Of a stretch of 64,000 nt of DNA, positions 1-64,000 are shown in pieces. Position 1 is the stretch's first letter, and the number at the start of each line of letters is the position of its first letter. A program made the position numbers and the translations under genes. The DNA is taken from assembly GCA_963833985.1 (NCBI GenBank), contig CAWIAD010000002.1, positions 3,584,001-3,648,000 on the forward strand, read 5' to 3'. Source of the DNA: an uncultured Planctomycetaceae bacterium (GTDB lineage Bacteria > Planctomycetota > Planctomycetia > Isosphaerales > Isosphaeraceae). Under the pieces are notes generated by a model that was not told the origin of the DNA, searched no databases, and saw only the letters and a program-made list of their open reading frames with translations.

Positions 1-244
1 TTTGGATTCCTTGTCGTTCTTGATCGTGGAGATAAGCGATTCCCTCGCCGGTCTTGTGCTCAAGCTTCGACAGCAGACCGGTAACGTACTCGGTTGCATG
101 TCGATGTTGTTCAGGTTCGCTCAGGGTCGCAGCGAACGGCTCGATGAAGACGTCCAACCGTTCCAGCAGACCATCGATCAAGTCAGGCGACACCTGCGAT
201 TGTGCCAGCATGTCAGCCAACCGTGCTTCGTATCGTCGATCCAT
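1..244 (-). CDS. IS701-family transposase, N-terminal part (runs off window edge)
   Basis: Minus-strand frame from ATG at 244 reads MDRRYEARLADMLAQSQVSP...RHATEYVTGLLSKLEHKTGEGIAYLHDQERQGIQ. This matches the IS701 N-terminal pattern (YxxGLLSxLxxKxxExIA). Absent from the ORF track because no stop lies in the window. Confidence 0.8.
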   Translation of the reverse strand, partial: MDRRYEARLADMLAQSQVSPDLIDGLLERLDVFIEPFAATLSEPEQHRHATEYVTGLLSKLEHKTGEGIAYLHDQERQGIQ

Positions 245-334
245 GACGCCCTCGCTTCCTTGTAACATCCTTGACGGAAGCGAATATCAGAAAAAACCTT
301 ACAGTTCGTCAACCCCAGGATACAGTAGAACTAT
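1..334 (-). mobile_element. Left end of IS701-type insertion sequence
   Basis: Transposase start at 244. The minus strand at 334-321 reads ATAGTTCTACTGTA, consistent with an nTAG-type target plus IS701-like terminus. HEPN coding sequence begins abruptly beyond it. Confidence 0.6.
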
Positions 335-837
335 CCTTCTGCACTGGAAAGCACGGATTGTCGAGTCGAGTCAACCACGCCGTGGAGTGGGTGTTCGAGT
401 CACGCCTGGAGTTCCATCTGCAAGCCGCTCTAGTCAAGACTGCGATTGCGCTCGAATCTCTTTTGATTTTCAGTGAGTCTGAGTCACTCGAACAAACCCT
501 CGCAGAGAGATCTGCATTTCTCCTCTCTGGGAATCCCGAGACCCGCCAAGCGATTAGCCAACTTGTAAAGAAGTTCTACGACGCGAGGAGCGGTGTTGTA
601 CATGGGAGCAGCAAGAAACTGAAGAACCTATCCCCTGCGATTGTCGAGTGCGTCGATAAGCTAATCACTATGAGTATCTTAATTTTGGCTTCCAACCCAG
701 AGAAATGGCAGTCCGTCGATTCACTGAGAGAGTGGTTCAATGCGCAAAGATGGGGTGTCCCTTACGGCGAAGAAGTTATTATCCCTTTTCCCAAGAGTCA
801 TCTATCGAACGCCCTTGGTCATCTTTCCGGTTCATGA
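335..837 (+). pseudogene. 3' remnant of ApeA-like HEPN-domain gene interrupted by IS701
   Basis: IALESLL...LAERSAFLL...KKFYDARSGVVHG carries the HEPN RxxxxH motif. The 5' part of track ORF 271..837 lies inside the IS end. Confidence 0.7.
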
Positions 838-855
838 TTTGTCGAGAGCAGACTA

Positions 856-1680
856 TCACGGATGGATCAGCCGAAGCGTCTGCGAGTCACCAAGACCCTC
901 ACCACCAGCCCGCTCAGCCAAACCGAGCACATCATCATTGATCGTGAAGAACCGACCTGACAGAGCATCCGCACGACCTGAAGCCAGCAGAGCCACGAGG
1001 GCGGCAGCGTGGTCGGGCGGCACATCTTCTCCTCTTTTGAAAACCTCACCGAACCAGGGCATCCACCGCTGTCCTTCTTCTGATTTCAGGGCGTGCTCAG
1101 CCATCGCCGTGCGGACGGTGCCCGGTTCAATGGCAAAGACCTTCACGCCCTGCTGAGCCGCCTCCAAGGCGAGAATCTCGGTGAACCGGATCAGCGCCGC
1201 CTTGCTTGTCACGTAAGCGCCCAGGTAGGGGATGGCGAACGTCCCCGCCCCGCTGGCGACGTTGACGATTCGCCCGCCTCCACGTGCGATCATCCCCGGC
1301 AGGACTGCCCGCGAGCAGAGCATCGGTCCTCGCAGATTGACTTCCAGACATCGCCACCAGTCATCGGTGTCGGTCTCCCAGGTGAGTCCGATTGGACCAG
1401 CCAACCCGGCATTGTTGACGAGCAGATCCACTGATCCCAGGGACTTTTCGACCTCAAGTACCATCCGCTCAACCGCTCCTGGATCGGAGACATCGGCGAT
1501 GACTGAGATCGCACGTGAACCCAGTTCCGCGATTTCCTTCACCGTCTCTGCCAGTTGGTCCTCAGAGCGGGCAACGACCGCGACGGAGCAACCCGCCTTC
1601 GCCAAGCCCAAGGCGATAGCCCTGCCGATGCCTCTCCCGCCACCGGTGACGATGGCGACTTGTCCATCGAGGTCTTCCAT
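856..1680 (-). CDS. Short-chain dehydrogenase/reductase (SDR)
   Basis: TGGGRGIG, NNAG and YVTSK (YxxxK) motifs. Confidence 0.93.
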   Translation of the reverse strand: MEDLDGQVAIVTGGGRGIGRAIALGLAKAGCSVAVVARSEDQLAETVKEIAELGSRAISVIADVSDPGAVERMVLEVEKSLGSVDLLVNNAGLAGPIGLTWETDTDDWWRCLEVNLRGPMLCSRAVLPGMIARGGGRIVNVASGAGTFAIPYLGAYVTSKAALIRFTEILALEAAQQGVKVFAIEPGTVRTAMAEHALKSEEGQRWMPWFGEVFKRGEDVPPDHAAALVALLASGRADALSGRFFTINDDVLGLAERAGGEGLGDSQTLRLIHP

Positions 1681-1694
1681 CGCAGAATGTCCAC

Positions 1695-2180
1695 CTACTC
1701 CTTGTCCTTGGCGATCGTGACGAGTTTGGCTTCTGTCACGCGGATATAGTCATCTGGGGCAAGCAGGACTTGAAGCCCCCGCAGCCCCGCCGAGATGGAG
1801 ATCACATCGAATAGCTGGGCAGTCTCGTCGAGGTAGACCGGGTAGTTCTTCTTACACGCTAATGCCGTCACTCCACCCCGAATGTAACCGGTCAGCGGCT
1901 CGACCTCCTTCAGCGGCACCGTGTCGATCTTCTTGTCCCCGGTAGCTCTTGCCAAAGTCTTGAGGTCAAGCTCGCAGTTACCCGGTACGACCGCGAGGCA
2001 GACACCATGCTTGTCGCCCCTGGCAACGAGAGTCTTGAACACCTGCTCGGGTGGCATGCCCACCTTGCGGGCGACCGTCTCGGCTGACAAGTCCTCGGGA
2101 TCGACCTCGTAAGCTCGCAACTCGAACAAAACTCCCAGTCGCTCCAGCAGGCGAACCGCGTTGGTCTTGGATGTCGCCAC
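1695..2180 (-). CDS. ybaK: Cys-tRNA(Pro) deacylase YbaK/EbsC
   Basis: KTNAVRLL...QVFKTLV...LTGYIRGGVT...ISAGLRG. Start reassigned to GTG 2180 (161 aa); the track start overlaps the upstream gene. Confidence 0.9.
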   Translation of the reverse strand: MATSKTNAVRLLERLGVLFELRAYEVDPEDLSAETVARKVGMPPEQVFKTLVARGDKHGVCLAVVPGNCELDLKTLARATGDKKIDTVPLKEVEPLTGYIRGGVTALACKKNYPVYLDETAQLFDVISISAGLRGLQVLLAPDDYIRVTEAKLVTIAKDKE

Positions 2181-2265
2181 CTTGATACCCTGGCGTTGCT
2201 TCTGGTCTTCAATACTCGCATCAGCCAAGCTGTGCGATGAAGCCGTCAGCCCTGGGTGAGATAGC

Positions 2266-3513
2266 CTACTTATCTGCTTCTCTCGTTGTTTCACCCCGAA
2301 GAGCAGAAGATGCCTGCTCCACACGAGATAGGATAAATGCGTTGATGGAATAATTCACGACCCTCTCAAACCAGCCAATAGGCGGAAAAGGCGGTTGCTC
2401 GTTGATGAGGGCATCAAATGCGTCCGAGGGCACCCTCGGGGATGGTCCAACGGCTGCGCTTGCAGGGTAGGAATGCCCGCCATGCGTGGCTCCGCTTCTG
2501 GTTTGGTATATCTCGCCGATCGCACCCTCGATCGCTGCACCCTTCGGGCACATTTCTCGCGGAACGATAAACAGGTCGTCCTCGCAACTGATTGCTTTGA
2601 GGTCGAGATTGTCGAGCAAGAACTTCCTGACCTTGCGATTGGACCAGGGATTGTCCCGACACGCCTCCAACGCGAGCCTCTCTGCTACTTCCTTACCCAG
2701 TTTTTCGGTCTTCGTCGCGTAGGAGATCAACGCCCCTTTTGACGCGAGCTTCCGATCCTCGTCGGGCTCCCACCCTTCGAGAACTGCACCAGCCAACGTT
2801 TCCACGGCAGATATCAGTAGTTGGTAGGGGATGTCTGGCTCGGATTCCATTCGCTCCATCGCCGAGGCATAGAGCCTCGCTGCCCTGACAAGGGCAGACG
2901 CTTCCTTCAGCTTCGGCAACAACGACAGCACGCGCATCACATGTGACGAGTCGAAAGCAACATTCGGCGGATGGTAACTCTTATACTGGACTCCATCGCG
3001 TCCGTAGCAAACATCTATGGGGCGCGGATTCCAATAAGCCATTCTCAAGCGAAGCAAGGCTGGGACCGGGAAATCTGCAAGGACGGGAGGAACAACGGCG
3101 GTGTCGTACTGCTCACGGACCTTGGTCGCAACGGTAACAAGGCGACGGCAAAGAAGTGTGAGTAGTGCAGCCAGATCTGACGCAATCTCTTCGTCAGGAT
3201 AATACAGGTGTGTGCTGATGCCGCCTGTTTCCTTGACAAGACGAGCTACAAACCGGAGCACAAGTTCCTGTGGATACTCATCGTAGGGTCGGCTAGCTAC
3301 GAGAAGCTCGATCGGTAAGCTGAGTAGGATGCGAGCCGCATCGCTCTTGCTCCAGTCACCCACGAGGTGTGTCGGGAAGAGCATGCCACTACAGAGGAGC
3401 CGGTATTCGACTCTCACGGAGTCCTTTTCAAGTCGATTGTCGAAGTGGACGACCGACTCCTCATCGACGTGGATCTTCTTTTCGGCATCTTCCAAGTAAT
3501 CGAGAATATGCAT
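2266..3513 (-). CDS. ApeA-like HEPN-domain protein, candidate anti-phage RNase
   Basis: AARLYASA...LLISAVETLA...IYQTRSGATHGG (RxxxxH) in the C-terminal half. Confidence 0.7.
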   Translation of the reverse strand: MHILDYLEDAEKKIHVDEESVVHFDNRLEKDSVRVEYRLLCSGMLFPTHLVGDWSKSDAARILLSLPIELLVASRPYDEYPQELVLRFVARLVKETGGISTHLYYPDEEIASDLAALLTLLCRRLVTVATKVREQYDTAVVPPVLADFPVPALLRLRMAYWNPRPIDVCYGRDGVQYKSYHPPNVAFDSSHVMRVLSLLPKLKEASALVRAARLYASAMERMESEPDIPYQLLISAVETLAGAVLEGWEPDEDRKLASKGALISYATKTEKLGKEVAERLALEACRDNPWSNRKVRKFLLDNLDLKAISCEDDLFIVPREMCPKGAAIEGAIGEIYQTRSGATHGGHSYPASAAVGPSPRVPSDAFDALINEQPPFPPIGWFERVVNYSINAFILSRVEQASSALRGETTREADK

Positions 3514-3665
3514 TGCGAGTCACTCGAAAGAACGTGGTCGCCGCGCCGCTGCTTACCTCACTAGCCCATCCTACTCGGGAGTACTTTCTAAACGCTACTT
3601 CACTGCCGCTTCCGCTGTTTCCGAGTCACTATCTCAACTGCTTACGTCTCAACTTAGTCCGGGAT

Positions 3666-4445
3666 TCAAGCCAACCTGGCGATCTGCCAGGCGTGTAACT
3701 CGTTGTCACCGACTGTCCGAGCCGAGAACCAGACGCTATCCGATCGGTCAAACACCGATCTGTCGTGGAGCCCGTGATTGACCTCAATCGTCGTCCACTT
3801 CCTCGGCGGCAATATGACCTCTTCTGGATGGAAGGCATAGGCGTCAGCAAGCAGCAGGTGCTCACCCTGGCGGAACTCGATCCGCAGGTGATGAAGCTCC
3901 TCATCATGGCTCAGACGATTTCTGAGTCGGATCTTGCACGAGTAGAGGATGTCGCCTTCGCGCGAACGGGTGACGAAGACAAGAACGTCACCGGGTCGGT
4001 TGCCCTCTCGCCGCGACATCTCCCAACCGTCCACGGCGAACTCGACATCGTGCGATCCCAGGGAATCGCCTCCCTGCTCGGAGGCTCCAGAGCCCCGGCT
4101 GCTGAGCAGGCGTGATGACTGGTCCTCGGCTTTCTTCTTAAAACCTCTCAGCAGCGTGACCGGATATCGGCTCTGGTCGCTGTCCACAAGCTTCGCGCAG
4201 CTTTGACAGAGCCAGATCCCGTTCCGAATCGATCGACGGTCCTTCGGCGACATGCTCGGGTCGTAGCGTGGTCCCCCAGCCGAGGCAGCCGTGATGTGTG
4301 CCGCCACGCCGATGTTCACCGCCCTCGCGTCCTCAGTGTGGGGACCGCTGGTGACTTGCCCGCAATCAGGGTTCGAGCATCGGTTGCCCACCCTCTTTGC
4401 TAAGGTCTCGATCGTTTGTCTTGGGAAATCGTCACGCATCGCCAA
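3666..4445 (-). CDS. HNH-type endonuclease domain plus uncharacterised C-terminal domain
   Basis: CSNPDC...AAHITAASAGGPRYD...NGIWLCQSCAKLVD, a Zn-binding HNH-like signature. Confidence 0.75.
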   Translation of the reverse strand: MAMRDDFPRQTIETLAKRVGNRCSNPDCGQVTSGPHTEDARAVNIGVAAHITAASAGGPRYDPSMSPKDRRSIRNGIWLCQSCAKLVDSDQSRYPVTLLRGFKKKAEDQSSRLLSSRGSGASEQGGDSLGSHDVEFAVDGWEMSRREGNRPGDVLVFVTRSREGDILYSCKIRLRNRLSHDEELHHLRIEFRQGEHLLLADAYAFHPEEVILPPRKWTTIEVNHGLHDRSVFDRSDSVWFSARTVGDNELHAWQIARLA

Positions 4446-4514
4446 GAGATCACCATCAGATCAGTTGCCCCATTTCAGAAGTTGGGTGGCTCAATACGCC
4501 AGCCCTGTCCGGGA

Positions 4515-6131
4515 TCACGCCTCGTAACCCGCCCCGTGGCTTCGCGGCGTCTCCTCGCCACCTCGCGAGCCGACCGTTTTCTCCACTTCGTCTATCGGGA
4601 CACCAAGAGACAGAAGCAGATTCGCGGTCTGTGGTCGCATGAACGGAAGACTAGTGATGGCAGACTGATTACCCTTGATCATATTACTGAGGTATGTGTC
4701 CCAGTCCCCGACTGCCAACATCGGAAGTGCGTTTTTCTCCGTATGCAGCCTCAATGGCGATAACCTCAAGCCATTGCAGAGCATTACCAGTTGCTCCAGG
4801 GTTCTGACCGTCATGGCAACGGGTCTCGACGAGAGATTCGGACTTGGGAAGATCGGCGGCGAGAGTTTAGGGTTGGCAAGAGTCATTATGAACGTCTCGA
4901 AGTACCAGTCGGCATTCACCAGGGGTATATCACCCAGTGTTACTACGATGCCAAATACCGGCTTGGATTTGTCGATTCCGAGTGCGTCAAGTCTGCCCAT
5001 ATGCAGATCGTGAGCGGTTGCATAGATCTGGGTGACCCCATCGGCGACTCGACGGGTAGATGTGTCGTCTTTGATGGAGTTTTCGGTGAGCACGGTCTTC
5101 GTGAAGCCGACTGCCTTGACCTCAAGCAGTACGATTTCGTCTGCCAATTCCAGAAGGAAATCGCAACTCTTACCTGAAACGAGAGGTTTCAAATCCTGTT
5201 CACCAAAAAGTGCAACGCGGTTGTCGTAGCATGTCAAGAGCCGCTCAGCGTAAGTCTGGACAGTATCGCCTATATCTTGGCTGAAACCGTCGAATTCTCG
5301 CATCAGCCTGTAAAGTCCCTCTATGACATGGCGGAACATGAGGTCGCGGACCAACAGGACGAAGCTCTCAGAGCCGTCAGCGCCCGGTCCCATCTTGATC
5401 AAAGGCGTATCGAGCAAAGCGGAGCGGATCGATGAATGCAAGTACCGAGGAAGTTTGACTCTCTCCTCTCGAAATCGCCGTCCAATCTCCTGCGGCGTTC
5501 GGCTTGACAAGTCCAGAAAAGATCGGACTGCCTCGTCAGTTATCGCGCCCGAGAGTCCTCGTTCGTGGAGGTAATCACGAATCGCCTCGCCTGGGAAAAG
5601 TCCAATCGGGCTGTTCTCTGCCGCTGTGGCGGCAAGAAAGCAGAGACCGACCCATTGAGATGGTGACAGCCTGTGCTTTTCCGCGAGCGCTTTGCTTGAG
5701 CGAGGAAGAGATCCCGGAGGCGCGAACAGCATCATTGCACGACCGAAATCGTCCCTCGCAGGTGAGTACTGAAGTTCTATCTGTTCCCGGTACGAAAGCA
5801 ACACGAAGTGGGCGAGGTTCGTGCTCAGGACATCATGCTGCATCGGGTCCGAATGCTCATGGTAGACGTTCATCGCCTTGAAGATGCGGTTCAACGTTAC
5901 GGGGTCGCTATTTCCCCGAGCATAGGCACAGCATGCCTCGACGGAGTGAACGACGCGGAAGGGCGGCGTCTGTCGCCACTTGGTTTCGTTCTCGCGGCAC
6001 TCCCTCATCCTACCTGCCATCGCAAGGATGAATTCGTGGGGATCATGCCGCTTGAGGACTCCTTCAAGCGACTCGTAGAAACGAACCATCCTTCTGTCGT
6101 TCTCCCACCTTCGTCTCTCTTCTGTATCCAT
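4515..6131 (-). CDS. Hypothetical protein with PD-(D/E)xK (NERD-like) nuclease motif
   Basis: 538-aa ORF with SCDFLLELADEIVLLEVKA and a downstream GVTQI motif. Confidence 0.6.
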   Translation of the reverse strand: MDTEERRRWENDRRMVRFYESLEGVLKRHDPHEFILAMAGRMRECRENETKWRQTPPFRVVHSVEACCAYARGNSDPVTLNRIFKAMNVYHEHSDPMQHDVLSTNLAHFVLLSYREQIELQYSPARDDFGRAMMLFAPPGSLPRSSKALAEKHRLSPSQWVGLCFLAATAAENSPIGLFPGEAIRDYLHERGLSGAITDEAVRSFLDLSSRTPQEIGRRFREERVKLPRYLHSSIRSALLDTPLIKMGPGADGSESFVLLVRDLMFRHVIEGLYRLMREFDGFSQDIGDTVQTYAERLLTCYDNRVALFGEQDLKPLVSGKSCDFLLELADEIVLLEVKAVGFTKTVLTENSIKDDTSTRRVADGVTQIYATAHDLHMGRLDALGIDKSKPVFGIVVTLGDIPLVNADWYFETFIMTLANPKLSPPIFPSPNLSSRPVAMTVRTLEQLVMLCNGLRLSPLRLHTEKNALPMLAVGDWDTYLSNMIKGNQSAITSLPFMRPQTANLLLSLGVPIDEVEKTVGSRGGEETPRSHGAGYEA

Positions 6132-6152
6132 CGAACTTATCCGGTAGGACGG

Positions 6153-6842
6153 TCAAGCCTCTGGCTCCAGGTCATCGTGGAGAAAGGGTGCGAGCCTGAT
6201 GTTCGCCGCGTTCGTGTACACTACGGGCTTGCCGTCAGCATCGAGAATGGGCTTGCTCCCTGGGGCGGTCTCGCTGTGGAAAATATGCCCGCCAAAATCG
6301 ACGAACCACTCCTCTCCCTTGTGTGAGACCTTGCCCATCATTCCCAGGATTCTGGCGAGTTGGTCGCTATATGGCGTGCAGAAATAGTGCGCCTCATAGG
6401 CATCGATTAGGTCACCGAGCGTTGTGAATTCGCGGATCGGTATAGGCGGGTCTGGATGCTCGAACAGTTTCGTGGGCATGGTTTCTGAACTCTCGATGGA
6501 AGCCTCTCGCACCTTGCGAACGATGGTTTCCCCAAGATTCACTGTTGTTCCAGGAAGAGCGAGCAGCAGGGGAATCTCACCTGGGTCAATCTCGCTGCCT
6601 TTCTTTCCGGGAGGCACATCGTAGAGCTTCGTCATGAAGACCCGGCAGTCGCCATTGTCCTCGATAGTCACAATCACCTGCCGCTGTCCACCAAACCCAT
6701 AGTTGAGGTATGCGATGACCGAGGAGTAGGGCATTCCCGGATTGCGTTGGTAGACTACACCGACATGAGCCCCCTCAAACGCCAGCTTGATCTCCTCAGA
6801 CCTCGCATCTCTGACCGCCATTTCCTCGTAAGACCTGTCCAT
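6153..6842 (-). CDS. Hypothetical protein
   Basis: 229-aa ORF, GGAG RBS, tight co-directional packing. Confidence 0.65.
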   Translation of the reverse strand: MDRSYEEMAVRDARSEEIKLAFEGAHVGVVYQRNPGMPYSSVIAYLNYGFGGQRQVIVTIEDNGDCRVFMTKLYDVPPGKKGSEIDPGEIPLLLALPGTTVNLGETIVRKVREASIESSETMPTKLFEHPDPPIPIREFTTLGDLIDAYEAHYFCTPYSDQLARILGMMGKVSHKGEEWFVDFGGHIFHSETAPGSKPILDADGKPVVYTNAANIRLAPFLHDDLEPEA

Positions 6843-6928
6843 GCATTAGCTCCAAAAAGACTGACCTCGCACTCTCACAGGTCGCCTTCCGATCATCGTG
6901 GCTCTGGCTGGCGGGGTCGAGCCTGTTC

Positions 6929-7795
6929 TCATTCTGGTTCGGTTTGCACGGAGACAGTTCCCAACCCACCACCGATACCGATTCCTCCCACAGAAACGTA
7001 GATGTCACGAGGCTTTCTATCTGTCAAGTGCTTAGCAATGTCCCAGTAAAACCACAGGCATCTACATGCGAGAAACACCACTACATAAAGGAGAAACATT
7101 GAAGTAAATGAGCCAGACGAACTGCCCTGGTTGGCTTTGAGTATCTGGCTGAGCGGAATAAGCCCAATGGAACTTCCAATGACTATGCTGGTCAGTTTAA
7201 GAGCGCGGACCAATTCCGACTTCAATGCTTCCAGAGTCTTTCTTCCTTGCCCGAAGAACTTCCAATTGGAAGACATCAAACTCTTTACGTCATCACCGAC
7301 AATTGCATCGATGTGCTCTTGGCAGATATCTCGGTCCATGTTTTCCCATGAGCGGCATCTGTTCTTTCGCAGGAGGAAGGTTACATCCCTCTTGTGCTTG
7401 GCGTGCTGTATCACTTCGTCCAAGGCTGTCTCTATCTCATTCTCAATTGTTTGCATCCGATAGAGTGCAACAGCCACCAAGAAGGCGAAAGCACTTGCGA
7501 GGGATTGAGAGATCGTGCTAACCGTGTAGTAGTATGCGTTGATATCAAGCCGCTCACGCAAGTGGAAGACGAGATCCATGATGACGAGAAGGCTCGCGGT
7601 TACGACGAATAGGATCTCCATTCTCCTTGGGCTCATAAACCTCAGTCGAACTCTCTGGTAGGCGTGCTTCGAGCCCTCTCTGGCAATTGAATAGAATCTT
7701 GTCCATCCTGGCTTGATCCAGTGGAGCCACTGTTCCAGCGAAGTTCTTGCTGGAAGCAGCCAGGAGTAAATCCGTTCCAAGATAGACTGGCTCAT
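6929..7795 (-). CDS. Hypothetical membrane protein (about 4 TM)
   Basis: 288-aa ORF with two pairs of hydrophobic segments. Confidence 0.65.
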   Translation of the reverse strand: MSQSILERIYSWLLPARTSLEQWLHWIKPGWTRFYSIAREGSKHAYQRVRLRFMSPRRMEILFVVTASLLVIMDLVFHLRERLDINAYYYTVSTISQSLASAFAFLVAVALYRMQTIENEIETALDEVIQHAKHKRDVTFLLRKNRCRSWENMDRDICQEHIDAIVGDDVKSLMSSNWKFFGQGRKTLEALKSELVRALKLTSIVIGSSIGLIPLSQILKANQGSSSGSFTSMFLLYVVVFLACRCLWFYWDIAKHLTDRKPRDIYVSVGGIGIGGGLGTVSVQTEPE

Positions 7796-7878
7796 CGTGT
7801 AAGGAATCCTGCTAGTCCGAAGAAGTCATGATTGGCAGCCTATTTGGTCTAACCCGCCTGCGAATGACCGCTCAGTTC

Positions 7879-8064
7879 TTAGGCGACATCGCCGGTTTCC
7901 TCGGAAAGCCCCAATTCTCTGAGCGCGGTCCTGATGCCTTCGATTTTCGCCTCGGTGGTCGCATCGCTAGGCGGAACCACGAGGCGAGACTCTAGCTGAT
8001 GAGCCAAAGCAAGAACGCTTGTTGATCGCACTTCCACATACTCACCTAATAAACCATAAAGCAT
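7879..8064 (-). CDS. Small hypothetical protein
   Basis: Short ORF filling the gap in a co-directional array; start uncertain. Confidence 0.3.
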   Translation of the reverse strand: MLYGLLGEYVEVRSTSVLALAHQLESRLVVPPSDATTEAKIEGIRTALRELGLSEETGDVA

Positions 8065-8528
8065 CCATTATCGGCGGCAATTTCAAGGGCTATCAGGTGA
8101 TCCTCGTAGTTTTGGACCAGCCACTTCCGATCTTTGTTTGCACGGAAGTACTTCTTCGCCGTCTTTTCGTACTTTCGGAAGTCTCCCAGCAACTTAGCTG
8201 CGGTGATGGGTCCGAACCCACCGTAGATCCCACAGTTGATTAGTTCACTGAAGGGAATTCTCTCGTCCTCTGAGTAACCTTCAGGTTGGATTAGCTCAAT
8301 GATCTCGATCAAGGCTCCACACCACTGACTGTAGCCTGAATTCGTTCCCGCCTGGAACGAGTGACATCTTCCATCGGTCACGTAGAATCCTTCCTTCAAT
8401 GAGTCGAGACGGGGACCATCCCCACAAGAGGAGAATGAGCAGACATTATCTGGTTCACCTTCCTCGTCGTCTTCGGGTGGAGGCTCAGTCAGTCGAGCTT
8501 GGCTCAACGCGGTAATGTAGATGCCCAT
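8046..8528 (-). CDS. Hypothetical protein
   Basis: 160-aa ATG ORF in the co-directional array. Confidence 0.65.
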   Translation of the reverse strand: MGIYITALSQARLTEPPPEDDEEGEPDNVCSFSSCGDGPRLDSLKEGFYVTDGRCHSFQAGTNSGYSQWCGALIEIIELIQPEGYSEDERIPFSELINCGIYGGFGPITAAKLLGDFRKYEKTAKKYFRANKDRKWLVQNYEDHLIALEIAADNGCFMVY

Positions 8529-8639
8529 GTCTAGCCCCGATCACCCAACAACGCCTTGAGGGTATCCATCGAATAGTTCAGCATGATTCATGGGTGTTCC
8601 AGAAGTTGCCACACCCGCGAAGCAATTCCTGGTGCGCGA

Positions 8640-9011
8640 CTATCTCTGCAACCTATGCATCACCGACCAGACCTCGTGTAGCGAATGCTCGTACGCTGCT
8701 CCGTTCCGTGCCTGATGCCGTGCCACCTCGGACTTGAAGTTGTCGTAGTCGATCTCCTCGGCTAGTCCTGCAAGAACCTGAGTCCATGCAGTTTTCTGCA
8801 CGAATAGCCGGTAGGCGTAGTCCGTACCGGAAAACTCATAAGTTTCACATTCACTTATAAAGTCGGGGAATCGCTTCTTTAGGGCTTCGAGGTGGTCTCG
8901 GACTCTCGCCCGTATCATTATGCGGCTGGGATCGACCGGTTGACCGTGCTTGCCATCACCTTGTCGGGCACAGACCGCACTGAAGAATCCGTACTTCGTG
9001 AAAACCCACAT
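8640..9011 (-). CDS. Hypothetical protein (MWxFTxxGFFS type)
   Basis: 123 aa, AAGGA RBS; motifs RARVRDHL, TDYAYR, IDYDNFK. Confidence 0.75.
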   Translation of the reverse strand: MWVFTKYGFFSAVCARQGDGKHGQPVDPSRIMIRARVRDHLEALKKRFPDFISECETYEFSGTDYAYRLFVQKTAWTQVLAGLAEEIDYDNFKSEVARHQARNGAAYEHSLHEVWSVMHRLQR

Positions 9012-9088
9012 GGTTCGTTCCTTTGTCGCTGCCTGTTGACCTCGGTTACGTTTGCGATCAGGAATCCGATCTCATCACCTTCGAGCGG

Positions 9089-10801
9089 TCATGACTCGGC
9101 GTCTTCCTCCTCAGTCAAGCCGCTGGTCTCCTCCCCAGGTTCTTCTGCCTGGAAGGCGCTCTCATCAAACTCGTAATAGTCCACGGTTTTCTTCTTCACG
9201 CCGATTTCGTGCTGCATCAGAAGATCGATCAGAGTCTCGCCGTTGATCAGGGTGATCGGAGCAGCACCCATCTCGAAAGCGGCATCCTTGGCACCTTTCC
9301 CGTAATCCCCGGTGGTGATGATCGTCCCTTTCTGAGCCTTGAACCTATGGAGTGACCCTCGCAGCATGTCGAGGACTGTGCGCTGAATGTTCGCGCGGTG
9401 CCGTTTCACCTGGATAACCTCGTTGATCGTGGTGATCCCAAACTGGGCGACCGCCTTGACATCGACGCCTTTGTCGTTGGAGGGCTGAGTGACCTCGACA
9501 TCCTCGTAGCCCATCTCGGTCAGCAGGTCGCAGATGAGTCGCTCGAAGGCATAGGGGTCCATCTTCTCCAATCGTTCCCTAAGCGTCTCCCGCTGGGATC
9601 GGTTGAACGTCTCAACCCCAGCGAGGAGTTCCTTGGTACGGTTCTGTCCCGCATCAGGCAGCCCGGAAGTAAGCGACTCAAGATACTCCTCGCCTCGCGG
9701 AGTCAGTCGATATCGTTGTCCTTCTCGATCGATCAGCTTGCGATCAAGAAGGTTCTGGAGCCGTCTGTAAAGAAAGCCTTTGACGACGGATTCCTGCCTG
9801 ACTTTGGAATGACTGATTGCGAAGTCACGCCAGCCCGGCAGCAGATCCGAGCGGCGGGCATTGCGTTTGACCTGGACGAGTTTAAGGATTTCGCCCATAC
9901 CTTCTTGGAGGTCGATGCCCCGTTCCGTCGCCCCAAACTCGGAAGCGAGCAACTCCTTGCCCACCGACGTGACTGTCCACTTTCCGTCACGCTCTTCGAT
10001 CAGATCATACCGATCGGCGACGATTCCCGGTTCCAGCGAATAGCTAGGGTTGAGCCGATGCCCTGATTTCGACCAGATCAGCTTGGCTAGTGCTTGATCA
10101 GAGCCCTTGAGCCGCTCCTCAATCCAGATCTCGGGGTTCTCCCAACTGACCGGCTCTTGTGGTGTTCCCCGGAGTCGTTTGATCGCGGTTTCGAGCGATT
10201 CTAGGTCGGAGACGGAGACACCCTCGATTGCCGTGAGGTAACCACGAAGCAGCGAAAAGGTTGGCAGCCACGCACACAGACCGGGTTTCCCAGAGGAGAT
10301 CCCTTCTCCCCCAGCAATCGAAGTCCCTTTGTTGGCGGCAGGAACCCGCTCAGCCTTCTTCTTGTCATAAGGTCGCAAGACCGGTGTTTGCTGCGCTCTC
10401 TGGATCGCGTCAAGGACGACCTCGGCGTCTTCCTTCTGGAGCCGGGTTGGGCTACCCCGCAGGTATCCCGCCCAAGATCGCGCTGGAGAGTGTAGCGATG
10501 GCTGAAGTGCCTGGTGTGGGATGCCGTGTTCGGGCAGGAGCAGGATCTCAGCCTCGACGCCCAGCCGCACGGGAAAGACCTCCATGTCCCAGATTCGTTC
10601 CTCGGAACGGTAAACGGGTTTTGTGACCCGCAGGACGCCGACCCAACGGCTGATCCCGGTAACGTAGCAAAGCAACTTGTCGCCGGGCTGAATCTGCTCG
10701 CAGGTATGGAACCGCCGCTCCCGGAAGCCTGAGACCTTCGCCCCAGCCTTCTGGAACTCCTCAAGCGTCTTCACAGTGAAAAGATCAAGCCAGTAGTTCA
10801 T
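9089..10801 (-). CDS. EVE-domain / Mrr-family (type IV-like) restriction endonuclease
   Basis: N-terminal EVE-like YWLDLF...IQPGDKLLCYV; C-terminal Mrr_cat FERLICDLLTEMGY...DKGVD...IQVKRH...ITTG...LINGETLIDLL. Confidence 0.88.
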   Translation of the reverse strand: MNYWLDLFTVKTLEEFQKAGAKVSGFRERRFHTCEQIQPGDKLLCYVTGISRWVGVLRVTKPVYRSEERIWDMEVFPVRLGVEAEILLLPEHGIPHQALQPSLHSPARSWAGYLRGSPTRLQKEDAEVVLDAIQRAQQTPVLRPYDKKKAERVPAANKGTSIAGGEGISSGKPGLCAWLPTFSLLRGYLTAIEGVSVSDLESLETAIKRLRGTPQEPVSWENPEIWIEERLKGSDQALAKLIWSKSGHRLNPSYSLEPGIVADRYDLIEERDGKWTVTSVGKELLASEFGATERGIDLQEGMGEILKLVQVKRNARRSDLLPGWRDFAISHSKVRQESVVKGFLYRRLQNLLDRKLIDREGQRYRLTPRGEEYLESLTSGLPDAGQNRTKELLAGVETFNRSQRETLRERLEKMDPYAFERLICDLLTEMGYEDVEVTQPSNDKGVDVKAVAQFGITTINEVIQVKRHRANIQRTVLDMLRGSLHRFKAQKGTIITTGDYGKGAKDAAFEMGAAPITLINGETLIDLLMQHEIGVKKKTVDYYEFDESAFQAEEPGEETSGLTEEEDAES

Positions 10802-10828
10802 AGCGGATTCCAAGTCGCTCGACGAGGT

Positions 10829-13800
10829 TCAGGGCAGTAGGTCGCCTCGTCCCATCGCCTGGGCGATGTTTTTCAAGTGCTGCCTTACCGCCTGGGGATC
10901 ATCCAGGTCACGTGATTGAACGACGATCACCGTGTATCCGTCGAGTTCCAGCATCCCACGGATCAACTGGTCTCGCTGGGCAGTCTTCGGGTCGCCGTGT
11001 AGACCTCGGCTCATCCCGTCGAGGTAAACAGCCACCTTCGTTTCCTCGTGTACCCAATCCGGCTCCGTCGCAAGCCCTGCCGTCGTCGTGATCCGCTTGC
11101 AGCAGATGCCGCTGGGGAAATGGTGGTCTTGGAGCAGTCTCAGCAGCCTTGCCTCGGGCTGGTTTGAGGGGCTGCCATCTTCGGGCTTCTCCTCGTCGTA
11201 GACAGGCTGAATGGTGCGATAGAACTCAGGCTGGATGTTCAGTTTCTCAACGAGTTCCAGCGCATGATGCCGGTTCAGAAGCTCGTGGTAATATTGATTG
11301 CGGAAGGTCTTGAGACAGGCGTAGCAAGCCGCTCCACACTCTTGAGAACAACCCGCCAGCAGCGTCTTCGACGTGGCGATCAATTCCTGCCACCGATCGA
11401 GAATCTGCTCCAAGAGCCCAGAGCCGCCTGGCATCGGGTCATAGATCAGCAGATCGAGCTTTTCGTCGGCTTTGCGGACCAGGAGAAGTTGCAGGTCGTC
11501 CGGTCCCATGTCCAACAGGCGGGTGGCTGCCGTCCGCAATGCCTCCCCGATGTTAAAGCCATCCGCCTCGCAGGTAATCGCGTGGAACTGGAGCATGTCT
11601 ACGTCAGCGTGAGCCGATAACGCCAAACGTATAACCTCTTTCCCACACCGCTCCTTATGAATCTTGAGGAACTGGTTGACCTCGGTGGGCACGGCATAGG
11701 GCGACTTGGCGGCACCGCACACCGAACAGATCCAGTGCCCGAGTTCCTGATTCTTGACCCGTCCCGCTTCCCCGATGTTGACCAATTCTATTCCCTGCCC
11801 CCGCAGGTAGCTCACGTCCTGGTCGCCGATCTTGATGCCCTTACCGCCCCGAGAGTGCTTGCGAAGTCGCCCCAGGACCGTCACGGGCATTGAGAAACGA
11901 AGGTTCTCATCCTCAGTGATTCGACTCTCGTGGGCAAGATCCAGGTCCGCGATCGGTAAGGCGTCGATGGGCACGCCCCCGGTCTGCCCATAGGATGTCT
12001 GACCACCTTGGTCGGTGACATATCCCTTGAGCGGATCGACCCGCAGGGTGCGAATGCGAGCCGTCTCGTCCGCACCGAGGTGGTAGCGGGCAACGTAGAA
12101 CGTCCCCCTGTTGGCATAGAGCCGGTTGCCGGGGACAAACTCACGTAGGGCGACGACGTTGCTGCGGGACAGGTCGAACGCCTTCGGTCCCGAGGTGCGA
12201 GCAACACCACGCCGGGCTGAGGCAACGATGCCTCCCTCGTATACGCCGTACCCTGGGAGAAAGCCCTCCACTGCCAGCACTGTCAGCGTGTAGGTCTGGC
12301 GGTCGCGGGTGACGATGGAATTGATGAAGTCGTCACATCGTCTAAGCAGTTGCTCTTCCTCCCTGTCGATCAGCCCTGAGTCCTTCTTCCTGTGTAGTTC
12401 TGATCGGGTGCTCCTCGCCCATGTCAGGCGGCGATGCAGCCTCTTGACCACCGTGTCCAGTTCGGTTGCCGTACTGTCAATGATCTGCTCGATCGCTGTC
12501 CGAGTGGCGAGTTCAGCAGCCTCCTGTGGCCAGTGCTGGGCGAAGAGGGTGACGAGGCGATCTGCCAGCCCTTGCCTCATGGTTGAGATGAGAGATTGAA
12601 GAGGAGCCGTGCTGGTCGGGGTCTGACGGAACCGGTTCTCCTCATCGAGCAAGTAGGAACGGATGAATGTCGGGAACAGGATGTCCAGCACCTCCCGAAC
12701 CTGGCTGCCCGACTCGCCCGATTCCGTGGACCCGAGCAGCAATGACGAGAGGATCGCTGAACGAACATGCTTGGCGACCATCAGCGGGTTACGCAGGTTG
12801 AATGCCGGGGCTTCGATTGAGCCTCCCAGCAACCGCAGTGGGTCGTCGAAGAAGTAGCGATCATGATTGGACCGGCGACAGTAGGTGACGACGACCGCCA
12901 TCCGCTCTTCACGTCCCGCCCGCCCCGCCCGCTGCCAGTAGTTCGATGCCTTTGGTGGGACGTTCCGCATCAATGCCATGTCCAGGACACCAATGTTGAC
13001 GCCCATCTCCAGCGTTGGAGTGGCAACCAGGCAGTTGGTTCTGCCATGCCTGGACTTGAACTCTTGCTCGATCTTGTTGCGGATCTCACCCGGCACCTGG
13101 GCAGTGTGCTCCTCTGCTGTGACCATGACGAAGGGGCGTTGCATCAGCCAAACGTCATAGTTCTCCTGGTCAGGCTGCTCGGTGACGGTCGTACCGTGAC
13201 AGTTGTGCCGTGTGCATGCCGAGTTGGGAGCCTTCTGGGTCGTGATCCGTTGGCAGGTAGTGCAGCGTTCTTTGACCTGGCTGGACTTGACGACGAACTT
13301 CTCTAGGTCCACTTGCCACACGTCGGCTAGCGGAGTCTCCCGCTGAGAGCGCAGTGTCACCTTTCGGAGCACCTTGGCATCATTGGTCAAGAACTCCCAG
13401 AGAATCGTCACCGCCTCATTCACATCAAGTCTGTTGGGGTGTGCTGCCCATTTCTTGACGAGTGCCTGGACAGCCGAGGCACCACGCCTGGCGAGAAGTC
13501 CTCTCGCGTACTTGTCTGTGTCTCCCGCCGAAAGCAACAATCCCTGCGGATGGAAATCCCGCAGGTTCAGGAGCCCCGCCTGGATGTAGGGGTCGTCCTT
13601 CGGATGGTAATGGGAGTAGATCAGGTCGTTGGCGACGAGCAGGTAGCGGCTCCGTCGCCAGTTGTCTAACAGCAAGTGGACCGCTTCGACTGCCTCCTCG
13701 GGCGACAACTCCATTACTTCAGCCCACTGCCGCAGTCCCTTGCTCTGGGGATTCACACCCTCGTACACCACCTGTGCCAGTCCCATCGATTCAAGGCAGT

Positions 13801-16198
13801 CAGTACGCCTCACGCCGGTGGTGAACTCCCGCAGCACCATGAACCGCAGAGCCTTGTAGACGGGCAGCCACTTGTTGTGCCCGAAGATCGCGGGGGCTTC
13901 CTCGCCGGTCAATTCCGGCAGGAGCGTATCGATGAGGTTCTGGTCCTTGCGGAACCACTCCATGAGCTTGTCGGTAATCGCGTCGAGCGGCAGCGGCGAG
14001 CCATTCTCGACGATCACTTGATGCATCATGTGCCGCAGCCGAATACGCCGGGCGTGGTCCTGCATCCAGCCCGCCTGGAACGCAGCATCCTGGCGGCTAT
14101 CAGCGAAGATGATCAGCTTCTTGTGATCCTCCGGGGCGGCGTTGATCATCGCCTGAGCCAGAATGTGAACGTCGGAGACCGTGACCGCCTGCACCTTCCT
14201 CGCCGGTTCGATCTCCCGCCCGCCGATGCGGAACGACGGGGTACTGCAAGAGGGACAGGCAGACAATCCAGACCCGAAGGCAATCAGGGGCAGAAGCGGC
14301 TCTTGGTGACCACACCCATCCGCCAGGCAGCGAGTAGAGGACTCCCGGTGCAACGCCCCACACTGACGACAGAACCACGCCCTCGGATAGCGTGACGTGC
14401 GTGTGGATGGTCCCCCGTCTGCTTCTTCCAGGAGCCGGTTGGTCAGCACCAGCCTGGTGCCGGTTCCCTCGGGTGACGTGGACCAAAAAGCGTTTTCTTG
14501 CCCGTCCTCGTTCGGTGACGCTTTGCCGTTCTCGAAACCCCGAAGCTGGTTCTTCGCACCTCGGGCAAACTCCAGGTCGAGGCAGTACTTCTCCAGAAAG
14601 TGCTGCCCGCAGCTTCGGCAGGTAAGGACCGGGAAGAAGGCGTCATCAAGCCTACCAGGGTAGTGTTCCTTGGCATCGTGGATTGACAGGAAAAGGTGAA
14701 GCTTGGGGTCGGCATCGGTCCCGTCCAGAGCGACCACCATCTCGTCCAGTCCCCGGAGGAAGAAGTGGACCTTCGGACGCAGAAGTGACTCACCGGCTTT
14801 CTGGGCGGCGGCACCCAGGATGAGGTAAGCCAGCAGTTCGGCGTTTGCCTGGTCCCCCTCCGGGAGCCGACTCATAGCGATCCGCTGAGAGGTTTGCCAC
14901 GCCACCTCGTTGAGCCGATTGGGGTTCTTCAAGACTTGCGTGGTCTGGAAGACGTACTCGTTCGTGAACAAGTGGTCGAAGAGCGATTCTCGCCAGTCCT
15001 GACCGGGATCGAAGATTTGTCCGGTCAGTTCCTCGACGACACGTTTGATCGTATCGATATCGATTGGCTCGGTGATCGCCGCCAGAATTCGGCTCAGCCG
15101 TTCCACGCCATCACCGTGAGGTGCAACCGGACGATACCTATGCCGTGCCCATTCCCGACTGACGAAGGACTCGCCAATGAGCCTGACCTTGGTGGGATCG
15201 ACTCCGAAGAACCTGGAGGCGAACCGCCGAGCCGTCTCCTCGTTGTCGTCGTCCTTCTTGGTGGGATCGGAAAGGGTTGCCGATGTGCCAATGCAGATGA
15301 TTTCGTCGGGGGACTTTCCCGCCAGGGCACGGACCCGCCGAATCAGGCAGGCTACCTCCGCTCCTGTGGCACCGCCATAGGTATGGGCTTCGTCGAACAC
15401 GAGATACCGGATGGGTGCCTGGGCAAAGAGCGCCACGTCGGGTAGACGGGTGGTCAGGATCTCCAACTGACGGAAGTTGGTCAGGAGGATGCGAGGCTTC
15501 CGCTCGCGGATGTCCTCCTCAGAGCAGCATTCCTCCGGGGGTGCGAGGGGACGGACAGCCCTATCTTCCGCCTGGGCTTCGTCACGGCGTTGCTGACGGG
15601 CAGCGAGGTAAGCGGCACGACCAGAACCGGGGAACCGGTCGATCCCTACTTCGCCCTCGGTCGAAGGAGTAGTTCCTACCCACTGGGCAAAGCTGATCCC
15701 CGTGCCGCCAAGCATGTCCCGCAGTCGGTCTAACTGGTCGTTGGCAAGGGCGTTCATGGGGTATACAAGGATCGCTGTCAGACCCTCGTGGACGCCCTTG
15801 TCGCGTTCCCGCAGAAGGTCGTCGATGATTGGATAGAGGAATGACTCAGTTTTTCCTGAGCCCGTTCCGGTGGCGACCAGGACGTGCTGCCCCGCCTTGA
15901 CTGACTCCAAGACCTGTTCCTGGTGGAGCCACATCGACGGATAGCCGATCAGACCGGGCATAATCGCGTGGAGCGTTCCTCGATCCGCCATGCCCTGAAC
16001 CGACTCGCCCTTGGCGAAAGCTTCCGAGAGGGAAACGAACGGTCCTTTGACCAATGGCATGTCGAGCGACGTGTGACCCTTGAGGTTATCGTGAGCCTGC
16101 TTGGCGAGGTCGGGGTCCGTGATCGGGAACGCGGAGAAGATGTACCGCAGGAACTCGTCACAGACGTTGTGGGCGAATTGGACTGGGTTGATTGCCAT
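10829..16198 (-). CDS. YprA-like DEAD/DEAH helicase with DUF1998 Zn domain and C-terminal PD-(D/E)xK (Vsr/DUF559-like) nuclease
   Basis: TGTGSGKT, DEAH, TPTLEMGVNIG, QRAGRAGR; DUF1998 YDPMPGGSG...CxxxCxxACYxCL; tail PDWVHEETKVAVYLDG...H...RD. ATG 16198 preferred to the track start 16207. Confidence 0.9.
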   Translation of the reverse strand: MAINPVQFAHNVCDEFLRYIFSAFPITDPDLAKQAHDNLKGHTSLDMPLVKGPFVSLSEAFAKGESVQGMADRGTLHAIMPGLIGYPSMWLHQEQVLESVKAGQHVLVATGTGSGKTESFLYPIIDDLLRERDKGVHEGLTAILVYPMNALANDQLDRLRDMLGGTGISFAQWVGTTPSTEGEVGIDRFPGSGRAAYLAARQQRRDEAQAEDRAVRPLAPPEECCSEEDIRERKPRILLTNFRQLEILTTRLPDVALFAQAPIRYLVFDEAHTYGGATGAEVACLIRRVRALAGKSPDEIICIGTSATLSDPTKKDDDNEETARRFASRFFGVDPTKVRLIGESFVSREWARHRYRPVAPHGDGVERLSRILAAITEPIDIDTIKRVVEELTGQIFDPGQDWRESLFDHLFTNEYVFQTTQVLKNPNRLNEVAWQTSQRIAMSRLPEGDQANAELLAYLILGAAAQKAGESLLRPKVHFFLRGLDEMVVALDGTDADPKLHLFLSIHDAKEHYPGRLDDAFFPVLTCRSCGQHFLEKYCLDLEFARGAKNQLRGFENGKASPNEDGQENAFWSTSPEGTGTRLVLTNRLLEEADGGPSTRTSRYPRAWFCRQCGALHRESSTRCLADGCGHQEPLLPLIAFGSGLSACPSCSTPSFRIGGREIEPARKVQAVTVSDVHILAQAMINAAPEDHKKLIIFADSRQDAAFQAGWMQDHARRIRLRHMMHQVIVENGSPLPLDAITDKLMEWFRKDQNLIDTLLPELTGEEAPAIFGHNKWLPVYKALRFMVLREFTTGVRRTDCLESMGLAQVVYEGVNPQSKGLRQWAEVMELSPEEAVEAVHLLLDNWRRSRYLLVANDLIYSHYHPKDDPYIQAGLLNLRDFHPQGLLLSAGDTDKYARGLLARRGASAVQALVKKWAAHPNRLDVNEAVTILWEFLTNDAKVLRKVTLRSQRETPLADVWQVDLEKFVVKSSQVKERCTTCQRITTQKAPNSACTRHNCHGTTVTEQPDQENYDVWLMQRPFVMVTAEEHTAQVPGEIRNKIEQEFKSRHGRTNCLVATPTLEMGVNIGVLDMALMRNVPPKASNYWQRAGRAGREERMAVVVTYCRRSNHDRYFFDDPLRLLGGSIEAPAFNLRNPLMVAKHVRSAILSSLLLGSTESGESGSQVREVLDILFPTFIRSYLLDEENRFRQTPTSTAPLQSLISTMRQGLADRLVTLFAQHWPQEAAELATRTAIEQIIDSTATELDTVVKRLHRRLTWARSTRSELHRKKDSGLIDREEEQLLRRCDDFINSIVTRDRQTYTLTVLAVEGFLPGYGVYEGGIVASARRGVARTSGPKAFDLSRSNVVALREFVPGNRLYANRGTFYVARYHLGADETARIRTLRVDPLKGYVTDQGGQTSYGQTGGVPIDALPIADLDLAHESRITEDENLRFSMPVTVLGRLRKHSRGGKGIKIGDQDVSYLRGQGIELVNIGEAGRVKNQELGHWICSVCGAAKSPYAVPTEVNQFLKIHKERCGKEVIRLALSAHADVDMLQFHAITCEADGFNIGEALRTAATRLLDMGPDDLQLLLVRKADEKLDLLIYDPMPGGSGLLEQILDRWQELIATSKTLLAGCSQECGAACYACLKTFRNQYYHELLNRHHALELVEKLNIQPEFYRTIQPVYDEEKPEDGSPSNQPEARLLRLLQDHHFPSGICCKRITTTAGLATEPDWVHEETKVAVYLDGMSRGLHGDPKTAQRDQLIRGMLELDGYTVIVVQSRDLDDPQAVRQHLKNIAQAMGRGDLLP

Positions 16199-16230
16199 AC
16201 TGATCACCAGGAAGAATCATCAGCGATTGG

Positions 16231-17295
16231 TCAACGAATGGGTAGGAGACCACGAAGACGCTCGGCAAGGACGCGCTGACCGATGTCTCGGATCGCCCAT
16301 TCGATGACATCAAAAGGAACCCCCACGTATTCGCCCCAGAATCGATCAGCGATCCAATACGAGGAACTGGTGAAGTAGGGAAAACCCAAGATACCTTGGG
16401 ACGACGGGGAGGGACGAGGGACGATTTCGGCGATCTGGACTTCAATAGTGTCCGGTGTTCGCAGGATTTTCTCCTGAACAAGATATCCCAGCAATCTAAG
16501 GAGGTTCAGTCGCTCTTCCTTGTGGTCGGATCGCTTACCAAAAGTCTTAGGATTCACGAATCTGAAGGCACGGACCCGAACCTGATTGTCCAGTTGATCG
16601 GGTTCCACCACCAAGAGATCACAGTAAAGCTTATGCGAGGCGGTGTCATCTCCTCTCACAGACTGGATCATCGCCTGCATCTCGCCTCGATCGACGCCGA
16701 CCAACTCCCGTTCAAGTCGTGTTCGCTTCGTTTCATCTTGCCTAACCACGCCCCGGTCGTACTTTCTGTCATACTTGCTCACCAACTCTTTTGCCGTTTC
16801 GATAGAACCTTCCTTGAGATCGACGAGCCATTCTTTCTTGCCGGTTGCGTGCTCCAGTTCATCCTCACCGATATCAGCAGCCTTCTTTGAGTGGTTGAAT
16901 CCACCGCAGTCAGAAAGCATGTTCTGGGTAAACAAGTGCGTTACGGGGCGACCAAACACCCGAACTTGATGTACAAGAATCTCGGCGATCGATGCTTCAA
17001 GCCAAAAGCGAGTCTGCGTGGCTATTGTCTGATAGATGGAGTAGAAGCTGACGTACACCTCCTCAAGCGGCTCGTCGTCCATACCTGTGACAAGAGGATA
17101 GCGGATCGGATCACGTTCCCTTACGAACTTCGAGTAGCGTTCGTGGACAAACTGAGGTGAGCAATAGCGTTCAAGTTCTTTAGTGAAGATCCTCTGAACG
17201 ATGTCAATCGCCCAGTTGTAGTTCCTGAGTCCGCTCGGAATGACTCTCTCATCGACGGTTGCCATGACTGGTCCTCCTGCGTAGTTTAGATTCAT
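16231..17295 (-). CDS. Hypothetical protein, possibly divergent TdeIII-like restriction endonuclease
   Basis: 354 aa embedded in the operon; CDLLVVE...RFVNPK...LNLLRL...RFWGEYVG layout. Confidence 0.5.
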   Translation of the reverse strand: MNLNYAGGPVMATVDERVIPSGLRNYNWAIDIVQRIFTKELERYCSPQFVHERYSKFVRERDPIRYPLVTGMDDEPLEEVYVSFYSIYQTIATQTRFWLEASIAEILVHQVRVFGRPVTHLFTQNMLSDCGGFNHSKKAADIGEDELEHATGKKEWLVDLKEGSIETAKELVSKYDRKYDRGVVRQDETKRTRLERELVGVDRGEMQAMIQSVRGDDTASHKLYCDLLVVEPDQLDNQVRVRAFRFVNPKTFGKRSDHKEERLNLLRLLGYLVQEKILRTPDTIEVQIAEIVPRPSPSSQGILGFPYFTSSSYWIADRFWGEYVGVPFDVIEWAIRDIGQRVLAERLRGLLPIR

Positions 17296-17306
17296 TGTCG
17301 GTCGAT

Positions 17307-18260
17307 TCAGCGGACTACTTTGGGCGGGGGTCTTAGCCAGCAGTCCGATGCCGCCCAGGCGGTCACGACGTGATCGTTCTCACCCACAAACGGGTAGAAG
17401 ACTCCGTTGGGTGCGGTCAGTTCGAGCATCTGGTCATACCACTGTTCATACTCGGGGTCGGCTCCCCACCCGATGAAGCAGAGATCACGGAACCGCTCGA
17501 AGAACTTGTCAGCCAGTCGCTCTGGTGTATCAAACAGTGCGTCCGTCCAGCCGAATGGATGGTGGTTGCCAGAGGTCTCGAAAGGGTCGTGATGCTGTAT
17601 GACCTTCAGGGTCTCACGCAATTGGTTCATGCGGTGACCATCGGTCAGTGCCCCATTGTCAGCGTCCATGACGATCGAGGGAACGATTGAGCAACTCCAG
17701 TTTCCAGGCGACTTGAGATACCCGTTCTGGTGCATCCAAGGGGCAGCCCGAAGGCGTGCGAAGCCCTTGCGGTGGAGATGTCGAAGCATAAGTAGAATCC
17801 GGCGAAAGAGTGACCGCTCGACGCGGCTCGCCACGTCCAAAGCGGCAATGTCACGCTTGCGGGTCGTCTGGTTCTTTGAGGAGTTGATCTTGGAACGTGC
17901 TACATCCAGAGGACACCAGGAAGACCGGGGAGGTGTGCCCTCTGGTGGTTCGTCGTTATCCTTGATCATTCCAGTGAAGAAGAACGTCGAGCTATTCTCG
18001 GTGATCCAGACGTTATGTATTGGGAAGGTACTGGTCGTCCTCCATCCGACCTTCTCTTTGAGGCATCGGCTCAGCGTCATCGCAGCCGATTCGTCAGGCT
18101 TCACACGGACTCGGGGCAATGTGGAAATCACGCCGTATGGTTTATCCTCGGGGTCGAGCACGAGTACATGGTCGCGTACATCGAAGGCGATGAACCCGAG
18201 GTGAGACACGCCCTCGGGTGCAGAGGCGAGAACGGCTTCAACTGCGTCTTCGTTCATCAT
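17307..18260 (-). CDS. Degenerate NUDIX-fold domain fused to unknown C-terminal domain
   Basis: LPRVRVKPDESAAMTLSRCLKEKVG aligns to the Nudix box GX5EX7REUXEEXG with catalytic residues lost. Confidence 0.55.
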   Translation of the reverse strand: MMNEDAVEAVLASAPEGVSHLGFIAFDVRDHVLVLDPEDKPYGVISTLPRVRVKPDESAAMTLSRCLKEKVGWRTTSTFPIHNVWITENSSTFFFTGMIKDNDEPPEGTPPRSSWCPLDVARSKINSSKNQTTRKRDIAALDVASRVERSLFRRILLMLRHLHRKGFARLRAAPWMHQNGYLKSPGNWSCSIVPSIVMDADNGALTDGHRMNQLRETLKVIQHHDPFETSGNHHPFGWTDALFDTPERLADKFFERFRDLCFIGWGADPEYEQWYDQMLELTAPNGVFYPFVGENDHVVTAWAASDCWLRPPPKVVR

Positions 18261-18309
18261 GGGACACCATCCCAAGAGCTTACCGCTCACTCAAGACCCT
18301 CTGCTCCCC

Positions 18310-21300
18310 TCAGAACAACGTTCCCTGTTTGGAATCCATCTTCTTACCCTTGAGCCGGAACCCGCCATCCTCCTTCTTATCGCCCTCTGGAGCCTGTGGC
18401 ACGTCATTCAGGTAGGTCTCCACTGCCACCCTGCTTCCGAGGAGGACAACGGCATCGTCCCAGCAGTCGTCCCAGGTCCAACCGTGGCGGGGGTCGTCCT
18501 CGGGGAAAGTCTCTGGCTTCCAGACGTGGCAGCCGTCACGCTTCTCGATGAGGGGACCGGGCAGCCCCTTGGAGTGGGCAGCCTGGGGGTTGGTGAGTTC
18601 AGGGATGCCGAGGAGGTTGAAGAATTCGTCGTTGGAGAGTGAGGCGGCGGATTCAGCAGACCACTTGCCCGCCTTGAGTGCCTGGAACGCGGCGGCGGCG
18701 AGTCCGGTAAGGCGTTCCCGGAAGGGGAGCTTGCGGTCCACCCGGTAGAAGCCCTTGGGGTCGGTCGGATCATCACGGACGATCCAGTCGAAGTCATCGG
18801 GATCGAGCCCGTACAGGTCGGCGCAAAGAGCGTCGATCTCAACTCGCAGCCGTAGACGGTCTGCCTCGGTCACAGCCCACCAGTGCTTCCATTCCTTGGA
18901 GGCGAGTTCTGGGTAGACGTGCTTGAGCTTGAGCCATTCGGGGGCAAAGCGGCGGTGGATAAAGGATAGGCATGCCGAGCTGGTTGCGAGGCGATGAATG
19001 ATTTTGGGACTCGTTGAGATCGAAGGCAGTGGACATTCCTCGACGATGTACCAGTTGAGTGAAGCACCACATAGCCGATTCCTCAGTGTCCAGTCGAACA
19101 CCATTGAATCAAGGCAAGCCGTGAGTGTCACATTCTTCTGGACAGATGAGTTAGTCGAGAGGAGAGGTACTTTGTTATTGCAGGGAAGAGCGGGTACACA
19201 ACTTGCGATCATTGTTCGATTGTCGGTATTGCGTGCAATGTCACGGTAGATAACTCTCGTTCCGCTCTGCTGCCCACCGTGACTAAGATAAACGTCCCGA
19301 GCCATAAGATTGAGTGGTTCGATACTCTTATGGTCAGCAGACTGGTTTCGCCAGATGGACTTCGACCCATACCCCTCGACATATCCGACCTTCCAGAAGT
19401 CAAACTGGTGGATGATCCGACCTTGATATAGCGGCAAAGCCACTTCCCCCGCTGGTCCTATCCACTGTCCAAAAGCATCTGGACGGTATCCCTTCGCCTC
19501 CCACTGTTCCCTGGGCGGGAACAGCCGGGAGTCGTTGGTCATGTGGAACTCGGTGGCGAAGGTTATCTCCCAGCCGGGGGCGTTGTCGCCGATGCGGATC
19601 GAGTGGTCGTAGATCTTGCGGAAGATCGCCAGGTCACGGGGGCTGCGAAGCTCGACGAGGCTGAGCGACTTTGGGCTGTTTTTCCGCACGTCCTCGGGCG
19701 TGAACACCATCGATGCCGAGTCATTCCGCAACAGGTCGTCAGGAATCTCATGGGCTTCGGGCGAGTCGCCCACACCCATGCGAAACCGAGCACAGAAGGC
19801 GGTTGTCGTGCCGTCCCGAGTCGCTATAAGAGCGACTTGCTTGTAGGAATGATGGGCAGCGGCGAAGACCCTTTTCTCATTCTGAAACGCATAGAGTAAG
19901 TCGAGCCGACCCCGCTGGAGCAGTTCCTCGCGGAAGTCCCTGGTCCCGAAATCGGAGTAGATCCCCGTAGGGAGGATCACTCCGAGACGACCATTGACCT
20001 TGAGAAGCAGCCAAAACACCTCTGCGAACATCTTGTAGGAGTTTAGGTCCGCACTACCCTGGAGTCGGAATGGGTGCTTCGGGTCGGCGAAACCCTGACG
20101 CTCCTGCCGCCGCCTTGCCCAGACCGCAGACAGGGCTGGTCCTTCTTTGCCCTTGGCGAGAGCCAGGTCGAAGGGTTCTGTGACATTCCTCACCCAGTTT
20201 CCCATTGCCTTGAACCGGGCAATGTATTCGTCCCATTGGTCACTCAAGCCAGGCACAGCGGCGAACAACCCCATCTGTCGCCGCAGCGCCGCCTGCTTGT
20301 CGTAGGTCCGATAGAGTGGGTCAAAGTCGCTAAAGAACTCCTGGGAACTGGGCTTCATCACATCCCACGGGGGATTACCGGCGAGAGCATCGAACCCGCT
20401 GCGATCTGGGGTGAACACGTCGGGGAACTCCAGTTCCCAGTGGAAGAATTTCAGGTCGGAGGCAAGCTGACGAATAATCGAGGAACGAGCATCGGACGGT
20501 TCGGCATGCAAGTTCTCTGGCGTAGGGACGTGCCGCAGTGACTCCTCGTCCGTTTGCCAGAACCACACGGCGCACCATTCATTCATCGCCTCTTTAAGTG
20601 CCTGGCGTGGTTCACTAGCCTCAATCTCCCGATACCGGGTTTCCTGGACCCCGGCGTCGTAGATCGGTTGATCGTGCAATTTCTGATACTCGTCCCGGAG
20701 CCGTGCGATCACATCGAGCGGGCGATGATCAGGCTTCTCCACCAAGGATTGATAGCCCTGGAACCTCGTCTCGATCAGCTTCCGCATCTCAATCTTGATT
20801 CGCCCGTCACCCGAGCGGCGGTTCCCGACCTTCTCACCTTTGAGGAAAGTCTCGATCCGCCCTGTACGCTCACCGTTCTTGCCATCGCCGCCTTCTCGCT
20901 CCCATGCTTTGAGCGGGTAGTCCTCCACCCGATCCAGCCAGCAACCAACCAGCGAGTTGCCGACCTTGATCTTGTGATCCAGGAAAGAGAATGGGAGACC
21001 AGGGTCCAGCGTGGCGATCCAGAGTGAGACTCGCGCCAGTTCCACGGCGAGCGGATTGATGTCTACCCCGTAGATGCACCGTTCTACGACGTACCGCCTC
21101 AGTCGAGCCTTTACCCATGCCTCGAAGTTGTCTCCGTAGTACGGATCGTTCGCTGGGAACTTCACGACCTCCTCACCGATCCGCCCCGTTCGTGGCATCC
21201 CGAGGGGCAGCGTGAGCGTATTGGCAATTTCCGGGTTATCCAGAAGGCGGTGGTAACACAGAGACCGATATAGGGCATCCGTTTGGTAGTCCAACGCCGC

Positions 21301-23322
21301 CACTAGGAATGAGGCACTCCCGCAAGCTGGATCGCAAAGTTTCAGGGCGAGGATGACCTCTGGTTCCTTCGGGACGGACGAGCCATTCTCTGCCTTGTCA
21401 TAGCAGAGAGGCTCCAAGGTTCGGTGGACGGTAGGCACCGCCAGTTCTGGTCTGGTGTAGAACGTACCCGAGCCTTTACGGGTATTGCCCGCCCTCACCA
21501 GATAGAACTCACCCAGGACTGTTACCCGCTTGATGAGCTTCGTCGCCTCATTATCGAGGCGGGCTTGATACTCACTGTCCGTCTCCCTGGCTCTTTGCCT
21601 GCCCACCATTCCGGCGAGGACAGCCGCGTCCCTTGCCCAGCGCCTTGCAGCTTCCTCTGCCGCGAGGTACTCGCCTGTGCGTGATGCCTCCACTTCGACT
21701 GAATCGCCCTCCACAGAGGGTTCTTCTTCGCCGATCTCCTCTGGTTCCTCGGGCTGTTCTTCCTCCTCGGGTGACTCTTCCTCCTCATCCTTGGCACTGG
21801 CAGTAACCTGTTCTTTGCGGAGCGTGGTGAGGAGGTTCTTGAGCCCAGTGCGGTCGTGGGTCAGCATGTCCTCCAACCGACGCAGAGGCAGGACCGGCTG
21901 CCGACCAATATTCAGGAACACCATCGGACCAAGGGAATCGTCCGTTCGCTTGAGCCGGTAGTCCAGCAGACCTTCATAGATCAGCCCGATGACCTGGGTG
22001 CGCAAGTCTGAGAAATCGACCGGTCCTTCTACGTAGGTCTTGGTCCGTCCCCGGATCACCGGCAACTTTGCTCGCAGCAACTTGCGGAGCACGGCATAGA
22101 TCGTCGAATCGCTTACAGGGACCAGAGTCTCAAGGATGTGCAGTGCCCTGGCGACAGGATCGGAGCCATTGGATGCACCTGGGCGAAACAGCAGACCGCC
22201 ACGTTCCGGGAACATCAAGTCGGGGTGGAGCGAACCGTCGTGGATCAACCGGAAGAGAGCCATCAAGCGAGACCAAGCAGTGGTCTGGTTGAAGAGGCTG
22301 TGAACACCGCCCTCGAAGCGGACAGCTTCCTCCAACTGCTCATACAGAGTGCGTACCCCATAGGAATGGTCGTAGATCGGTCCATTGAACCGCAATTCTG
22401 GGCGGGACTCCGCGAATAGGCAGACGACCAGCCGCATGATCAGCCGCACCGTCGCTTGGTAGAGAGCCTCATTCGCCTGGGTATCAGTCAGGGGATCGTC
22501 TGCACCGTGATGTACCAGGCTTGCAAACAGTCCTGAGTCCGTTCGGCTCTGCTTGGACACGTCTTCCAGGATGAATTCGATGGCTTCACGGACATTTTCT
22601 TGGAGAAAGTCAGACAGCCGTGCCTGGCGGTTGCGTGACTCTTCAACCGCATCCAGCAGCCCCGAGACACCCGCCTTGATCGGCTTGAGGGACTCGGCAG
22701 ACAGTAGTTGCCGCAGCCCTGCGAGTTCTTCAGAACCTTCGCCGTCGTCAAACCAGCGACCGGACTCCCATTCGCACCAAGACTCAAAGTCCAGCCCTGC
22801 ATACATCAGCCGGAACTGGTATCCATTGGTCAGTAATCCCAGGCGATGCCCCGTGCCCCGCAAAAGCTCCAGGAAGCGTGCATACGCTGTTCGTCCCCGT
22901 CCTCGCCCCACCTGAGCCGAGGTATCCGCCATGACCAGCAGGGCGGGCACAGTGGCGTTGGCATCGCCATAGACGACGCGGTGAGGGCGGATCGTCTCGG
23001 AACGGCTGCCGATGCGAACAACGGTTGTGAGCTTCTCTGGTATGGCGTTCTGCCGAACGACCCGCCCCCACTTGTGACCGAGGTATCCATCGAGCAGGGC
23101 ATCGACCCAGGCGAGGATCGACGGTTCGTCCAGGTTCGGTTCCCCCTCGGCGGCAACCTTGGCGCGGAAACGGGTTTGGGCGTCCCGCAGCTTGTTAGTC
23201 ACCGCCCAGGGTGCCGGTTCGGGTGCGGACGGATACCGCTCCAGCATCACCACTGGCGACAAGAGCAACCCTTGGTGCCGCAGCCGGGACCACCAAGCAT
23301 GTGCCGTATCGACTTGGCTCAT
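18310..23322 (-). CDS. Large N6-adenine DNA methyltransferase (DrmMI/Eco57I type IIG-like)
   Basis: RKGSGTFYT, DPACGSASFL, IYGVDINPLAVELAR, FHWELEFPDVF, GNPPW. Start overlaps the upstream stop (ATGA at 23319-23322). Confidence 0.92.
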   Translation of the reverse strand: MSQVDTAHAWWSRLRHQGLLLSPVVMLERYPSAPEPAPWAVTNKLRDAQTRFRAKVAAEGEPNLDEPSILAWVDALLDGYLGHKWGRVVRQNAIPEKLTTVVRIGSRSETIRPHRVVYGDANATVPALLVMADTSAQVGRGRGRTAYARFLELLRGTGHRLGLLTNGYQFRLMYAGLDFESWCEWESGRWFDDGEGSEELAGLRQLLSAESLKPIKAGVSGLLDAVEESRNRQARLSDFLQENVREAIEFILEDVSKQSRTDSGLFASLVHHGADDPLTDTQANEALYQATVRLIMRLVVCLFAESRPELRFNGPIYDHSYGVRTLYEQLEEAVRFEGGVHSLFNQTTAWSRLMALFRLIHDGSLHPDLMFPERGGLLFRPGASNGSDPVARALHILETLVPVSDSTIYAVLRKLLRAKLPVIRGRTKTYVEGPVDFSDLRTQVIGLIYEGLLDYRLKRTDDSLGPMVFLNIGRQPVLPLRRLEDMLTHDRTGLKNLLTTLRKEQVTASAKDEEEESPEEEEQPEEPEEIGEEEPSVEGDSVEVEASRTGEYLAAEEAARRWARDAAVLAGMVGRQRARETDSEYQARLDNEATKLIKRVTVLGEFYLVRAGNTRKGSGTFYTRPELAVPTVHRTLEPLCYDKAENGSSVPKEPEVILALKLCDPACGSASFLVAALDYQTDALYRSLCYHRLLDNPEIANTLTLPLGMPRTGRIGEEVVKFPANDPYYGDNFEAWVKARLRRYVVERCIYGVDINPLAVELARVSLWIATLDPGLPFSFLDHKIKVGNSLVGCWLDRVEDYPLKAWEREGGDGKNGERTGRIETFLKGEKVGNRRSGDGRIKIEMRKLIETRFQGYQSLVEKPDHRPLDVIARLRDEYQKLHDQPIYDAGVQETRYREIEASEPRQALKEAMNEWCAVWFWQTDEESLRHVPTPENLHAEPSDARSSIIRQLASDLKFFHWELEFPDVFTPDRSGFDALAGNPPWDVMKPSSQEFFSDFDPLYRTYDKQAALRRQMGLFAAVPGLSDQWDEYIARFKAMGNWVRNVTEPFDLALAKGKEGPALSAVWARRRQERQGFADPKHPFRLQGSADLNSYKMFAEVFWLLLKVNGRLGVILPTGIYSDFGTRDFREELLQRGRLDLLYAFQNEKRVFAAAHHSYKQVALIATRDGTTTAFCARFRMGVGDSPEAHEIPDDLLRNDSASMVFTPEDVRKNSPKSLSLVELRSPRDLAIFRKIYDHSIRIGDNAPGWEITFATEFHMTNDSRLFPPREQWEAKGYRPDAFGQWIGPAGEVALPLYQGRIIHQFDFWKVGYVEGYGSKSIWRNQSADHKSIEPLNLMARDVYLSHGGQQSGTRVIYRDIARNTDNRTMIASCVPALPCNNKVPLLSTNSSVQKNVTLTACLDSMVFDWTLRNRLCGASLNWYIVEECPLPSISTSPKIIHRLATSSACLSFIHRRFAPEWLKLKHVYPELASKEWKHWWAVTEADRLRLRVEIDALCADLYGLDPDDFDWIVRDDPTDPKGFYRVDRKLPFRERLTGLAAAAFQALKAGKWSAESAASLSNDEFFNLLGIPELTNPQAAHSKGLPGPLIEKRDGCHVWKPETFPEDDPRHGWTWDDCWDDAVVLLGSRVAVETYLNDVPQAPEGDKKEDGGFRLKGKKMDSKQGTLF

Positions 23323-26300
23323 GGCTGGAGATCCTCTTTGGTCTCCGGGACGAGGTACGTGAGTGCCAGGGGCAGCACCCTCACCTCACGCAATTGGAAC
23401 CGCTTGGGCAAGACAACCTTGAGCCGGTGGTCTTGCTCCCTGGTCAGTAGTTCTCGGGTCCGTTCCACGTCCTGCCGGATCACTTCCATCTGCTCGTCCA
23501 GTTCCTTTTGGCTGACCCGGATTTCCTCCACGACATCGGCAAGGAGGGCATAGCGTTCCATCTCTGCTTCGACCTTGACGATCGCCTTGGCGAGCCTCGC
23601 CCGTTCGCGGTCGCTACTGCGATCCTGCAACTCGTTGAGCCGGTAGCGGTAGCTCTCCTTCGCTGCATCGGTTTCTCGCTTCTTCGTCGTATCCGCTCTG
23701 GCTTGCAGTTCCTTCTTCAACGCCGATTCCTCGGAACGCAGGAAGGCTTCGAGTTGCCTGCGGTGAGTAAGCCACCGACCCCTGAATGCCCTGACCCAAT
23801 CATCGCGGCTGGACGGCGACTTGACCGGATGGAACTCACTTGCCAGGACGCTCTGCTCAAAATCGTGATCCACGGCTTCAAGCTGGTGTCCAACGATGCG
23901 ATAGACCCGGCACACAACTTCGTCGTGGAGCGGCTCCCGCAGTTCGTTGATTGCCGTGATCGTGTAATAGAAGACCAGCAGGGCATCGAACCCAGTGCGA
24001 TGAAGGGCAGCGATTGACCACCGGAAGATCGGGTCATGGGAGGTCGGGTCGTGAAGCTGGCGACACAGGGTTGCCATTGCCTGCCGCATGATCGGATGAC
24101 CGAGACGGAGGAGTACCTGGTGCTTCTGGAGCCGCAGCACCCGCCTCCCGCTGACCTCTTTTTCGACGAGAGCCGTGTCGAAAACCAGTTCCATGCGGTC
24201 AGTTCGTGGTCCCACGGTGAGGGTTTGGCGAGCCAGTCCTTCCCAGCGTGGCGGCGGCTTGAGCCGGTAGAAGCCTGGTCGCCCCGTGATCTCATCCAGT
24301 GCCCCTTGCCCCTCCACCGCGATGGCTGCTCTGAGGATGTCCGCAAGGGATTGGGACGAGATCCCCAGGCGGTTGTCGGTGTTCTCCAGCAGTTCCCTGG
24401 CACGCCGGGTCAGGTCAGCAAGGTCGTGAACGGTGGTCTGACCCAGGTCATTCTTCTCAGGGCTGCGTGCGGACTCCTGCTCAATGAACAGGTTGATCTG
24501 ATCCACCGAGGTCGGCTTGCCCTGAAAGTGCTGCTGGATTGCGGCGTCGAAGATGCGCTCAACGCTGCCGAGGTCATCTTGAATCGTGCTCGCCTTCCCG
24601 GCAACGTAGGCGAGGAAGTCCATGTCTTCTTCCTGGTCGCAACGGAAGTAATGCACGCTCACATCCCGAACCTGACCGTGCCGGGACACACGCCCGTTGC
24701 GTTGCACGATCTTCGAGGGCGACCAGGGGATGTCGTAGTGGACGATCCACCGACACTCCTCCTGCATGTTGATGCCCTCGGAGGCTGCATCGGTCGCGAG
24801 GAGCAGCCGTACGGCGGCGTTGCGGTCCTCGAACTCGGACTTTACCGCCTCGAACTCATCTACGTTCATTCCGCCGTAGAGGAGCCGCAGGGTGTTCTTG
24901 TCGAAGCCCTCCTGGAGAAACCGCTGCTCCAAGTAGAAGAGGGTCTCCTTGTATTCCGTGAAAACGATGAGCCGCTCGTCGTCCCTCGGCTTGCCGTTGG
25001 CGAACAGGTGATTCTTGACCCAGCAAACCAGGGCTTCAGTCTTCGAGTCCGACTTCTTGGCGAGATGGTTGAGCTTGCCAGGGTCTTCGATCGTGTTTCG
25101 GTCGTAGCCGAGGGCTTCCAGGGCTTGATTGACCCTGCGCTGCAAATCCTCAGTGGTCTGTCCCCGGCTGCGGAAGTAAGCACCCGAGTAGCGAGCGGCG
25201 TCATCTTCCAAGACCGACCGCTCGTCGTCGCTCTTGGTTTGCTCCTCTGCGCGTTCCGCAGACACCCGTGCCATGTCGAAGAGGCTGCCACCGTCCGGTT
25301 CCAGGTCGCCTTCCAGGTGCCTCCACCACGTCCGTGCGAACGCGAATGGGCATGACAGGAGTCGTTTGGTCAGCAGCGAGTAGATGAACTGACCCAGCCA
25401 CCTTTCGGCTGCCGAGGCATTGCCAAGGGCAGCTTGTCCCTTCTTGCGGTAATCCCGCAAGGCGGCGTAGAGAGCGGTCTCCTTTGAGGACAGATTGAGC
25501 TTCAACTCAACTGGGGGAAGCTGATCGGCAAAGGGAGGGCGGATCGACTGCTTGTTGATGTCATCCTTGAGTCGGCGGATGCGGACCTCCGCGAGATGTG
25601 CCTTGTCCTTGGCATCCATCTCGGTGGTCATCTGGAACCGGATGGGGTCGAGCAATTCCAGCACGCCGGTGAAGCAGACCGTCTTGCCGTTATGGGGCGT
25701 GGCTGAGGCGAAGATGCGGTGCTCGAAGAGAAACCGGATCTCACGAAGCATCCGAGTTCGCTGGCTGGCACGGCTGCCGCTTTGTGGTGCGAAGTGATGT
25801 ACTTCGTCTACAATAAGTAAATCCCACGGAGCGTGAGCCGTCGTACGGTTACGGTTGGTCTCTGCATCGGCACCCGCTCCAGATGCCTGAAGGAACTGCT
25901 GGAGGACATCGGGCATCCGCAGGTAGTCCATCGACGTGATGACGCGGGGGAAGGCTTTCCAGGGATTCGTGTCGATTCCCATTTCCCGCCGCAGCTTGAA
26001 CGTCGAGTCCGAGTCGATGACCCGGAAGTCCAGGTTGAACTTCCTCCTCAACTCGTACTGCCATTGCCGCTGGAGCATCGCGGGGCAGACGACCAGGATG
26101 CGCCGTATGCGTCGTCGCAGCAGCAGTTCTTCCAGCACCAGCCCGGCTTGGATCGTTTTTCCCAAGCCCACGCTATCCGCCAGAAGGAGGCTGACGCGGG
26201 GCATCGCCAAGGCTTTGAGCACCGGCTCAAGCTGGTAGGCATGAACCTGGATGGCTGAATTCCAGACACCCAGGAGCGGCTCGTCCTTGATGTCCTCGCC

Positions 26301-26618
26301 CTCACGCAACCGGTTCAGACGTGTCCAGCGATGGGCGTTCACGAACGCCTGCAATGCCTGGGGGCTGTCAGGTCGGTTGGCATCGACTCCTGGAAGAGTT
26401 GTGGTTCCGAGGACGGTGCCGGTTGCCTCGACCTCCCAGAGCAACTGCTCAGCTTCCGGGTATCGCCAGTCATCGAGATACTCGACATCGATGATGTGCA
26501 AGCGACCGCTACCGGTGCGGCTGTCGTAGGGCTCAACGGCACGTACCGTCGCCAGGCGGTTGCGAACACGCACAGCCTGACCTACTTCGGGGATCTTCTG
26601 AGCGGCGCTGCTTGCCAT
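23319..26618 (-). CDS. drmD: DISARM-type SNF2-like helicase DrmD
   Basis: PEVGQAVRVRNR N-terminus, YQLEPV, LADSVGLGKTIQAG, DEVHH, SATPHNG, ATDAASEGIN, QRNGRVSRHGQ. Confidence 0.88.
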   Translation of the reverse strand: MASSAAQKIPEVGQAVRVRNRLATVRAVEPYDSRTGSGRLHIIDVEYLDDWRYPEAEQLLWEVEATGTVLGTTTLPGVDANRPDSPQALQAFVNAHRWTRLNRLREGEDIKDEPLLGVWNSAIQVHAYQLEPVLKALAMPRVSLLLADSVGLGKTIQAGLVLEELLLRRRIRRILVVCPAMLQRQWQYELRRKFNLDFRVIDSDSTFKLRREMGIDTNPWKAFPRVITSMDYLRMPDVLQQFLQASGAGADAETNRNRTTAHAPWDLLIVDEVHHFAPQSGSRASQRTRMLREIRFLFEHRIFASATPHNGKTVCFTGVLELLDPIRFQMTTEMDAKDKAHLAEVRIRRLKDDINKQSIRPPFADQLPPVELKLNLSSKETALYAALRDYRKKGQAALGNASAAERWLGQFIYSLLTKRLLSCPFAFARTWWRHLEGDLEPDGGSLFDMARVSAERAEEQTKSDDERSVLEDDAARYSGAYFRSRGQTTEDLQRRVNQALEALGYDRNTIEDPGKLNHLAKKSDSKTEALVCWVKNHLFANGKPRDDERLIVFTEYKETLFYLEQRFLQEGFDKNTLRLLYGGMNVDEFEAVKSEFEDRNAAVRLLLATDAASEGINMQEECRWIVHYDIPWSPSKIVQRNGRVSRHGQVRDVSVHYFRCDQEEDMDFLAYVAGKASTIQDDLGSVERIFDAAIQQHFQGKPTSVDQINLFIEQESARSPEKNDLGQTTVHDLADLTRRARELLENTDNRLGISSQSLADILRAAIAVEGQGALDEITGRPGFYRLKPPPRWEGLARQTLTVGPRTDRMELVFDTALVEKEVSGRRVLRLQKHQVLLRLGHPIMRQAMATLCRQLHDPTSHDPIFRWSIAALHRTGFDALLVFYYTITAINELREPLHDEVVCRVYRIVGHQLEAVDHDFEQSVLASEFHPVKSPSSRDDWVRAFRGRWLTHRRQLEAFLRSEESALKKELQARADTTKKRETDAAKESYRYRLNELQDRSSDRERARLAKAIVKVEAEMERYALLADVVEEIRVSQKELDEQMEVIRQDVERTRELLTREQDHRLKVVLPKRFQLREVRVLPLALTYLVPETKEDLQP

Positions 26619-26967
26619 GTCAGGAGTCTTTGACCCGTCTTGGTCTGGTAAGGCAAGCCACTAGATTCCATGCAAGCACCATCAATGCTTCGCTTCATGG
26701 AGGTGGCTGCCTAATTTACCAGCGTACTGGAACCGGTAGGGAGGGACAAGGAACGGGGAATCGTTCCTCTCACCTGGTTCGGGATAGCTCACCCCTCCTG
26801 GGCTTGGGGTTCATTCTTGCCCGATTCTCGTCGCCCGCTGACCTATGGACAGGTGTCCAGAGAAGGTGAGATGATGAACGTCTACGGAACGAGCCTCTGG
26901 CGTTCTAGTAAACGATTGCGATTGTGATTGAATCGGGCTCAGTAATCTGGCTGCTGGGAGCCACCAC

Positions 26968-28980
26968 ATGGATATCGATCTTCGAGGTCGGGTGAACAAC
27001 ACGAAGCTCGCTGTGTCCAATCCTCTTCTTCCGCTCTTCGAGGCGATCATCAACTCGATCCACGCCATCGAGGAAAGAGCAGAGGGAAAGGGGTCGATCG
27101 AGGTCTTCGTTGAACGTGATAAATCACAAGGCTTGTTAGAGTCCGATCAGACCTCGATCGCTCTTGGTCCGATAGAGAACTTCGTAATCCGGGATAACGG
27201 GATCGGTTTTACGGAGGAGAACTTTCGTGCGTTCAAGACCTCGGACACTACCAAGAAGGTGGCTAAAGGCGGCAAGGGCGTCGGGCGATTGCTGTGGCTG
27301 AAGGCATTCGAGAAGGCAGAGATTGACAGCACGTTTATCGAGTCTGAGAGGTGTTGGAGAAGAAGCTTCGAGTTTGCCTTCACGGAACGTGGGATCGAGC
27401 GGCAGTCAAAGAAGGAAATGGAAGAAGTACTGCTGACTACTTCTGTGAGGTTGGTCGGTCTGAGGTCGGAATACGAGAAGCCCTGCCCCAAGAGCGCTGA
27501 AACAATCTCCAGGCGCATCATCGAGCACTGCTTGGAGTACTTTGCCCTGGACTCCTGCCCGAAGATAACTCTGGTCGATGAGGACGCCGACACCCGGATT
27601 GACTTGAAGAGGTTCTTCTCTTCGGAGATGCGTGTCCAATCGCAAACGAGCAAGATCAAGATCAAAGAGAAGAACTTTCGAGTTCATCACATCTTGGTCA
27701 ATTCTGCTCAAGACGGACAGCACCGCGTTTTCTATTGTGCCCATCAACGAGCAGTCCGATCCGATCCACTCATTGGCAAGATACCGAATCTTCTAACGCC
27801 GCTCAGAGGGCAGGACAACGAAGAGCCAGTCATTTACTCCGGTTACATATCCGGCAAGTATCTCGATGAGACCGTCAACACGGAGAGGACGGCGTTCCAC
27901 ATTCACGATCAGTTTGAGCTTCCACTTGGCGACGAACTGACATGGAAAGACTTGATCGATGGTGCAGTTGCCGCAGCAAGCGAGTTCCTCTCCCCGTTCA
28001 CAGAGCCTATCCGTCGTTCAAAGGAAGAGCGGATTCGGGAGTACGTCCAGAAAGAAGCTCCCCAGTACCGCCCGCTGGTGAAGCATCGTTCCGATTGGCT
28101 TGATGAGATCCCCGCTAACCTGCCGGATGACAAGCTTGACGTGGAACTCTATAAGATTGACCAACGCTACGGAATCTAGTTGAGAGTGAAGGCAAGCGAG
28201 ATACAGGCATCGAATGGCAAGGTCGGATCACCAGACGAGGGTCGAACAGTCTTCGAGACGTTCATCGAGGAGTGGAATGAACATGGTATGGCGAAACTCG
28301 CACGCTACGTTGCCCACAGGAAAGCCACTCTCGCATTCCTGACAGACAGGCTGGGACTGCGGGCTGATGGGCGTTACCCGTTGGAAGAGAGCGTCCACCA
28401 AATTATATTCCCTTTGAAGAAGACATCCGACGACATCCAATCTGACAGGATGAACCTCTGGATCATCGACGAGAAACTCGCCTATCACTACTATCTTGCT
28501 TCCGACAAGCAGTTTAGGCACCTTGAGCCTGTCGAGCTTTCAAGTCAAAACCGTGCCGACCTTGTAATATTCAATAATCCTTTCGCATTCGCAGACTCCG
28601 ATGCCCCGTTTGGGTCGATTGTGCTAGTCGAGTTCAAGCGTCCAGCCAGAGACGATTACACGGACGAGGATAATCCTATCGCCCAGGTCTACAGCTATGT
28701 TCGAGAGATCAAGGCGGGGAAGGCAAAAGACCGCCAAGGGCGTCCAATCAGAGTTCCTGATCGTATTCCGTTCTACGCCTACGTAGTTTGTGATCTAACT
28801 CCGAAGCTCATGACCCAAGCTGAAAACGCCCAACTCACGCCCACACCTGATTCTCACGGGTTTTTTGGATACAACCCGAACCTGGGAGTCTACATAGAAG
28901 TCCTATCATTCGATAAACTGATCAACGATGCGAAGAAGCGGAATGCTGTTCTTTTCGAGAAACTGGGAATAATCGGCTGA
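26968..28980 (+). pseudogene. GHKL (HATPase_c) ATPase fused to PD-(D/E)xK-like domain, interrupted by one in-frame TAG at 28177-28179
   Basis: EAIINSIHA, DNGIGF, GGKGVGR in the first part. The same frame continues right after the TAG with NLWIIDEKLAY...RADLVIF...LVEFKRP...PIAQVYSY. Confidence 0.8.
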
Positions 28981-28981
28981 C

Positions 28982-29260
28982 ACCGGACACATCGAGGAGG
29001 GCTACCGTTCCTCGCCGTTCCCGTTCGAGGAGGTCACGCCGTCCCGCTTCCACCTCGTACAAAAATTGGACATGAACCGACTCGCCGTCCACATGGGCAC
29101 ATGGTCCGGTTCGCTCCGATACTGCAAAGAGACCGGGCGAGATCCGTTTGAGGAGATACGGGAAGAACTCGTCGCAGCATTGGGCAACCCGGATCAGGAG
29201 CCGGGGGTCGCCTGGACGCTTCATCTGCGAGTCGGGATGATCACAGGAACGAACCCCTGA
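28982..29260 (+). pseudogene. 3' fragment of class I SAM-dependent methyltransferase
   Basis: Open frame HIEEGYRSSPFPFEEV...GTWSGSLRY...GRDPF...WTLHLRVG is typical of methyltransferase C-termini. No start codon or SAM-binding motif. Confidence 0.65.
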
Positions 29261-29309
29261 CAGTGAGCCACTGCCCCGATCAGTCCCTCTCCTCGTGGGA
29301 GCCATCGAC

Positions 29310-29837
29310 GTGGAAACACCGCTTTTCATCTGTTACGCCAACTGCTGCCGGTCGGTGCTGGCTTACTACCTCTATCGCCATCTGCACGCAGACGACCCCG
29401 CCCTGTCTGCTGGTGTGTGTGCGGGAGAGTGTATCAACGACCGTGCGCTCGGGATGCTGAAACACTGGGGTATCGATGCCAGTGGTCACTGCCCCCTCCA
29501 GGTGGACCGTGAACTCTGTAACCAAGCAAGTGCCATCTTCGTGATGGCTCCAGCACACCTCCGTCGTTTGCTGAGGCTCTACGGCGAGGATCTGGACCGG
29601 AAGACCTACCTGTTCGCCGACCCCTTTAGCCAGCCTCGCTCGTTCCACTCTGGCGAATACAAGGTCTACGCCCCGTCCTTCGATCCCCGACCTATCGGAG
29701 AGTTGGTTCACAAATGCCGTTGGATGCGAGAACGGGTCCAGCAGATCGGGCTATCACTTCGGAGCGAGGGCAATACTCTGGTTGCGGCGTCCCAGTATCT
29801 TCCGTTGATCCAAGCGGTCAATCCTGATGATCTCTGA
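29310..29837 (+). CDS. Low-molecular-weight protein tyrosine phosphatase / ArsC-like protein
   Basis: LFICYANCCRS P-loop, SAG, IFVM; GGAG RBS before GTG 29310. Confidence 0.82.
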   Translation: METPLFICYANCCRSVLAYYLYRHLHADDPALSAGVCAGECINDRALGMLKHWGIDASGHCPLQVDRELCNQASAIFVMAPAHLRRLLRLYGEDLDRKTYLFADPFSQPRSFHSGEYKVYAPSFDPRPIGELVHKCRWMRERVQQIGLSLRSEGNTLVAASQYLPLIQAVNPDDL

Positions 29838-29861
29838 AGCGGCGTTGCGACAGTCATCCGC

Positions 29862-30932
29862 TCAGAGATAGCGATCAGGCAGGAAGTAGTGCGGCTTCAA
29901 CTTGGACATGTTGAAAAGCAATATCTCGACGTGGTAATCCACGGCTGGGAATGCATCACGTGGCAGCGAGATGATCGATGTGATCGGCGGGGCTTCGTCC
30001 CGCAGCCAACGCCAACGCTTCGACCTCTTCTCCTGGTGGAGCCGCATCCCCATCGGCGTGATCAGGACGATCGGCGTGTGCCGGGGGACCACTTCGACGA
30101 TCCGCCGCAAGAATCGCTCGGGCTGATAGCCGGTACTGCCTTCGCCATCCTGGCTAAAAGGCGGGTTGCAGAGCACCAGGTCGCACTCGATGCGATCGGG
30201 ACACTCGAAGAAATCCCTCCCCGCTTCGATCTCGAAACTGATGACCCGCCGACCTCGCCAGGGCTTCGTCATTGCCCGTTGCCCGGCGCAAGGGTCGAGG
30301 ATGGTCTGCACGTCGTACTCGGGGCTGATGGTCTCGCAAAGGAACCGTGCGAGACCCGGAGGCGTCTCCTGGTCGGATGGTCTCGGTCTCAGCTTGCCGA
30401 GCCGGAAGTTGTAGTAGGTGCGTCGGTCAGGGCGATCAGGGTCGTTCGGCGGAATCGAGCCGTTCGCAGAGCGTCTCTTCCCGTCCCTCCCGACCAACTT
30501 GTCGAAGTGGATATCGTGACCAGTAGACGTTAAATCATTTCTAACTTTGATGACCGTTGCATGATGGACTCCCAGTGATCTCGCGATCCAGCGATTGGAT
30601 CTGTCGGGATTCTCCTTGATCTCGTCAGCGATGATCTCCCGCTTTGTTTGCCAATCCAACTGCCGACGTGCCAGATTCAACGCTCTGACCTGGGACCGCT
30701 TCTCTTGGTCTGTGAGCCCCTTTGCGACAACGGAAGGGCACTCGTAACCAAGCTCCCTGGCGATCTTCGCCCTTGAGAAGCCATCCAGGATGTAGCCCTT
30801 CTCATCACGGACGATCGGGACTTGGACGCCGTTGATGGCGATGTTGGCTTTGAGCCCGGCGTAGGTCTCGGCATCGAGGGGTGGCAGGAGACGGTACGTT
30901 GTCTCGTCGCGGAGTGCTTTGGTCTTGGGCAT
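29862..30932 (-). CDS. ParB-like N-terminal domain + HTH + N6-adenine methyltransferase
   Basis: LKANIAINGVQVPIV..ILDGFSR (ParB/Srx); SNRWIARSLGVHHATV (HTH); LDPCAG and CNPPF (MTase motifs I and IV). Confidence 0.82.
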   Translation of the reverse strand: MPKTKALRDETTYRLLPPLDAETYAGLKANIAINGVQVPIVRDEKGYILDGFSRAKIARELGYECPSVVAKGLTDQEKRSQVRALNLARRQLDWQTKREIIADEIKENPDRSNRWIARSLGVHHATVIKVRNDLTSTGHDIHFDKLVGRDGKRRSANGSIPPNDPDRPDRRTYYNFRLGKLRPRPSDQETPPGLARFLCETISPEYDVQTILDPCAGQRAMTKPWRGRRVISFEIEAGRDFFECPDRIECDLVLCNPPFSQDGEGSTGYQPERFLRRIVEVVPRHTPIVLITPMGMRLHQEKRSKRWRWLRDEAPPITSIISLPRDAFPAVDYHVEILLFNMSKLKPHYFLPDRYL

Positions 30933-31046
30933 GGTGAGGGCTCCGATAACTGCACGAAGCGACTTCGCTCCCTGTCTCTTTGGCGGATCGGATGATTATG
31001 TGATCGCCTCACTTTTCGCTTTGGCGATACACCAGGGATTGCTTGA

Positions 31047-31292
31047 TCAGTGTCCAGGGAGGGCGACCTGACGATCCACGGATCGTTCCAACCCGGACTC
31101 GAAAGTGTCGTAGACAAGCCCTGCTACCAGCCACCTCAACGGGACGTGCTTCTCTTGAGCCGTCCGTCGCAGATGGTTCAGGAGGTCAGCGGACAACGTG
31201 ACCCGAACCTGCGGTCCTGCGGTCATGCCGATCCGATGAGTGAGACCAGTGCAGCCTCGTCGGCATGTTGATTCATGATGAGCGTGGTTCAT
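31047..31292 (-). CDS. Small ribbon-helix-helix-like protein
   Basis: GGAGG RBS before ATG 31292; QVRVTLSADLLNHLRRTAQEKHVPLRWLVAGLV. Confidence 0.55.
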   Translation of the reverse strand: MNHAHHESTCRRGCTGLTHRIGMTAGPQVRVTLSADLLNHLRRTAQEKHVPLRWLVAGLVYDTFESGLERSVDRQVALPGH

Positions 31293-31594
31293 TTTCTGTT
31301 CCTCCAGCAACGGAACCTCAAGGAGAAGAGTCGGGAGGTGACTCAATTCGAGATTCGCCCTTTTCGGTACGCTCGGATCAGGTCGCAATCGACCCTGACG
31401 AAGCCCAGCCATCGGGCAAATCGCACCTGCCGGTAGAAGGCGTACCAGGCTTTTCGGGTTTGGTCTCTGGTTCGTCGGCTTCGGTGGGAGTCCAAGATCG
31501 TCGCTCGCTGATGATGGCTGGGGAGACATCCCGTCGCAGTCTTCCCGATCCCTCGTGACTTGCGGTGCTGTGCCCCTGGGGCATTGCCGAAGGC

Positions 31595-31643
31595 AAAAAA
31601 AGCCGACGTGGGAAAGCATCTAATTGCTCTCCCACGTCGGCTT
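31595..31643 (-). terminator. Long GC-rich hairpin followed by U7 (intrinsic terminator or attenuator)
   Basis: Perfect 14-bp arms at 31600-31613 and 31630-31643, extendable to 19 bp; A7 run at 31595-31601 on the plus strand. Confidence 0.75.
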
Positions 31644-32075
31644 ACTCTTTAACGAACCTCCCGGCAGCGCCGGGTTGTCCTTCATCTCGTCATCCGACCA
31701 CTTGTAATGTTGATTATCCGCTTCGGATCGGGGAATGCAAGTGCTTACCCACTCCGACTCTTGGGCGGAACTCGATGGCAAGTCCGCTGGATCGACCCGA
31801 TTGGCGCTTCGTCGTGCTGGTGGGAACCTGCGACATCAGCGGCAAAGAGAAGACCCTCCAGTCCCGGGACCATGCTCGTTACATAAGGCAGGCGGCTCGG
31901 CAGTTGCGTGTCCGACGAGCGGCTGGACAAGGCGGCACGCTGCGGCATCACCGGTAGCTGGGCTTGACCAGCTTCAAAGGGTATGACCCCCTCCGCCGAA
32001 GAGGTGGACTGGCATGGCGAGGTCGGCGAAGGTCACCAAGAAAACACCGGTGGCACGGCGATGACGGTCCCGCGC

Positions 32076-32261
32076 TTATGAGCTATAGGCGAGCGCTCGT
32101 TCGCTTGTCGTCTCGTCCGATTCGTAATCCTTCAGCGCTCTCTGAAGTATCTCCACCACGAGAGCGTTGAGGGATGCCTTGTCATCCTTCGCCCAACTTG
32201 CCAGTCTTTCATGGAGGACGGGCGGCATCCGAACCTGGAAGTGGACCACGGTTTCGGGCAT
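32076..32261 (-). CDS. Arc/HicB-like ribbon-helix-helix DNA-binding protein
   Basis: HFQVRMPPVLHERLASWAKDDKASLNALVVEILQRAL; AGGAG RBS. Confidence 0.8.
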   Translation of the reverse strand: MPETVVHFQVRMPPVLHERLASWAKDDKASLNALVVEILQRALKDYESDETTSERALAYSS

Positions 32262-32464
32262 TGCAGGCTCCTGAGAGTGTTGGTGGGAGCAGGGTTTGAC
32301 CGGACGAGTAATCATATCCGTTGTCAAATAGAAGGGGCAATCAAAAAAGCAGGAATCAGGAATAGTTCAGGAGGTCAGCGGTCATGGACCGATCAGCGGC
32401 TACCGGATTGAGAACCACTGAATCGACCAAGTGACCGACATCGCCCGCAGGGACACCTCCTTGC

Positions 32465-33202
32465 TCAGATAGTCCCGCCGTTGGCTCGGATGTTCGGCCC
32501 GGTGATCCAGCCAGCCTCGTCGCCGACCAGCAAAGCCACTACATTGGCGATGTCCTCGGGCTGCCCCAGCCTCCCTATCGCCGCCATCTGGGCAAACCGC
32601 TGCTTGTCTTGCTCGGTCTTGCCCTGCCCAAACAGTTCCGTGTCGGTCGGTCCCGGCGAGACGACCTTGACCGTGATGCCCTTCGGACCCAATTCTTTGG
32701 CAAGGACGTGCGACATCTGCTCCACCGCCCCCTTGGTGGCGACGTATGTGCCGTAGGTCGGCAGCATCTTGACGGTCGTGGACGACGAGAAATTGACGAT
32801 CCGCCTTCCATCCGCCATTCGTTTGGCTGCCTCCTGGCAGGCGAAGAATGTCCCTCTGACGTTGACGGCGAAGATGTGATCGAACTCCTCCTCGGTGACA
32901 TCCGCAACCGCCTTGTTGAACATGACTCCTGCATTGTTGACGAGGATGTTCAGACTGCCGAAGTGCTCGAAGGTGGCATCGAAGAGCCGCCGAATGTCTC
33001 CGACCTTGCCAACGTCGCCCTGCACGGCGACAGCACGACCGCTCTCCGCTTCGATGGCAGAAACGGTCTCACGGGCTGACTCGTGGTTACCAGAGTAATT
33101 GACGATGACGGCGGCTCTCTCCTGACCGAGCCGCACAGCAATAGCCCGTCCAATCCCCCTCGATGCACCGGTGACCAGAGCCACTTTCCCATCGAGTCTC
33201 AT
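32465..33202 (-). CDS. SDR family oxidoreductase (FabG-like)
   Basis: TGASRGIG, NNAG, YVATK. Confidence 0.92.
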   Translation of the reverse strand: MRLDGKVALVTGASRGIGRAIAVRLGQERAAVIVNYSGNHESARETVSAIEAESGRAVAVQGDVGKVGDIRRLFDATFEHFGSLNILVNNAGVMFNKAVADVTEEEFDHIFAVNVRGTFFACQEAAKRMADGRRIVNFSSSTTVKMLPTYGTYVATKGAVEQMSHVLAKELGPKGITVKVVSPGPTDTELFGQGKTEQDKQRFAQMAAIGRLGQPEDIANVVALLVGDEAGWITGPNIRANGGTI

Positions 33203-33327
33203 TCGGCTCTTCCGCTTCTGTTGGCTCCGTACGATCGATTCGACGATGAGATCAGGATCTTAGACGACGGGCAAGAGAGCCGCAATTCGTCCCGCTCGGT
33301 CAGCCAGGGACGCCTTGGGTGTCCAAA

Positions 33328-34086
33328 TCAGATCACGGCAACCTGAAATGGTTCGACTTCATGACCGGTGTGAATCGTGAACCAAAGGCACCTTGCCTCA
33401 CCATCTTCGTACTCGACCTCCTCTTCGACGTTGAGGACTTCACGATACGTCAGCTTGGTTACCGGGTCTGTCGTATCCCGGTGATAGTCCCAGACCAGGT
33501 AGTCGGCATATTGGAGTTCGTCCTTCTGGACGGACCCGTCCTCGTCGAGATCCTTGAGGACTGTCGCCCGGCACTTGTACGGGTCTCGGACATCATCGAC
33601 ACGCCAGTAGGTCGGCTGATCGTGCTCATCAATCGGATTGCCATCCCGGTCGGCGAGGATCTTGAACACACCTTCCTCGTCAGCCAGCACGTCGAGGAAG
33701 TTGTTGTCCTCCGCAAACTTCCAACCGAACTCCATGTAGGGGCGAAGCACCTGGATTTTGTGCCCGAGTTCGTTGGACGAGTCATCGTCGGGTATCACTC
33801 GCAGCTTGACCCTGATCGGCTTATCTTGCCCGACAGCCGCCATCGCTTTGAGGTTGTAGTCGGTGTGGTAGAAAGTCTTGTCACCGACCTTGGTCTCCCA
33901 CACCCAGATCGACTCCACGAAGAACTTGCAGCCAGACAGATCATCTTCGTAACTGATGCTGACAGACCAGCCGACCTTCGCCTGAAGCGGGTTGTAAACG
34001 TGAAGCTCCTGGGCGGTCATGTCCCGCTTGTTCCGACCAGTGAGCATCTCAAACAATGTGCGTCCCTTGCCATCTGCGGACTTCAT
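33328..34086 (-). CDS. Hypothetical protein, DUF2491/DUF4178-like
   Basis: 252 aa, GAGGAG RBS; acidic beta-rich C-terminus WDYHR...EVLNVE...FTIHTGHEVEPFQVAVI. Confidence 0.55.
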   Translation of the reverse strand: MKSADGKGRTLFEMLTGRNKRDMTAQELHVYNPLQAKVGWSVSISYEDDLSGCKFFVESIWVWETKVGDKTFYHTDYNLKAMAAVGQDKPIRVKLRVIPDDDSSNELGHKIQVLRPYMEFGWKFAEDNNFLDVLADEEGVFKILADRDGNPIDEHDQPTYWRVDDVRDPYKCRATVLKDLDEDGSVQKDELQYADYLVWDYHRDTTDPVTKLTYREVLNVEEEVEYEDGEARCLWFTIHTGHEVEPFQVAVI

Positions 34087-34161
34087 CCCACTCTCCTCAA
34101 TGACCGCGAGAGTCCGACCGGTCGGTAGAACCCGTGTCCCCCGCGAGCATGCAGGCTTTCA

Positions 34162-35214
34162 TCACTTCCCCCAGCGGACATTGAAGACCACGTAGCCGAT
34201 TGCCCCGACAGCACCGAGCCCGCAGAGCCATAGCAGGGCTGTCCCCACACCTGACCCACCGCTACTCTGAGACGGCATCGCCGAGGGGCTAGAAGCCACG
34301 CTCACCTGAACCGGCATCACCGTGGGGTTGTAAGCCGCCTCCACGTAGTTCTGATCATATTGGTCCGTGGGGTCGGAGGCGAACTCCGGGTCCACGTAGT
34401 TCACATCCCGAGAAACCTTCTGGGCTTCCAGGGCGGCGAGTCGTTGCTGCACCGCCGCGTCACGAGCGCCATCCGCATACGCCTCGGCACTGATCCGCGC
34501 TTGATTGTGGTAAAGCCAATCAGCCCGACGCTGGGCGTTCCACTCCATCATCATCCACCAGAACCCACCGGAGTAGGGACCGATGCCGTACCCTACCGGG
34601 CGACCCCAGTAGTAGTCGTAGGGATGAGCATAGTGGTACACGGTGACGTGCTGGACAAATCGTTCCTGTCGCACGGCGGGTTGAATATAGGTCGATGGCT
34701 GCTCACGAAGCTGCGTGACAGAGGGAGACGAGGGATCAACCTTGACAGACCGTCCCCCAATCACCGCTTCGCTCCTGGGAGGGGCTGTCGCCTTCTGGGT
34801 GGTGATGTATGCCTGGCGGCTCTCTTCCCGCCTCTGGGCTTGTGCCTTGGTGCTCACACTGCCGGTGGTGGGCTTGGAACTTGTCTGGTTGCCTTTGGGC
34901 TTGGAGGAGCTACCGCCGAACATGCCAGAGGTAGTTGAACCACTCTTGTTATCGTTCGACGAGGTGGAGGGTTTGCTTCCGCCAAACATCGAGCTACCCG
35001 CACCGGTGGGGCTCTTTCCGCCAACAGAAGAACTGGGCGGCTTACTGCTTGTGCTCGGCTTACTTCCACCGAACATGGAGCCGCCACCCGATGGTCTACT
35101 TGATCCACTGCTAGGTTTGCTTGAACTCGAACTGCGCCCCTTCTGGGCATAAGCCGAAGACGAGAAGAGGAAAGCCAGGGCTAACGCCCCGACAAGTAGT
35201 TTTGGCACCCGCAT
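34162..35214 (-). CDS. Exported Ser/Gly-rich protein with C-terminal membrane anchor
   Basis: GGAGA RBS; signal peptide MRVPKLLVGALALAFLFSSSAYA; three MFGGS repeats; C-terminal TM helix. Confidence 0.75.
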   Translation of the reverse strand: MRVPKLLVGALALAFLFSSSAYAQKGRSSSSSKPSSGSSRPSGGGSMFGGSKPSTSSKPPSSSVGGKSPTGAGSSMFGGSKPSTSSNDNKSGSTTSGMFGGSSSKPKGNQTSSKPTTGSVSTKAQAQRREESRQAYITTQKATAPPRSEAVIGGRSVKVDPSSPSVTQLREQPSTYIQPAVRQERFVQHVTVYHYAHPYDYYWGRPVGYGIGPYSGGFWWMMMEWNAQRRADWLYHNQARISAEAYADGARDAAVQQRLAALEAQKVSRDVNYVDPEFASDPTDQYDQNYVEAAYNPTVMPVQVSVASSPSAMPSQSSGGSGVGTALLWLCGLGAVGAIGYVVFNVRWGK

Positions 35215-35422
35215 GTCAAATCTCTCCGATCGTGAGTGAACCTGGACGACCCCATCTCCATCCATCGTGCCATGATGCTGATCGCGGTCAGAGTCGTCTT
35301 GCAGAGAGTATTCTCCGCTTCTCATCCCATATTCAGCGTGGGCGAAGCGCCAGTAGCGATCATGCCCAAACTCGCTTACCATCGCCGAAGGCTGTTGATT
35401 CTATTCCTCTGGGGATCGAGCT

Positions 35423-36037
35423 ATGAGGCGCGTCCGTTTTAACATCGCCAGCCTGCTCGTTGTCGTCCTGCTTGTCGCTATTGGTTTCGCCGCACTGAGG
35501 GAAGCGAACGAGACGTGGGCTGGCTGGCTCTTTTCCCTGACGCTCTGCGTGCTGCTGATCTCGATCCTTTTCGCCATTCATCGCACAGAATCTAGGCGGG
35601 CGTTCTGGATTGGCGTCGCCCTGTTCGGCTGGATCTACCTGGGGCTCTCCCTGATCCCGTCGATCGAGTCCAGGTTGTTGACGAGGAAGGCGCTCACTTA
35701 CCTTGATTCCATGTTGCCGCGTAGTCCCGTCCTCATCACCGGTCAAGCCTGGGGCGACCTCCAAAACAGCCAGCCAGATCAAACCGTCACAGTCCCATCC
35801 CAGAGTTACCTGATCAGAAATGAGCCGCTCACCGCATACTACAAGTGGCTTCTCAAGGGAGGGAGCGGCACGACCGAGAACTTCGTGAGGATCGGGAATT
35901 CGCTACTGACGTTGTTCATGGCTTGGTTCGGAGGTCAGCTTTCCAGATACCTCTACACGAAGCACCGTAAGTGGAATTCGGGACCGGTCCCAGCACACGT
36001 CCCGACCGAAGGCTCACAGCTATCAAGGAACTGTTAG
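35423..36037 (+). CDS. Membrane protein (MRRxRFxIxxL type), paralog of 37522-38094
   Basis: Four hydrophobic helices; RRAFWIGVALFG, ENFVRIGNSL. Confidence 0.8.
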   Translation: MRRVRFNIASLLVVVLLVAIGFAALREANETWAGWLFSLTLCVLLISILFAIHRTESRRAFWIGVALFGWIYLGLSLIPSIESRLLTRKALTYLDSMLPRSPVLITGQAWGDLQNSQPDQTVTVPSQSYLIRNEPLTAYYKWLLKGGSGTTENFVRIGNSLLTLFMAWFGGQLSRYLYTKHRKWNSGPVPAHVPTEGSQLSRNC

Positions 36038-36297
36038 CGGCGTGCGAGGCGACCCCTGAAACCCACTCTCCTCGGTGGGCTCGCCTCCTCCTGCGATGGG
36101 GCGGGCGGGGGTTCCACTTCGATCGGTTGTTCCCTATCCGGGATACCAACCGGCAGGATACGGATTCCGCCTCCCGGCTTGGGACGGACACGTATTGTGC
36201 CGTTCAGAATCTCCTGCCGGATGAGTTCCTGGACATCAGGCAGGTGGGCGTTAGATTCGAGTTCACGCCAGCGGGCTTCGACTGGTGGCTGAATCAT
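36034..36297 (-). CDS. Small hypothetical protein
   Basis: ATG 36297 with AAGGA RBS; convergent stop overlap with the previous gene. Confidence 0.4.
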   Translation of the reverse strand: MIQPPVEARWRELESNAHLPDVQELIRQEILNGTIRVRPKPGGGIRILPVGIPDREQPIEVEPPPAPSQEEASPPRRVGFRGRLARR

Positions 36298-36535
36298 CGG
36301 TTTGTCCTTCGACGGGCTGGTGGTAACGACATCGTTCCACGGAGTCTGCTCGGCACTCCTCCAGAGCAATTACCCCCGATGAGCATACACAGGGTATCCA
36401 GCAGTTAGGAAGCGTGAAGATCAAAGAATTCCAGAGATGTCGGCAACAGTTTTTATAAGGCGTATTGGCTGCTTATTCATGCTCGCGAAGAGCCACCACG
36501 GATCAGGGACAAGACCGGTTTACGGAGACTCGTCC

Positions 36536-37405
36536 TCAGTCTCTCGAACCATGCGGCAAGCTCCCAGGCACATCTGGTAGCCCTGTCAGGAAGATGGCAT
36601 CCGACTGGTGATGGTGGTAAGCCTGAAAGATAAACTCGTTCCACTGGTTCGGCTCTTTCCCATGTTTCAGGAAGTAAGCCAGTCGAATCCCCTCGGGCAC
36701 CTTCAGATCGAGCAATGACTTGTTGAGGTAGGCAGTCCAGTCCTCTCTGCCGAAGTTCAGGAGGACGTATGGCGTCGTCAGGAATACGCGGTAATTGATC
36801 GGGGAAATCGGAGGCAGAACCCGCCCGTACCAGAGTTCCCCGACGTGACCTTGATAGCCCGTGGGTACATGGCACTCGAACTGCTCCTCAGTGATCAACT
36901 CCTTGAACAGCCAGCGACCTCCTTTGAGCCCGACATGCTCGTAGATGCCCATCCGGGACTCTGAGCAGGTTCGGATCGCATCCATGACCTTGGCGTCAAA
37001 GCCGAGCGCCGTCCCCGCATCCAGCAGGCACTTACCTAGAGTCTCCTTGTAACGTCCGAAGCCAAGATCGAAGAACGCCCAGGTCGTGAAGTAACTCCTT
37101 GTCAGGGGGCTCATGGGAGGACCAGAGGGCATGTATTCATGTTCCGCCTTGAGAACGATCTCGAAATAGGGCTCGAACTCGTCAAGCACACTGACCCGCT
37201 CAGCGAAGATCGAGGCAGCGTGCTGGACGGCAATGTAAACCGTGTGGAGCGGGTCCAGGGGCTCACCTTCATCCAGGCGAATCGTCTCACCCTTTTTCAA
37301 TGCCTTGATGGCTTCATCGATCACGGTTGCGGCTTGCCGAAGCTCGGCGACCAGCTTCCGCTGTTTCGGGAGTCGCTTCGAGAACTTGTAGCTGATGTGG
37401 TCCAT
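36536..37405 (-). CDS. Hypothetical protein
   Basis: 289 aa; motif-like YMPSGPPMSPLTRSYFTTWAFFD, SRMGIYEH, GELWYGRVLPP. Confidence 0.8.
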   Translation of the reverse strand: MDHISYKFSKRLPKQRKLVAELRQAATVIDEAIKALKKGETIRLDEGEPLDPLHTVYIAVQHAASIFAERVSVLDEFEPYFEIVLKAEHEYMPSGPPMSPLTRSYFTTWAFFDLGFGRYKETLGKCLLDAGTALGFDAKVMDAIRTCSESRMGIYEHVGLKGGRWLFKELITEEQFECHVPTGYQGHVGELWYGRVLPPISPINYRVFLTTPYVLLNFGREDWTAYLNKSLLDLKVPEGIRLAYFLKHGKEPNQWNEFIFQAYHHHQSDAIFLTGLPDVPGSLPHGSRD

Positions 37406-37521
37406 CGGAGATCGTCCAGAGCCTCGGTGCTCAGATCAGGTTGGTTGGCGTTTCCCAGGAATCGAACTCAGCATAAGATCGTCTCTGGCAGATCATCTTT
37501 CAACCCTTCCGGGACCATGCC

Positions 37522-38094
37522 ATGAGGCGATTCCGTTTCCACCTCGGCACCCTGGTGATCCTTGTCCTGGTCCTCGGGGTCGGCTTTGCCGCCCTGCGTG
37601 AGTCGAATGAGACCTGGGACATCATTACCTTCAGCGTCTTGCTGGGTGGTCTACTGACCTCCGTCCTTCTCGCCGTCCATCGAACTGGCTCGAGGAAGGC
37701 ATTCTGGCTGGGGTTTGCTCTCTTCGGATCAGCATACCTGGGGCTGTCTCTGGTCCCCGCCATTGAACCGAGGCTGCTCACGACCAAGGCACTGGCTTTT
37801 CTTGACTCCAAAGTGCCGAGGTCTATCCCAACAGGATTTGCTTACGCCGATTTCGACAACGACGGCAAGATGGACCTATACCTCGCCAACACGTTCCAGG
37901 ACATCACAGCGGCTACTGGGTTGAACTCGGCGGGATTATCGCTGACGGGATCAATCGGAACCACCGACAACTTTGTGAGGATTGGTCACTCGCTCATCGT
38001 TCTAATCGTCGCATTCGTCGGCGGGCAGCTTTCTTGCCATCTCCACGCTAAGAATCGAGAACCAATTGCGGGATCGGTCAATCCACAGCCTTGA
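37522..38094 (+). CDS. Membrane protein with a single FG-GAP-like motif
   Basis: Clear paralog of 35423-36037; contains FAYADFDNDGKMDLYLAN. Confidence 0.8.
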   Translation: MRRFRFHLGTLVILVLVLGVGFAALRESNETWDIITFSVLLGGLLTSVLLAVHRTGSRKAFWLGFALFGSAYLGLSLVPAIEPRLLTTKALAFLDSKVPRSIPTGFAYADFDNDGKMDLYLANTFQDITAATGLNSAGLSLTGSIGTTDNFVRIGHSLIVLIVAFVGGQLSCHLHAKNREPIAGSVNPQP

Positions 38095-38121
38095 TCTCAG
38101 ATCGCTCGGGAGGCTGAGGCG

Positions 38122-38502
38122 ATGCCTGTACAAACCAGGGCGGCTCCGCTGATCTCATTCCGACTCAATCTGGGTGGGATCGTGATCGGCTACCTCTTCG
38201 CTCTCTTTGCTGCCACAGCGGTAGTAGTGGCTTTCCCCTTTTCAACTCTCGTGTTGGGGCTATTGTTCGTCGTGGTCGGCGTCTTCTTCATTGTGGCGGT
38301 CCCCGTGATTGTGATGGCGTACGTGTTTCTCACGATCACCATTTCCCGAGCCATCATGAGTCTCAGTCGTCGGCTTCTCTTCGGAGCAGATCAGACCTCT
38401 GAGTCGCAAAGGACTGGGAAACCGTCCCTCTTGCAGAAAGACCTGAGACCCCAGGGAACCGATGCCGGGCTTTGGGATCGGTGGATTGACGAGTCTCGGT
38501 AA
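38122..38502 (+). CDS. Hypothetical membrane protein
   Basis: GAGG RBS; long hydrophobic stretch; C-terminal GLWDRWID. Confidence 0.65.
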   Translation: MPVQTRAAPLISFRLNLGGIVIGYLFALFAATAVVVAFPFSTLVLGLLFVVVGVFFIVAVPVIVMAYVFLTITISRAIMSLSRRLLFGADQTSESQRTGKPSLLQKDLRPQGTDAGLWDRWIDESR

Positions 38503-38544
38503 TGCCGACGAGGAACGAGTATTCAACGCTGGAAGGCTCCGTTC

Positions 38545-38964
38545 ATGCGCAACCACGAGCGACCGATCAAAGCCCTGAACGAGATCGCCTTACGGGTCAC
38601 CGATCTGGACACCATGCAGCACTTCTACGAGGAAATCGTTGGCTTGGAAGTGATGCGACGTGCCGATAACGCTGTCTTCTTCAAGATCGCCGATGGCTAT
38701 GCGGCTCATACTCAAGTCCTCGCTCTCTTCGACCGGTCTTCCAGTCCCGGTTATCGGGGACTTAGTGCCGCAACATCCACGGTTGACCACATCGCCTTCG
38801 AGATTGCGTTGGCTGACTATGATGCGGAGAAGGCGAGACTGGAGAGCCTGGGTCAGACGGTCACAACTGCTGAACACGCTTGGGTACATTGGCGGTCGTT
38901 ATACGTCACTGACCCCGAGGGGAACGTGGTCGAATGGGTGTGCTACGACGAATCGGTTCTGTGA
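38545..38964 (+). CDS. VOC / glyoxalase family protein
   Basis: EIALRVTDL...FYEEIVGL...DHIAF...SLYVTDPEGNVVE. Confidence 0.92.
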   Translation: MRNHERPIKALNEIALRVTDLDTMQHFYEEIVGLEVMRRADNAVFFKIADGYAAHTQVLALFDRSSSPGYRGLSAATSTVDHIAFEIALADYDAEKARLESLGQTVTTAEHAWVHWRSLYVTDPEGNVVEWVCYDESVL

Positions 38965-39096
38965 AGGATGGCATCGAGAATTGCAGGTGGCTCCTTCCCA
39001 TCCCGATCAACAAACGGATGCACTCGTCTGACAGCAATGGTACGGGATGTGGGGGAATCAGAGTAGCCTACGAATGCCAAGTTTCTCTGGATGGCG

Positions 39097-39336
39097 TCAG
39101 TTCTTCAGCACTGTGGCACGATCGCAATTCGGGCACAAAGAGTACAAGAGCGGTTCCAGCGACTTCTCGTCGTACTGCGGTCGGGCACAGTCCTGGCAAC
39201 AGGCATGGGAGCACTCTGTGGGCTCCCAGAAATCATGGTCATCGATTTCCTGGTCCTTGAAGCGCCCACAGAACGGACACCTCGTGTTCGAGAGCACCGG
39301 TTCCGGTGCATCAGCGAAGTGGTAATCCTCGGGCAT
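39097..39336 (-). CDS. Small Cys-rich (Zn-finger-like) protein
   Basis: GGAG RBS; CPFC, CSHACCQDC, CPNC. Confidence 0.5.
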   Translation of the reverse strand: MPEDYHFADAPEPVLSNTRCPFCGRFKDQEIDDHDFWEPTECSHACCQDCARPQYDEKSLEPLLYSLCPNCDRATVLKN

Positions 39337-39397
39337 CTACCATCTCCTTCGGCTAACGACGTTGAACCTTCACCCCATTCTACGTGTAGAGATCTCC

Positions 39398-40255
39398 ATG
39401 ACCAAGCCACTGAAATTGCTGTTCGACGTGTCGTTCCCCAACATCACCCTGTGGCTCCAGGGCTGCGGCACCGTGGAGATCGGCAACGATGCCAACACGG
39501 ACAACTTCATCCGAGCGATCGACGAAGGCGGGATGGTCTGGAGCGGGAATAAGAGCTACAAAAGCCTGAACGATGCTCTTCAGCACTTGGAGAAGGGGCT
39601 CGGACAGATCCTCTTAGACTTGGGACTCGGTGTCCAGCCTGCTGCCAAGAGCAGACAGTCCGCAAGGCGATCCACATCGAAGCAGAATCAAGTCAAGAGG
39701 CAGAAGACTCCATCTGAACCCGCTCTCCCCAAGCAAGTGCAAAAGTTGGAGGAGATCATCGAGGCAATCCAGGGCAAAGAGATTGTTCAGGTCACCCGGC
39801 TGACTGTCGTCAAGAAGCTGTGCGAGAACCCCGATGCTGCAAGTGCATTCGCCTTGTTCCTTGCCAAACAGGCTCAGGGGCGGCTACGCGAGAAACCAGG
39901 CAAAGAGCGATACGTTGAATTGGCAGATCGGGCGATCAAAGAGATTAAATCCTTTCTGGGCGACCCAACTGATGTCCGCAGACAGCGACTCCGATCTCTG
40001 CTCCTGGAGATCCAGGCTGAGCAGAACGAGTGCGTGTCCATCAAGTGGAGTGCAGTGCGGAACATCAAGAGTTGGGACTTGCTGATTGTGGAGAACGCCC
40101 TGCGGTCTATCCTGAATCGCGATGAAGCTCCGCTTTGGTTGTATCAAGCCGCAAGGGATTATGTCGGTAGCACAATGGAGTTCGAGAAGAAATCGATCCC
40201 TCAACTTGAGGAGATCGCTGGTTTCTGGCGAGAGTATTTCTCAGTCAACGAGTAG
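39398..40255 (+). CDS. Hypothetical two-domain protein
   Basis: N-terminal FPNITLWLQGCGTVEIG...RAIDEGGMVW, basic linker, helical C-terminal domain. Confidence 0.72.
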   Translation: MTKPLKLLFDVSFPNITLWLQGCGTVEIGNDANTDNFIRAIDEGGMVWSGNKSYKSLNDALQHLEKGLGQILLDLGLGVQPAAKSRQSARRSTSKQNQVKRQKTPSEPALPKQVQKLEEIIEAIQGKEIVQVTRLTVVKKLCENPDAASAFALFLAKQAQGRLREKPGKERYVELADRAIKEIKSFLGDPTDVRRQRLRSLLLEIQAEQNECVSIKWSAVRNIKSWDLLIVENALRSILNRDEAPLWLYQAARDYVGSTMEFEKKSIPQLEEIAGFWREYFSVNE

Positions 40256-40289
40256 GACGGGATCGAATCGATCTCCAAGAGGTAGAGCT

Positions 40290-40541
40290 ATGATCAGCTT
40301 CACAGACTGGTTCCCACTCGCAACTGTCGGCTTGACCTTCACGATCCTGGGCAGCCTCAAGCTCTGGGGATTGAAGCGGGGAATTGTCGGTGGCGCTAAC
40401 AAACCCTTCGCTCAACGGCTGTGCGGCACCTGACCCACCTGGGAGAGCCGTAGTTTGCGGCTGGGATTTCCACTTCTCTTCCTTGGCATCGGGCTGATCT
40501 ACCTCGGCTGGCTCGGATGGGTGCTGCTTTCGGCGAGGTAA
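40290..40541 (+). CDS. Candidate selenoprotein: 83-aa two-TM membrane protein with CxxU (C45-G-T-U48)
   Basis: AAGAGGT RBS and ATG 40290; in-frame TGA 40431-40433 after LCGT. The frame continues PTWESRSLRLGFPLLFLGIGLIYLGWLGWVLLSAR to TAA 40539-40541. SECIS-like hairpin starts 12 nt after the TGA. Confidence 0.7.
40446..40462 (+). promoter_or_regulatory. Candidate bacterial SECIS stem-loop
   Basis: AGCCGTA-GTT-TGCGGCT: 7-bp stem, loop starts with GU, 19 nt after the UGA. Confidence 0.65.
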
Positions 40542-40584
40542 GGTCGAAGAGAGCTTGTCAGTTGGGAGGCACACAAGGCGGCTT

Positions 40585-41262
40585 ATGGGACTTTCCATCA
40601 CGGTCGGCATCCTCTCTGACCTCCTAGAAAGCGATCCCGAGGGTGCAGAGCTTGTGCGAGGTGACTTTGACATCATCAACGAGATCCTTCGTCTGCACGG
40701 TCTCCCCAAACATGAAGAGCCAACATCGTTACCGATGTTGCGTGACCGATCCGGGGTGACCGGGTTCCCATACTCCTTTCTCCACTATCTCAGGCGCTTC
40801 TACGCGAGCTGGTTGGATCAGAGACAGCAGCCCTTCGTCCGTCGCCTATATGCGAAATGGACTGGACAGCCCGTTCAGATGCCCCCTCCAGTCGTCGAAG
40901 GCGAGAAACCTGCACACGATCCGGTTCTGGAGAAGATCGCTTCACCCAGGCATCACTTGCTCTGGCATTCTGACTGTGAGGGTTACTATGTCCCCATCGA
41001 CTTTCCAAAGGTCTTGGAGTCTCAGAGGATCGACGGGGGAGGCATAGGTTCGAGCGTGCGTTTGCTGGAGGAACTCATCACTGTCGCCGCACCACTTGGA
41101 ATCGTGCTTCGTGACCGCCAACTCAGCGATGCCGATGCGAGTGTAATTGCTGAGGAAGCGGAAAAGGGAGGTCCATACTGGATCGAGCGGCTAGCCTGGC
41201 TCACTCTCTTCGAGGCAGCCCGACTCAGCATCGAGCATCGTGCCGCCATTCACTTTGGGTAG
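40585..41262 (+). CDS. Hypothetical protein
   Basis: MGLSITVG...FPYSFLHYLRR...HLLWHSDCEGYYVPIDF...GSSVRLLEEL. Confidence 0.8.
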   Translation: MGLSITVGILSDLLESDPEGAELVRGDFDIINEILRLHGLPKHEEPTSLPMLRDRSGVTGFPYSFLHYLRRFYASWLDQRQQPFVRRLYAKWTGQPVQMPPPVVEGEKPAHDPVLEKIASPRHHLLWHSDCEGYYVPIDFPKVLESQRIDGGGIGSSVRLLEELITVAAPLGIVLRDRQLSDADASVIAEEAEKGGPYWIERLAWLTLFEAARLSIEHRAAIHFG

Positions 41263-41544
41263 TGTTCCATTCGAGCGAATAGCATTTCAACGACTTGGAG
41301 CGGAATCGGGTGCCACTTTTCATCCTGAACAACTGGCTTGCGGACATCGGCTGGCTGGCACAAGCGTTGTTATCGGGGTGTCAGGTCGCTAATCAGGGCG
41401 TGAGATTGTACTTTACTTGTAATTGCCGTGGAGGCTCTCAATACGCTTCTGGGCTTCTGGCTGATAGATTCATCCTCCAAGTTGAGAGACGCCTGGGGAG
41501 TCGTATAGAGCGTAGAATGACTCTGATAAACCAGGGGCGACCCC

Positions 41545-42096
41545 ATGACTGACGATGGTCTTGAACCGGTCGAGGTGACGGGTCGGTGGGTCGGGTTCTA
41601 TCGCTACCAATCAGAGCACCTCGGAGTGTTCCCTCTGGTCGCAGAAATCCACCAGGCTGGTGACAGAGTAACCGGTCAGATGTATGACCAAATCACCGAT
41701 GTCTCGGATCTCCTCGAAAGGCTGGTGGAGGCTTTTCAGGACGACATCACCCAGGGGAGGAGGCGAAAGCTGGAGAAAGTGATCGAGCAATTCGGCAAGG
41801 AAAGCGTCGTTGTGACCACACGACTCCCTGACACGTCCGATCTTGACGGTAGGATCACAGGAGGTGTCGTGGAGTTTACGAAAAGCTATCGAGGGGCAAT
41901 GGAAACCGATTGGATCGTCAAAGGGCACGAGGTCGTTTCAGCCCAGAGGAGACGGCACAAAGTGCAGTATTCCGGTCACATGGACCGGGAGAGGATGTGC
42001 ATCGAAGGGGAGTGGATCATCAGGCAAGCGGGGCTGCTCGGTCGATTCTTACCGCCAGAAGCTCGGGGCAGCTTCGAGCTTTACAAGAAGTCGTGA
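41545..42096 (+). CDS. Hypothetical protein
   Basis: 183-aa ATG ORF with beta-rich pattern (VTGRWVGFY, FTKSY, IEGEW). Confidence 0.7.
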   Translation: MTDDGLEPVEVTGRWVGFYRYQSEHLGVFPLVAEIHQAGDRVTGQMYDQITDVSDLLERLVEAFQDDITQGRRRKLEKVIEQFGKESVVVTTRLPDTSDLDGRITGGVVEFTKSYRGAMETDWIVKGHEVVSAQRRRHKVQYSGHMDRERMCIEGEWIIRQAGLLGRFLPPEARGSFELYKKS

Positions 42097-42283
42097 GGGT
42101 GGAACGGCTGGGGGCATATCAGACCCGTCTGACGATCTTCAGGAGCCCCCCAGAGCCTCTGTGGGCTCTTCCCTGATGGATTTAACGTCTTGATCCAGAA
42201 CAGCCTGTAGCGGGCTTATAGGACTTCCGATGACAGCGTAGAATTGAATGAGGACATCGTGCCTCTCATCTCGGTCACCGATC

Positions 42284-42910
42284 ATGGTCGTCGATTTAGA
42301 TTTCAGCGACATCGGGAAAGACAAGTCCAAGCCCAGGACATGGCGATGGGCTCGCTGGCTCCTCGTCTATCCCCTCCTGGGTCTTGCTGCTTGCCACATG
42401 CTAATAACTGGCTCACCGGTTCCCCTCTGGTACTCTGAACGCCTGGATCACCCTGCTGTTGTCAAAGCGCTGACCGACAAGACCCTTTTGCTTGCCGATG
42501 GTCGAAGCGTTGCTCTTCCCTTCATCAAGAGGTTGCCAAGGAACGATCCTGTCTTCCTCAAAGCCCTGAAGCACGGCGTCGAAGTCGGGCGAGACGGGGA
42601 GGTGGTCGGGTTGATCAGAGACTATCGAACTTGCGGAAACGATCCCTTTGTCTGGAGAGACAGACGCATCAATCTGAGCGACCTGGCTGGGTTCATGGAC
42701 CCCGATGGCATAGATGATTCGATCGTTCCTCATGAGGTGATCGAGGATCTCAAGGAGAATGAGAACCGGACGCTTGATCGTCATGGATTGCCTTTCTTAT
42801 TGACGAGCAGAATCTCCAAAGTGCGTCAGATCTACGAGGCGTGTGAACGCAGGATCAACGAACAGTCTTATGTCATCCGGTCATTCAGCCGCGAACAGAT
42901 CAAGCAGTAA
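42284..42910 (+). CDS. Hypothetical membrane-anchored protein
   Basis: Single N-terminal TM segment; start uncertain (42248 or 42284). Confidence 0.6.
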   Translation: MVVDLDFSDIGKDKSKPRTWRWARWLLVYPLLGLAACHMLITGSPVPLWYSERLDHPAVVKALTDKTLLLADGRSVALPFIKRLPRNDPVFLKALKHGVEVGRDGEVVGLIRDYRTCGNDPFVWRDRRINLSDLAGFMDPDGIDDSIVPHEVIEDLKENENRTLDRHGLPFLLTSRISKVRQIYEACERRINEQSYVIRSFSREQIKQ

Positions 42911-42968
42911 GACGAGCGCCCCTGGACTAGAATGACCCTCCCATCGGTGGATTACGCGAGGTCTTGAC

Positions 42969-43595
42969 ATGCCAGCACGAATGACACCTACGGCTTGGGG
43001 GCGGGGCGCAACCAATGCCCTGATTTGTGGCTTGATCTGCCTCGTATGCTGGCTGTTGGTCGCAGTGTTGATTTCGTCTGTCTTCCACCGCTCCCTCTCT
43101 GACTCGTCCTGGCTCGCTTTTGCCATCCTCTGGGGCTTGATCTTCTTGCTGTTCTTGGGCACCTGGCTCTTCGGCTTGAATGCCGGTGGTCGTGTGCTCT
43201 TGGACTGTGGACCTCACCCGACAAGAGTTCTGTTTCTGTTCAACGCGGCACTCTGGCTAGTCATGGGGCTCACTGGAGTCATGACGTTTGGTTCGTTGTT
43301 TGGGTCTCTCCGTCTTTTCAGTCCAATGTGCGGTGCTTCCTTTGCGGTTTACTTCCTGATCATGGCGACGGGTCGGCTCCAGATTCGAGAGGGTGGGCTC
43401 TGGCAGTACTGGGGATTGCTGCGGTGGGACAAGATCGAGTCTCTCCAATGGAGTGGTGACTTCACGCTGCTGGTGAAGGGGAAGACCCGCTTCCCGCTCT
43501 TCGGTCGGGGCGCTCTGCCAGTTCCGCCAGAGCAGAAGCAAGCCGTGGAGGAACTGTTGCAGAAGCACTGCCCGGTCTGGGATCGTGACTTCTAG
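42969..43595 (+). CDS. Membrane protein with C-terminal PH-like (DUF5673-like) domain
   Basis: GAGG RBS; 4 TM helices, then LQIREGGL...LRWDKIESLQW. Confidence 0.7.
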   Translation: MPARMTPTAWGRGATNALICGLICLVCWLLVAVLISSVFHRSLSDSSWLAFAILWGLIFLLFLGTWLFGLNAGGRVLLDCGPHPTRVLFLFNAALWLVMGLTGVMTFGSLFGSLRLFSPMCGASFAVYFLIMATGRLQIREGGLWQYWGLLRWDKIESLQWSGDFTLLVKGKTRFPLFGRGALPVPPEQKQAVEELLQKHCPVWDRDF

Positions 43596-43602
43596 CCCGT
43601 CG

Positions 43603-43835
43603 CTGATCTGCTTGCCCTCCATTGCACTGGCAACGACCGGCTCGACCTTCGCGATCCTCGGCTGAATTACGTTGGGGGGATTGCGAAGAGGCATCGTAAG
43701 AGGTGCTGGTGAACCCTTCGCTCAACGGCTGTGTGGCATGTGACCCACCTGGAAGAGCCGCAGTCTGCGGCTGGGATTTCCAATTCTTGTACTGTGGCAC
43801 TGGGATGATCACCCCTGGCTGGCTATTTCGTGTAA
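43603..43835 (+). pseudogene. Decayed second copy of the CxxU membrane gene
   Basis: GLRRGIVRGAGEPFAQRLCGM-TGA(43741)-PTWKSRSLRLGFP. ATG lost, extra TGA at 43663, +1 frameshift near 43795. Hairpin AGCCGCA-GTC-TGCGGCT at 43756-43772. Confidence 0.8.
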
Positions 43836-43984
43836 GGTGCAGCGAGTCTGGTAAGACTCGTCGCCCACAAAAAGAACACTCATGCTCGGTTGGAACCGGC
43901 AGAAGGAGAATTACCGGTCGCAGAGCCGCTGTTGAGTCACTCACACCTAAGTTTGTGGTTAAAAGTGCGATTCGCAGTATTTTG

Positions 43985-44012
43985 TTGTGACGGGCGGGAA
44001 TTTTGATATGAT
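43985..44012 (+). promoter_or_regulatory. Putative sigma70 promoter
   Basis: TTGTGA-16 nt-TATGAT with extended -10 TG, in an AT-rich tract before the AAGGAGGT RBS. Confidence 0.55.
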
Positions 44013-44039
44013 ACTACTATCTAAACACAAGGAGGTGTT

Positions 44040-44249
44040 GTGATGGTAGACCTGAGCGAGTTCGAGATGCTCAACGTGCGAGATGCGATGCGATTGCTAC
44101 GGCTGAGCCGTACGATGGTGTACGACTTGTTGAAATGTGGTGCGTTGCCAGGGATCAAGATCGGGGGAACCTGGCGAATTCCCGTGGCTGACCTGCGGCG
44201 ATGGCTCGACGCGAATCGGGTGATCGTGCCCGAGACCACAGCGGACTGA
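44040..44249 (+). CDS. Excisionase-type helix-turn-helix protein (HTH_17)
   Basis: MLNVRDAMRLLRLSRTMVYDLLKCGALPGIKIGGTWRIPVADLRRWL; strong RBS. Confidence 0.9.
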   Translation: MMVDLSEFEMLNVRDAMRLLRLSRTMVYDLLKCGALPGIKIGGTWRIPVADLRRWLDANRVIVPETTAD

Positions 44250-44362
44250 TAGCAACATGCCGATCGGCAGTTCACCTTCGCACAGGGTGGACGCCACATG
44301 GTCGGCAGGCTCGATGCCATGTGCATCCGATGGACTCCAGGACGGAGCCCATTGAAGCACAA

Positions 44363-44394
44363 TGACCCGGTGGGAAGAGCCTCCCACCGGGTCA
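44363..44394. repeat. Perfect 13-bp inverted repeat upstream of the primase gene
   Basis: TGACCCGGTGGGA-agagcc-TCCCACCGGGTCA. Confidence 0.85.
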
Positions 44395-44433
44395 CATGTG
44401 CGACTCTCATCTTTGCCACACGAGAGTATCAAT

Positions 44434-47328
44434 ATGAATGTAGCATGGAAGCAGAAAGATTTCTACAAAAATATCGACCAATCTTTAATTACCGAACCCG
44501 ACTTCGACTCCATCAACCAGGCGTTGCACGTCATCTGCGACCCCGGTGACGTGCATGAAGTTAGGGTGGCGGACACCAACCTGGGCGTGTTGGCGGGTTG
44601 GTTCGATGACCTGGAGGCGATGACCCTAGCCATCCTAGACCTTACCAGGGGCGAGGGAAAGTACGAGGGCAAGTACGGGTTCAAGGAGTTGAGGAGGTTG
44701 CCTGAGTCGGTGTACCTTTCTCTCAATCCAGTCACCGACGATCTCCTCGCCTTGGTGGGAAACCGGATCAAGGTATGCGACACAACGACCAAGGATCACG
44801 ATATCGTCGCCATCAAACGGCTGTTCCTCGATGGCGATCCGTGGAGACGCAAAGGCGTCTCTTCGACTGACGCGGGTCATTCACTGGCGATCACCAAGAT
44901 GATCGAGGTGAGGGATTACCTGATAGGGATGGGGTTCGCTCAACCGTGCCTTGCGGACAGCGGAAACGGTGCCCACGTGATCCATGCCACGCTGTTGGAC
45001 AACACACCCGATGATCGGGCACTTGTGGAGGCATACGTCAAGGCGGTCTCCCTCCGGTTCGGTGTGTCCTGCAAGCACGGAGAGAAGAACAAGCCGCCTA
45101 CCCCTGGCTACGACGACACGATCATCAACATCGACGCCGCCGTCTTCAACCCGTCCCGGATCGTGACCGCCTACGGCACAATGAAACGCAAGGGCACTGA
45201 CATCCCGAAGCGACCGCACAGGCTCTCCCGCATTCTGGAGTCGCCGGGTCGGCTGGAAATTGTGGAACGAGGTGTGATCGAGAAGGTCATCGCCGACCTT
45301 ACTCCCAAGTACACGATCACAGTGAAGATGGAGGCGACTGAGCAGAGTCCAGGTGGTGAAGCTGCCTTGGAGGATGAACAGTTCGGGTTCGGCTCAGTCG
45401 ATTCCGATGAGTTGTGGGCGCAACCGACAGACGAACCACTCAAGCCCATCGCTGGGTTTGACCTGGCAGCCCAACTGGAGGAGATGGGACTTCTGGCGGG
45501 GCAACCGCAGATCGCTGGAGTCTTCACGCACTACCCGGTCCAGGAATGCCCATTCAACCCGGAACACAAGAAGGTCAGGCTGTCTCAGCACCGGAGCGGC
45601 ACCCTCACCTACCTCTGCCCGCATCACTCTTGCCAGGGCAAGAAAGAAGGCTGCGATCGAAAGACCGCCCGTGATTACTTCGCCCATTACGGTGTGACGA
45701 TACCCGTTGAGACTAAGACCGAGAAGCCGAAGCAGGAGAAGACCAGCCGCGTGTCCTTGTTGGTTCAACTCGCCCGGCAGCACTGCACGATCACCAAGGA
45801 TTCCGCCACCCATGTCGTGAACGCCACGTTCATGGACCTGAAACAGCGGATCACTTGCCCCGTGGATTCACAATCCTTCCGCCACTGGCTCGTACGGACG
45901 TTCAGGGAGCAAACGGGCAAGATCATCAAGAGTTCTGAAGTATCAGACGCCGTGTTGAACCTGATGGCGTGCTACAGTGCCTACGTCACCACCTACCGGC
46001 GAATCACACGCCTCGATGATGTTATCTACATCGATACGCTCAACGAGGGAAAGGTCGTCAAGATCACGTGCGATGGCTGGCAGATTCTAGAAACCTGCCC
46101 TGACGGCTTGGTCTTCGAGACCAGGAAGGATATGGGCAAGTTGGCACTGCCCAGGCGGGGCGGGAGCCTCGATGACCTGTGGGAGTTCATCAACGTCAGG
46201 CAAGAGGATCGGGAGACCTACCTGTGTTTCCTTCTCGCCAGCCTGGCGGGACGGAAGCCGTACCCGATCTTGCTGGGCAACGGACAGGAGGGTTCGGCGA
46301 AGACCACGTTCATGAACTTCACCGTCGCCATGATCGACCCGTGCATCCGTGCCAACGGCAAGGACGTGCCGGATACGAGGCGTGATCTGGTGATTCAGGC
46401 ACGCAACCGGCACTTGATCGCCTATGACAACGTGTCCCGCATTTCCGGCGACATGAGCGATGCCTACTGTCGATTGAGCACGGGTGCCGGGTTCACCGTG
46501 CGGGGACTCTATAAAGACGATGAGGAAATGGTCTTCGGCGGTGCAAACCCCGTGCTGTTCAACGGCATCCCGGAGTTGGGCGACAAGAGCGACTTTCTGT
46601 CCCGCTCGATCCGGGTCCGCTTGCCCAAGATCCCGCCAGAAAGACGGAAGACCGAGCGGTATCTGGAGGAAGGGTGGGATGAGCGTGGACCAGGCATCCT
46701 CGGGACACTCTATGACCTGATTGCCAACGGGCTCAAGCACGAGGCGTCAGTAGTGGAAGATGGCAGGGCTCCTCGGATGATCGACAACTACCAGTGGTTT
46801 CGAGCCTGCGAGATGGGGACAGGGTTGCAGTTGGCTGATCGTTTCCGCGAGAACTACGATACGCTGATCCGAGAGGTTGCCTTCGAGACCCTCACGGGCA
46901 AGGCGGTGCTGGCGTTCATGAAGGATCGCAGATTGACGAACTGGGGAGAGATGCCCGAGGACTGGGAAATCTGGCGGGGCACGATGTCCGAATTGTACGA
47001 GGGCATCAAGCCCAAGTGGCTGGAGGTCTGCGATGGCTCCACCAAGCAGAAGAACCTCCTTCCCGGCTCTCCTGCCCGGCTGACAAACGCCATCGACGCC
47101 ATCTCTTCGTCCCTGGTCGCCAACGGCATCGTCTTCACCCGAGGTCGATCGAATGACCAGCGCTGGGCACAGATCGACGCCAGGGCGTATTTCCAAGGCG
47201 AAGTCGAGGAAGAGCCGGTGTACCTCTGGGATTCTCCACAGGATGTCGCCCAAGATCGTTGGGCAGGATTCGCAGAGGTCATGACGGACGAGGTGACGAC
47301 TCCGCTCCACTCAGAGGTGACGACGTGA
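44434..47328 (+). CDS. Primase-helicase (AEP-like primase, Zn finger, SF3-like ATPase)
   Basis: LFLDGDP (DxD), DSGNGAH, IDAAVFNPSRI; CPFNPEH...CPHHSC; GQEGSAKTT (Walker A), IAYDNV (Walker B). ATG 44434 preferred because 44362 sits in a hairpin. Confidence 0.85.
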   Translation: MNVAWKQKDFYKNIDQSLITEPDFDSINQALHVICDPGDVHEVRVADTNLGVLAGWFDDLEAMTLAILDLTRGEGKYEGKYGFKELRRLPESVYLSLNPVTDDLLALVGNRIKVCDTTTKDHDIVAIKRLFLDGDPWRRKGVSSTDAGHSLAITKMIEVRDYLIGMGFAQPCLADSGNGAHVIHATLLDNTPDDRALVEAYVKAVSLRFGVSCKHGEKNKPPTPGYDDTIINIDAAVFNPSRIVTAYGTMKRKGTDIPKRPHRLSRILESPGRLEIVERGVIEKVIADLTPKYTITVKMEATEQSPGGEAALEDEQFGFGSVDSDELWAQPTDEPLKPIAGFDLAAQLEEMGLLAGQPQIAGVFTHYPVQECPFNPEHKKVRLSQHRSGTLTYLCPHHSCQGKKEGCDRKTARDYFAHYGVTIPVETKTEKPKQEKTSRVSLLVQLARQHCTITKDSATHVVNATFMDLKQRITCPVDSQSFRHWLVRTFREQTGKIIKSSEVSDAVLNLMACYSAYVTTYRRITRLDDVIYIDTLNEGKVVKITCDGWQILETCPDGLVFETRKDMGKLALPRRGGSLDDLWEFINVRQEDRETYLCFLLASLAGRKPYPILLGNGQEGSAKTTFMNFTVAMIDPCIRANGKDVPDTRRDLVIQARNRHLIAYDNVSRISGDMSDAYCRLSTGAGFTVRGLYKDDEEMVFGGANPVLFNGIPELGDKSDFLSRSIRVRLPKIPPERRKTERYLEEGWDERGPGILGTLYDLIANGLKHEASVVEDGRAPRMIDNYQWFRACEMGTGLQLADRFRENYDTLIREVAFETLTGKAVLAFMKDRRLTNWGEMPEDWEIWRGTMSELYEGIKPKWLEVCDGSTKQKNLLPGSPARLTNAIDAISSSLVANGIVFTRGRSNDQRWAQIDARAYFQGEVEEEPVYLWDSPQDVAQDRWAGFAEVMTDEVTTPLHSEVTT

Positions 47329-47641
47329 CGACTGGGTGACGACTGTGCCGCCCACAGTCGTCACCCTCTATCCCTCCGTCCTGCAAGAAGTTATGTCAAG
47401 GGTGACGACGGTGACGACTCTAATTACCTTTTTATACTTTCTCTCAAAATGAAGAATGGAGGGATGGAGAGAGGGGGTGGTCCATTCCATCCATCGCAGA
47501 GAGAAAGAGAAAACAGCCCATCGGAGTCGTCACCATCGTCACCAACGACGCAACTCGTTACACCCAATATAGATATATGGTGACGACTCCTCTATTGGGG
47601 ATCGTCACTGTATCGTCACCCCAGGGTAGCGGAGTCGTCAC
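47293..47641. repeat. GTGACGAC iteron cluster, putative replication origin
   Basis: Ten exact GTGACGAC/GTCGTCAC copies plus three ATCGTCAC variants around an AT-rich tract (47421-47457). Confidence 0.8.
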
Positions 47642-47703
47642 CTGCTCACTGCCTCATCCTCCTGACGTTGCCTGAGCGTAATTCGCATCTGGAGCGGAGC
47701 GGC

Positions 47704-48948
47704 TCATTTCCAGAACTGCCACCAACTCTTGGTTCTCGTTCCCACTGCCTGCAATGTCGTTGACCTAGTGGGTGAGTCGGACTGCGAAGATTCTCGACCT
47801 TCCTTCACAAAACGGAGTTGAGGGTTCGATGGCGATGATTCACTCAGAGCATAAACTTGTCCTCCGTCCATGAATCTTTGCAAATCATCGGCGAGATTCT
47901 CCATGCTCTGGTAACGACGGTCAGGCGTTTTTTCCAGGCACCTCATGCAGATCGCGTCCAATCCTGGGTCGATCGAATCTCGCCGCTGACGCGGTGGCAC
48001 AGGAGGTCTACTTCTGACTTCCGTGATCACCTGGAAGGAGTCTCCGGTGAAGGGCGGTCTCCCGGTCAGCATCTCGTACATGATGGCACCCAGGGAGTAG
48101 ATGTCGGCAGGAGGACCGACCTCTTCGACTCGACCCCATGCCTGCTCAGGAGCCATGTACTGAGGCGTGCCCATGATGGCTCCCGATTTAGTCAAGTTCT
48201 CACGGACCTGCGACTCCGCTGGCAAGTCCAAGGATGCCTGGCGAAGTGCCTCCTGAATGAACTGCCCGATTTCATCCAACCGCTGCTCATCCTCGGCATT
48301 TGGTGTCCCGATCTTCCCCTTCCATTCCGTGCGGACAACATAGTCCTCGAAGGTCGTGGTCACATCGTCATTAGCAGTTTCCTTGATGCTCTCGAAGTCC
48401 TCCCTCATCCTAGTCAGTTCGGTAAAGCCCCCTGGGAATATGATGGTAAAGTCAGTTGGGCTGTCATCCCCCGTCGTGAACTTAGCCAAGCCGAAGTCGG
48501 TGATCTTGGGAATCCCATCAGACATCAGTAGCACGTTCGACGGCTTGAGGTCTCGGTGGATAATCCCTCGTTCATGGGCATGTTGCATGGCAAGTGCGAG
48601 TTTCAACGTGATCTGAGCAGTCCAGTCGCAGGGCATTGGATGTGCTCGTATCTTCTCGGCAAGGTTTCCACCTTCGGCGTATTCAAGGACGAAGAAGGGA
48701 AACCCAAGATGGACCCCGACCTCATGAATCAGCACGATATTGGGGTGTGCCAGAGAAGCGATAGCCTCTGCCTCGATGCGGAACCTGGCGAGTTCGAGGA
48801 AGGCTGCTCCACGCCCGCTGAGGATCATCTTCAAGGCAACGGGGCGGTCATAATTGAGATTCTGAGCCTTGTAGACGATGCCCATGCCGCCTCGACCCAG
48901 TTCGCCGAGGATCTTGTAGCCGGGAATGCTCAAGATAGACTCTTCCAT
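47704..48948 (-). CDS. Hanks-type Ser/Thr protein kinase
   Basis: LGRGGMGIVY, VALK, HRDLKPSN, DFG, GTPQYMAPE, DIYSLG. Confidence 0.93.
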   Translation of the reverse strand: MEESILSIPGYKILGELGRGGMGIVYKAQNLNYDRPVALKMILSGRGAAFLELARFRIEAEAIASLAHPNIVLIHEVGVHLGFPFFVLEYAEGGNLAEKIRAHPMPCDWTAQITLKLALAMQHAHERGIIHRDLKPSNVLLMSDGIPKITDFGLAKFTTGDDSPTDFTIIFPGGFTELTRMREDFESIKETANDDVTTTFEDYVVRTEWKGKIGTPNAEDEQRLDEIGQFIQEALRQASLDLPAESQVRENLTKSGAIMGTPQYMAPEQAWGRVEEVGPPADIYSLGAIMYEMLTGRPPFTGDSFQVITEVRSRPPVPPRQRRDSIDPGLDAICMRCLEKTPDRRYQSMENLADDLQRFMDGGQVYALSESSPSNPQLRFVKEGRESSQSDSPTRSTTLQAVGTRTKSWWQFWK

Positions 48949-49175
48949 CCACCAGTCCCGATCGGATTGGGCATTGGTCGTCAATCGCAGACTAGATTCT
49001 GCTCTCGGCTCCTCGCGGATTCCAGGCAAAACACGGAAAGGGGGTGAGTCGGATTGCGGACGGTGTTTTGCACCTTCGAGCTATTGCATTGATGTGCCTG
49101 CATCCTCTTCAGAGCCGCCTGAGTACCTACCAGGACGTGTAATCTCGCCATCCCGAGCCCAAGGTCATGCTCTCC

Positions 49176-49207
49176 AACAAAAAACGCCGAGGACGAGCCC
49201 CGGCGTT
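49176..49207 (-). terminator. Intrinsic terminator
   Basis: Minus strand AACGCCGGGG-ctcgt-CCTCGGCGTT then TTTTGTT, about 30 nt after the stop at 49238. Confidence 0.7.
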
Positions 49208-49237
49208 CAACGAATCAGACTTCAATCTGAAACAAGC

Positions 49238-49912
49238 TCAGGTGGGAGTGGCTTTGCAGACCCGTCTACGTGCGTCTCTGAGTGCGGTCTCGATCTCGGG
49301 GAGGTCGCCAAGTCCCATGATGGTGAAGATCAGCCTGTCGATCTCTGATTCTACTGCCAGGAGAATCGTTGTCCGGGAGGTGTCCTGTCTTCTCGTCTCT
49401 GCGATGGTGTTGGTTGTCGCCCTGGTCTCGGTGGCTGGCTTCCTACCACGAGTCTTGGCGGCAGGAGCCGTCGCACCGGGAGTCTGCTTCTTGGTTGCGG
49501 TGCGGGGTTTCCCTATTAGTCCCAGGCTCTTCCTGACCTCAGAGACGGTAGTGTGGCTGATCCTCCCCTGCATCCCAGCCTTCGCCCACGCCTCGTTGAC
49601 TTCCCCGGAAGTCGCATCGGGATGATCGTTGAGAAACTCTTTGGTGAAGCCCGCTTTGCCGGGAGTAGTTGTCGCCTTCCGTCTCCTCTTGGGGGCAGTC
49701 TTCGGCTTGGCGGCTACTTTGGACTTCGCACCCAGATTGCCCGTCAGCCCCAGTTTTGCTCTGATCTTGTCCACGACGGACTTGCTGACCGTGCCCCTCA
49801 TCCCCTCTGCTGTCCACGCCTCGTTCACGGTTCTGAGGTTGCCTTGTGGATTCTTCGCGAGGAACTCGTTCACGAACTTGGTCTTGTCCCCACGAACGGT
49901 CGCTGTTGCCAT
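49238..49912 (-). CDS. Basic Lys/Thr-rich protein with duplicated HTH-like domain
   Basis: GGGAGA RBS; two copies of KxxFxxEFLxxxPxxxxxxVNEAWxxxGMxGxxSxxxVxxxRxxLGL. Confidence 0.78.
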   Translation of the reverse strand: MATATVRGDKTKFVNEFLAKNPQGNLRTVNEAWTAEGMRGTVSKSVVDKIRAKLGLTGNLGAKSKVAAKPKTAPKRRRKATTTPGKAGFTKEFLNDHPDATSGEVNEAWAKAGMQGRISHTTVSEVRKSLGLIGKPRTATKKQTPGATAPAAKTRGRKPATETRATTNTIAETRRQDTSRTTILLAVESEIDRLIFTIMGLGDLPEIETALRDARRRVCKATPT

Positions 49913-50124
49913 GCTGTAGTCTCCCTGGTTTGTGAGCATCGGTCAGTTCAAGAGTGAACTGTCAGCCTATGATGGTTAGATGGTCAACGAAATCCACGCG
50001 GACTTCAAGAGTCAGTCGGGGCTTCCGTTGGTTGAGGGTCTAGTAGGGAACGTGCTATACCGGTTGCGCCAGATGTAGCGTATTTCTAGACGAGCAGTGA
50101 AAGCAGAAACAGGAGTCGGCAGTA

Positions 50125-50610
50125 ATGATCGTGGTCCTAATGGGCGTCACAGGTTCGGGTAAATCGACTGTCGGCAAGGTCTTGGCTACGGATCTCGGCT
50201 GGAAGTTCTATGACGCAGACGATTACCATCCTGCGGCGAACATCGAGAAGATGCACCGGGGAATCCCCCTGACCGATGAGGATCGCAAGCCCTGGCTCCA
50301 GACTCTTGCCAAGCTGATCGACGATGCACGGGACCGTGGCGAGAACATCGTCCTTGCCTGCTCGGCACTCAAGCATGCTTACCAAGAGTACCTGCGGCAT
50401 CATCTGGATGTGGTTTACTACGTTTGCCTCTGTGGCTCGGAAGAAGTGATCCAAAGGAGACTGGCGGCTCGCAAGGGTCACTTTATGAACCCAAGTTTGT
50501 TGGACAGCCAGTTCGAGGTATTGGAGCCGCCCGAAGACGCGATCAAAGTCGATGTGACAGGGAGTCCCCAGGAGATCGCAGATGAGATTCGACGCAGGCT
50601 CGGTCTTTGA
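50125..50610 (+). CDS. gntK: Gluconokinase (GntK/IdnK)
   Basis: MGVTGSGKS, DADDYHPAANIEKM, LACSALK, RKGHFM..SLLDSQFEVLEPP. Confidence 0.93.
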   Translation: MIVVLMGVTGSGKSTVGKVLATDLGWKFYDADDYHPAANIEKMHRGIPLTDEDRKPWLQTLAKLIDDARDRGENIVLACSALKHAYQEYLRHHLDVVYYVCLCGSEEVIQRRLAARKGHFMNPSLLDSQFEVLEPPEDAIKVDVTGSPQEIADEIRRRLGL

Positions 50611-50676
50611 TCTTGTCCTGAGTATTCACAGCAACCGTGCGGGATGCATTTGTTTCATCAACCGGGATACTTACCG

Positions 50677-51651
50677 ATGCACCGTGCCACACTCGTGAGT
50701 CGGGCAACTCTCTCGATTACGCTCCTTGTGACCATTGCATCAGTGGCAGCCGCCCAAGACGGTGTGGCTGTTGAGCGCTCTGTCATCGTCGATGGGATCA
50801 ACCGGAAGTACCTCGTCTTCGCTCCGAAGGAGTTTGACAAGCCACTGCCTGTAGTCTTGGCTCTTCACGGAGGTGGCGGCAACGCCCGGCAGATGGAACG
50901 GTATACCCGGTTCAACGATCTGGCTGCGAAAGAGGGCTTCATGGTCGTCTATCCCGAGGCAGTGGATGGTAATTGGAACGACGGTCGTGGCATCGAAGGG
51001 GTGAGGGCGCATCAAAAGAACATCGACGACGTGAAGTTCGTGCGACTCGTAGTGGATCGGATCAGCAAGGAGCACAAGATCGACCGCAGCCGAGTCTTCT
51101 CCACGGGCATCTCCAATGGTGGGTTCATGTCACACCGCCTTGCAACGGAGGCATCAGATCTAATCCCTGCTATCGCTCCAGTGGTCGGGGGCATGGCACC
51201 GGCAATGGCGAAGAAGTTTCATCCCGCTCACCCGGTCTCGATTCTCATCATCCAGGGAGACGCTGATCCCCTGGTCCCGATTCGTGGTGGCACGGTCGGT
51301 TTTTTCAGGGGCAGTAGGCGGGGGCACGTGATACCGACCGAGGAGACGATCTCGCTCTACGTGCGGCGCAACGGCAACCAGGGGGAACCGACAATCACGA
51401 CCTTGGATCGGGATAAGAAGGATGGCACGTCTGTCGAGATAAGGAAGTATCCTGACGGACCTGGCGGGGTGAAGACTCAGGTGTACATCGTGAAAGGCGG
51501 CGGGCACACCTGGGCTGGACGCCCGCTTTACCTGCCCGAGATGCTGATCGGGAAGGCGAGCCAGGAGTTCTCGGCGACGGAAGTGATTTGGGAGTTCTTC
51601 AACTCGTGTCCACCTCGGCTTGCTGCTCCAGCTTCCAAGAACTCAAAGTGA
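50677..51651 (+). CDS. Secreted esterase, PHB depolymerase/LpqC family
   Basis: Signal peptide, LHGGGG, GISNGG nucleophile elbow, GDADP, GGGHTW. Confidence 0.88.
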   Translation: MHRATLVSRATLSITLLVTIASVAAAQDGVAVERSVIVDGINRKYLVFAPKEFDKPLPVVLALHGGGGNARQMERYTRFNDLAAKEGFMVVYPEAVDGNWNDGRGIEGVRAHQKNIDDVKFVRLVVDRISKEHKIDRSRVFSTGISNGGFMSHRLATEASDLIPAIAPVVGGMAPAMAKKFHPAHPVSILIIQGDADPLVPIRGGTVGFFRGSRRGHVIPTEETISLYVRRNGNQGEPTITTLDRDKKDGTSVEIRKYPDGPGGVKTQVYIVKGGGHTWAGRPLYLPEMLIGKASQEFSATEVIWEFFNSCPPRLAAPASKNSK

Positions 51652-51684
51652 GTCACCGGCGACATTCATCCGTGAGGGGAGATC

Positions 51685-52266
51685 ATGAACTACGACTTCA
51701 TCTCCATCCCCGACCAAGATGTTCCTCAAACGACTGACCCACTCTTCCAGCACCTCGTCAGCACCTACGTCAGCGAGACCAACAAGACTGCCAGCATGTG
51801 GCGAGCGATCCCTGACGATCTGCTGGACTTCAAGCCTCACGAGAAGATGAACACGATCCGAGCCATCCTGGTCCACCAGATCCTCTCCGAGCGACGGTTC
51901 TTCGCCCAGTTCGTCGGCACCGTGGAGCCACCGGTCGAAGAGCTATTGCCTCCTGGCGATAATCCTCCCGTGCAAGCCTATCTGGACCGATACGTCACTC
52001 TGGCGAAGAGGCGGTTGCCCCAGCTTGCCGAGGCGAGCGCCGAGTGGTGGCTGACCGAGATGCCTTTCTTCGGTGGGTTGAAACGGCAGCGGATCTGGAC
52101 CTTCTGGCGGCGTGTCCTTCATACCTGCCACCACCGGACACAGATTCAGACCTGGCTACGGCTTGCAGGTCAACATGTCCCGGCGATTTACGGACCATCG
52201 GGCGATGTGAAGTGGAAAGAGGCTGACCCGACCTATTCAGTGGAAGCGGCGAAGCGGGGTGGGTAA
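51685..52266 (+). CDS. DinB family protein
   Basis: LDFKPHEK...ILVHQILSE...HTCHHRTQIQTWLRL...VPAIYGPS. Confidence 0.9.
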   Translation: MNYDFISIPDQDVPQTTDPLFQHLVSTYVSETNKTASMWRAIPDDLLDFKPHEKMNTIRAILVHQILSERRFFAQFVGTVEPPVEELLPPGDNPPVQAYLDRYVTLAKRRLPQLAEASAEWWLTEMPFFGGLKRQRIWTFWRRVLHTCHHRTQIQTWLRLAGQHVPAIYGPSGDVKWKEADPTYSVEAAKRGG

Positions 52267-52328
52267 GCGGCTTTCCGATGGGGAGGAGCCGGTAATCGCT
52301 CACACCTCTGACAAAATGACTCTGGGAG

Positions 52329-53264
52329 TCAAGGCGTACCGAGCAAGTCTGTCGGAAGGAGCTTATCATCCAGGTCGGCATGCCACTCGTTATCTTCCCA
52401 GCCTGTTACTGCCCCACAATTCTTGGCATCCCAACAAGGATTCTCCATCCCACCCTTGTTGAACCATCTGACCCGGTTCCCGTTCACCGTATGATCGTGG
52501 CTAGGAGCCTTGGACTGGTTCCACACGTAGATGCCGACGTTTGTGAAAGGTTGCGTCTTGCCGAAGACCTTATTGTCCATTATTTGTATATGATGTCCTC
52601 CTGCGATGGCGATACCGTACTGACCGGGATCGACCAGGATGTTGTCCTTGACCACGATGTAAGCGCCGCCGCTATCGCCGGTCATGATGCCACCGCCCGA
52701 ACCGCTTGGACCTCCTCCCCGGATCGAGTTCCCGATGACCTGAATGGGATCGTTCACTGTGCCGCTCGACTTGTAGATGTTGATCACATCCTCTGGGTTG
52801 CTCTTCCCCAGGGTATTTAGAGCCAGGTTGTGGTTGATCCGATTCCCAGCTCCGGTCACCTTGTCGAATTGGGCAAGCTGTCCCCGAGGGAACGGTCCCT
52901 GGACGTTCAGGCATCGGTTACGAGTCACCTCGATGTGACGGGAATCCAGGGCATAGACGCCGGTGCTGACGGACTCGAACCGATTCTCGGTCACCGTGAC
53001 CTCTTCACACGCATAGATATTGACCGCTTCTCCTTTGCAGGGACCGATCTTGCAGCCTTCGATGCGAATCCTCTTCGAGTTCCTGATGGTGATGCCGTTG
53101 CCCTTGGGATTCACGATCTCAAGTCCGCTGATCGTCACGTCTGCCTTCCCGTCGATGACCAAGGGCTCCGACCTTTTGAGTTCAACGCTCAGAGAGTCGG
53201 TGGTAAGCGCCGAGAATGACAAAATGACGACAAGGAGAAACAAAGTGAATCTGCGGTTCTTCAT
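52329..53264 (-). CDS. Secreted right-handed beta-helix protein
   Basis: GGAGG RBS before ATG 53264, signal peptide, repeated IxVxxNx strands. Confidence 0.82.
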   Translation of the reverse strand: MKNRRFTLFLLVVILSFSALTTDSLSVELKRSEPLVIDGKADVTISGLEIVNPKGNGITIRNSKRIRIEGCKIGPCKGEAVNIYACEEVTVTENRFESVSTGVYALDSRHIEVTRNRCLNVQGPFPRGQLAQFDKVTGAGNRINHNLALNTLGKSNPEDVINIYKSSGTVNDPIQVIGNSIRGGGPSGSGGGIMTGDSGGAYIVVKDNILVDPGQYGIAIAGGHHIQIMDNKVFGKTQPFTNVGIYVWNQSKAPSHDHTVNGNRVRWFNKGGMENPCWDAKNCGAVTGWEDNEWHADLDDKLLPTDLLGTP

Positions 53265-53436
53265 CGCATCTCCCTCCAGTGGCTCAACCACTTGGTCTTG
53301 CTTCTGACATCGGAATACCCTGAGTTCGTTGGAAAGCAATCGGCAAACAATGGCAGCCCAGGATGTCACTGGGACTGCTCGGCATCGACCTGGATCGGTG
53401 ACCTGCACTCTCCGTTCCAATCCTGTTGAACCCCGA

Positions 53437-53697
53437 TCAAGTCTGACTCCTCGTGCGCTGCTTCTTCTCCAGATCGTCGATTGCTGCTTTCCAGTCTTCG
53501 AGCCGCCCGAAGTGAAGCGCTCTCTCGATACCCAGATTCTCAAGGAGCATTCCCTGCACCATAAGCCGCTCGCGGTTACTGGCGAAGATGCCATTGACGT
53601 ACTCGATCTTCTCGGGTGCTTGGTTGATCCGCTCGTCGAATTCCTCGTGCGACCAGAGCCGCCCCTCACGGCGGATATCCCACTCAATAGGTTTCAT
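53437..53697 (-). CDS. Small hypothetical protein
   Basis: PEKIEYVNG...MLLENLGIERA...W; RBS upstream. Confidence 0.65.
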   Translation of the reverse strand: MKPIEWDIRREGRLWSHEEFDERINQAPEKIEYVNGIFASNRERLMVQGMLLENLGIERALHFGRLEDWKAAIDDLEKKQRTRSQT

Positions 53698-53838
53698 TGG
53701 ATCGTTCCATCTCCTGACCCGCTGTGTCACACAGAGTCTCTTCAGATTGTCCTGCGGGACTCCCTGGGCTTCAATCGACGAGCGAGGCTGAGATAATGAA
53801 TGTGCAGTCTTGGTTCAATGGGGTCATCGTGGGATCTG

Positions 53839-54387
53839 ATGATGAAGAATGATCGGCTGATCCGGGTCAGCAAGTACCTGGCGAGGTATCTGCGGCATGC
53901 CCCTCACGAACTCGGGCTGACTCTCCAGCCAGGCGGATGGGTGCCGGTGGACGACCTCCTCGCTGCCTCCCACAAGCGCGGCTTCCCGATCTCCTACGAT
54001 GAACTGGTCGAGTGCGTCGAGACCAACGACAAGCAACGGTTCGCCTTCGACGTATCGGGAGAACTGATCCGTGCGAACCAAGGGCACAGCGTGGAGGTGG
54101 ACCTGCAACTGGAGGAACGTGAACCGCCAGATGTGCTTTACCACGGGACAGTGGAGCGATTCCTTCCGTCGATCTTGAAAGAGGGTCTAGTCAGAGGCAA
54201 GCGGCACCATATCCATCTCTCAAAGGACGTGGAGACGGCGACGAAGGTGGGAGCCAGACGAGGTAAGCCGGTCATCCTCACGGTCGATGCTGGGCATATG
54301 CACCGTGACGGGCACAAGTTCTTCCTTTCGGTGAATGGGGTCTGGTTGGCGGAAAGCGTTCCGCCCCGATACTTGTCGCGATCGTGA
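53839..54387 (+). CDS. kptA: RNA 2'-phosphotransferase (Tpt1/KptA)
   Basis: SKYLARYLRH, NDKQRF, IRANQGHS, LYHGT, RHHIHLS, NGVWL. Confidence 0.95.
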   Translation: MMKNDRLIRVSKYLARYLRHAPHELGLTLQPGGWVPVDDLLAASHKRGFPISYDELVECVETNDKQRFAFDVSGELIRANQGHSVEVDLQLEEREPPDVLYHGTVERFLPSILKEGLVRGKRHHIHLSKDVETATKVGARRGKPVILTVDAGHMHRDGHKFFLSVNGVWLAESVPPRYLSRS

Positions 54388-54397
54388 GAATGATGCC

Positions 54398-55060
54398 TCA
54401 GATCGCCTCTTGCGACGACCAAACCTCGCTGAGCACCCGGAAGACCTCCTGGGCGATGACCTTCGCCCCTTCATCGTTCGGGTGCAACTCGTCACCGAAA
54501 TGCTCGTCACGGAGCTTCGAGGCGATATCGACGAGCGGGACCTCGTTCTCCATGCAGCAGGCTCTGAGCCTTTCATTGTGGTAGTCACAATTGGCGTGCA
54601 ACTCCTCGGCGATCCTCCGTGGGAACATCGACTCGTTCGCGTACGGCACGTTGAGGAGGATCGGCTGCCTCCCGCCGTCCCGGATCGCCCGCACCATCCC
54701 ATCGAGATTCTCAATGATCATGGGGCTCGTCCGCTCGACGGGGGACCACATGCTGAGATCATTCGTGCCGTAGCCGACCACGAAGTACCGGGCGGTCGGG
54801 AACAAGTCCAGGTAGTCCCGGATCTGTCCGAGCCCGTTGGGGCTCACCTCCCCGGCGATGCCGCAGTTGGCGACGGTCAGCCCCAGCGCGTCACAGAGCC
54901 GCTGGAGGAACTCCGGGTAGGTGCGGTAGACCCACCCACTTACGACCCCGAAGTTGTTCCAGCCGGTGATGCTGTCGCCAGCACACACGACATCAACGGA
55001 GTGGCGACCCGCCTGAAAGGCGGGCGACTCACAGTTCGCTAGATAGAGGACGGAAGGCAT
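54398..55060 (-). CDS. SGNH/GDSL hydrolase
   Basis: GDSIT, GIAGE, GTND, DELHPN blocks. Confidence 0.9.
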   Translation of the reverse strand: MPSVLYLANCESPAFQAGRHSVDVVCAGDSITGWNNFGVVSGWVYRTYPEFLQRLCDALGLTVANCGIAGEVSPNGLGQIRDYLDLFPTARYFVVGYGTNDLSMWSPVERTSPMIIENLDGMVRAIRDGGRQPILLNVPYANESMFPRRIAEELHANCDYHNERLRACCMENEVPLVDIASKLRDEHFGDELHPNDEGAKVIAQEVFRVLSEVWSSQEAI

Positions 55061-55184
55061 GGTGGTCGCTCTCAAGCCTGTGTGTTCAGACCCACTCTGG
55101 CGGCATTTCTCCTCGGATGATCTGGCGTATAAATGGTCTGGCGAAGGACCGACGCCAGTGACCCGATCGATTCGGGTTATGCGT

Positions 55185-55568
55185 TCATCCCATCGCTCCG
55201 ACGCACCTCCACCAAAAGTACCCGTCGAAGAGCAGGAGGAACGCTCCCTGCATGAAGACCCCCAGTCCAAAGCCACGCAGCAGGGGCTTCTTGCGACTCA
55301 ACAAGATCCCGGCGACCACAAGGTAAAGCACGTCGAGCCCGGTGTTGAACCTGAGTATAGGCAGCAATTCAGCAGGAGGTCGCCGCTCACCGAGCAAGAC
55401 AAACCACGCAATCCCGCCGTCGATCAGTCCCCAGAGCCCGCTCATGAACCAGAAGGAACGCCAGAACTCTCTCGGACGGGCATAGAGTCCCATCGTTGCC
55501 GTCCCGAGGGATGCGAGGGACCACAAGAGAAGACCGGCGACCAACTGATGCTGGATATCGTTCGTCAT
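55185..55568 (-). CDS. Membrane protein (4 TM)
   Basis: ATG 55568; WGLIDGGIA, NTGLDVLY, QGAFLLLFD. Confidence 0.75.
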   Translation of the reverse strand: MTNDIQHQLVAGLLLWSLASLGTATMGLYARPREFWRSFWFMSGLWGLIDGGIAWFVLLGERRPPAELLPILRFNTGLDVLYLVVAGILLSRKKPLLRGFGLGVFMQGAFLLLFDGYFWWRCVGAMG

Positions 55569-55619
55569 GATTGTTCCTGGCTCATATCCGATGTCCACCG
55601 CTGAAGAGGCTGGTGTGCC

Positions 55620-55745
55620 CCACATGCCGAGGTCATTCGTGTCATATCCCACCACGAAGTACCAGGTGATGGGGAAGAATCCAAGGTAGTTCTCGACCTG
55701 TGAGAGTCCGCTCGGGCTGACCTCCCCGGCGATCCCACCGTTGGC
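55620..55745 (-). pseudogene. Internal fragment duplicated from the SGNH hydrolase gene
   Basis: ANGGIAGEVSPSGLSQVENYLGFFPITWYFVVGYDTNDLGMW aligns without gaps to 54746-54871. Confidence 0.8.
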
Positions 55746-55925
55746 TCGGGCGTGTGTTGAGCAGAAAGCCACAGACGTGGCGTCGTGGATTGGCGATAAT
55801 TGAGCGTCGTGGGACCACTGGCGAAGAGACTTCTGACTCAACTTCGCCCCAAGTGACCGGCGCACCTGGGAGCGAGTTTGGTGCCCTCAGACGCTCGGAT
55901 TCGCCGAGTTACGGTGAGGACAGTG

Positions 55926-56753
55926 ATGCCGAATTTCTTGATCGTCGAGTACGGGGCTGAACACACCGCTATTCTGAAGAGACTGCTCGCGTTGCGTGGC
56001 TACGAAAGCGAGACGGCATCGAGTTGCGAAGAAGCTCTGGCTAAGTTGCGGCGTGAGCGTCCCGACGTGATTACGATCAACCCAATGCTCCCCGACCGTA
56101 GCGGGTTTGATCTCTGCGAGTGTCTCAAATCCGAGAGGGTCATGTGCCTGATCCCGGTCATAGTGATTACTTCAGTGCATGAACAAGCGGTCAGGAACCA
56201 GGGCTTCCGATCCGGTTCCAACGCCCATCTGACCATGCCGTACTCAGTGGATCAGTTTTTCGAGGCTGTCGAGGAGGCTCTCCGCTGCCCCAAGGACCAC
56301 GCCGCCCGCTTCGGAGTGGGTGAGATCGTCATCGACACTCGGCACGAGGATAGCCGGTTGCGACAGACCAATGACCTGATAGTGGATGTCCTGACCCTGA
56401 CTTCTTTGCCAGAGGACGAGGCTGGAGAATTGAAGCAAATTGTGCTGGAGATGGGCGACAAGCTTAGGGACTGGGGAAGTCAGAGGCAGTGTGAGCTTGT
56501 CGCTTCGATCCAGTCCAAGGTCGAACGAGACCGAATCAACCTGGCAATCTGTCGAGACGGGCTCCCGGCAGGTTCCCTGGACGACCCCCTGAGCATGAGT
56601 CTGGACACCCTGGTCGAGCGATGTAGATTCATCGAATTACCGGAAAGTCGAAGCGGGGGACGAGTGGTGTTGGACAGGATAGTAGGGAAGCCCCGGACGA
56701 TGGGGCTGTTGCCCTTCGCTTCCTTGCAGTCAGCCTCCCCACCTTTTGTCTGA
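55926..56753 (+). CDS. Atypical response-regulator receiver + degenerate anti-sigma/HATPase-like domain
   Basis: Receiver fold (PDVITINPMLPD, IPVIVIT, AHLTMP) with the canonical Asp and Lys replaced. Confidence 0.72.
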   Translation: MPNFLIVEYGAEHTAILKRLLALRGYESETASSCEEALAKLRRERPDVITINPMLPDRSGFDLCECLKSERVMCLIPVIVITSVHEQAVRNQGFRSGSNAHLTMPYSVDQFFEAVEEALRCPKDHAARFGVGEIVIDTRHEDSRLRQTNDLIVDVLTLTSLPEDEAGELKQIVLEMGDKLRDWGSQRQCELVASIQSKVERDRINLAICRDGLPAGSLDDPLSMSLDTLVERCRFIELPESRSGGRVVLDRIVGKPRTMGLLPFASLQSASPPFV

Positions 56754-57026
56754 CCTTCGCTGTATGGCATCGAAGGATCATTGGAGGTAGGCGAAGAGAT
56801 TCCGTTGGGGTCGAACCCTTTGACCTACGCGATGAGTGGCTGGATGGTCCCGCTTGGAATCGGTCCCCATACGATCGCTGACCTGGGGTTCTTCGGGAAC
56901 ACGAATAAGCCCCATGAGCTATGAGCAAGGTATCTCTGGAACCACTCCCCACGATCAAGGGGTTATTCTCCACTCAGCGGGATGAGTTACCAGCAGAAAG
57001 ATCTTGGCAATAACGGAAGAGCCGAC

Positions 57027-57476
57027 ATGGCAAAGAACCAGCCGTTTGACGAGGTATCGATCGGGAAGTTCGACATCCTCGCCACCTACATCTACGCCCA
57101 TGCCCTCCTCGACGGGATGGACGACGATGAGGCAAAGCAGCGGGGTATGGTCGCCGCGATCATGGGCGCTCAGGCACGCCTGGGCATCCGCAAGGAGCAC
57201 CACGAGGAGTTCCAGGCGCAGAAGGAAGCCGCCGAGAAGAAGAAAAAGACGACGATCACTGCCGACTCCTTCGACAAGCAAGTGGCTCACAAGATGGGCA
57301 GCTTCTTCGACGAGGTGTTCCTGCCCATGATCAAGAAGCTGGTCGAAGCCCGCCGCTCCTACGAAGATGTGAAACGGCTGGTGAAGATTCCAAGCACTTG
57401 GGGTGCCAAGATCTCGGGCGAGCAGTTCAGGGAGAGGCTGTCCAAGTTCTTGAAGACCGAAACCCCTCGCTCATGA
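57027..57476 (+). CDS. Hypothetical protein
   Basis: Strong GC3 codon bias; IGKFDILATY...AKQRGMVAAIMGA. Confidence 0.78.
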   Translation: MAKNQPFDEVSIGKFDILATYIYAHALLDGMDDDEAKQRGMVAAIMGAQARLGIRKEHHEEFQAQKEAAEKKKKTTITADSFDKQVAHKMGSFFDEVFLPMIKKLVEARRSYEDVKRLVKIPSTWGAKISGEQFRERLSKFLKTETPRS

Positions 57477-57519
57477 GATGGAGTCTTCAACAAGCTGTCA
57501 GGAGTTCCAAGTCCGAGAC

Positions 57520-58119
57520 TCAATGCATCACACGCGGCAGGAATCTCCCCGTCCGCTGCATGTAGGTCCGATACTCGTCCCCAAATCGCTCGATCAATTT
57601 CTCCTCCTCAATTCGAGTGCGGACGACCATCATCGCAAACGCCGAGAGCCCCAAGAGAGCAAAGAGCCAGTTGGCGGTGAGCAGCGCCAAGGAAAGCCCC
57701 CAGATGAAACCAACATCATAGAACGGGTGCCGAACCCACCTATAAGGTCCGTGAGTGACCAGTGTATGCTCCCGCCTGGTGACGACGGTATCTGTGAGGT
57801 TCTTACCAAGGCTATGAAAGGTCCAGAACAAGAGTGGGGGAACCGCAAACAGCGAAATAAACGCACCGATCCACCGCAGCCATGTGGGCAGGGTGATCGA
57901 AGACCAGACCATCCAGGATGGCTTGATCAGATGGACGGATAATGCGATCAAAGCAAGAAGCCCGCAAAGCCGTAAGCCGATCATGATGAAGATCCCTTCT
58001 TCCCTCCGTGCCAGCTTCTCTCTCGTTGCCTGGGATCTGATGCGATGGTAGAGACCGATGGGAAGGGTAATGGCGATGCTGACCATGACAATGGATCGAA
58101 ACACGGATTCATCGGTCAT
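57520..58119 (-). CDS. Isoprenylcysteine carboxyl methyltransferase (ICMT/Ste14) family protein
   Basis: LVTHGPYRWVRHPFY...EEEKLIERFGDEYRTY...TGRFLP. Confidence 0.9.
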   Translation of the reverse strand: MTDESVFRSIVMVSIAITLPIGLYHRIRSQATREKLARREEGIFIMIGLRLCGLLALIALSVHLIKPSWMVWSSITLPTWLRWIGAFISLFAVPPLLFWTFHSLGKNLTDTVVTRREHTLVTHGPYRWVRHPFYDVGFIWGLSLALLTANWLFALLGLSAFAMMVVRTRIEEEKLIERFGDEYRTYMQRTGRFLPRVMH

Positions 58120-58200
58120 GGATCGGAGTCCTCGCCTACGACTATGTTGTTCGATGTTGAGTAGCTCAGGCATCTGAGCCCGTCTGCCCAAGTACTTTCC

Positions 58201-59148
58201 ATGATACAACGCCAGGTACGCAAAGCCGCTGTCATCCTCGCCAACGGCTACATCCTCTTCTTCTTCTCGGAGCGAGTCTTCTGGTCCTTCTGGCGTCCAG
58301 GTGACAATCCCTCTGAGTTCCTGATCACCTGGATCGTCTACTGCCTCCTGGGATGGATCTTCCTCGACCTCGTGAGGCGCTTCAAGGTTGCCTTATTCCC
58401 ATCGGTATTCCTCTGCGGGGCAGTCTTCGGCTGGGTGGGCGAGGGCGTCGCCGTGGACACGCTCTACGGTGATCCAACGAACCCTTTCCCGCTCTCGGTT
58501 TCGTGGACAGGACTGGCATGGCACGCCCTGCTGAGTGTCGGAGTTGGCTGGTATTTGATCGGCAAAGCTTTGACTGAGGAGAGACCAACCAAGATCGCGT
58601 TGATCTCTCTTGAAGTAGGAGTCGGTTGGGGGCTGTGGGCCGGGTGGTGGACTGCGGAATTGGGAAAGGAAGCCGACACCTCGCTGTGGGGCTTCGCAAT
58701 CCACGCCGTGCCATGCTCCATTCCCTTCCTGCTCGCGTGGTTAGTCCTCGGACTGGCTCGACCTGACTGGTTCCAGAGCAGCAGGGTGGCAACAATTGTT
58801 CTGTGGGGGCTGGTATTGGCTGTTTTCCTGGTGGCACGAGTCCCTGCCCGACCTTTTGCTGCCCTGATCATGCCTCCCCTCCTGCTCATTTGCATCGTGG
58901 GTCTGCACCGAAACGCTCGCAATGAGCAGGGTCCAGAGTGCCTCGATCGAATAATTGGACACATTCGTTCTCGCAACGTGCTTGTGATGATTCTGATCCC
59001 TCTCTCCGCAATCGTCGTTTACGCCCTATTCCGCAGCCTCAATCTGCACCTGCCGACCAACGTGGTGCTCTACGTGATCACGATGCCCCTGGGTTTCTGG
59101 TTCTTCTTCCGAAGCCTGTGGGTCACCTTCCGCCCGAGGAATGCCTGA
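58201..59148 (+). CDS. Polytopic membrane protein
   Basis: About 9-10 hydrophobic helices; FFSE, GAVFGWVGEG, WTGLAWH. Confidence 0.8.
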   Translation: MIQRQVRKAAVILANGYILFFFSERVFWSFWRPGDNPSEFLITWIVYCLLGWIFLDLVRRFKVALFPSVFLCGAVFGWVGEGVAVDTLYGDPTNPFPLSVSWTGLAWHALLSVGVGWYLIGKALTEERPTKIALISLEVGVGWGLWAGWWTAELGKEADTSLWGFAIHAVPCSIPFLLAWLVLGLARPDWFQSSRVATIVLWGLVLAVFLVARVPARPFAALIMPPLLLICIVGLHRNARNEQGPECLDRIIGHIRSRNVLVMILIPLSAIVVYALFRSLNLHLPTNVVLYVITMPLGFWFFFRSLWVTFRPRNA

Positions 59149-59200
59149 TTCAGCCAACCCTGCCAAATAGCGTTGGTGAGATTGGACGCGGTGTCAGGAG

Positions 59201-59728
59201 GTGGGCAAAGTCATGGAATCGGTCTTCCCATTCGTGTTGCTCGGGCTTGCCGTGGGACTCGTGATCTGGGGCGTCAACAACTTTTCCGTGGAGGAGAGAT
59301 ACACGAGACTTTTCGCCACCAGTGCCACGGCTGTCGGCGTGGGGGTACTGGGCTGGTTTTTCACGACGTATGGCAAGGACGCTCTCCTATATGCAGTTTT
59401 CTCGGGACTTCTTCTCGTCGGGCTGTTGCTCTGGGGGCTGATCGATCCCATTGTGGGTAGGCGACTTGCCAGAGTCTTTGCCGTGATTGCGATGGGACTG
59501 GGAATGGGACTGCTGCTATGGGGGATCATTGGGGCAGTGAGTGGAGAACGTCTTCGCCCGCCCTTTGACACGCAGATCATCACGGTGGTCAGCGAGGCGA
59601 TTGGTTGGGGAGCAGGGTTCCTCACGGGAGGCATCGTCGCCCTTGTGCTGTCATTCCTTGGGAAGACCAAGAAGGGTGGTCCGCAAGGGTCCGAGCCAAC
59701 TTCGGAACCACCGCATCACCCCGAATAG
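59201..59728 (+). CDS. Membrane protein
   Basis: Five hydrophobic segments; AGGAGG upstream (alternative ATG 59213). Confidence 0.7.
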   Translation: MGKVMESVFPFVLLGLAVGLVIWGVNNFSVEERYTRLFATSATAVGVGVLGWFFTTYGKDALLYAVFSGLLLVGLLLWGLIDPIVGRRLARVFAVIAMGLGMGLLLWGIIGAVSGERLRPPFDTQIITVVSEAIGWGAGFLTGGIVALVLSFLGKTKKGGPQGSEPTSEPPHHPE

Positions 59729-59838
59729 CCTTCCTGGGATGATCAACCTCTGTCACCAATGGGTGGCTCGCATCGCAGGCGAGAGGCCATCCCCGCTCTG
59801 AGGGAGTGCTCCTACCAGAGACCAGGAAAGTCAAGAGA

Positions 59839-60065
59839 AGCACACCTCTTACTACCAACCCAAGACGTTTGCCCGCTTAGTCATTTCTTTTCCTAAGAAG
59901 ATTCGTTATACTTCAATTGGTTGGTCTGACGACTGAGTAAGCACCTCGGGTTCTCATTGAATCACTTTCTGCTTCCCCCTCTCGCCTCTCCCACCTTCTG
60001 GGTCCTTTCTCATCGACCCAGAAAGGACTCAACGGGTCGTAGACCTTTGCCACAAGGAGAACCTC
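59839..60065 (+). promoter_or_regulatory. Promoter and conserved 5' leader of RRM gene (copy A)
   Basis: TATACT 59907-59912; GGTTGGTCTGACGAC 59919-59933; CGACCC-N14-GGGTCG 60014-60039. Repeated at 61043-61284. Confidence 0.7.
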
Positions 60066-60395
60066 GTGGGAAAGAGATTATATATTGGAAATTTGACCTC
60101 TTCGGTATCCTCATCGGAACTGCAAGACTGGTTCGCACCGTATGGGACCGTCCAGAGCGCCCAGGTCGTCTCAGACCGTGACACGGGTCGCAGCAAGGGG
60201 TTCGGCTTCGTTGAGATGGACACGTACGCCCAAGCTCATGCGGCGATCCAGGGACTCCACGACCTTGAGCATGAGGGGCGGTGGCTCATCGTGAGCGAAG
60301 CCAAGTCACGGGAAGATCGTGGTGGCGGGGGTAGCATTGATGGCAGTGATCGCACTGGCGGCGGTGGAGGCTATGGAGGTAGTGACGGTCGCTAG
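60066..60395 (+). CDS. RRM RNA-binding protein with Gly-rich tail (A)
   Basis: RNP2 LYIGNL, RNP1 KGFGFVEM. Confidence 0.92.
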   Translation: MGKRLYIGNLTSSVSSSELQDWFAPYGTVQSAQVVSDRDTGRSKGFGFVEMDTYAQAHAAIQGLHDLEHEGRWLIVSEAKSREDRGGGGSIDGSDRTGGGGGYGGSDGR

Positions 60396-60477
60396 TATGC
60401 TCTTCAGGGAAGTCCCTTTTCTTCTCGAAATTGAAAGCGTACCGAGGGTCGTCAGCCTTTAGCTTCGGAGTGCGATC

Positions 60478-60834
60478 ATGGGGAAGAATCTGTACGTAGG
60501 CAACCTCACCGGCAACGTCACGAAGTCCGACCTGGAGACGATGTTCTCCAAGTTCGGCACGGTTCAGAGCGCCCATCTCATCACACATCGTGACACGGGG
60601 CGCAGCAGGGGGTTCGGCTTCGTCGAGATGGACACGGACGCCCAGGCTCACGCAGCGATCCAAGGACTACGCGATCACGAGCATGGCGGGCGTCGTCTCA
60701 CGGTGTACGAAGCCAAGCCTGGGGATGATCGTGGTGGCGGCGGCGGCGGCGGCGGTGGAAACGGCGGTGGCTCTGGAGGTAGGAGAGAACGGTCGAGTGG
60801 ACTTGAACGGAAGCCTCTTTCCTCTCGACCCTGA
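60478..60834 (+). CDS. RRM RNA-binding protein with Gly-rich tail (B)
   Basis: LYVGNL, RGFGFVEM; the C-terminus runs into a leader remnant. Confidence 0.9.
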   Translation: MGKNLYVGNLTGNVTKSDLETMFSKFGTVQSAHLITHRDTGRSRGFGFVEMDTDAQAHAAIQGLRDHEHGGRRLTVYEAKPGDDRGGGGGGGGGNGGGSGGRRERSSGLERKPLSSRP

Positions 60835-60851
60835 AAGCGTCCCGATAGGCG

Positions 60852-60920
60852 CTCGTCATCAAACCGGACAAGGGGGACAAGCCCTGTCGGGCAACCCTCA
60901 CGTCTTTGATCCTGTGCTGA
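60852..60920 (+). pseudogene. 69-nt remnant of the 3' end of gene 62324-62806
   Basis: LVIKPDKGDKPCRATLTSLILC* versus LVIKPDKGDKPCRATLTSLVLR* at 62738-62806. Confidence 0.85.
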
Positions 60921-61042
60921 GAGGAATTCCCCACGGCTGAGTCTGGCTAGGGAAGCACCCTGAGTGCTGTCTATCACTCAGGACAGCGACCAGCCGACCC
61001 TCGTGATCGCCATATCCTTGTGAATGAAATTAGCGGCAAGAA

Positions 61043-61284
61043 AAGCACACCTCTTACTGCCAACCCTAGAAGTTCGCCCGCTCAGTCATTACTTTTTCTA
61101 AGAAGCTTCGTTATACTTCAATAGGTTGGTCTGACGACTGAGTGAGCACCTTGGGTTCTCATCGAATCGCTTTCTGCTTTCCCCTCTCGCCTCTCCCACC
61201 TCTTGGGCTCCTTTGCCAGCCCCTTTCTCACCGACCCAGAAAGCATTCAACGGGTCGCAAGGTCTTTACCTCAAGGAGAACCCC
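61043..61284 (+). promoter_or_regulatory. Promoter and conserved 5' leader of RRM gene (copy C)
   Basis: TATACT 61112-61117; GGTTGGTCTGACGAC 61124-61138; CGACCC-N14-GGGTCG 61232-61257. Confidence 0.7.
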
Positions 61285-61629
61285 GTGGGAAAGAAATTGC
61301 ATGTTGGGAATCTGACCTCTTCGGTAGCTTCATCGGATCTGCGAGAGTGGTTCGCCCCGTTCGGCACCGTGCAGAGCGCCCTGGTCATCTCAGACCGAGA
61401 CACGGGACACAGCAAGGGTTTCGGTTTTGTCGAGATGGACACGGACGCCCAGGCTCAAGCAGCCATCCACGGACTCCACGATCAAGATCACGACGGGCGG
61501 CGGCTCATGGTGAGTGAAGCCAAGCCTCGTGTAGCCCGAACCCGAGGCTTCGCTGGTGGTCGCCTTGACGGCAGTGCTCGCACTGGTCGTGGTGATGGTT
61601 ATGGAGCCGGTGGCGCGCAGCCGTATTGA
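61285..61629 (+). CDS. RRM RNA-binding protein (C)
   Basis: AAGGAG RBS, GTG 61285; LHVGNL, KGFGFVEM. Confidence 0.9.
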   Translation: MGKKLHVGNLTSSVASSDLREWFAPFGTVQSALVISDRDTGHSKGFGFVEMDTDAQAQAAIHGLHDQDHDGRRLMVSEAKPRVARTRGFAGGRLDGSARTGRGDGYGAGGAQPY

Positions 61630-61806
61630 TCGTCCTCCATCTCGGTGGGTTCCGAGTGGATCTCTCGTAGGGTCCCTCGATTCGTCCGATTTCGCCGATG
61701 ATTCGGGGCTCTCGGTTGGCTCACCGTCTTCGTGGTCTCTCGCCTGCCGACCATGAGGATCGGAGGTATCTGAACCAATCAATCAAACTGGACTAGAGCA
61801 GGCGGA

Positions 61807-62247
61807 ATGAGTCCTGTGCTATCCCGCCGTCCACTCCTGATCAAGTCTCCTTCTGGGAGCCATCAACATGCAGTTGATTTAACCACCATGCATGGTTCGG
61901 AGCCTCAAGTGAACAGTTACCCTGCCAGCGAACAAAAGATAAGGGATGTTGAGAGAGGTCGAATCTGCAACGCAATCCTTCCGATGCCGCGTGCAAAGAC
62001 GCTTTCCGCTGGCGATTCCATCAACTTCGACCTTGCTTATACACAGGCGGGCAAAGAGCCCTGTTACGTCAAGTGTGGGGATTCGGTCTGTGTCTCGCTC
62101 ACCGAGGTCACTGATCTCGGCGCGACTGATCCCGCAACTGGTCACGCCCTTTATCGGCTTTCGTGGAACCCGCTCGGTCAGAGCGATTCCCCCAGCAATA
62201 TCGTCAAGCGTGTCGTGAAGTCTCGTGGCTCTCTTGGTTCAGCATGA
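61807..62247 (+). CDS. Hypothetical protein (possibly ASCH/PUA-like)
   Basis: ORF with LSAGDSINF...GDSVCVSLTEVTDLG; start uncertain. Confidence 0.5.
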   Translation: MSPVLSRRPLLIKSPSGSHQHAVDLTTMHGSEPQVNSYPASEQKIRDVERGRICNAILPMPRAKTLSAGDSINFDLAYTQAGKEPCYVKCGDSVCVSLTEVTDLGATDPATGHALYRLSWNPLGQSDSPSNIVKRVVKSRGSLGSA

Positions 62248-62323
62248 CTGTCACCGGCGCAGGTTCACTTCTACACAGCAGGGGCACCGACGACAAATAG
62301 ACCTTGAGTCGCAAGGAAGAACC

Positions 62324-62806
62324 ATGCTCCGCAAACAAATCATCAAGCCACACCCGTCAACCCCGAACGCCACCACGGACGAGATCGACATCGCCACCGT
62401 TGCCACGGTGCAGGTGACCTCCGAGGCTCCCGACCATCCCATCGATCATGTCTTTGACGACCATCGGGGACCGGGCGGCACTCGCTGGATCGCCGGGGAG
62501 CCGGGTGAGCAGACCGTAATCCTTGCCTTCGACACGCCGCAAATGATCAACCAGATCCTCCTGGGAGTTGAAGAGTTGGAAGTACCTCGAACCCAGGAAC
62601 TCCAGTTGAGTCTTTCTTGCGATGGAGGAAAGACATACAGGGAATTGCTGCGACAGGAATTCAACTTCAGCCCAGACGGAACGACCTTCGAGCGGGAGAA
62701 GTGGACAGTCTCAGCCCAGGAAGTGACCCATCTACGGCTCGTGATCAAGCCAGACAAGGGGGACAAGCCCTGTCGGGCAACCCTCACGTCCTTGGTCTTG
62801 CGGTGA
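62324..62806 (+). CDS. Galactose-binding-like (discoidin/F5-8 type C) domain protein
   Basis: AAGGA RBS; VTSEAPDHPIDHVFD...TRWIAGEPGEQTVILAFD...RQEFNFSP. Confidence 0.75.
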   Translation: MLRKQIIKPHPSTPNATTDEIDIATVATVQVTSEAPDHPIDHVFDDHRGPGGTRWIAGEPGEQTVILAFDTPQMINQILLGVEELEVPRTQELQLSLSCDGGKTYRELLRQEFNFSPDGTTFEREKWTVSAQEVTHLRLVIKPDKGDKPCRATLTSLVLR

Positions 62807-62910
62807 CACAGCCAGGGTGATGGACGAAGCCCGATCTCAGGAATGGGACAACCAGATTACCTGCCCGGTGCGCTAGCCCGAGTTTTCTATCAATCTTTTC
62901 CATTTCTTGT

Positions 62911-63079
62911 TATCCTTTTGTCGGTTGGTCTGACGACCGAATGGTGCCGCTGGCTCTTCCCGATCCGGTCGCTGCTACTCCCTCGTCTTATCTACCCAAT
63001 AGGCTTCAACGGAAGCCCCTTTCTTCTCGACCCTGAGAGCGTCCCGAGGGTCGTCAGCCTTTCGTTTCGGAGTTCGATC
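62911..63079 (+). promoter_or_regulatory. Promoter and conserved 5' leader of RRM gene (copy D)
   Basis: TATCCT 62911-62916; GGTTGGTCTGACGAC 62923-62937; CGACCC-N14-GGGTCG 63028-63053. Confidence 0.68.
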
Positions 63080-63424
63080 GTGGGTAAGAAGCTATACGTG
63101 GGCAACCTGACCTACAACGTCAACGAGTCCGACCTGGAGGCGTTGTTCACGCCCTTCGGGACGGTCCAGAGCGCCCAGGTCATCGTAGACCGGGATACGA
63201 ACCGCTCGAAGGGGTTTGGGTTCGTGGAGATGGGCTCCGACGCCGAGGCGCAGGCAGCCATTCAGGGTCTCGACGGTCGTGACCACGACGGACGCAACCT
63301 GACGGTCAACGAAGCCAAGCCACGGGAAGAGCGTGGTGGCGGTGGTCGCAGCGGTGGCGGCGGCTACGGTGGTGGTCGTGGCGGCGGTGGTGGCTACGGA
63401 GGCGGTGGCGGTCGGCGTTATTGA
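63080..63424 (+). CDS. RRM RNA-binding protein with GGGY/RGG tail (D, most canonical)
   Basis: GTG 63080; LYVGNL, KGFGFVEM, LTVNEAKPRE, C-terminal GGRRY. Confidence 0.95.
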   Translation: MGKKLYVGNLTYNVNESDLEALFTPFGTVQSAQVIVDRDTNRSKGFGFVEMGSDAEAQAAIQGLDGRDHDGRNLTVNEAKPREERGGGGRSGGGGYGGGRGGGGGYGGGGGRRY

Positions 63425-63592
63425 TCGTTCGATATTTCCGCGTGGTCAATGAACCTCGCAACGGGGCTCCTTGATCGACCTGACCTGACCGCAACCACTC
63501 AACGGGAAAAGCCGAATCCCGTTTTCTCGCACCTCATGAGTAGCGAGGAAGCCGGGCGTCCTTTATTGAACGCCCCTGTCCGGGGTGTAAGG

Positions 63593-63811
63593 TCAGCCGG
63601 TTTTCTTGGGGTTCCCCGCACTCGGATCATTTCCATGCCTGCCCGAGTTGCTGGCTTCGGAAAACAGTGGGTTGATCCGCTCCAGGAAGTCCAAGAACTG
63701 GTTCCGCAAGACCTTCGCCTCTCCCAGTGTGAGGTCCGGTGAGCACAGCCGATCCAGCAACCCACGAAGGGTCTCGATCTGGGCGGCTCGCTGCTCGTCG
63801 AGGCTCACCAT
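63593..63811 (-). CDS. Small hypothetical protein
   Basis: ATG 63811; amphipathic LRGLLDRLCSPDLTLGEAKVLR. Confidence 0.5.
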   Translation of the reverse strand: MVSLDEQRAAQIETLRGLLDRLCSPDLTLGEAKVLRNQFLDFLERINPLFSEASNSGRHGNDPSAGNPKKTG

Positions 63812-64000
63812 GAACGAAACCCTTCTGATCCTTGGTCTGCGGAGGGTTCGCCTCAACGAACTCCGAGAAACGTAAGTCTGGGAAATGATGAGCAGGAAGT
63901 GCCCAGGGCTTCCCTGATCAGGAGCTTCCTCGACGTTCCTAACACCTTTGGTCTTGGGATATGGCAATTTAACCAAAGTACGCAACCGCCCTCAATCAAG

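Follow-up and report, generated by a model that had tools for sequence, protein, structure and literature searches.

The 47-residue fragment found in databases is very likely an 83-residue membrane protein in which an internal UGA codes for selenocysteine (Sec); judged from the gene, its homologues and the genomes that carry them, codon 48 is almost certainly decoded in this way. The protein very likely represents a real and new family of bacterial selenoproteins with an unusual, minimal membrane architecture, for which a function can be proposed from sequence and structure prediction. The gene lies within the 64,000-nt window (the whole stretch of DNA analyzed here), where its main features are:

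40290..40541, + strand: 83-codon read-through ORF, predicted selenoprotein (sequence, homologues, coding constraint)
40277..40283, + strand: purine-rich sequence resembling a ribosome-binding site, AAGAGGT, 6 nt 5' of the ATG (sequence)
40299..40376, + strand: helix 1, residues 4-29, predicted transmembrane (AF2)
40422..40442, + strand: C45-G-T-U48-P-T-W motif in a positively charged, predicted cytoplasmic loop (sequence and homologues)
40431..40433, + strand: in-frame TGA, codon 48, inferred selenocysteine codon (homologue alignment)
40446..40462, + strand: bacterial SECIS-type hairpin, 7-bp stem and 3-nt G-U loop (fold and conservation)
40449..40532, + strand: predicted transmembrane helix 2 (residues 54-81), with purifying selection at the protein level (AF2, pN/pS)

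From its ATG at 40290 the frame runs through 47 codons, ending in QRLCGT, to the TGA at 40431-40433, which falls between the two predicted membrane helices, and then through 35 sense codons to a TAA at 40539-40541; the next ATG, at 40585, follows after a gap of 43 nt. This layout, ribosome-binding site included, is as an earlier sequence-only reading described it. That reading also held that standard gene callers would truncate the protein to 47 residues, and 124 of the 215 distinct homologous proteins in the databases do end exactly at residue 47: recognizing the Sec codon would correct a systematic annotation error.

The homologue set was assembled by a sequence search, giving 110 proteins, and a profile search, giving 116 representatives. 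The 215 proteins yield 218 aligned segments, and besides the 124 truncated forms these comprise 49 with cysteine at position 48, 16 with another residue (G in five, three of them from one unrelated long protein; S, R and D in three each; P and W in one each) and 29 fragments or frameshifts. Among the 116 representatives, 40 end at residue 47 and 43 have Cys48. DNA was available from six named genome loci, 7 of 401 genomes sampled from the phylum, 12 of 401 from the class, and 56 metagenome loci, and 72 distinct rows were obtained from 89 matches (five more were skipped), with codon 48 reading TGA in 55, TGT or TGC in six, TAG in four, TAA in three and CCA in one, the remaining three being frameshift halves. 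Homologues with cysteine opposite the TGA and conservation on both sides of it, which the sequence-only reading had named as decisive, were thus recovered, the Cys48 of the database proteins being confirmed in DNA for six loci only. On a rough tree built from 73 rows, 10 changes between Sec and Cys are required, at least seven of them forced by well-supported branches; because row P0117 was cut at the wrong cysteine and the bootstraps have not converged, the tree is taken as rough support only.

Named records with the family are from Planctomycetota (Isosphaeraceae, Planctomycetaceae and Planctomycetales), with one from Acidobacteriota, which points to a planctomycete as the probable host. In a sample of 401 Acidobacteriota genomes there was a real match in the center genome only, a single weak match (L158) being dropped as noise, and the viral contigs searched contained no relative. 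Each of the ten family proteins looked up is named “hypothetical protein” and nothing more.

The stem of the putative SECIS element, 40446-40452 paired with 40456-40462, begins 12 nt past the TGA and its GUU loop after 19 nt, the geometry originally proposed for it; it is present in the minimum free energy fold, and the hairpin has an energy of -8.3 kcal/mol. In our own implementation, which is other than bSECISearch, it falls within the bSECIS model of PMC13188914 (Fig 2A there: loop of 3-9 nt, stem of 4-16 bp, G in the first two loop positions, spacing of 16-37 nt, MFE <= -7.5). Taken by itself the single copy does not rise above chance (z = -0.94; 33 of 200 shuffles fold equally well, and 86 of 1000 synonymous recodings have a hairpin of the same stability), so the evidence for the hairpin rests on its conservation. 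A hairpin of -5 kcal/mol or below is kept in 51 of 52 TGA rows (seven 3'-truncated rows and the three frameshift halves being set apart), is absent from all six Cys rows, and occurs at 136 of 600 true TGA stops; applied to the whole segment, the bSECIS model identifies 46 of the 52 TGA rows, none of the six Cys rows, and 96 of the 600 control stops. Over 40 of the 52 TGA rows, 95.7% of stem cells are paired, a level matched by no shuffle (slid partners give 24-44%), and six of the seven pairs have changed on both sides, with five of the 10 two-sided cells coming from L016. At this locus the 7-bp stem, aligned by position, is an entirely different one with unchanged spacing; L015 has a weak hairpin only (-3.1). 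So compact a hairpin, of the E. coli type, makes read-through directly testable.

Coding constraint was estimated from the 38 colinear, intact TGA loci among 42, with Cys, broken and truncated loci set aside. Here pN/pS is 0.40 upstream of the TGA and 0.35 in helix 2, and pS drops to 0.165 in the six hairpin codons vs. 0.618, 0.620 and 0.639 elsewhere, all of these being pairwise values that are not independent and in which near-copies dominate. To judge by these substitution patterns, the stretch after the TGA codes for protein and bears an RNA signal.

The host genome carries selA, selB, selD and tRNA-Sec (selC), the complete set that the sequence-only reading had proposed looking for. Among carriers of the TGA form, selB is over the cut-off in 20 of 20 genome entries (19 distinct genomes, two entries having identical coordinates) and tRNA-Sec is found in 18, the remaining two having selA, although these counts are not independent and near-copies dominate them. 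As background, selA is over the cut-off in 210 of the 401 class genomes and has matches in 69 of 98 genomes of the host's family. Both genomes carrying the Cys form, at 98-99% completeness, are without selA, selB and tRNA-Sec; they are from one genus, and one of their copies, L086, is a 5'-degenerate fragment. Three other genes of the host have in-frame TGA codons in canonical motifs:

G000:C2:4294585-4295517, - strand: SelD selenoprotein gene (in-frame TGA)
G000:C2:4474173, - strand: FdhA selenoprotein gene (in-frame TGA)
G000:C2:4615473, - strand: UxxC peroxiredoxin-like selenoprotein gene (in-frame TGA)

That the family was not recognized from its sequence is in keeping with Pfam and NCBIfam (June 2026), where nothing came near the cut-off for 45 members (for the first five, nothing meaningful). 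Foldseek gave no match to the predicted structure at E <= 0.001, the best Foldseek/VIA-align Z of 7.5 belonging to generic helical pairs only, and in the ESM Atlas the nearest clusters are unnamed and recognition is under the level of known families. None of the 119 selenoprotein families in the 2026 catalogue of PMC13188914 (Table 1) fits by name, domain or motif, in a comparison made with Pfam, TIGR and NF models, entries with only cd or PTHR identifiers or none being compared by name and motif only; nor, in the available part of PMC12013277, is any of its nine new families described like this one. BSepDB, according to the part of PMC13326102 available, was built from previously reported families, and its family Table S2 may bear on novelty. 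Searches of the open literature gave no description of this family. The bacterial selenoproteome would thereby gain a family that is apparently uncatalogued, from a lineage whose selenoproteins have been little studied; few of the bacterial selenoprotein families in catalogues are integral to the membrane, and the present protein is very small.

The new family resembles the SelB- and SECIS-dependent CxxU selenoproteins in Table 1 of PMC13188914 (AhpD-like, SelW-like, GrdA) in its UGA, adjacent G-U-loop hairpin within the coding region, CxxU motif, Cys homologues and host Sec machinery. It differs from the catalogued CxxU selenoproteins in having no Pfam or NCBIfam match and no predicted thioredoxin or AhpD fold, the whole protein being a two-helix membrane hairpin. 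Its Sec forms are at least as common as its Cys forms in these Sec-seeded searches, whereas Cys homologues are usually far more abundant, as stated in the available part of PMC13188914.

Three families of small membrane proteins were considered as possible identities and rejected. The MerT-like “putative mercuric transport protein” selenoprotein (PF02411, C/SxxU) is likewise small and integral to the membrane, with a Cys/Sec motif; MerT has three helices rather than two and an intramembrane Cys pair that the selenoprotein family lacks, hhalign gives a probability of 1.9%, and there is no PF02411 match. YgaP-like/DUF2892 proteins (PF11127) share two membrane helices and a G-x-C-P-like motif, placed after helix 2 there and between the helices here, and hhalign gives 0.6% over 12 columns (with a five-member comparison profile). 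DUF2752 (PF10825), also a small planctomycete membrane protein, has the motif CP-x-CG and another helix order (hhalign 0.2%). The eukaryotic SELENOK and SELENOS are small, membrane-anchored selenoproteins whose Sec faces the cytosol; they are single-pass, with Sec near the C-terminus and a SECIS element in the 3'-UTR, and the likeness is one of analogy only.

The AF2 model (pLDDT 93.6) has helices at residues 4-29, 40-45 and 54-81. In 39 natural homologues the loop between the membrane helices averages 6.05 K+R vs. 0.97 D+E, and basic loops face the cytoplasm (the positive-inside rule), so this one is placed on the cytoplasmic side; the predicted topology is a helical hairpin whose two termini lie outside and whose basic loop lies inside. 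Lys24, in helix 1, is present in 202 of 209 aligned segments, and conservation is strong both for it and for the GG loop. Of the 124 truncated forms, 121 have Cys45, vs. 24 of the 49 Cys forms; of the Cys forms without it, 13 have a shifted partner Cys and 12 are without a nearby partner, and in several Cys forms there is a third Cys or a shifted one. This pattern suggests that position 48 is the key site, acting as nucleophile, with 45 as a resolving residue that is nearly obligatory when 48 is Sec. The naturally occurring Sec, CxxC, shifted-Cys and single-Cys variants could serve as a model for why Sec is kept over Cys.

A selenol/thiol redox module at the cytoplasmic membrane surface is the function that these sequence features somewhat favor. 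The host's SelA, SelB, SelC and SelD would insert Sec at the in-frame UGA by way of the conserved downstream hairpin, giving an 83-residue inner-membrane selenoprotein that would act as a redox switch or catalyst. At the membrane surface, Sec48 would attack peroxides, disulfides or electrophiles, perhaps with its selenolate stabilized by the invariant Lys24; Cys45 would then resolve it to a selenenylsulfide, to be recycled by cytoplasmic reductants of the thioredoxin type. The gene would move as a stand-alone accessory unit, here on a low-GC island, with copies being born and decaying. We put forward more tentatively the full picture of a minimal, stand-alone, mobile membrane selenoenzyme, in which two helices hold a C-x-x-U loop on a scaffold unlike those of thioredoxin, AhpD or MerT, with multiple copies on variable planctomycete islands, repeated switches between Sec and Cys, and the Cys form in hosts without Sec machinery. 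If true, such a stand-alone membrane selenoenzyme would constitute a new class of redox catalyst in the membrane, one so far concealed in databases as more than 100 fragments of 47 residues.

Another possibility is that the selenoprotein is a sink, a sensor or a minimal MerT/MerF-like shuttle for a soft metal or metalloid (Hg, Cu, Ag, As), with U48 and C45 as the ligands on the cytoplasmic side. A Cys pair in a cytoplasmic inter-helix loop recalls MerT, fetched members of which have such a loop, and Table 1 of PMC13188914 includes MerT-like C/SxxU and metal-binding selenoproteins; the third or shifted Cys of several Cys forms would also fit metal binding. Such a role nevertheless seems unlikely: besides the low probability of the MerT profile comparison and the lack of an intramembrane Cys pair, 12 of the 49 Cys forms have only one Cys locally, and no mer, ars or cop genes recur among 131 neighbors at 23 loci, where one P-type ATPase was found, near L098.

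The selenoprotein might instead have no catalytic turnover of its own and serve another redox complex as a small accessory or membrane-anchor subunit, or act as a stress-induced regulator. Individual gene neighborhoods point in this direction: one TGA copy (L064:30-2164) lies between the large subunit of a NiFe hydrogenase and its HycI-type maturation protease, the gene at L110 directly after a thioredoxin, and that at L008 before a molybdopterin oxidoreductase module, and the strong conservation of K24 and the GG loop is also consistent with a subunit role. Each of these arrangements was found only once, however, the excess of thioredoxin-fold genes near the loci is weak (4 of 23 loci, two sharing one arrangement, vs. 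about 0.7 expected from one family's density in the host genome), and no longer or fused form appeared among 8000 candidates, itself a weak test; an accessory role is accordingly considered improbable. The thioredoxin-fold neighbors and the hydrogenase-operon copy are functional hints to be treated as leads only; no neighbor is conserved across lineages (131 of 161 picked ORFs scanned, at 23 loci), so genomic context gives no support for a redox role.

At 55-61% throughout, vs. 65% for the genome, the GC content of the window places it inside a large island. Genes of the window whose families recur near the selenoprotein gene at other loci are:

39398..40255, + strand: unknown 285-aa helical protein, directly upstream of the selenoprotein gene (no Pfam or PADLOC match)
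35423-36037 and 37522-38094, + strand: pair of unknown, paralogous membrane proteins, with an FG-GAP-like motif in one of them
49238-49939, - strand: Lys/Ala/Thr-rich protein with an internal repeat and histone-like composition

The 285-aa family precedes the selenoprotein gene at 19 of 69 loci, in the closest clade only, many loci being too short to tell. The membrane protein family recurs upstream of it at eight loci, and the Lys/Ala/Thr-rich family near it, also at eight. PADLOC found nothing in two Cys homologues and two flanking genes, and there is no integron-like or other cassette repeat in the 35-60 kb part of the window.

The host genome has three copies of the gene: the ORF at 40290-40541 and two others:

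43624..43794, + strand: pseudogene copy lacking a start, with TGA (43741) and hairpin kept, a further TGA at 43663 and a 3' end that is degenerate (sequence)
G000:C2:4749978-4750226, - strand: intact TGA paralogue, outside the window (genome search)

The copy in the window had been cited in favor of selenocysteine on the grounds that it keeps both TGA and hairpin, with two of three nearby changes synonymous. These observations stand; the copy itself is a pseudogene, in which the homologous position has no start codon, helix 1 contains a further in-frame TGA, and homology is gone past residue 65, and being broken it lends the selenocysteine reading weak support. Broken copies of the family are numerous, with TAG or TAA codons, frameshifts and deletions; the gene is therefore dispensable. 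At L054, L055, L060 and L065, two different deletion derivatives have cut off the 3' half exactly at codon 48, leaving a TAG and an intact 47-codon frame.

These derivatives, and the TAG or TAA at codon 48 in some copies, are what might be expected if the TGA were a genuine stop, with either a 47-residue, single-helix peptide as the product or the copies as pseudogenes of a Cys gene; TGA is also the family's commonest terminal stop (32 of 41). Against this, helix 2 is open and under purifying selection past the TGA, the codon is kept in divergent lineages with the repeated Sec/Cys changes of the rough tree, and hairpin and selB both track the TGA form, all of which make a true stop very improbable. 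An alternative genetic code reading TGA as Trp or Gly, for which there are Trp48 in one degenerate homologue and Gly48 in two proteins and the spurious long match, can be dismissed, since 3881 long open frames in the host genome end at TGA, its tRNA-Sec has a UCA anticodon, and Cys is far commoner at position 48 than any other residue in full-length homologues.

Other features of the window are:

9089-26618, - strand: defense cluster with a DrmD-like SNF2 helicase, a type IIG/DrmMI-like methyltransferase, a DruE-like large helicase and an Mrr-type nuclease
44362-47328, + strand: 988-aa ORF (no Pfam or PADLOC match)
60478-63424, + strand: three RRM-domain genes in close succession

The DISARM/Druantia-like cluster lies about 14 kb upstream of the selenoprotein gene, and its mix of genes is not that of a textbook DISARM or Druantia system. 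After the 988-aa ORF, at 47382-47562, comes an imperfect inverted repeat of 64 nt.
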